A stretch of 14,059 nucleotides of DNA from Elusimicrobiota bacterium. Lineage in GTDB: Bacteria > Elusimicrobiota > Endomicrobiia > CG1-02-37-114 > JAHJSO01. The stretch covers positions 1-14,059 of the forward strand of contig JBDRQF010000012.1 in assembly GCA_043826435.1 (NCBI GenBank). The letters run 5' to 3'. Under the pieces are notes generated by a model. That model had not been told where the DNA came from and ran no database searches. It saw only the letters and a list, made by a program, of their open reading frames with translations. Shown in pieces: positions 1 through 14,059 of this stretch; position 1 is the stretch's first letter, and each line of letters starts with the position of its first letter. A program made the translations under genes and the position numbers.

Positions 1-1
1 C

Positions 2-3000
2 AACCTTGCAGTTGAGCCCAGCACAACTGTATTCATGACAGGCGGGGTTGCGACTATTGCGACAGCCCGGGTTAGGTCTGCGGGCAATCAGACCATTACT
101 GCATCTGATAATGATGGGGTTAGTCCTTCACTTGATTCTCATACCTCATCCGTTGTTTCCGTTAAGTCCGCAACCGCTGCAAAACTGCAAGTCCTTGCAC
201 TGGGAGAGGTTGCTGTGCAGGGCAAACCGCCATGGACACAGTCGCCTCTTGGCGGAAAGGCGGATGGTAATCCACCATCATCACAGATGGCCGGTTCATT
301 TGTTACAGTAACTGTGAACGTGTGTGACAGGTACTGGAATGTTACATCAAGCAAGGAGTATGTCCGGGTGCAGAGCAACGATGTAAATGCACAAAGCCCT
401 GATGTAAACGGCGTAAACGACCCTTATGATTTGTGGGTAACTTCCAGCGAGGTCATATCAAACAAAATTAAGCTTGTCACTGCTGACACCGGAAGATATG
501 TGAAAGCAGAGGACCTAAACCCAGGCGTTGACCCGAATTTAGAATGGAACAGGTCACAGGATATAGAAGTTTATGCAGGAAGTCCTAATAAGTTACTTGT
601 AACAATGCCCTGGGAGACAAGAAGTCCTGGTTCTAAATTAGGTAAAATAAAGACAGGCGAATCCGTTACGACAGCAGGAACACTCCTGACCGTAGAGGTA
701 GCACTGTGTGACAGTTATTTCAATGTGGTGAGCAATGTTGGTATTACCGTCCAGTGCACTACACCTAATGACCCGTATGATGTGGAGCCATCACTGGGAA
801 GTACCCCCGGCTCCGGACCTGCGCTTACATCATTTAGTTGGACATCAGGGCTTAAAAGGGCAGCGACATATCACTATGTTTTTGCAGATACAGCTGATTA
901 CAGATACTATCCTTATGAGACATACGATTTTGTCGCTTCTACATTTACAGTCAGGCCAACCACTGCTGACCGACTGCAAGTTGTCCTACCTGGCGAGTCC
1001 GCCTCATGGGGACTTGAAACAAACAAGGGCAAGACAGGCACTCCTCTGACACAGATTGCAGGGACGACCTTCTATATTAGTGTGAACGTGTGCGATAGAT
1101 ATTACAACAGATATGACAGGAATTTATTCCCGTTACTTGACCCGCTTGCAGGCGACAGCGTCCAGACGGACGTTGATACCTCCGATTTGTATGATCCAGA
1201 ACCGGCAGTCAGTTCCCTCATTGACCCCCTGTTCACCCAGATATTCCCGATAAACCTGAGGACGGCAGCCACGACACACATAATTTCTGCAAGGGATGTT
1301 GACGCAAACGAGCCGCACAGCAGTTCTGATACAACGAAACAATTCAAGGTGATAGCTGCTGCGCCGACACAGTTGTTTGTAGTGGTTCCGGGTGAGACGG
1401 CAGTTGATGGAAAAAATACATCCCCTGTCGGCAGGATAGGAACACCGCAGCAATGGATAGCAGGAGATAGTTTCAATGTTACTGTCCTATTGACCGATGA
1501 CTACTACAACAGGGTATTCAGCAGTTCCTGGGTCAGGGTTACAACATGGGACCCGATTGATTCTGAAGATGCTAATTATGGGCCGCTTCAGTTGAGTGCG
1601 GGTCAACAGCAATTCTATGTAACCCCGAAGACCGCATCATCCTCATGGACTGTTACATCGGTTGACGCTTCAACCGCACCAACTTATGCAAGTAGAAACA
1701 GCAGCAATGTCAGGGTATGGCCTGCCCCCGCACACTTCATCAGGTTTGAAAGCGGATGGGATCCTGTAACAATTTCAACATATGCGACTGCTGGTTCCGG
1801 TTACAATGTCCGGGCTAATGTTTACGACCAGTATAGGAATCTGTGTTCAACCGGTCCGAACAGATACACGGGCCAGGTTACTTTTGATGCAGAAACGTTT
1901 GCAAACACCGTCCAGAACCCGACGCCCCTGCCCGGTTCCGCTGAGTCATATTATACTTACACCTCCACGGATGCCGGCTCACATGTATTCTCAATTACGC
2001 TCAGGAAATCAGGCAGCAGATGGATAAAGTGGAGTGATACCGCTAATTCGGCGATTAGTACAGAGGTCTCCGGCTATTCCACAAGGCCATATATAGATGT
2101 TAAGCCGGGTCCCACACAGAAGATTGCATTTACAGAGCCAGCTTCCAGCGTTGATCCTAAATATGTAGAAGCAGGAACACTCGCTACACCCGGCAAACAG
2201 TGGATAAGGGCATTTTTGAGCGACCAGTATGAGAACCCTGTGCCGCAGGCGAATGTGCCTGTTTTAATAGATGTGATAGATGTGTCCGGTTCAACAGGAA
2301 CCGTCCGGGATTCTGCCGGAAACGTTGTTACTTCAACGACGACGGATTCAAACGGAGAGATAGGCGCTACCGGGAGAGAACTGTATTATCATATTTCAAC
2401 AAAAGGAGGCGATTTCGCAAAGATAAAACTTTCAACAGGTACCAACTCAACAATCAGCGGCGCATCAGTGAAGGTAATGACCACAGGAGGACAAACGGCC
2501 AAATTTGCTTTTGTATCCGTCCCCGCCGAGATTGAAGCAGGGGCAAAATCCTCAGTTATAACGATAGAAAAGAGGGATGACTTTAACAACCCGACGGGCA
2601 AAAACGATATGTACATTGGTCTTTATTCCGATTCTCCTTCAACAGCAAAGAAATTCTGGCATCAAACAACAGATACAGTCATCACCCAGGTATTCATCCC
2701 TGGCTGGACGGATTCAACACTTGCCTGGCCCGTTCCTTCCACTTATTCAAGGGCAAGTTTCAGATATTCTGACCCGTATTCCTCATGGCCTGTGGGTGAG
2801 GACGGTTCACCCAATACTGCAACAGCAGGGCTGACGGCAAGGCCATCTTCCGGGAAATGGACACTGACAACCCAGTGGACCGAAACAGTAAAAGGTACTG
2901 CCACCGTAACGGTGAATCCGGGTGCAATAGCCCGTCTTGGTTTTGATATATATCCGACGACATCAGTCCCGCTGAAAGCAGGAATGAATATAGATAAGTT

Positions 3001-6000
3001 TGACAATTATTCAATAATTGAAATAGAGACACAGGACAGTTACGGTAACCCGAGACCTGTAAGCACCACAACTGTTATTAATTTAGGTAGTGTCTCAGGA
3101 GCAGTTGATTCTCTCAGGATTAATGACAAAGGTTTTCTGACGGATAATGCAAAAGATATTGATTCGGGTAACCCGACAACCGCTATAGGCAGAGGTTATT
3201 CATTCAGTGTCTCAACAACATGGGTGCATGTTGACACGGTCACCATCTCTGCACTCAATTATGCCACAACCTTTTATTATGCAGACACAAAGGCAAGCAA
3301 GATGTATCCGCCATATTATGACATTGCACTTTCAACAACCCCGACAATTACCACCTCTGGTGGCGGATGGAACGGGAGTCAGTACATTGCAATTATGCCG
3401 GCAGTTATAAGAAAAGCGGGTTTTGCCTCACTTCAACAGACACTTACAGCCGGCACAACCTCACAGGCATTTTTAATACAGACACATGACCTATTCTCAA
3501 ACCCATCTGCATTGCCAGCCGGATATGAGGACGTTTCTTTCACGCTCACATCCAACAGTCCCGGTACAACGGGTAAACCTGTTAAATTCGCATCTCCGTT
3601 TAGTACATCCACATGGACCGACCAACCGGGCACAGCAAAAATTGCAATCGGTTCTGACACCACAACCTTTTTCATGATTGATACAAAAGTCGGTGGGTGG
3701 CTGACTACAGTTGACCCGACTGGTTCAGGGACAGCCGAGTGGGTGGTTGCAGTCCAGACCTACACGGTAGTCCCTGCGATGGCTCACCATGTGTCATTTG
3801 TAACTCAGGAGAGAAAACTGATTGCCGGCACAACAGTCCAGTTCACAGGGACTGACCCGTTAGGCGCCTCAATCGGTACGACTACCGTTTCTGCATACAA
3901 CCCGTATGCGACCAGCCCCCTGCCAGTTACCCTTACGCTTTACGGCAACCGTCCCAGACAGAACACGGTTATGGAGGTGCAATTAAGGGATGAGTTTGAC
4001 AACATAACGACCTCAACCGACAATGTGAACCTGTCAATACAGGACACAACCACAAGGACAGGCAGGGGCGGGACTGACCCGGCAAAAGACCTTATGGATA
4101 CGTCATGGTCAAATATATGTGCGTCTGAGGGTGGCGCCTTAATCGGAATAATATCCCCCGGTACGACCTCGTATTCGTTTTATTATTACAATACGCTTGT
4201 AGGCACGCACACGATACGGGCGGCAGGGACAATGTTCGGCAAACCACTTTCTCCTACAACGCAGAATGTCTGTGTCACGGCTGCACCCGTCAGATACCTT
4301 ACACTGCACCATAAACACCCGGAGAGCAATCCTTTGCCGGTCCACCTGCCGGATTCAATTGACATTATCGCAAGAGACAGGTTCGGGAACGTTTCAACAG
4401 GCGATTCAACGAACGGCCAGTACTACACGGGCACGGTGAAGTTTGGTCACACAGGCGGCTCTACCACGGTTAGATTGAGAGCGATGCCTTCCGATACTAC
4501 GTATTACACGTTTGTTGGGGGTGACAGGGGTGTGTATAGGGGGTTGCAGATAGTTGACCAGACGTACGAGACAATAAAAATCTCTGCGACAAACTACGCC
4601 CTTGTGACTGTCCAGGCGCTGGACTATCCGCCCGTGGGCCAGATATACGGATACACGAACGACGGGAACAGGGAAGACATTGCTGCCGGATGCCCCCGTT
4701 CCGACGGCGATTTGGTCACAGCAGGCATTGTGGTTGACTCCGTTACTGACCCGAACACACTGTTGTCCAGGACACACTATGAAAGGCGGGGAAATATATA
4801 TCAGGGTGACGGGAACACCGCTACAGAATTCCCGCCATTTAACATGCTAAGACTTGATATGATGACAATGCCTTCAATCGTCAACCTTACTGCAAAGGTT
4901 GACCAGATACGGATTGACAGGGTTGGGACGTTGCCCGCCGGGGATATCACCGAAGTTGCCCTCCATTTTGATTCAAACGGGAACGGATATTTTGAGCCGG
5001 AACAGACAAAGGGAGGCGATCCGACTGATAGGAAATTGGTGGTTGCAGAATACGATGCAGGCGTTGACGCGTGGTATTTCAAAAACCTGGGGACAATGCC
5101 GGAGTGTGAAATAACGAATTCAGCCAGAAGATATTTTGTGGCTATAAGGGTTTCCACAATGTCTGAAACAAACAGGAATTTTGGTTTCCGGCTTGCAAAC
5201 TATCAATATATTTCAAGTTCAGGGAGCGTAGGCGTGGCTGCAAACAATTTTGAAATAAGGACAAGCACGTGGCCCGTCCTGAAGGCGCCGGCAAAGGTTT
5301 CTGCAGAGGTTGTTGATATAGCGGCATTCTACCAGTTGACAGGGACAACAGAAACAAAGAGGTATCCTTATGCGTATCAGGGCGAGATAAACGTGGGGAT
5401 GTTAAGAATCGGGTTTCGGACGAATGAATTTACGGCGGGACTGCAGAAGATAACCGTCGGGAGGACCGGTTCAGGCACTGACGATGATTTGGTCGGTATG
5501 AAAATCTTTATGGACGGTGCGGACACAAATAAAGACGGCAAGATTGATGGCGGTTCTTCAGCAAACGGGATTTTTGAATCAGGACTGGATATGCCGCTTA
5601 CTGACTGGATAAGTTTCAAAACGGCGACCGGCAATGCTACCGGGACGCTTTCAACCGTCCAGATTATTGAACCGACTACCCGTTATTTCTTTGTTGCCTA
5701 CGAGTTTCACAATTCCGCTATTCCGGGCAATACCCAGGGAGCAAAAATGAATAGTTTTGAGACCACAGAAGAGGAACTGCCATATGCCTTGGTTGAGTCC
5801 TCAAAGGTAGTTATATATGCCACGATTGATGAGACGGACCTCAGGGAATTCAACAAGAAAGAGCCGAATAATTTCAGTATCCCGTCAAACGCGACCCAGG
5901 GGGATAAAAACGTTGCGGTTATGCGTCTGACTCTCCTGACGCTTAAGAGGACGGCGCTCTGGAGTGGAATAAAACTGGACAGGACAATGAGCAGGGACGG

Positions 6001-9000
6001 CGTAACAGGTGAACTGAAAGGGGTAATGAATAAACCGACGGACATTGATGAAATCAAGGTGTGGTATGATGCCAACGGGGACGGCCTGTTGACCCCTACG
6101 GCAGACGGGTCGGTTGACCGTCGCATTGACCAGACGGGTGACGCTTACACCACCACAAAATTCCCGGCGTCAACCCTTGCTTCCAGCATAACCTCAACAG
6201 GTACTGTAATACCCGTAGGAAACATTGAAGTATTCTTCCCGTCAAACAGCAACCTGCCCTCCGTACCTGGACGGCTTGTCATAAATGACGGTTCTACGGA
6301 GCCGGCAAAGATTGAAATTGTCCGTTATTCCGGGGTTGATATGACAAATAAATTATTTACGGGCGTTGTGCGCGGCATAGACAGGTCAACGGCGCAGGCG
6401 CATGTCCCGGGGACAGTTGTTTCGGGTCAGGCCCGTCTGAACATTATTGGCGACGTTCAAGGGTTGCAGGAAATTAAAACAACTGCGAAGGATTACTTTA
6501 TCACGTTTAATGTGAACCCTCTGGCCGTGGTAGGCGAGACAAAATTGGGGCTTGAGATTGCTTCAACCGGATACTTCGGCATTGTCTCTCCTGACTTTTT
6601 CGGGAACAACTCAGGGAATGTTGGGCTTATAACCCCGCGCGGGTCGGGAAAGAGCCAGGCATCCATTGATAAGATAATGGAATATGCGGACGTGGTCACG
6701 TGCAAGGGGTATGACGTGCCTGATTCAACCACAGAAGATTTTGTCCAGAACAGCACGGACAATGCTGTGTATAAATTCACCCTTGAGACAAACCAGTCAG
6801 ACGCAAAATTTTATGGTTTACGGGTCTATAGCACAGGGACTGCAACCAGTGACGGCCTTGTAACCGACGAGGTCTCGGTTGTCAGAGTATGGTATGATGC
6901 AAACGGCAACGGAGATTTTGACAGAAACTATGATTTGTTTATTGCTTCCGCGATGTTTAACAATACAGGGCTGCCGCTGATGTCGTACATAAAATTTCCA
7001 GGGGATAAAGTCCGGACAATAGGGACCACCCCTTCCGAGTTCTTTATTACCTATGACATAAAACCCGAGGCACTCCCCATAGACCCTGATACAAACCAGC
7101 CAAGAACATTAGGGGCATATCTGACTGCGGAGAGTTTCCCGCTGGGGACAGACGGAATTTCTTCACCAAACACTGTGAACACCGCAGTATTCCCGCTGAT
7201 TAGCAAACAAAGAAAAATTGTTGCGAGCCCGAGGACGGTGTACGTCAAATCAGCCCCGGTATTCTCCGATGAGATGGGGAGCGGCAATTATTTGAGTTAT
7301 GAATCCCCGCGGTTAAACGGCGGCATCGGCGCGGGTGATACGACAATTTCGGTCTATTCAAATGACAACCAGTCCAACCCGATATTATACTTCCCGACAT
7401 CCGGATACATTCTCATTGACTCGGAGATTATGAGTTACACGGACAAAACCGCACTCACACTTACGGGCGTGCAGAGAGGTATATTAAACAGCGACGCAGC
7501 AAGCCATTCAAGCGGGACCATAGTAGGGTTGCAGTTGATTCAGGGGGCAAAGAACCAGCCGGTTATAAAACTGGAAATGTGGTGCGACGGCTTCCAGGTT
7601 GAGTGGAGTTCAATTAAAATCAGGAAACCCCTCGTAGGCACGTTGAATAGCGAGGATACGGACATATCCTGGGTAAAGATATACAGGGATGGCGGCGGTG
7701 AAAAGGGCCGTTTTGACCGGCGATCAGACGGGACAGTAACCGATAAAGAGGTGTTCCTCGGCAGTTCAACGGTCGGAGCAGGCGGTGAGCAAAACACAGT
7801 AACAATTGCATTAAATGACCCTGGTATAAACAGGAATTACGAGTTAATTAAAACAACGCCCAACGTGTATTTTGTTGTCATTGACGTTAACCCTGCTGCA
7901 AAATTCTGTCACCCGCAGATTGACAACGTGAACGAGGTCACGAATCTTGTTGTAGAAGACAACACGAGAATAATCATTAACAAACCCAGCAAGGATTTGT
8001 CTCACATCGTTTCAACCTACGTGCCTGTGGGAGAGCCCCCTTACCCGCCGGCATTCCCGATTAATGCCCCGAACTCCCCGATTCTTGCGACGGTTGATAC
8101 AATGTGGGTTACACCAAGCAAGGAAGCCCCCAACGACGCAGCACAGAATCAAAAGAACGTTAGGATGGCGAAACTTACGATAAAGGCAAACAACAATACT
8201 GCCATATGGCAGAAAATAAAGGTTGATTTGATAGGCAGCGGGGTTGACGGGGACGTGGAAAACGTAAAGGTCTGGAGAAAGACATCGTCGACAGAACCAT
8301 GGGTTTATACGTCAACGATAACGATATCAAATGAGTTTTACGGGCTCGTTACCCAGGGCACTGACAGGTTTGCAGACAAGACGGTCACCGTTTCAATTAA
8401 GCCATTTAAGCACAAGGAAGACGGTAAGGAGTATCCGCATACAGTTTCAACCGATGATAGCATCTATATGATTACTTACGATTTAAGCCAGTATGCGGGG
8501 ATTGGCAGGGAAGTTGGTTGCAGAATATCCGATATTTCTTACTTTACGGTCCAGGTGCCTGACATCGTCGGTCTAAACTGGTCGCCACTGCCGTTTGAAA
8601 CGGGACTTACAAAAATAAAAGAGGCAAAAAGTATTGTGAGTATCAAGATGCTGGACTCTGCAAAGTATGTTGTAACCACATACCAGGCGCAACAGAGGGT
8701 GCCCATAATGCGTCTGAAACTTTATACCGATGTGGCTGACGCGAAATTGGACGCGATACAGGTTGAGCGGTTGGGTGGCTCCGTGCTGGAACAGGGGACA
8801 AAACCCGAAGGGAGGAATTCGGACGTAAAATACGTAAAGATATACAAGGACAGCAACGGCTCAAAAGAATTGGAGGCGACTGACGATGTGATATCAGAGG
8901 CTGAAACAAAAATAAGCAGTTTCATAGTAGGCGGTAGTTATTACAATTATTTAAGCGACCAGGTAACTGCCCCGTTCGGTATTATCGTCCAGGCGACCTC

Positions 9001-11647
9001 AACCGCCGCCGGAATCTTCCCGACGGGGAAAACGCAACTCTTAATTAAAATAGGCGACGAAATTATGTCTTATGACATTGCAGGGACAACCCAGACGCCG
9101 ACAGGTCCCCGTCCTTACTTGAACATAAAAGAGAGGGGTAAATATAATACACCAAAATCGGTACATAACACAGGGGCTTCACTGCGTAAAGTGGATATGT
9201 TTAACTTAACCGATGACCGGGATAAACTAAAACTCATTGTACTCACATTCCCGCAGGCATTGATTCCGACCGAGCAGACATACTTTATCGGCTATGACAT
9301 AGGGGACAATGCCATTGCACAGAATTCATTGGGAGTAAAAATTCCAAATGCCGGCTCAATTGAAGTGCAGCCCCAGGACAAGAAGGAGGTCTCTCCCACC
9401 ATTTTCCTTGAAGATACCAATGAATACGCGGGGTTTGACAAATGCAGGTCATCTCTCATCCAGATTAACCCCGTGAACCTGAACGTCCGTAGTGACAACC
9501 TTGTTACCGGTTCTGCACAGCAGACCACAAAGGACGTGCCGTTGATGCGACTGCGTCTCTGGACGGACAGGAATTATATTACAATAAAACAGATAAATCT
9601 TACACAAATCGGCAGCGTTAAAATTACAGACCCCGCAGGCAACGCAGTCGGTGATTTCTCAAAACTGAGTATCTGGTTGGATGCCCCCACGGCTGCGCTA
9701 CCGTCAGGCAACGGGGCATTCAGTTCTACGGAAGACATACTCATAGGTAGTGCAACGAACAGGGTGGTGCTTGAGGACAACTCCATAATTGACTACACGT
9801 TTGCTTACCAGGGAGTGCCTGTCCCGGGCAGCGGCGGCAAGGGCCTTTTTGTTTCAACCCGGGTTGTGAATATATTTATTACCGCTGATATCGGCGTTCG
9901 TGACCTGGCAAAACAAAACACAGAGGGAGATAAAGCAGGCATAAAACTGAACGGTTTCAGCGACGTTATTATCACCCCTGAAACAGCCGGCTCGGCAGGA
10001 GACAATTCATTCCCGTACAGTTCAGGGGAACTTACAATACTGAGCCAGTATGCGATTGTAGCCCAGCCGTATTCCGTAATCCCCGTAGTGTGGGCGGACC
10101 CGTTCGTAGACGGGTATCCTGCAGTTGATACTAACGGCGACGGCAAGCCGGACAGGGTAATGGTTGACGACGAGGTGTTTATTGACGTCAACGGCGATGG
10201 GGTAAACGATTTGAAAGACCTGAATGGCGACGGCAGGAAAAATGAGATTGACCTGGACGGAGACGGCTTGCACGACATAGACATCAACAGTGACGGATTC
10301 CTGGACATAGACATAAACTATGACGGCTATATAGACCTTATATTGCCTGACAGCAACGGCGACGGCCTCCCGGATATTGACCTTTTTGCAAACGGAACCA
10401 TAGACAATGTAATCCCCGGAAGATGGACGAACAGCCGTCTGAAGACATACGCAAAGTGGGTCTCAACTGCAAACGTACAGAGTTACTATATTGCAGTCGG
10501 CAAAGGACCTGACGACATCAGTGTTTCGGGTCTGTGGTTTGACAATGAAAACAATACCGAGATAACGATGAGCGGGCTTTCACTTGAGGAATTGAAATGG
10601 ACAAAGACCACAGAGAAGAGGATTCTTGAGACCGAAGACCCGAACCCACCGATGAACGAGTACGTGAAACTATATGTTGAGAGTTTTGAGGGTTTTAATA
10701 CACAGGCACAGGGGTATATATATGTCGGTTCAGGCAAGGATGCGGAAATTATGCACTATATATCTGCAGGAACTGAGGAAAAAACGATAGGTACTACAAA
10801 AACCTGGGCTTATTTCTTTAACATTGACGAGAGGAAGTGTTTCGGCACGAATAAGAAAACGCACGAAATCGGCACGGTTGTTTCAAACGCCGTGTATTAC
10901 AAGCGGCTGAAAGCAACAAGCAACCAGGGGGTTGAAGGTCCTGCTGTTCTCATGGCGACGTACAGGGTTGACGTGAATAAACCGTCCGAGCCGTCTTCAC
11001 TGAAGGGCGAGGCGGTTAAGACGAGCGCCGTGCTGGACGAATACCTTATAAAGGTTGAGTGGGACAAATCAGCCGATGACCTGTCAGGCGTGCGTATATA
11101 CGAAATCCAGGAGAGCAAAGACACCGACCCGAGGTGGAACAAGGTTGCAACGTTGCCTTCAAACAAACTCAATATGTCCCGCAGGCAGACGGGAGGCAAT
11201 TACTACTATTACCGGCTCCGTTCACAGGACTGCTCAGGCAACTGGAGCGCATGGTCTGAGATTGTCAGGGTGCAAGTTAAACTGCCCGCTGAAATAATCT
11301 CCGAGGTCTCAAACTATCCCAACCCGCTTAACCTCACAAAACCGGGCGTGAAGCAGGAGACGTACATTACTTATACCCTGAACCAGGACATAGAGGTAAT
11401 CATTACGCTCTATGACCTGCTCGGATACAAGGTCTATGAGTGGAAGTGCCCTGCAGGAGAAAAACACTCGGGGACAGGGAAACCGTTCGTTGATGGGAAG
11501 GGCAAGGGCGGGGCTGCGGGCGTTAACGTTGTGGTCTGGGATGTCAGGAATGAAATCGGAGATACCGTAAGTAAGGGCGGCTATATAGCCCATATAAAGG
11601 TTGGGACGATTGCAACAACGACCCGCAAAATAGGAATTATAAGGTAA
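2..11647 (+). CDS. Giant repetitive surface/secreted protein (adhesin-like) with C-terminal T9SS-type/FlgD-Ig sorting domain; 5'-truncated by the window edge
   Basis: Uninterrupted ORF of 3870 aa from ATG35. The same frame is open from base 2 (NLAVEPSTTVF-M) and no signal peptide follows M1, so the true start is probably upstream of the window. The protein is T/S/G/V/D-rich with beta-sandwich-like repeats, DxDxDG loops, FN3 motifs and a YPNP-type C-terminal domain. Stop TAA 11645-11647. Confidence 0.93.
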   Translation, partial: NLAVEPSTTVFMTGGVATIATARVRSAGNQTITASDNDGVSPSLDSHTSSVVSVKSATAAKLQVLALGEVAVQGKPPWTQSPLGGKADGNPPSSQMAGSFVTVTVNVCDRYWNVTSSKEYVRVQSNDVNAQSPDVNGVNDPYDLWVTSSEVISNKIKLVTADTGRYVKAEDLNPGVDPNLEWNRSQDIEVYAGSPNKLLVTMPWETRSPGSKLGKIKTGESVTTAGTLLTVEVALCDSYFNVVSNVGITVQCTTPNDPYDVEPSLGSTPGSGPALTSFSWTSGLKRAATYHYVFADTADYRYYPYETYDFVASTFTVRPTTADRLQVVLPGESASWGLETNKGKTGTPLTQIAGTTFYISVNVCDRYYNRYDRNLFPLLDPLAGDSVQTDVDTSDLYDPEPAVSSLIDPLFTQIFPINLRTAATTHIISARDVDANEPHSSSDTTKQFKVIAAAPTQLFVVVPGETAVDGKNTSPVGRIGTPQQWIAGDSFNVTVLLTDDYYNRVFSSSWVRVTTWDPIDSEDANYGPLQLSAGQQQFYVTPKTASSSWTVTSVDASTAPTYASRNSSNVRVWPAPAHFIRFESGWDPVTISTYATAGSGYNVRANVYDQYRNLCSTGPNRYTGQVTFDAETFANTVQNPTPLPGSAESYYTYTSTDAGSHVFSITLRKSGSRWIKWSDTANSAISTEVSGYSTRPYIDVKPGPTQKIAFTEPASSVDPKYVEAGTLATPGKQWIRAFLSDQYENPVPQANVPVLIDVIDVSGSTGTVRDSAGNVVTSTTTDSNGEIGATGRELYYHISTKGGDFAKIKLSTGTNSTISGASVKVMTTGGQTAKFAFVSVPAEIEAGAKSSVITIEKRDDFNNPTGKNDMYIGLYSDSPSTAKKFWHQTTDTVITQVFIPGWTDSTLAWPVPSTYSRASFRYSDPYSSWPVGEDGSPNTATAGLTARPSSGKWTLTTQWTETVKGTATVTVNPGAIARLGFDIYPTTSVPLKAGMNIDKFDNYSIIEIETQDSYGNPRPVSTTTVINLGSVSGAVDSLRINDKGFLTDNAKDIDSGNPTTAIGRGYSFSVSTTWVHVDTVTISALNYATTFYYADTKASKMYPPYYDIALSTTPTITTSGGGWNGSQYIAIMPAVIRKAGFASLQQTLTAGTTSQAFLIQTHDLFSNPSALPAGYEDVSFTLTSNSPGTTGKPVKFASPFSTSTWTDQPGTAKIAIGSDTTTFFMIDTKVGGWLTTVDPTGSGTAEWVVAVQTYTVVPAMAHHVSFVTQERKLIAGTTVQFTGTDPLGASIGTTTVSAYNPYATSPLPVTLTLYGNRPRQNTVMEVQLRDEFDNITTSTDNVNLSIQDTTTRTGRGGTDPAKDLMDTSWSNICASEGGALIGIISPGTTSYSFYYYNTLVGTHTIRAAGTMFGKPLSPTTQNVCVTAAPVRYLTLHHKHPESNPLPVHLPDSIDIIARDRFGNVSTGDSTNGQYYTGTVKFGHTGGSTTVRLRAMPSDTTYYTFVGGDRGVYRGLQIVDQTYETIKISATNYALVTVQALDYPPVGQIYGYTNDGNREDIAAGCPRSDGDLVTAGIVVDSVTDPNTLLSRTHYERRGNIYQGDGNTATEFPPFNMLRLDMMTMPSIVNLTAKVDQIRIDRVGTLPAGDITEVALHFDSNGNGYFEPEQTKGGDPTDRKLVVAEYDAGVDAWYFKNLGTMPECEITNSARRYFVAIRVSTMSETNRNFGFRLANYQYISSSGSVGVAANNFEIRTSTWPVLKAPAKVSAEVVDIAAFYQLTGTTETKRYPYAYQGEINVGMLRIGFRTNEFTAGLQKITVGRTGSGTDDDLVGMKIFMDGADTNKDGKIDGGSSANGIFESGLDMPLTDWISFKTATGNATGTLSTVQIIEPTTRYFFVAYEFHNSAIPGNTQGAKMNSFETTEEELPYALVESSKVVIYATIDETDLREFNKKEPNNFSIPSNATQGDKNVAVMRLTLLTLKRTALWSGIKLDRTMSRDGVTGELKGVMNKPTDIDEIKVWYDANGDGLLTPTADGSVDRRIDQTGDAYTTTKFPASTLASSITSTGTVIPVGNIEVFFPSNSNLPSVPGRLVINDGSTEPAKIEIVRYSGVDMTNKLFTGVVRGIDRSTAQAHVPGTVVSGQARLNIIGDVQGLQEIKTTAKDYFITFNVNPLAVVGETKLGLEIASTGYFGIVSPDFFGNNSGNVGLITPRGSGKSQASIDKIMEYADVVTCKGYDVPDSTTEDFVQNSTDNAVYKFTLETNQSDAKFYGLRVYSTGTATSDGLVTDEVSVVRVWYDANGNGDFDRNYDLFIASAMFNNTGLPLMSYIKFPGDKVRTIGTTPSEFFITYDIKPEALPIDPDTNQPRTLGAYLTAESFPLGTDGISSPNTVNTAVFPLISKQRKIVASPRTVYVKSAPVFSDEMGSGNYLSYESPRLNGGIGAGDTTISVYSNDNQSNPILYFPTSGYILIDSEIMSYTDKTALTLTGVQRGILNSDAASHSSGTIVGLQLIQGAKNQPVIKLEMWCDGFQVEWSSIKIRKPLVGTLNSEDTDISWVKIYRDGGGEKGRFDRRSDGTVTDKEVFLGSSTVGAGGEQNTVTIALNDPGINRNYELIKTTPNVYFVVIDVNPAAKFCHPQIDNVNEVTNLVVEDNTRIIINKPSKDLSHIVSTYVPVGEPPYPPAFPINAPNSPILATVDTMWVTPSKEAPNDAAQNQKNVRMAKLTIKANNNTAIWQKIKVDLIGSGVDGDVENVKVWRKTSSTEPWVYTSTITISNEFYGLVTQGTDRFADKTVTVSIKPFKHKEDGKEYPHTVSTDDSIYMITYDLSQYAGIGREVGCRISDISYFTVQVPDIVGLNWSPLPFETGLTKIKEAKSIVSIKMLDSAKYVVTTYQAQQRVPIMRLKLYTDVADAKLDAIQVERLGGSVLEQGTKPEGRNSDVKYVKIYKDSNGSKELEATDDVISEAETKISSFIVGGSYYNYLSDQVTAPFGIIVQATSTAAGIFPTGKTQLLIKIGDEIMSYDIAGTTQTPTGPRPYLNIKERGKYNTPKSVHNTGASLRKVDMFNLTDDRDKLKLIVLTFPQALIPTEQTYFIGYDIGDNAIAQNSLGVKIPNAGSIEVQPQDKKEVSPTIFLEDTNEYAGFDKCRSSLIQINPVNLNVRSDNLVTGSAQQTTKDVPLMRLRLWTDRNYITIKQINLTQIGSVKITDPAGNAVGDFSKLSIWLDAPTAALPSGNGAFSSTEDILIGSATNRVVLEDNSIIDYTFAYQGVPVPGSGGKGLFVSTRVVNIFITADIGVRDLAKQNTEGDKAGIKLNGFSDVIITPETAGSAGDNSFPYSSGELTILSQYAIVAQPYSVIPVVWADPFVDGYPAVDTNGDGKPDRVMVDDEVFIDVNGDGVNDLKDLNGDGRKNEIDLDGDGLHDIDINSDGFLDIDINYDGYIDLILPDSNGDGLPDIDLFANGTIDNVIPGRWTNSRLKTYAKWVSTANVQSYYIAVGKGPDDISVSGLWFDNENNTEITMSGLSLEELKWTKTTEKRILETEDPNPPMNEYVKLYVESFEGFNTQAQGYIYVGSGKDAEIMHYISAGTEEKTIGTTKTWAYFFNIDERKCFGTNKKTHEIGTVVSNAVYYKRLKATSNQGVEGPAVLMATYRVDVNKPSEPSSLKGEAVKTSAVLDEYLIKVEWDKSADDLSGVRIYEIQESKDTDPRWNKVATLPSNKLNMSRRQTGGNYYYYRLRSQDCSGNWSAWSEIVRVQVKLPAEIISEVSNYPNPLNLTKPGVKQETYITYTLNQDIEVIITLYDLLGYKVYEWKCPAGEKHSGTGKPFVDGKGKGGAAGVNVVVWDVRNEIGDTVSKGGYIAHIKVGTIATTTRKIGIIR
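167..4600 (+). repeat. 11 tandem Ig-like (invasin/Big/filamin-like) protein repeats, ~110-167 aa period; boundaries approximate
   Basis: Recurring P/A-x3-[KR]-L-x-[VF]...AG...hxhxhx-D-x-[YF]-x-N. Motif D codons at 326 (DRYWN), 710 (DSYFN), 1094 (DRYYN), 1496 (DDYYN), 1826 (DQYRN), 2222 (DQYEN), 2576 (DDFNN), 3035 (DSYGN), 3488 (DLFSN), 3989 (DEFDN), 4376 (DRFGN). Confidence 0.8.
4799..10040 (+). repeat. 8 tandem ~175-200 aa beta-rich protein repeats (QG...hh[RK]L...DI..VK.W.DxNGxG...YFI.YD); end approximate
   Basis: Unit starts at 4799 (YQGDGN), 5375 (YQGEIN), 5894 (TQGDKN), 6743 (VQNSTDN), 7538 (IQGAKN), 8141 (AQNQKN), 8681 (YQAQQR), 9515 (AQQTTKD). Shared motifs include DIDEIKVWYDANGDG, EVSVVRVWYDANGNG, DVKYVKIYKDSNGS, and YFITFNV/FFITYDI/YFIGYDI. 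Confidence 0.8.
10127..10405 (+). repeat. Cluster of 8 DxDxDG-type putative Ca2+-binding loops
   Basis: DTNGDGKPD, DVNGDGVND, DLNGDGRKNE, DLDGDGLHD, DINSDGFLD, DINYDGYID, DSNGDGLPD, DLFANGTID. The central copies have a 10-aa period. Dx[DN]xDG is an established Ca-binding loop motif. Confidence 0.8.
10421..11260 (+). other. Two fibronectin type III-like domains; the first is interrupted by an inserted module
   Basis: Second domain (10970-11260): DVNKPSEPSSL...VEWDKSADDLSGVRIYEIQ...W...YYYRLRSQDCSGNWSAWS, a typical FN3 pattern. First domain: AKW...YYIAVG...W...GLSL [insert] YYKRLKATSNQG. Confidence 0.7.
11297..11647 (+). other. C-terminal T9SS type-A-like / FlgD-Ig-like sorting domain
   Basis: SNYPNP...TYITYTL...VIITLYDLLGYKV...GVNVVVWDVRNEIGDTVSKGGYIAHIKV...RKIGIIR*. 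This matches the YPNP, IYD..G..V, WDG.N..G..V..G.Y and terminal K-h-x-h-h pattern of Por secretion tails and FlgD-Ig CTDs. Confidence 0.8.
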
Positions 11648-11662
11648 GATTTCAGTGCCCCA

Positions 11663-11721
11663 TGTCATTGCGAGGGACGAAGTCCCGAAGCAATCTCGTC
11701 GGCATAATTCAGGTTAATGAC
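11663..11721. repeat. GTCATTGCGAG...GAAGCAATCT-type palindromic (REP/RPE-like) element, apparently a half copy
   Basis: Hairpin ATTGC(11667-71)-GA-GGGAC-GAA-GTCCC-GAA-GCAAT(11690-94). Outer GTCATT(11664-69) is complementary to AATGAC(11716-21). It starts 16 bp after the stop codon and has no adjacent U-tract. The family resemblance is from recall. Confidence 0.65.
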
Positions 11722-11750
11722 TTGTAAACAAAAAATTTTTCAGAAAACCC

Positions 11751-11779
11751 TTGACAAATTTACAAAAACCGTTTATAAT
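11751..11779 (+). promoter_or_regulatory. Consensus sigma70 promoter (TTGACA-N17-TATAAT) with upstream A/T tracts
   Basis: TTGACA 11751-11756 and TATAAT 11774-11779 with a 17-bp spacer. A/T tracts at about 11726-11747 are UP-element-like. Predicted TSS is about 11786, upstream of the riboswitch. Confidence 0.9.
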
Positions 11780-11865
11780 AATACTGGAAAGGATAGGGGG
11801 CTATCCAGACCGAATTAATCCAAGCGTAGTAAAAAGCGTTATAGTTCTTTAAAATGTTCTTAATC

Positions 11866-11963
11866 ATACTGCGAAAAGGCAAACCCTGTTGAAAACAGGG
11901 GGCGCAAAACCAACGGGCCTAAGTTGGAATAGCCAATACGGTGGCCGGGTTGCCGAACAGTAT
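11866..11963 (+). promoter_or_regulatory. c-di-GMP-I (GEMM) riboswitch aptamer
   Basis: GGCAAACC-CTGT-TGAAA-ACAGGG-GGCGCAAA (P2 with GAAA-containing loop). P3 has an 11-nt-type tetraloop receptor CCTAAG(11918-23)/TACGG(11937-41), an inner TTGG/CCAA stem and a 3' GGTTGCCGA. Closing ATACTG(11866-71)/CAGTAT(11958-63). Equivalents of Vc2 G20, A47 and C92 are at 11878, 11906 and 11953. Confidence 0.93.
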
Positions 11964-12010
11964 AGTATTTTTTTTCGGCAAACAATGTAACAAAGTTGTA
12001 AACGTTATAT

Positions 12011-12048
12011 CCCGAAGCCACCAAAAATAAGGTGATTCGGGTTTTTTT
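12011..12048 (+). terminator. Intrinsic terminator forming the riboswitch expression platform
   Basis: CCCGAA-gc-CACC-loop(AAAAATAA)-GGTG-a-TTCGGG followed by T7 (12042-12048), immediately before ATG 12052. Confidence 0.85.
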
Positions 12049-12051
12049 ATT

Positions 12052-13701
12052 ATGAAAACAATAAAAAACAAAAATTATGGTGCATCCGATTATGGTGGAT
12101 CCGGAGAAAGCACTTTAAACAGTGCAAATGCCATGGTTTATATATTTGCCCTCATTTTGACCCTTCTTGTATCACCCACCTTCAGCCCCCTATTTTCAAA
12201 AGCAACCGGCGGACAGCCGGGACAATTCCTGCAGTGGGCCGCCGGGGCCCGCTCGTTAGGAATGGGTAAGGCCTTTTATGGCGTCTCAGATGATGCAAGC
12301 GCAACTTACTGGAACCCGGCAGGACTTATCCAGTTGGACAGGAATGAGATCGTCGCCCTGCACACAAACCTCTGGGCAGGGACATCATACGATTTCATTT
12401 CTTTTGTTTATCCTACGGCTAGATTGGGCGTTTTTGGAGCGAATATCACCAAGTTAAGAACGGATGGTTTTGAAAAGGTTGAATTTTCCTACAACGAGAC
12501 GACCCAGGAAATTACCTTTAACCCCGGTGGGACGTTCAGCGACGACCAGATGGCTCTGACGCTCGCCTATGGCAGGAAGGTTATGAGAAACATTTCAATC
12601 GGCTTAGCCACGAAACTCCTCCAGAGGACGCTGGACGTTCATACGGACAACATGATAACCTTTGACATAAATTTACTCCAGCAGGGGTTAAACTCACACC
12701 TGCCCGGATTAAAATTGGGTTTCGGGATAAACAACATCTTAACGCAGAGTTTTAACACACAGGACGTTCTACCGATGACATTCAGGTTTGGAGCCGCCCA
12801 CAGGTTCTTACGGGATAAGTTGACGATGGCGTTTGACCTTACAAAAGGGATGAAATCAAACATTAACTGGGCCATCGGCGCCGAATACTGGATGATGAAC
12901 TTTATGGCAATGCGGCTTGGTTTTGACGGTGAAGATGCAATAAGGGAATCAAGCATGGGGCTGGGTTTTAAGTACAGGGATTACGGCTTTGACTATGCCT
13001 TTGCAATGCATGCGATGGGCATATCGGCGTTCAGGTTGAGCGGTTCCTACAAGTTCGGCGCATCGGTAGTCGCTGCCAGGGACTCAACCATCAGACGTAT
13101 AATACATGAAGGGATAGAGGCGTACAGGCGCGGGAATTTTCTCGTTGCATTCAGCCGGCTGGAAAAGGCGTTTGCAGTTGACCCTGCAAACCAGGACGTC
13201 CAGAAGATGACCAGAAAACTCCAGACGATTATTTCCTACATCACGTCTGCTCAGAAGGATACGGAAGAGGAAGGAGGGATACGCAAGGGCGTGGCCGCCT
13301 ATATGGACGACGACATCCCCGGAGCCGTCAGCGCCTTTAAGTACGCCTACTACAAGAACCCGCAGAATGCAAAGGTATTCCAATTGTTGAATGCCCTTGA
13401 GAGAGGGAATAACCTGCCCCTTACCGAGTCCTACAAGGAAGACATTGTTGGTTTTACGATTATTGACAAAAAGATATACGACGCAAGGCAACTGGTTATT
13501 GAGGGCAAATACGACCAGTCCCTCCTGAGGTGCCAGGAAGTCCTGAACCTTGAGCCGAACAACGTAACCGCCCTTGAGATTATGGGCAGCGCCTTCTTTA
13601 TGATGAACCAGAGAGACAAGGCAAAAGAGGTATGGATTAAGGTACTTGAACTTGACCCGACAAGGGAGATGGTCAGGGAGTTTCTTGAGGAGTTAAAATA
13701 A
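12052..13701 (+). CDS. PorV/PorQ-family (FadL-like) outer-membrane beta-barrel protein with C-terminal TPR repeats
   Basis: Hydrophobic signal segment (VYIFALILTLLVS), then the family N-terminal motif GARSLGMGKAF..VSDDASATYWNPAGL (12244-12327). Amphipathic beta-strands end in FRLSGSYKF (13056). TPR-like helices follow (EGIEAYRRGNF...AFAVDPAN; CQEVLNLEPNNVTALEIMGSAF...WIKVLELDP). Start is uncertain (12052 vs 12133). Confidence 0.88.
   Translation: MKTIKNKNYGASDYGGSGESTLNSANAMVYIFALILTLLVSPTFSPLFSKATGGQPGQFLQWAAGARSLGMGKAFYGVSDDASATYWNPAGLIQLDRNEIVALHTNLWAGTSYDFISFVYPTARLGVFGANITKLRTDGFEKVEFSYNETTQEITFNPGGTFSDDQMALTLAYGRKVMRNISIGLATKLLQRTLDVHTDNMITFDINLLQQGLNSHLPGLKLGFGINNILTQSFNTQDVLPMTFRFGAAHRFLRDKLTMAFDLTKGMKSNINWAIGAEYWMMNFMAMRLGFDGEDAIRESSMGLGFKYRDYGFDYAFAMHAMGISAFRLSGSYKFGASVVAARDSTIRRIIHEGIEAYRRGNFLVAFSRLEKAFAVDPANQDVQKMTRKLQTIISYITSAQKDTEEEGGIRKGVAAYMDDDIPGAVSAFKYAYYKNPQNAKVFQLLNALERGNNLPLTESYKEDIVGFTIIDKKIYDARQLVIEGKYDQSLLRCQEVLNLEPNNVTALEIMGSAFFMMNQRDKAKEVWIKVLELDPTREMVREFLEELK
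12074..12103 (+). repeat. 15-bp tandem duplication, in frame
   Basis: ATTATGGTGCATCCG (12074-12088) and ATTATGGTGGATCCG (12089-12103), 14/15 identical, encoding NYGAS/DYGGS. Confidence 0.8.
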
Positions 13702-13713
13702 TTCAAAAAACCC

Positions 13714-13742
13714 TTGAAAAAAATGGGAAAGTATATTATAAG
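13714..13742 (+). promoter_or_regulatory. Putative sigma70-like promoter (TTGAAA-N17-TATAAG)
   Basis: TTGAAA 13714-13719 and TATAAG 13737-13742, each 5/6 to consensus, with a 17-bp spacer. The context is near-identical to the promoter at 11751. The conserved final T of the -10 is missing. Confidence 0.5.
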
Positions 13743-13775
13743 GTATTTTAAGGTAAGGGAAGGAGAAGGCGGCAA

Positions 13776-14059
13776 ATGAAAAGCGGAATAACGTTAAAAC
13801 CTGTGATTGTTTTGCTTGTTTCCATGGCATGCTTTATCTGCCTCCTGCCGGATAGCCGGGCGCAGGAAGAGCAGCCAAAGGATATATCCATATTGTTACT
13901 GGAACAGGAGAGGAAGTATGAAAAGGAACAGGCGGAGTACGTCCAGAAGAACATACTTGACAAGATTCTCGGTGAGGGCAAATCATCGGTGGTAGTGGAC
14001 GTTGAGTTTGAACTGCGCACCACGAAAACGCTCCAGCAGGCGAAGGAATCAAAGGCAGA
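13776..14059 (+). CDS. Signal-peptide protein with FliF C-terminal/SpoIIIAG-like ring-building motif; 3'-truncated and absent from the ORF track
   Basis: SD AGGAG at 13761-13765, ATG 13776, open to the window end: MKSGITLKPVIVLLVSMACFICLLPDSRA-QEEQPKDISILLLEQERKYEKEQAEYVQKNILDKILGEGKSSVVVDVEFELRTTKTLQQAKESKA. The CDS itself is well supported; the RBM assignment is by motif resemblance only. Confidence 0.8.
   Translation, partial: MKSGITLKPVIVLLVSMACFICLLPDSRAQEEQPKDISILLLEQERKYEKEQAEYVQKNILDKILGEGKSSVVVDVEFELRTTKTLQQAKESKA

What the first reader, a model, noticed from the sequence alone, without database searches (positions are those of the whole stretch)
11297..14059. Candidate non-canonical T9SS-like export locus: giant CTD cargo, PorV-TPR fusion and FliF/SpoIIIAG-like ring protein under c-di-GMP control
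Seen: a giant protein ending in a YPNP-type CTD is followed directly by a riboswitch-led PorV/PorQ-like barrel and then an exported protein with an RBM-like motif. Established: in Bacteroidota PorV shuttles type-A CTD cargo, the rings and motor are PorK/N and PorL/M, and FliF/SpoIIIAG RBMs form rings in flagella/T3SS and the sporulation channel. Inference: this may be a hybrid system that uses a T9SS-like sorting signal and barrel with a flagellar-type ring in a lineage outside Bacteroidota (Elusimicrobiota is a guess). Only three genes are visible, so the functional link is unproven.
Basis: partly seen in the sequence, partly recalled or inferred. Interest (0 to 1): 0.85.

Follow-up and report, generated by a model that had tools for sequence, protein, structure and literature searches.

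The report
Flagellum-free rotor operon with PorV-like barrel
An uncultured Elusimicrobiota bacterium with no flagellum encodes, behind a c-di-GMP riboswitch, an outer-membrane PorV-like barrel and a fused FliF-FliG rotor protein next to a giant surface protein, which points to an undescribed envelope motor built from flagellar and type-IX-secretion parts.

Summary
A 3881-aa (5'-open) protein ends in a T9SS-type C-terminal domain. A perfect sigma-70 promoter and a c-di-GMP-I aptamer (71.7 bits) follow it. The next gene is a PorV/PorQ-family barrel with a TPR tail. The last ORF is the first 94 aa of an exported protein.

That last ORF is identical to the start of a 604-aa database protein with this architecture: signal peptide, FliF RBM3/collar domain, TM helix, FliG middle and C domains, TPR. 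The order CTD protein, PorV-TPR, FliF-FliG holds in 11 of 11 relatives. The barrel precedes the fusion in 60 of 73 testable Elusimicrobiota loci, and the aptamer precedes the operon in 59 of 80.

The genome shows no FlhA, FliM/N, flagellin, GldL, GldM or GldN, and no PorU catalytic part. It does hold a distant SprA-like protein, 27 CTD proteins (22 followed by their own barrel) and three MotAB sets. The unlinked MotA groups with MotAs encoded inside this operon type in other classes.

Best reading: a c-di-GMP-controlled, non-flagellar rotor-stator machine tied to T9SS-like cargo and barrel modules. Its function (surface movement or export) is inferred. This scan met the same machine before, on other contigs of this genome and in at least eight other genomes. 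In print I found only a passing note of orphan motAB/fliG.

The parts
2..11647 (+). Giant (at least 3881 aa, 5' end off the contig) repetitive adhesin-like surface protein
   Evidence: ORF, translation. No Pfam or NCBIfam family for the whole protein or for its pieces above cut-off. It is 47.5% identical over 3241 aa to the giant encoded upstream of the same operon in genome G002.
11297..11647 (+). T9SS-type C-terminal sorting domain (CTD) of the giant protein, through the stop codon
   Evidence: A genome-specific CTD HMM built without this sequence gives domain E 3.3e-14 at residues 3766-3868. Motifs align with 29 CTDs. Model pLDDT 85.7; best PDB matches are PorZ 5m11 (8.9e-5) and PorU 6za2 (1.4e-4). 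Curated models are below cut-off and Pfam gives none.
11662..11697 (+). Copy of a genome-wide hairpin repeat just after the giant gene's stop codon
   Evidence: 34 places in the genome match the window stretch holding it. 24 copies have at most 5 substitutions, with compensatory stem changes.
11751..11779 (+). Sigma-70-type promoter, TTGACA-17-TATAAT
   Evidence: 12 of 12 consensus positions. It lies 89 nt upstream of the aptamer.
11868..11957 (+). c-di-GMP-I riboswitch aptamer
   Evidence: RF01051, 71.7 bits against gathering 35, full-length match. It is the only copy in the genome. Homologous aptamers lie upstream of the same operon in 6 of 11 relatives and in 59 of 80 phylum-wide loci.
12011..12048 (+). 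Terminator-like hairpin plus a run of 7 U, ending 3 nt before the ATG; its 5' arm can pair instead with the 3' half of the aptamer (11940-11957)
   Evidence: Sequence. The hairpin folds at -14.7 kcal/mol. A transcript ending at 12022 folds into the antiterminator (-50.0), and the full leader folds into aptamer plus terminator (-53.0). The simple terminator scan did not list it.
12052..13701 (+). PorV/PorQ-family outer-membrane barrel (residues 58-325, bases 12223-13026) fused to a helical/TPR C-terminal domain (residues about 340-549, bases 13069-13698)
   Evidence: NF033709 134.8 bits against cut-off 90. TPR_2 and TPR_19 are over cut-off. 413 homologues were found, and those listed with names are named Elusimicrobia/Endomicrobia, apart from one named only 'bacterium'. 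The true start may be Met28.
13776..14059 (+). First 94 codons of the FliF(RBM3)-TM-FliG(M,C)-TPR fusion gene: signal peptide and start of the RBM3 domain; cut by the contig end
   Evidence: 100% identical to residues 1-94 of the 604-aa P0132. P0132 matches T. maritima FliG 1lkv at E 2.4e-40 and TIGR00207 at 141.8 bits. Ortholog Pfam scores: FliG_C 93-101 bits, FliG_M 42-57 bits. RBM3 fold. No terminator was found between this gene and the barrel gene.

Best explanation
The window holds the front end of an Elusimicrobiota operon for a flagellum-independent rotor-stator machine that is joined to T9SS-like surface-protein modules.

Shown:
- A sigma-70 promoter and a c-di-GMP-I aptamer lead a PorV/PorQ-type outer-membrane barrel with a periplasmic TPR tail.
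- The next gene encodes a single protein that fuses a signal peptide, one FliF-type RBM3/collar ring domain, a membrane helix, the FliG middle and C-terminal (torque) domains, and a TPR tail.
- A CTD-bearing protein, here a giant adhesin-like one, sits directly upstream.

Inferred:
- The fusion forms an inner-membrane ring with a periplasmic collar and a cytoplasmic FliG ring.
- The ring is turned by flagellar-type MotA/MotB units. In this genome these are encoded elsewhere (contig C29), and in other classes they are inside the same operon.
- The invariant LPGIPxPK loop at the collar tip, or another part of the ring, contacts the periplasmic TPR domain of the barrel.
- The barrel in turn holds the CTD of a surface protein.
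- Long cytoplasmic coiled-coil/TPR proteins encoded next in the operon scaffold the ring.
- The output is movement or handling of outer-membrane-anchored giant adhesins. This would be a functional analogue of the GldLM/SprB gliding apparatus, built from different parts.
- Leader folding suggests that c-di-GMP binding favours the terminator, that is, an OFF switch, about 60% likely.
For: Parts: see the observation check.

Fusion family: an alignment of 102 sequences has invariant Gly-Gly linker, NMS, Phe and Asp columns, and a nearly invariant LPGIPxP motif at P108, G109, P111 and P113.

Synteny:
- CTD ORF, PorV-TPR, then fusion in 11 of 11 relatives chosen by barrel similarity.
- A barrel lies directly upstream of the fusion in 60 of 73 testable loci among 80 public Elusimicrobiota loci.
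- A CTD ORF precedes that barrel in 31 of 56 testable loci.
- MotA/MotB lie in the same locus in 48 of 80.

Paralogous cassettes:
- Own contig C38 encodes a giant CTD protein, PorV-TPR, the fusion, MotA, MotB and MotB. Own contig C33 encodes the fusion, MotA, MotB and MotB.
- MotA-MotB is adjacent in 15 of 18 such loci.

Stator:
- The own MotAs and MotBs match flagellar PomA/MotA/MotP and MotB/MotD/MotS models best, over their full length.
- C29 MotB keeps the channel Asp.
- C29 MotA groups (aLRT 100) with 45 MotAs encoded inside this operon type. Mean identity is 54%, against 37% to the other type.

Not a flagellum:
- FHIPEP is found in 0 of 41 relatives and 6 of 301 phylum genomes.
- FliG_C is found in 16 of 41 and 106 of 301, so 100 of the 106 FliG_C-positive genomes lack FlhA.
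- FliMN_C and Flagellin_N give 0 matches in the own genome.
- All 16 FliG_C-positive genomes of the 41 have MotB_plug.

Regulation:
- The aptamer is found in 59 of 80 loci, all on the operon strand and, where I compared coordinates (a few loci), just upstream of the barrel gene.
- The genome has 4 GGDEF proteins.

T9SS-like side:
- 22 of 27 CTD ORFs are followed by their own barrel gene.
- 25 of 27 CTD tails hit Por_Secre_tail, CHU_C or FlgD_ig.
- An SprA-like ORF is present in 38 of 41 genomes.

Not decay: the non-flagellar FliG domains (37 sequences) form one clade (support 0.999) apart from 42 canonical FliGs, 6 of them from flagellated Elusimicrobiota.
Against: - Only 94 codons of the fusion gene lie in the window. 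The rest rests on P0132 and orthologs. The remainder of the gene and the 1600-aa coiled-coil gene are not in this assembly.
- In this class no MotA/MotB lies within the 20-kb fetched stretch around the operon (about 10 kb downstream of the barrel gene; 0 of 11 relatives), so the stator assignment is by phylogeny only.
- The torque helix has Gly where T. maritima FliG has Arg in 94 of 101 family members. The EHPQR-type motif is degenerate (KEPAS). Any MotA contact is therefore not the canonical one.
- The giant gene lies upstream of the promoter and aptamer. CTD-then-barrel adjacency is a genome-wide rule (22 of 27), so the giant's tie to the rotor is indirect. In 9 of 11 relatives the upstream CTD protein has only 122-177 aa.
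- The PorV equivalog cut-off is not met (55.7 against 250), and SprA is below its cut-off.
- The GldL, GldM and GldN searches had silent controls.
- No expression, imaging or binding data exist.
- The ON/OFF call rests on thermodynamic folding alone.
Confidence: 0.55

Rival explanations
1. The rotor-stator module powers secretion and attachment of CTD proteins rather than their movement. It would replace the PorLM/GldLM motor of the Bacteroidota T9SS and feed energy to the SprA-like translocon and the cargo-specific barrels.
For: GldL, GldM and GldN were not found in the own genome. An SprA-like ORF, 27 CTD proteins and 29 barrels are present. The fusion is operon-linked to barrels and CTD proteins. 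In Bacteroidota the same motor serves both secretion and gliding (recalled; the paper title was seen in a reference list).
Against: The largest family sampled among the relatives (f6, 20 genomes) has SprA-like matches in 18 of 20 genomes, barrel matches in 19 of 20 and CTD matches in 16 of 20. It has FliG_C in 0 of 20 and MotB_plug in 1 of 20. CTD export in this phylum therefore does not generally need the rotor.
Confidence: 0.2
2. The fusion is a static envelope-spanning scaffold or signalling platform. The FliG-like and TPR domains and the coiled coils would organise a fixed anchoring site for giant adhesins, without rotation.
For: This operon type in this class has no adjacent stator genes (0 of 11 relatives). 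The conserved torque-helix Arg is replaced by Gly in 94 of 101 members, and the FliM-binding motif is degenerate. Two very long coiled-coil proteins and three TPR tails suggest scaffolding.
Against: In other classes the same operon type carries MotA and MotB (48 of 80 loci), and the orthologous MotAB is kept in this genome. The acidic pair of the torque helix, the Gly-Gly hinge and the Phe-x-Phe hinge are conserved. All 16 FliG_C-positive genomes keep MotB_plug proteins.
Confidence: 0.15
3. The genes are decaying leftovers of a lost flagellum, and their position beside T9SS-like genes is chance.
For: A few Elusimicrobiota (6 of 301 sampled) do have FlhA and canonical FliG, so flagella exist in the phylum.
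Against: The frames are intact, the motifs are invariant and there are several paralogous cassettes per genome. The gene order and the riboswitch are conserved across the phylum. The fusion FliG domains form one clade apart from the phylum's own canonical FliGs.
Confidence: 0.03

Closest known systems
Core of the bacterial flagellar motor: FliF MS-ring (RBM3/collar), FliG, and the MotA5B2/PomAB stator
   Same: RBM3/collar fold: 18 of 18 significant PDB hits are FliF. FliG middle and C domains are over the Pfam cut-offs in orthologs, and P0132 matches T. maritima FliG at E 2.4e-40. Flagellar-type MotA and MotB with plug and OmpA domains are present.
   Different: FliF and FliG are one polypeptide. 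There is only one RBM and no FliG N domain. The FliM-binding motif is degenerate, and the torque-helix Arg is Gly. There is an extra TPR tail. No FlhA, FliM/N or flagellin is found in the genome. The partners are a PorV-like barrel, CTD proteins and giant coiled coils.
Bacteroidota type IX secretion and gliding apparatus (SprA/Sov, PorV, PorLM/GldLM motor, PorKN ring, PorU sortase; SprB adhesin with its SprF/PorP partner)
   Same: There are CTD sorting domains, PorV/PorQ- and PorP/SprF-family barrels, and a distant SprA-like protein. A cargo gene is followed by its own barrel gene, as for type B CTD proteins and PorP-like proteins (title and abstract of PMC9143113 seen in the listing; own counts). 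An ion-driven motor is genetically tied to giant surface adhesins.
   Different: GldL, GldM and GldN gave 0 matches. GldK gave only generic FGE-sulfatase hits, and PorU matched only in its CTD part. The motor candidate is MotAB plus FliG, not GldLM. The barrel carries a TPR tail. The phylum is outside the Bacteroidota.
c-di-GMP-I riboswitches that lead motility or adhesion operons (for example the one ahead of the Clostridioides difficile flagellar operon; recalled, not checked here)
   Same: A full-length c-di-GMP-I aptamer is followed by a terminator-type expression platform ahead of an operon with flagellar-motor homologues.
   Different: The operon is non-flagellar. Several relatives have the aptamer in tandem. 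Ligand binding and the direction of the switch are untested.
SpoIIIAG and PrgK/EscJ ring proteins (the other RBM families)
   Different: The matches are much weaker than those to FliF: PrgK model 2y9j_Y at E 0.013 and SpoIIIAG 5wc3 at E 0.041.

Membership tests
c-di-GMP-I riboswitch (Rfam RF01051) | Score at or above the gathering score over the full covariance model | tested here: met
   71.7 bits against 35, model positions 1-87 of 87.
c-di-GMP-I riboswitch (Rfam RF01051) | Binds c-di-GMP and switches gene expression | not testable with these tools
   Only folding was done: a terminator and a competing antiterminator are predicted.
PorV/PorQ family (NCBIfam NF033709) | Whole-protein score over the curated cut-off | tested here: met
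   134.8 bits against 90.
PorV proper (NF033710) or PorQ proper (NF033711) | Equivalog cut-off | tested here: not met
   PorV 55.7 against 250, PorQ 37 against 220, PorV2 84.7 against 325.
T9SS type A CTD (TIGR04183 / PF18962) | Curated cut-off | tested here: not met
   14 bits against 23, E 0.037. No Pfam hit at E <= 0.01.
T9SS CTD superfamily (Por_Secre_tail / CHU_C / FlgD_ig type) | Homology to domains that pass those models, position at the extreme C-terminus, and a beta-sandwich fold | tested here: met
   An HMM of 7 own-genome CTDs gives E 3.3e-14 at residues 3766-3868 of 3881. 25 of 27 such tails hit the Pfam CTD families, 15 of them over cut-off. The model's best PDB hits are PorZ and PorU, but the fold is common and Fn3-like domains follow closely.
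Canonical T9SS | SprA/Sov translocon | tested here: inconclusive
   One 1739-aa ORF scores 124.5 bits with TIGR04189, E 2.5e-36, below the cut-off of 200. It has no Pfam hit. A like ORF is present in 38 of 41 relatives.
Canonical T9SS | PorL/GldL-PorM/GldM motor and PorK/GldK-PorN/GldN ring | tested here: not met
   GldL, GldM and GldN give 0 matches in the own genome, but the control genomes were silent too. GldK gives at best 62.6 bits against 350, on generic FGE-sulfatase proteins.
Canonical T9SS | PorU sortase | tested here: not met
   In the 150 matches listed (120 more were not shown), only positions about 880-1094 of the 1095-position model match, that is, its C-terminal end including its own CTD. 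No match is over the cut-off in 41 genomes.
Flagellar FliF (MS-ring protein) | RBM3 plus collar fold | tested here: met
   Ortholog model pLDDT 80.4. 18 of 18 PDB hits at E <= 1e-3 are FliF RBM3/S-ring. The paralog on C38 scores 26 bits against 23.8 with PF08345.
Flagellar FliF (MS-ring protein) | RBM1 and RBM2 domains, two TM helices, and a C-terminal FliG-binding tail | tested here: not met
   The periplasmic part is about 165 aa with one alpha-beta-(insert)-beta-alpha-beta unit. The N-terminus looks like a cleavable signal peptide. FliG is fused directly.
Flagellar FliG (TIGR00207; Pfam FliG_N/M/C) | FliG_M and FliG_C domains | tested here: met
   Orthologs score FliG_C 93.2 and 101 bits (cut-off 23.3) and FliG_M 57 and 42.3 bits (cut-off 25). 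P0132 matches 1lkv at E 2.4e-40.
Flagellar FliG (TIGR00207; Pfam FliG_N/M/C) | Equivalog cut-off, N domain, EHPQR motif and torque-helix Arg | tested here: not met
   141.8 bits against 226.7, covering positions 106-329 of 338 only. The motif reads KEPAS. Gly replaces the Arg in 94 of 101 members. Which residues matter in E. coli FliG is recalled.
Flagellum as a system | Export gate FlhA, C-ring FliM/N and flagellin | tested here: not met
   FHIPEP is found in 0 of 41 genomes including the own one. FliMN_C and Flagellin_N give 0 matches in the own genome, with controls ringing in 4 of 14.

The most novel reading that the evidence does not exclude
This is a third kind of ion-driven envelope rotor. 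A MotAB-turned FliF/FliG ring has no export apparatus, rod or filament. Its collar tip (the invariant LPGIPxPK loop) docks the periplasmic TPR domain of a PorV-like barrel, which carries the CTD of giant adhesins. Torque would thus be delivered to the outer membrane or cell surface, giving a new form of gliding or surface-protein transport that is shut off by c-di-GMP. The fusion FliG domains form one deep clade outside all canonical FliGs sampled, including those of flagellated Elusimicrobiota. The machine may therefore descend from a rotor that predates, or split very early from, the flagellum proper. That would make the order of events in flagellar origins testable.
Probability: 0.25. Interest if true: 0.95.

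Novelty: categorically new. Interest (0 to 1): 0.82.

Why it matters
Only a few ion-driven rotary envelope machines are known: the flagellum, Tol and Ton, Agl-Glt, GldLM and Zorya. A machine that keeps just the torque core of the flagellum (FliF ring, FliG, MotAB) and couples it to T9SS-type barrels and giant adhesins would be a new member of that list. It would explain why most free-living Elusimicrobiota carry 'orphan' motAB and fliG genes. It would give a natural minimal rotor for structural work. It would also bear on how the flagellar motor arose. The phylum-wide c-di-GMP riboswitch gives a direct experimental handle.

Tried and rejected
- Complex prediction, with the RBM3 domain and the barrel's TPR tail as chains, was not available. 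No binding test was made.
- The search for related loci with the single barrel protein found nothing.
- Pfam and NCBIfam on the giant protein, whole and in pieces, gave nothing above cut-off.
- The rest of the fusion gene and the 1600-aa coiled-coil gene were sought in the own assembly. Only paralogs at 27-32% identity turned up.
- A 915-aa 5'-cut ORF at the start of contig C39 is 39.6% identical to the second coiled-coil protein of G002. The genes after it are collinear with G002's. C39 is therefore probably, but not provably, the continuation of this operon.
- The simple terminator scan missed the leader hairpin. It was found by folding.
- Reading the third ORF as SpoIIIAG-like was rejected in favour of FliF (E 0.041 against 2.9e-6).
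- Reading the barrel as the general PorV shuttle was rejected. The equivalog cut-off is not met, and the genome has 29 barrels, 22 of them paired with their own cargo gene.
- Nine literature searches found no description of the machine. The terms were: Elusimicrobia+FliG; Elusimicrobia+type IX secretion; FliG+non-flagellated+MotA+homolog; PorV+outside Bacteroidetes; FliF-FliG fusion or MotAB; FliG+PorV; Elusimicrobiota+MotA+flagell; T9SS+Elusimicrobiota; c-di-GMP riboswitch+Elusimicrobia.
- Sequencing-run and read-laying tools were not used.

Full report
WHAT IS IN THE WINDOW

The window is a whole 14,059-base contig (C12) of a 1.83-Mb, 61-contig genome rated 96.7% complete. It has three co-directional reading frames:
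- 2..11647, 3881 aa, 5' end off the contig;
- 12052..13701, 549 aa;
- 13776..14057, 94 aa, cut by the contig end.

Between the first two frames lie four features:
- a 36-base hairpin repeat at 11662-11697;
- a promoter matching TTGACA-17-TATAAT in 12 of 12 positions at 11751-11779;
- a full-length c-di-GMP-I aptamer at 11868-11957, 71.7 bits against gathering 35;
- a hairpin plus U7 at 12011-12048 that ends 3 nt before the start codon.

The aptamer is the only one in the genome. The genome has four GGDEF proteins.

THE THREE PROTEINS

Giant protein. It has no Pfam or NCBIfam family above cut-off. Its last roughly 115 residues are a T9SS-type CTD.
- Curated models are only grazed: TIGR04183 at 14 bits against 23, and the C-terminal end of the PorU model at E 6.6e-4.
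- An HMM made from seven other CTDs of this genome finds residues 3766-3868 at E 3.3e-14.
- The YPNP, W-D/N, GxY and terminal IIR motifs align with 29 other tails.
- The AlphaFold model (pLDDT 85.7, seven strands) has P. gingivalis PorZ and PorU as best PDB matches. Only 6 hits reach E <= 1e-3, and Fn3-like domains follow closely, so the fold alone is weak evidence.

Second protein. It passes the PorV/PorQ family model (134.8 bits against 90). It does not pass the PorV, PorQ or PorV2 equivalogs. It carries a helical/TPR tail.

Third frame. It is identical over all 94 residues to the 604-aa database protein P0132.
- P0132 and its orthologs read: signal peptide, a periplasmic domain of about 165 aa, a TM helix, a Gly/Glu-rich linker, FliG_M, FliG_C, TPR.
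- P0132 aligns with T. maritima FliG (1lkv) at E 2.4e-40.
- It scores 141.8 bits with TIGR00207, below the equivalog cut-off of 226.7, and covers only positions 106-329 of 338.

- The model has pLDDT 80.4 and the topology alpha-beta-(insert)-beta-alpha-beta followed by a TM helix.
- All 18 PDB matches at E <= 1e-3 are FliF RBM3/S-ring/collar structures.
- The PrgK model follows at E 0.013 and SpoIIIAG at 0.041.

ORGANISM

The listed homologues of the barrel and of the fusion that carry organism names are called Elusimicrobia, Elusimicrobiota, Endomicrobia or Endomicrobiales, apart from one 'bacterium' and one Omnitrophica label. Of the 80 best public loci for the fusion, 76 carry such titles, three say only 'bacterium' and one says Ignavibacteria.

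IS IT A FLAGELLUM OR A T9SS?

Flagellum tests:
- FHIPEP (FlhA) was found in 0 of 41 related genomes including the own one.
- In the phylum sample FHIPEP was found in 6 of 301 genomes.
- FliG_C was found in 16 of 41 and in 106 of 301.
- So 100 of the 106 FliG_C-positive genomes lack FlhA. The six with FlhA hold canonical-size FliG.
- FliMN_C and Flagellin_N gave nothing in the own genome, with working controls.

T9SS tests:
- GldL, GldM and GldN gave nothing, but their control genomes were silent.
- GldK gave only sub-cut-off hits on generic FGE-sulfatase proteins.
- The PorU model matched only in its C-terminal end, which includes its own CTD, in the matches listed.
- One 1739-aa ORF beside lptF/lptG is a distant SprA relative: 124.5 bits, E 2.5e-36, cut-off 200, no Pfam hit. 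A like ORF is present in 38 of 41 relatives.
- The same search route therefore does pick up faint T9SS homologues.

The locus is a member of neither system.

GENOME-WIDE CARGO-BARREL RULE

My CTD and barrel HMMs find 27 ORFs with a C-terminal CTD and 29 PorV-like ORFs in the genome. Of the 27 CTD ORFs, 22 are followed on the same strand, within -25 to +478 bases, by a barrel gene. One of the other five ends at a contig edge. Of the 27 tails, 25 hit Por_Secre_tail, CHU_C or FlgD_ig at E <= 0.01, and 15 are over a Pfam cut-off. The window's giant is one of the two that hit none. So 'giant CTD protein followed by barrel' is the local rule, not a special feature of this locus. It recalls type B CTD proteins and their PorP-like partners in Bacteroidota (PMC9143113; title and start of abstract seen in the listing).

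SYNTENY OF THE TRIO

In 11 of 11 relatives picked by barrel similarity the order is CTD ORF, PorV-TPR, fusion.
- A 1600-aa coiled-coil/TPR protein and a second coiled-coil protein of 810-1244 aa follow in the five relatives whose downstream DNA I fetched.
- The CTD ORF is giant only in G002, where it is 47.5% identical to the window's giant over 3241 aa. It has 1660 aa in G033. In the other nine it has only 122-177 aa and lies between the riboswitch and the barrel.
- None of the 11 loci has MotA/MotB in its 20-kb fetched stretch, which reaches about 10 kb downstream of the barrel gene.

In the 80 public loci, some of which are the same DNA as those 11:
- a barrel gene lies directly upstream of the fusion in 60 of 73 loci with enough upstream DNA;
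- a CTD ORF precedes that barrel in 31 of 56;
- MotA and/or MotB lie downstream in the same locus in 48 of 80.

THE STATOR

The own genome has two paralogous cassettes:
- C38: giant CTD protein, PorV-TPR, fusion, MotA, MotB, MotB. This fusion copy scores 26 bits against 23.8 with YscJ_FliF_C.
- C33: fusion, MotA, MotB, MotB.

It also has an unlinked MotA-MotB pair on C29.
- All MotAs match flagellar PomA/MotA/MotP models over their full length.
- C29 MotB and the first MotB of each tandem pair keep the channel Asp. The second MotB of each pair has Asn.
- Among 18 cassettes of the second kind, MotA-MotB is adjacent in 15 (one divergently oriented), PorV-TPR lies directly upstream in 7, and a giant CTD ORF lies before that in 6.
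- In a quick maximum-likelihood tree of 61 MotAs, C29 MotA groups (aLRT 100) with the 45 MotAs encoded inside fusion-TPR operons of other classes. Mean identity is 54%, against 37% to the other type. The C38 and C33 MotAs group with the second kind.
- All 16 FliG_C-positive genomes of the 41 have MotB_plug, against 5 of the 25 others. These genomes are kin, so this is not a statistical test.

I infer that C29 MotAB is the cognate stator of the window's rotor.

REGULATION

Rfam finds c-di-GMP-I or c-di-GMP-I-GGC aptamers ahead of the operon in 6 of 11 relatives, and three of those have them in tandem. A covariance model built from six of these aptamers reproduces that 6 of 11. It finds an aptamer on the operon strand in 59 of the 80 public loci. 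Four of those loci gave scores identical to the training sequences; without them the count is 55 of 76. I did not tabulate aptamer positions against the barrel gene; in the few loci where I compared coordinates the aptamer lies just upstream of it.

In the window, the 3' half of the aptamer can pair with the 5' arm of the terminator.
- A transcript ending at 12022 folds into that antiterminator (-50.0 kcal/mol).
- The full leader folds into aptamer plus terminator (-53.0).
- Ligand binding should therefore favour termination, that is, an OFF switch. This is inferred from folding only.
- No terminator was found between the barrel gene and the fusion gene.

FINE STRUCTURE OF THE FUSION

Across 101 family members the Gly-Gly hinge, the Phe-x-Phe hinge region, the NMS motif and an acidic pair on the torque helix are kept. 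The position of the T. maritima torque-helix Arg is Gly in 94 of 101. The EHPQR-type motif reads KEPAS in P0132. Which of these residues matter in E. coli is recalled. An LPGIPxP(K) loop in the insert between the first two RBM strands is nearly invariant. It lies in the low-confidence collar tip of the model. I propose it as the contact for a periplasmic partner such as the barrel's TPR tail. The complex predictor was not available, so this is untested.

ORIGIN

In a FastTree of the FliG M-C region (79 sequences, 216 columns) all 37 non-flagellar Elusimicrobiota sequences form one clade (support 0.999). The 36 canonical FliGs of other phyla and the 6 from flagellated Elusimicrobiota mix with each other on the other side of the midpoint root. 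The fusions are thus not recent offshoots of the phylum's own flagellar FliG. Without an outgroup, 'older than the flagellum' and 'fast-evolving early offshoot' cannot be told apart. The canonical sample is also biased towards relatives of one query.

PROBABLE CONTINUATION

Contig C39 starts inside an ORF that is 39.6% identical to G002's second coiled-coil protein. It then encodes, in order:
- a 1330-aa CHU_C-type CTD protein;
- a 478-aa barrel (PorP_SprF 34.4 bits against 22.3) with a LysM end;
- two ORFs of about 410 aa;
- a 1644-aa fn3/Ig/CHU_C protein;
- a second barrel with LysM;
- a histidine-kinase ATPase protein;
- a TPR protein.

This order is collinear with G002.

WHAT IS KNOWN

- A 2022 preprint (10.1101/2022.07.08.499144; passages read) states that most free-living Elusimicrobiota lack flagellar structural genes yet hold numerous motAB, flbD and fliG homologues of unclear role. 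It does not describe the fusion, the barrel link, the CTD proteins or the riboswitch.
- A 2025 study of MotAB evolution (PMC12505986; passages read) does not mention Elusimicrobia.
- The other searches listed under Tried and rejected found nothing.
- Within this scan the same machine was reported before, on other contigs of this genome and in at least eight other genomes. I re-tested the main claims independently here.

VERDICT

The identity of the parts is secure. That they form one rotary, envelope-spanning machine acting on CTD-anchored surface proteins is the best-supported inference (about 0.55). A secretion-energising role (0.2) and a static scaffold (0.15) are live rivals.

Noticed in passing
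window 11662-11697: A hairpin repeat (stem GGGAC/GTCCC inside ATTGC/GCAAT) sits right after the giant gene's stop codon. The genome has 24 copies with at most 5 substitutions. Many of them carry the compensatory GGGGC/GCCCC stem.
   Followed up: partly
G000 genome-wide (for example C41:2-835 then 835-2256; C30:24870-28718 then 22881-24392): 22 of 27 CTD-bearing ORFs are followed directly by their own PorV/PorQ/PorP-like barrel gene. 3 of the 7 unpaired barrels lie at contig ends.
   Followed up: yes
G000:C36:35005-40224 (-): A 1739-aa distant SprA/Sov-like ORF (TIGR04189 124.5 bits, below cut-off 200) lies next to lptF/lptG. A like ORF is present in 38 of 41 related genomes, including families that lack FliG.
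   Followed up: partly
G000:C38:47096-48447 and C33:1-1287: The MotB genes come in tandem pairs. The first copy keeps the channel Asp and the second has Asn. The unlinked C29 MotB keeps Asp.
   Followed up: partly
L022:9640-10029, L023:9619-10095, L025:9584-10045 and six more relatives: Tiny proteins (122-177 aa) that consist of little more than a signal peptide and a CTD lie between the riboswitch and the PorV-TPR gene. The window and G002 lack them.
   Followed up: partly
L022:10212-10589, L023:9160-9611, L024:10037-10466: There are tandem pairs of c-di-GMP-I-type aptamers ahead of the operon in three relatives. Several aptamers fit the GGC variant model (RF03167) best.
   Followed up: no
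window 13489-13698; P0132 residues 520-604; P0124 residues 1529-1597: The barrel, the fusion and the 1600-aa coiled-coil protein all end in a similar one- to two-repeat TPR tail, although the first should be periplasmic and the other two cytoplasmic.
   Followed up: no
G000:C3:4630-8198 and C30:6706-8638: There are clusters of short (263-417 aa) FGE-sulfatase-domain proteins that hit the GldK model weakly (up to 62.6 bits against 350). They are probably generic, but a PorK-like role is not excluded.
   Followed up: no
L077:9536-10576 (G039:C15) and L089:3026-4483: Two FliG-like genes of the non-flagellar clade stand alone without MotAB or a barrel. One has only 346 aa, so it has canonical FliG size but sits in the fusion clade.
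   Followed up: no
L102: One of the 80 public records that hold the operon is titled Ignavibacteria, while all its neighbours in similarity are titled Elusimicrobia/Endomicrobia. The label is probably a binning or naming error.
   Followed up: no
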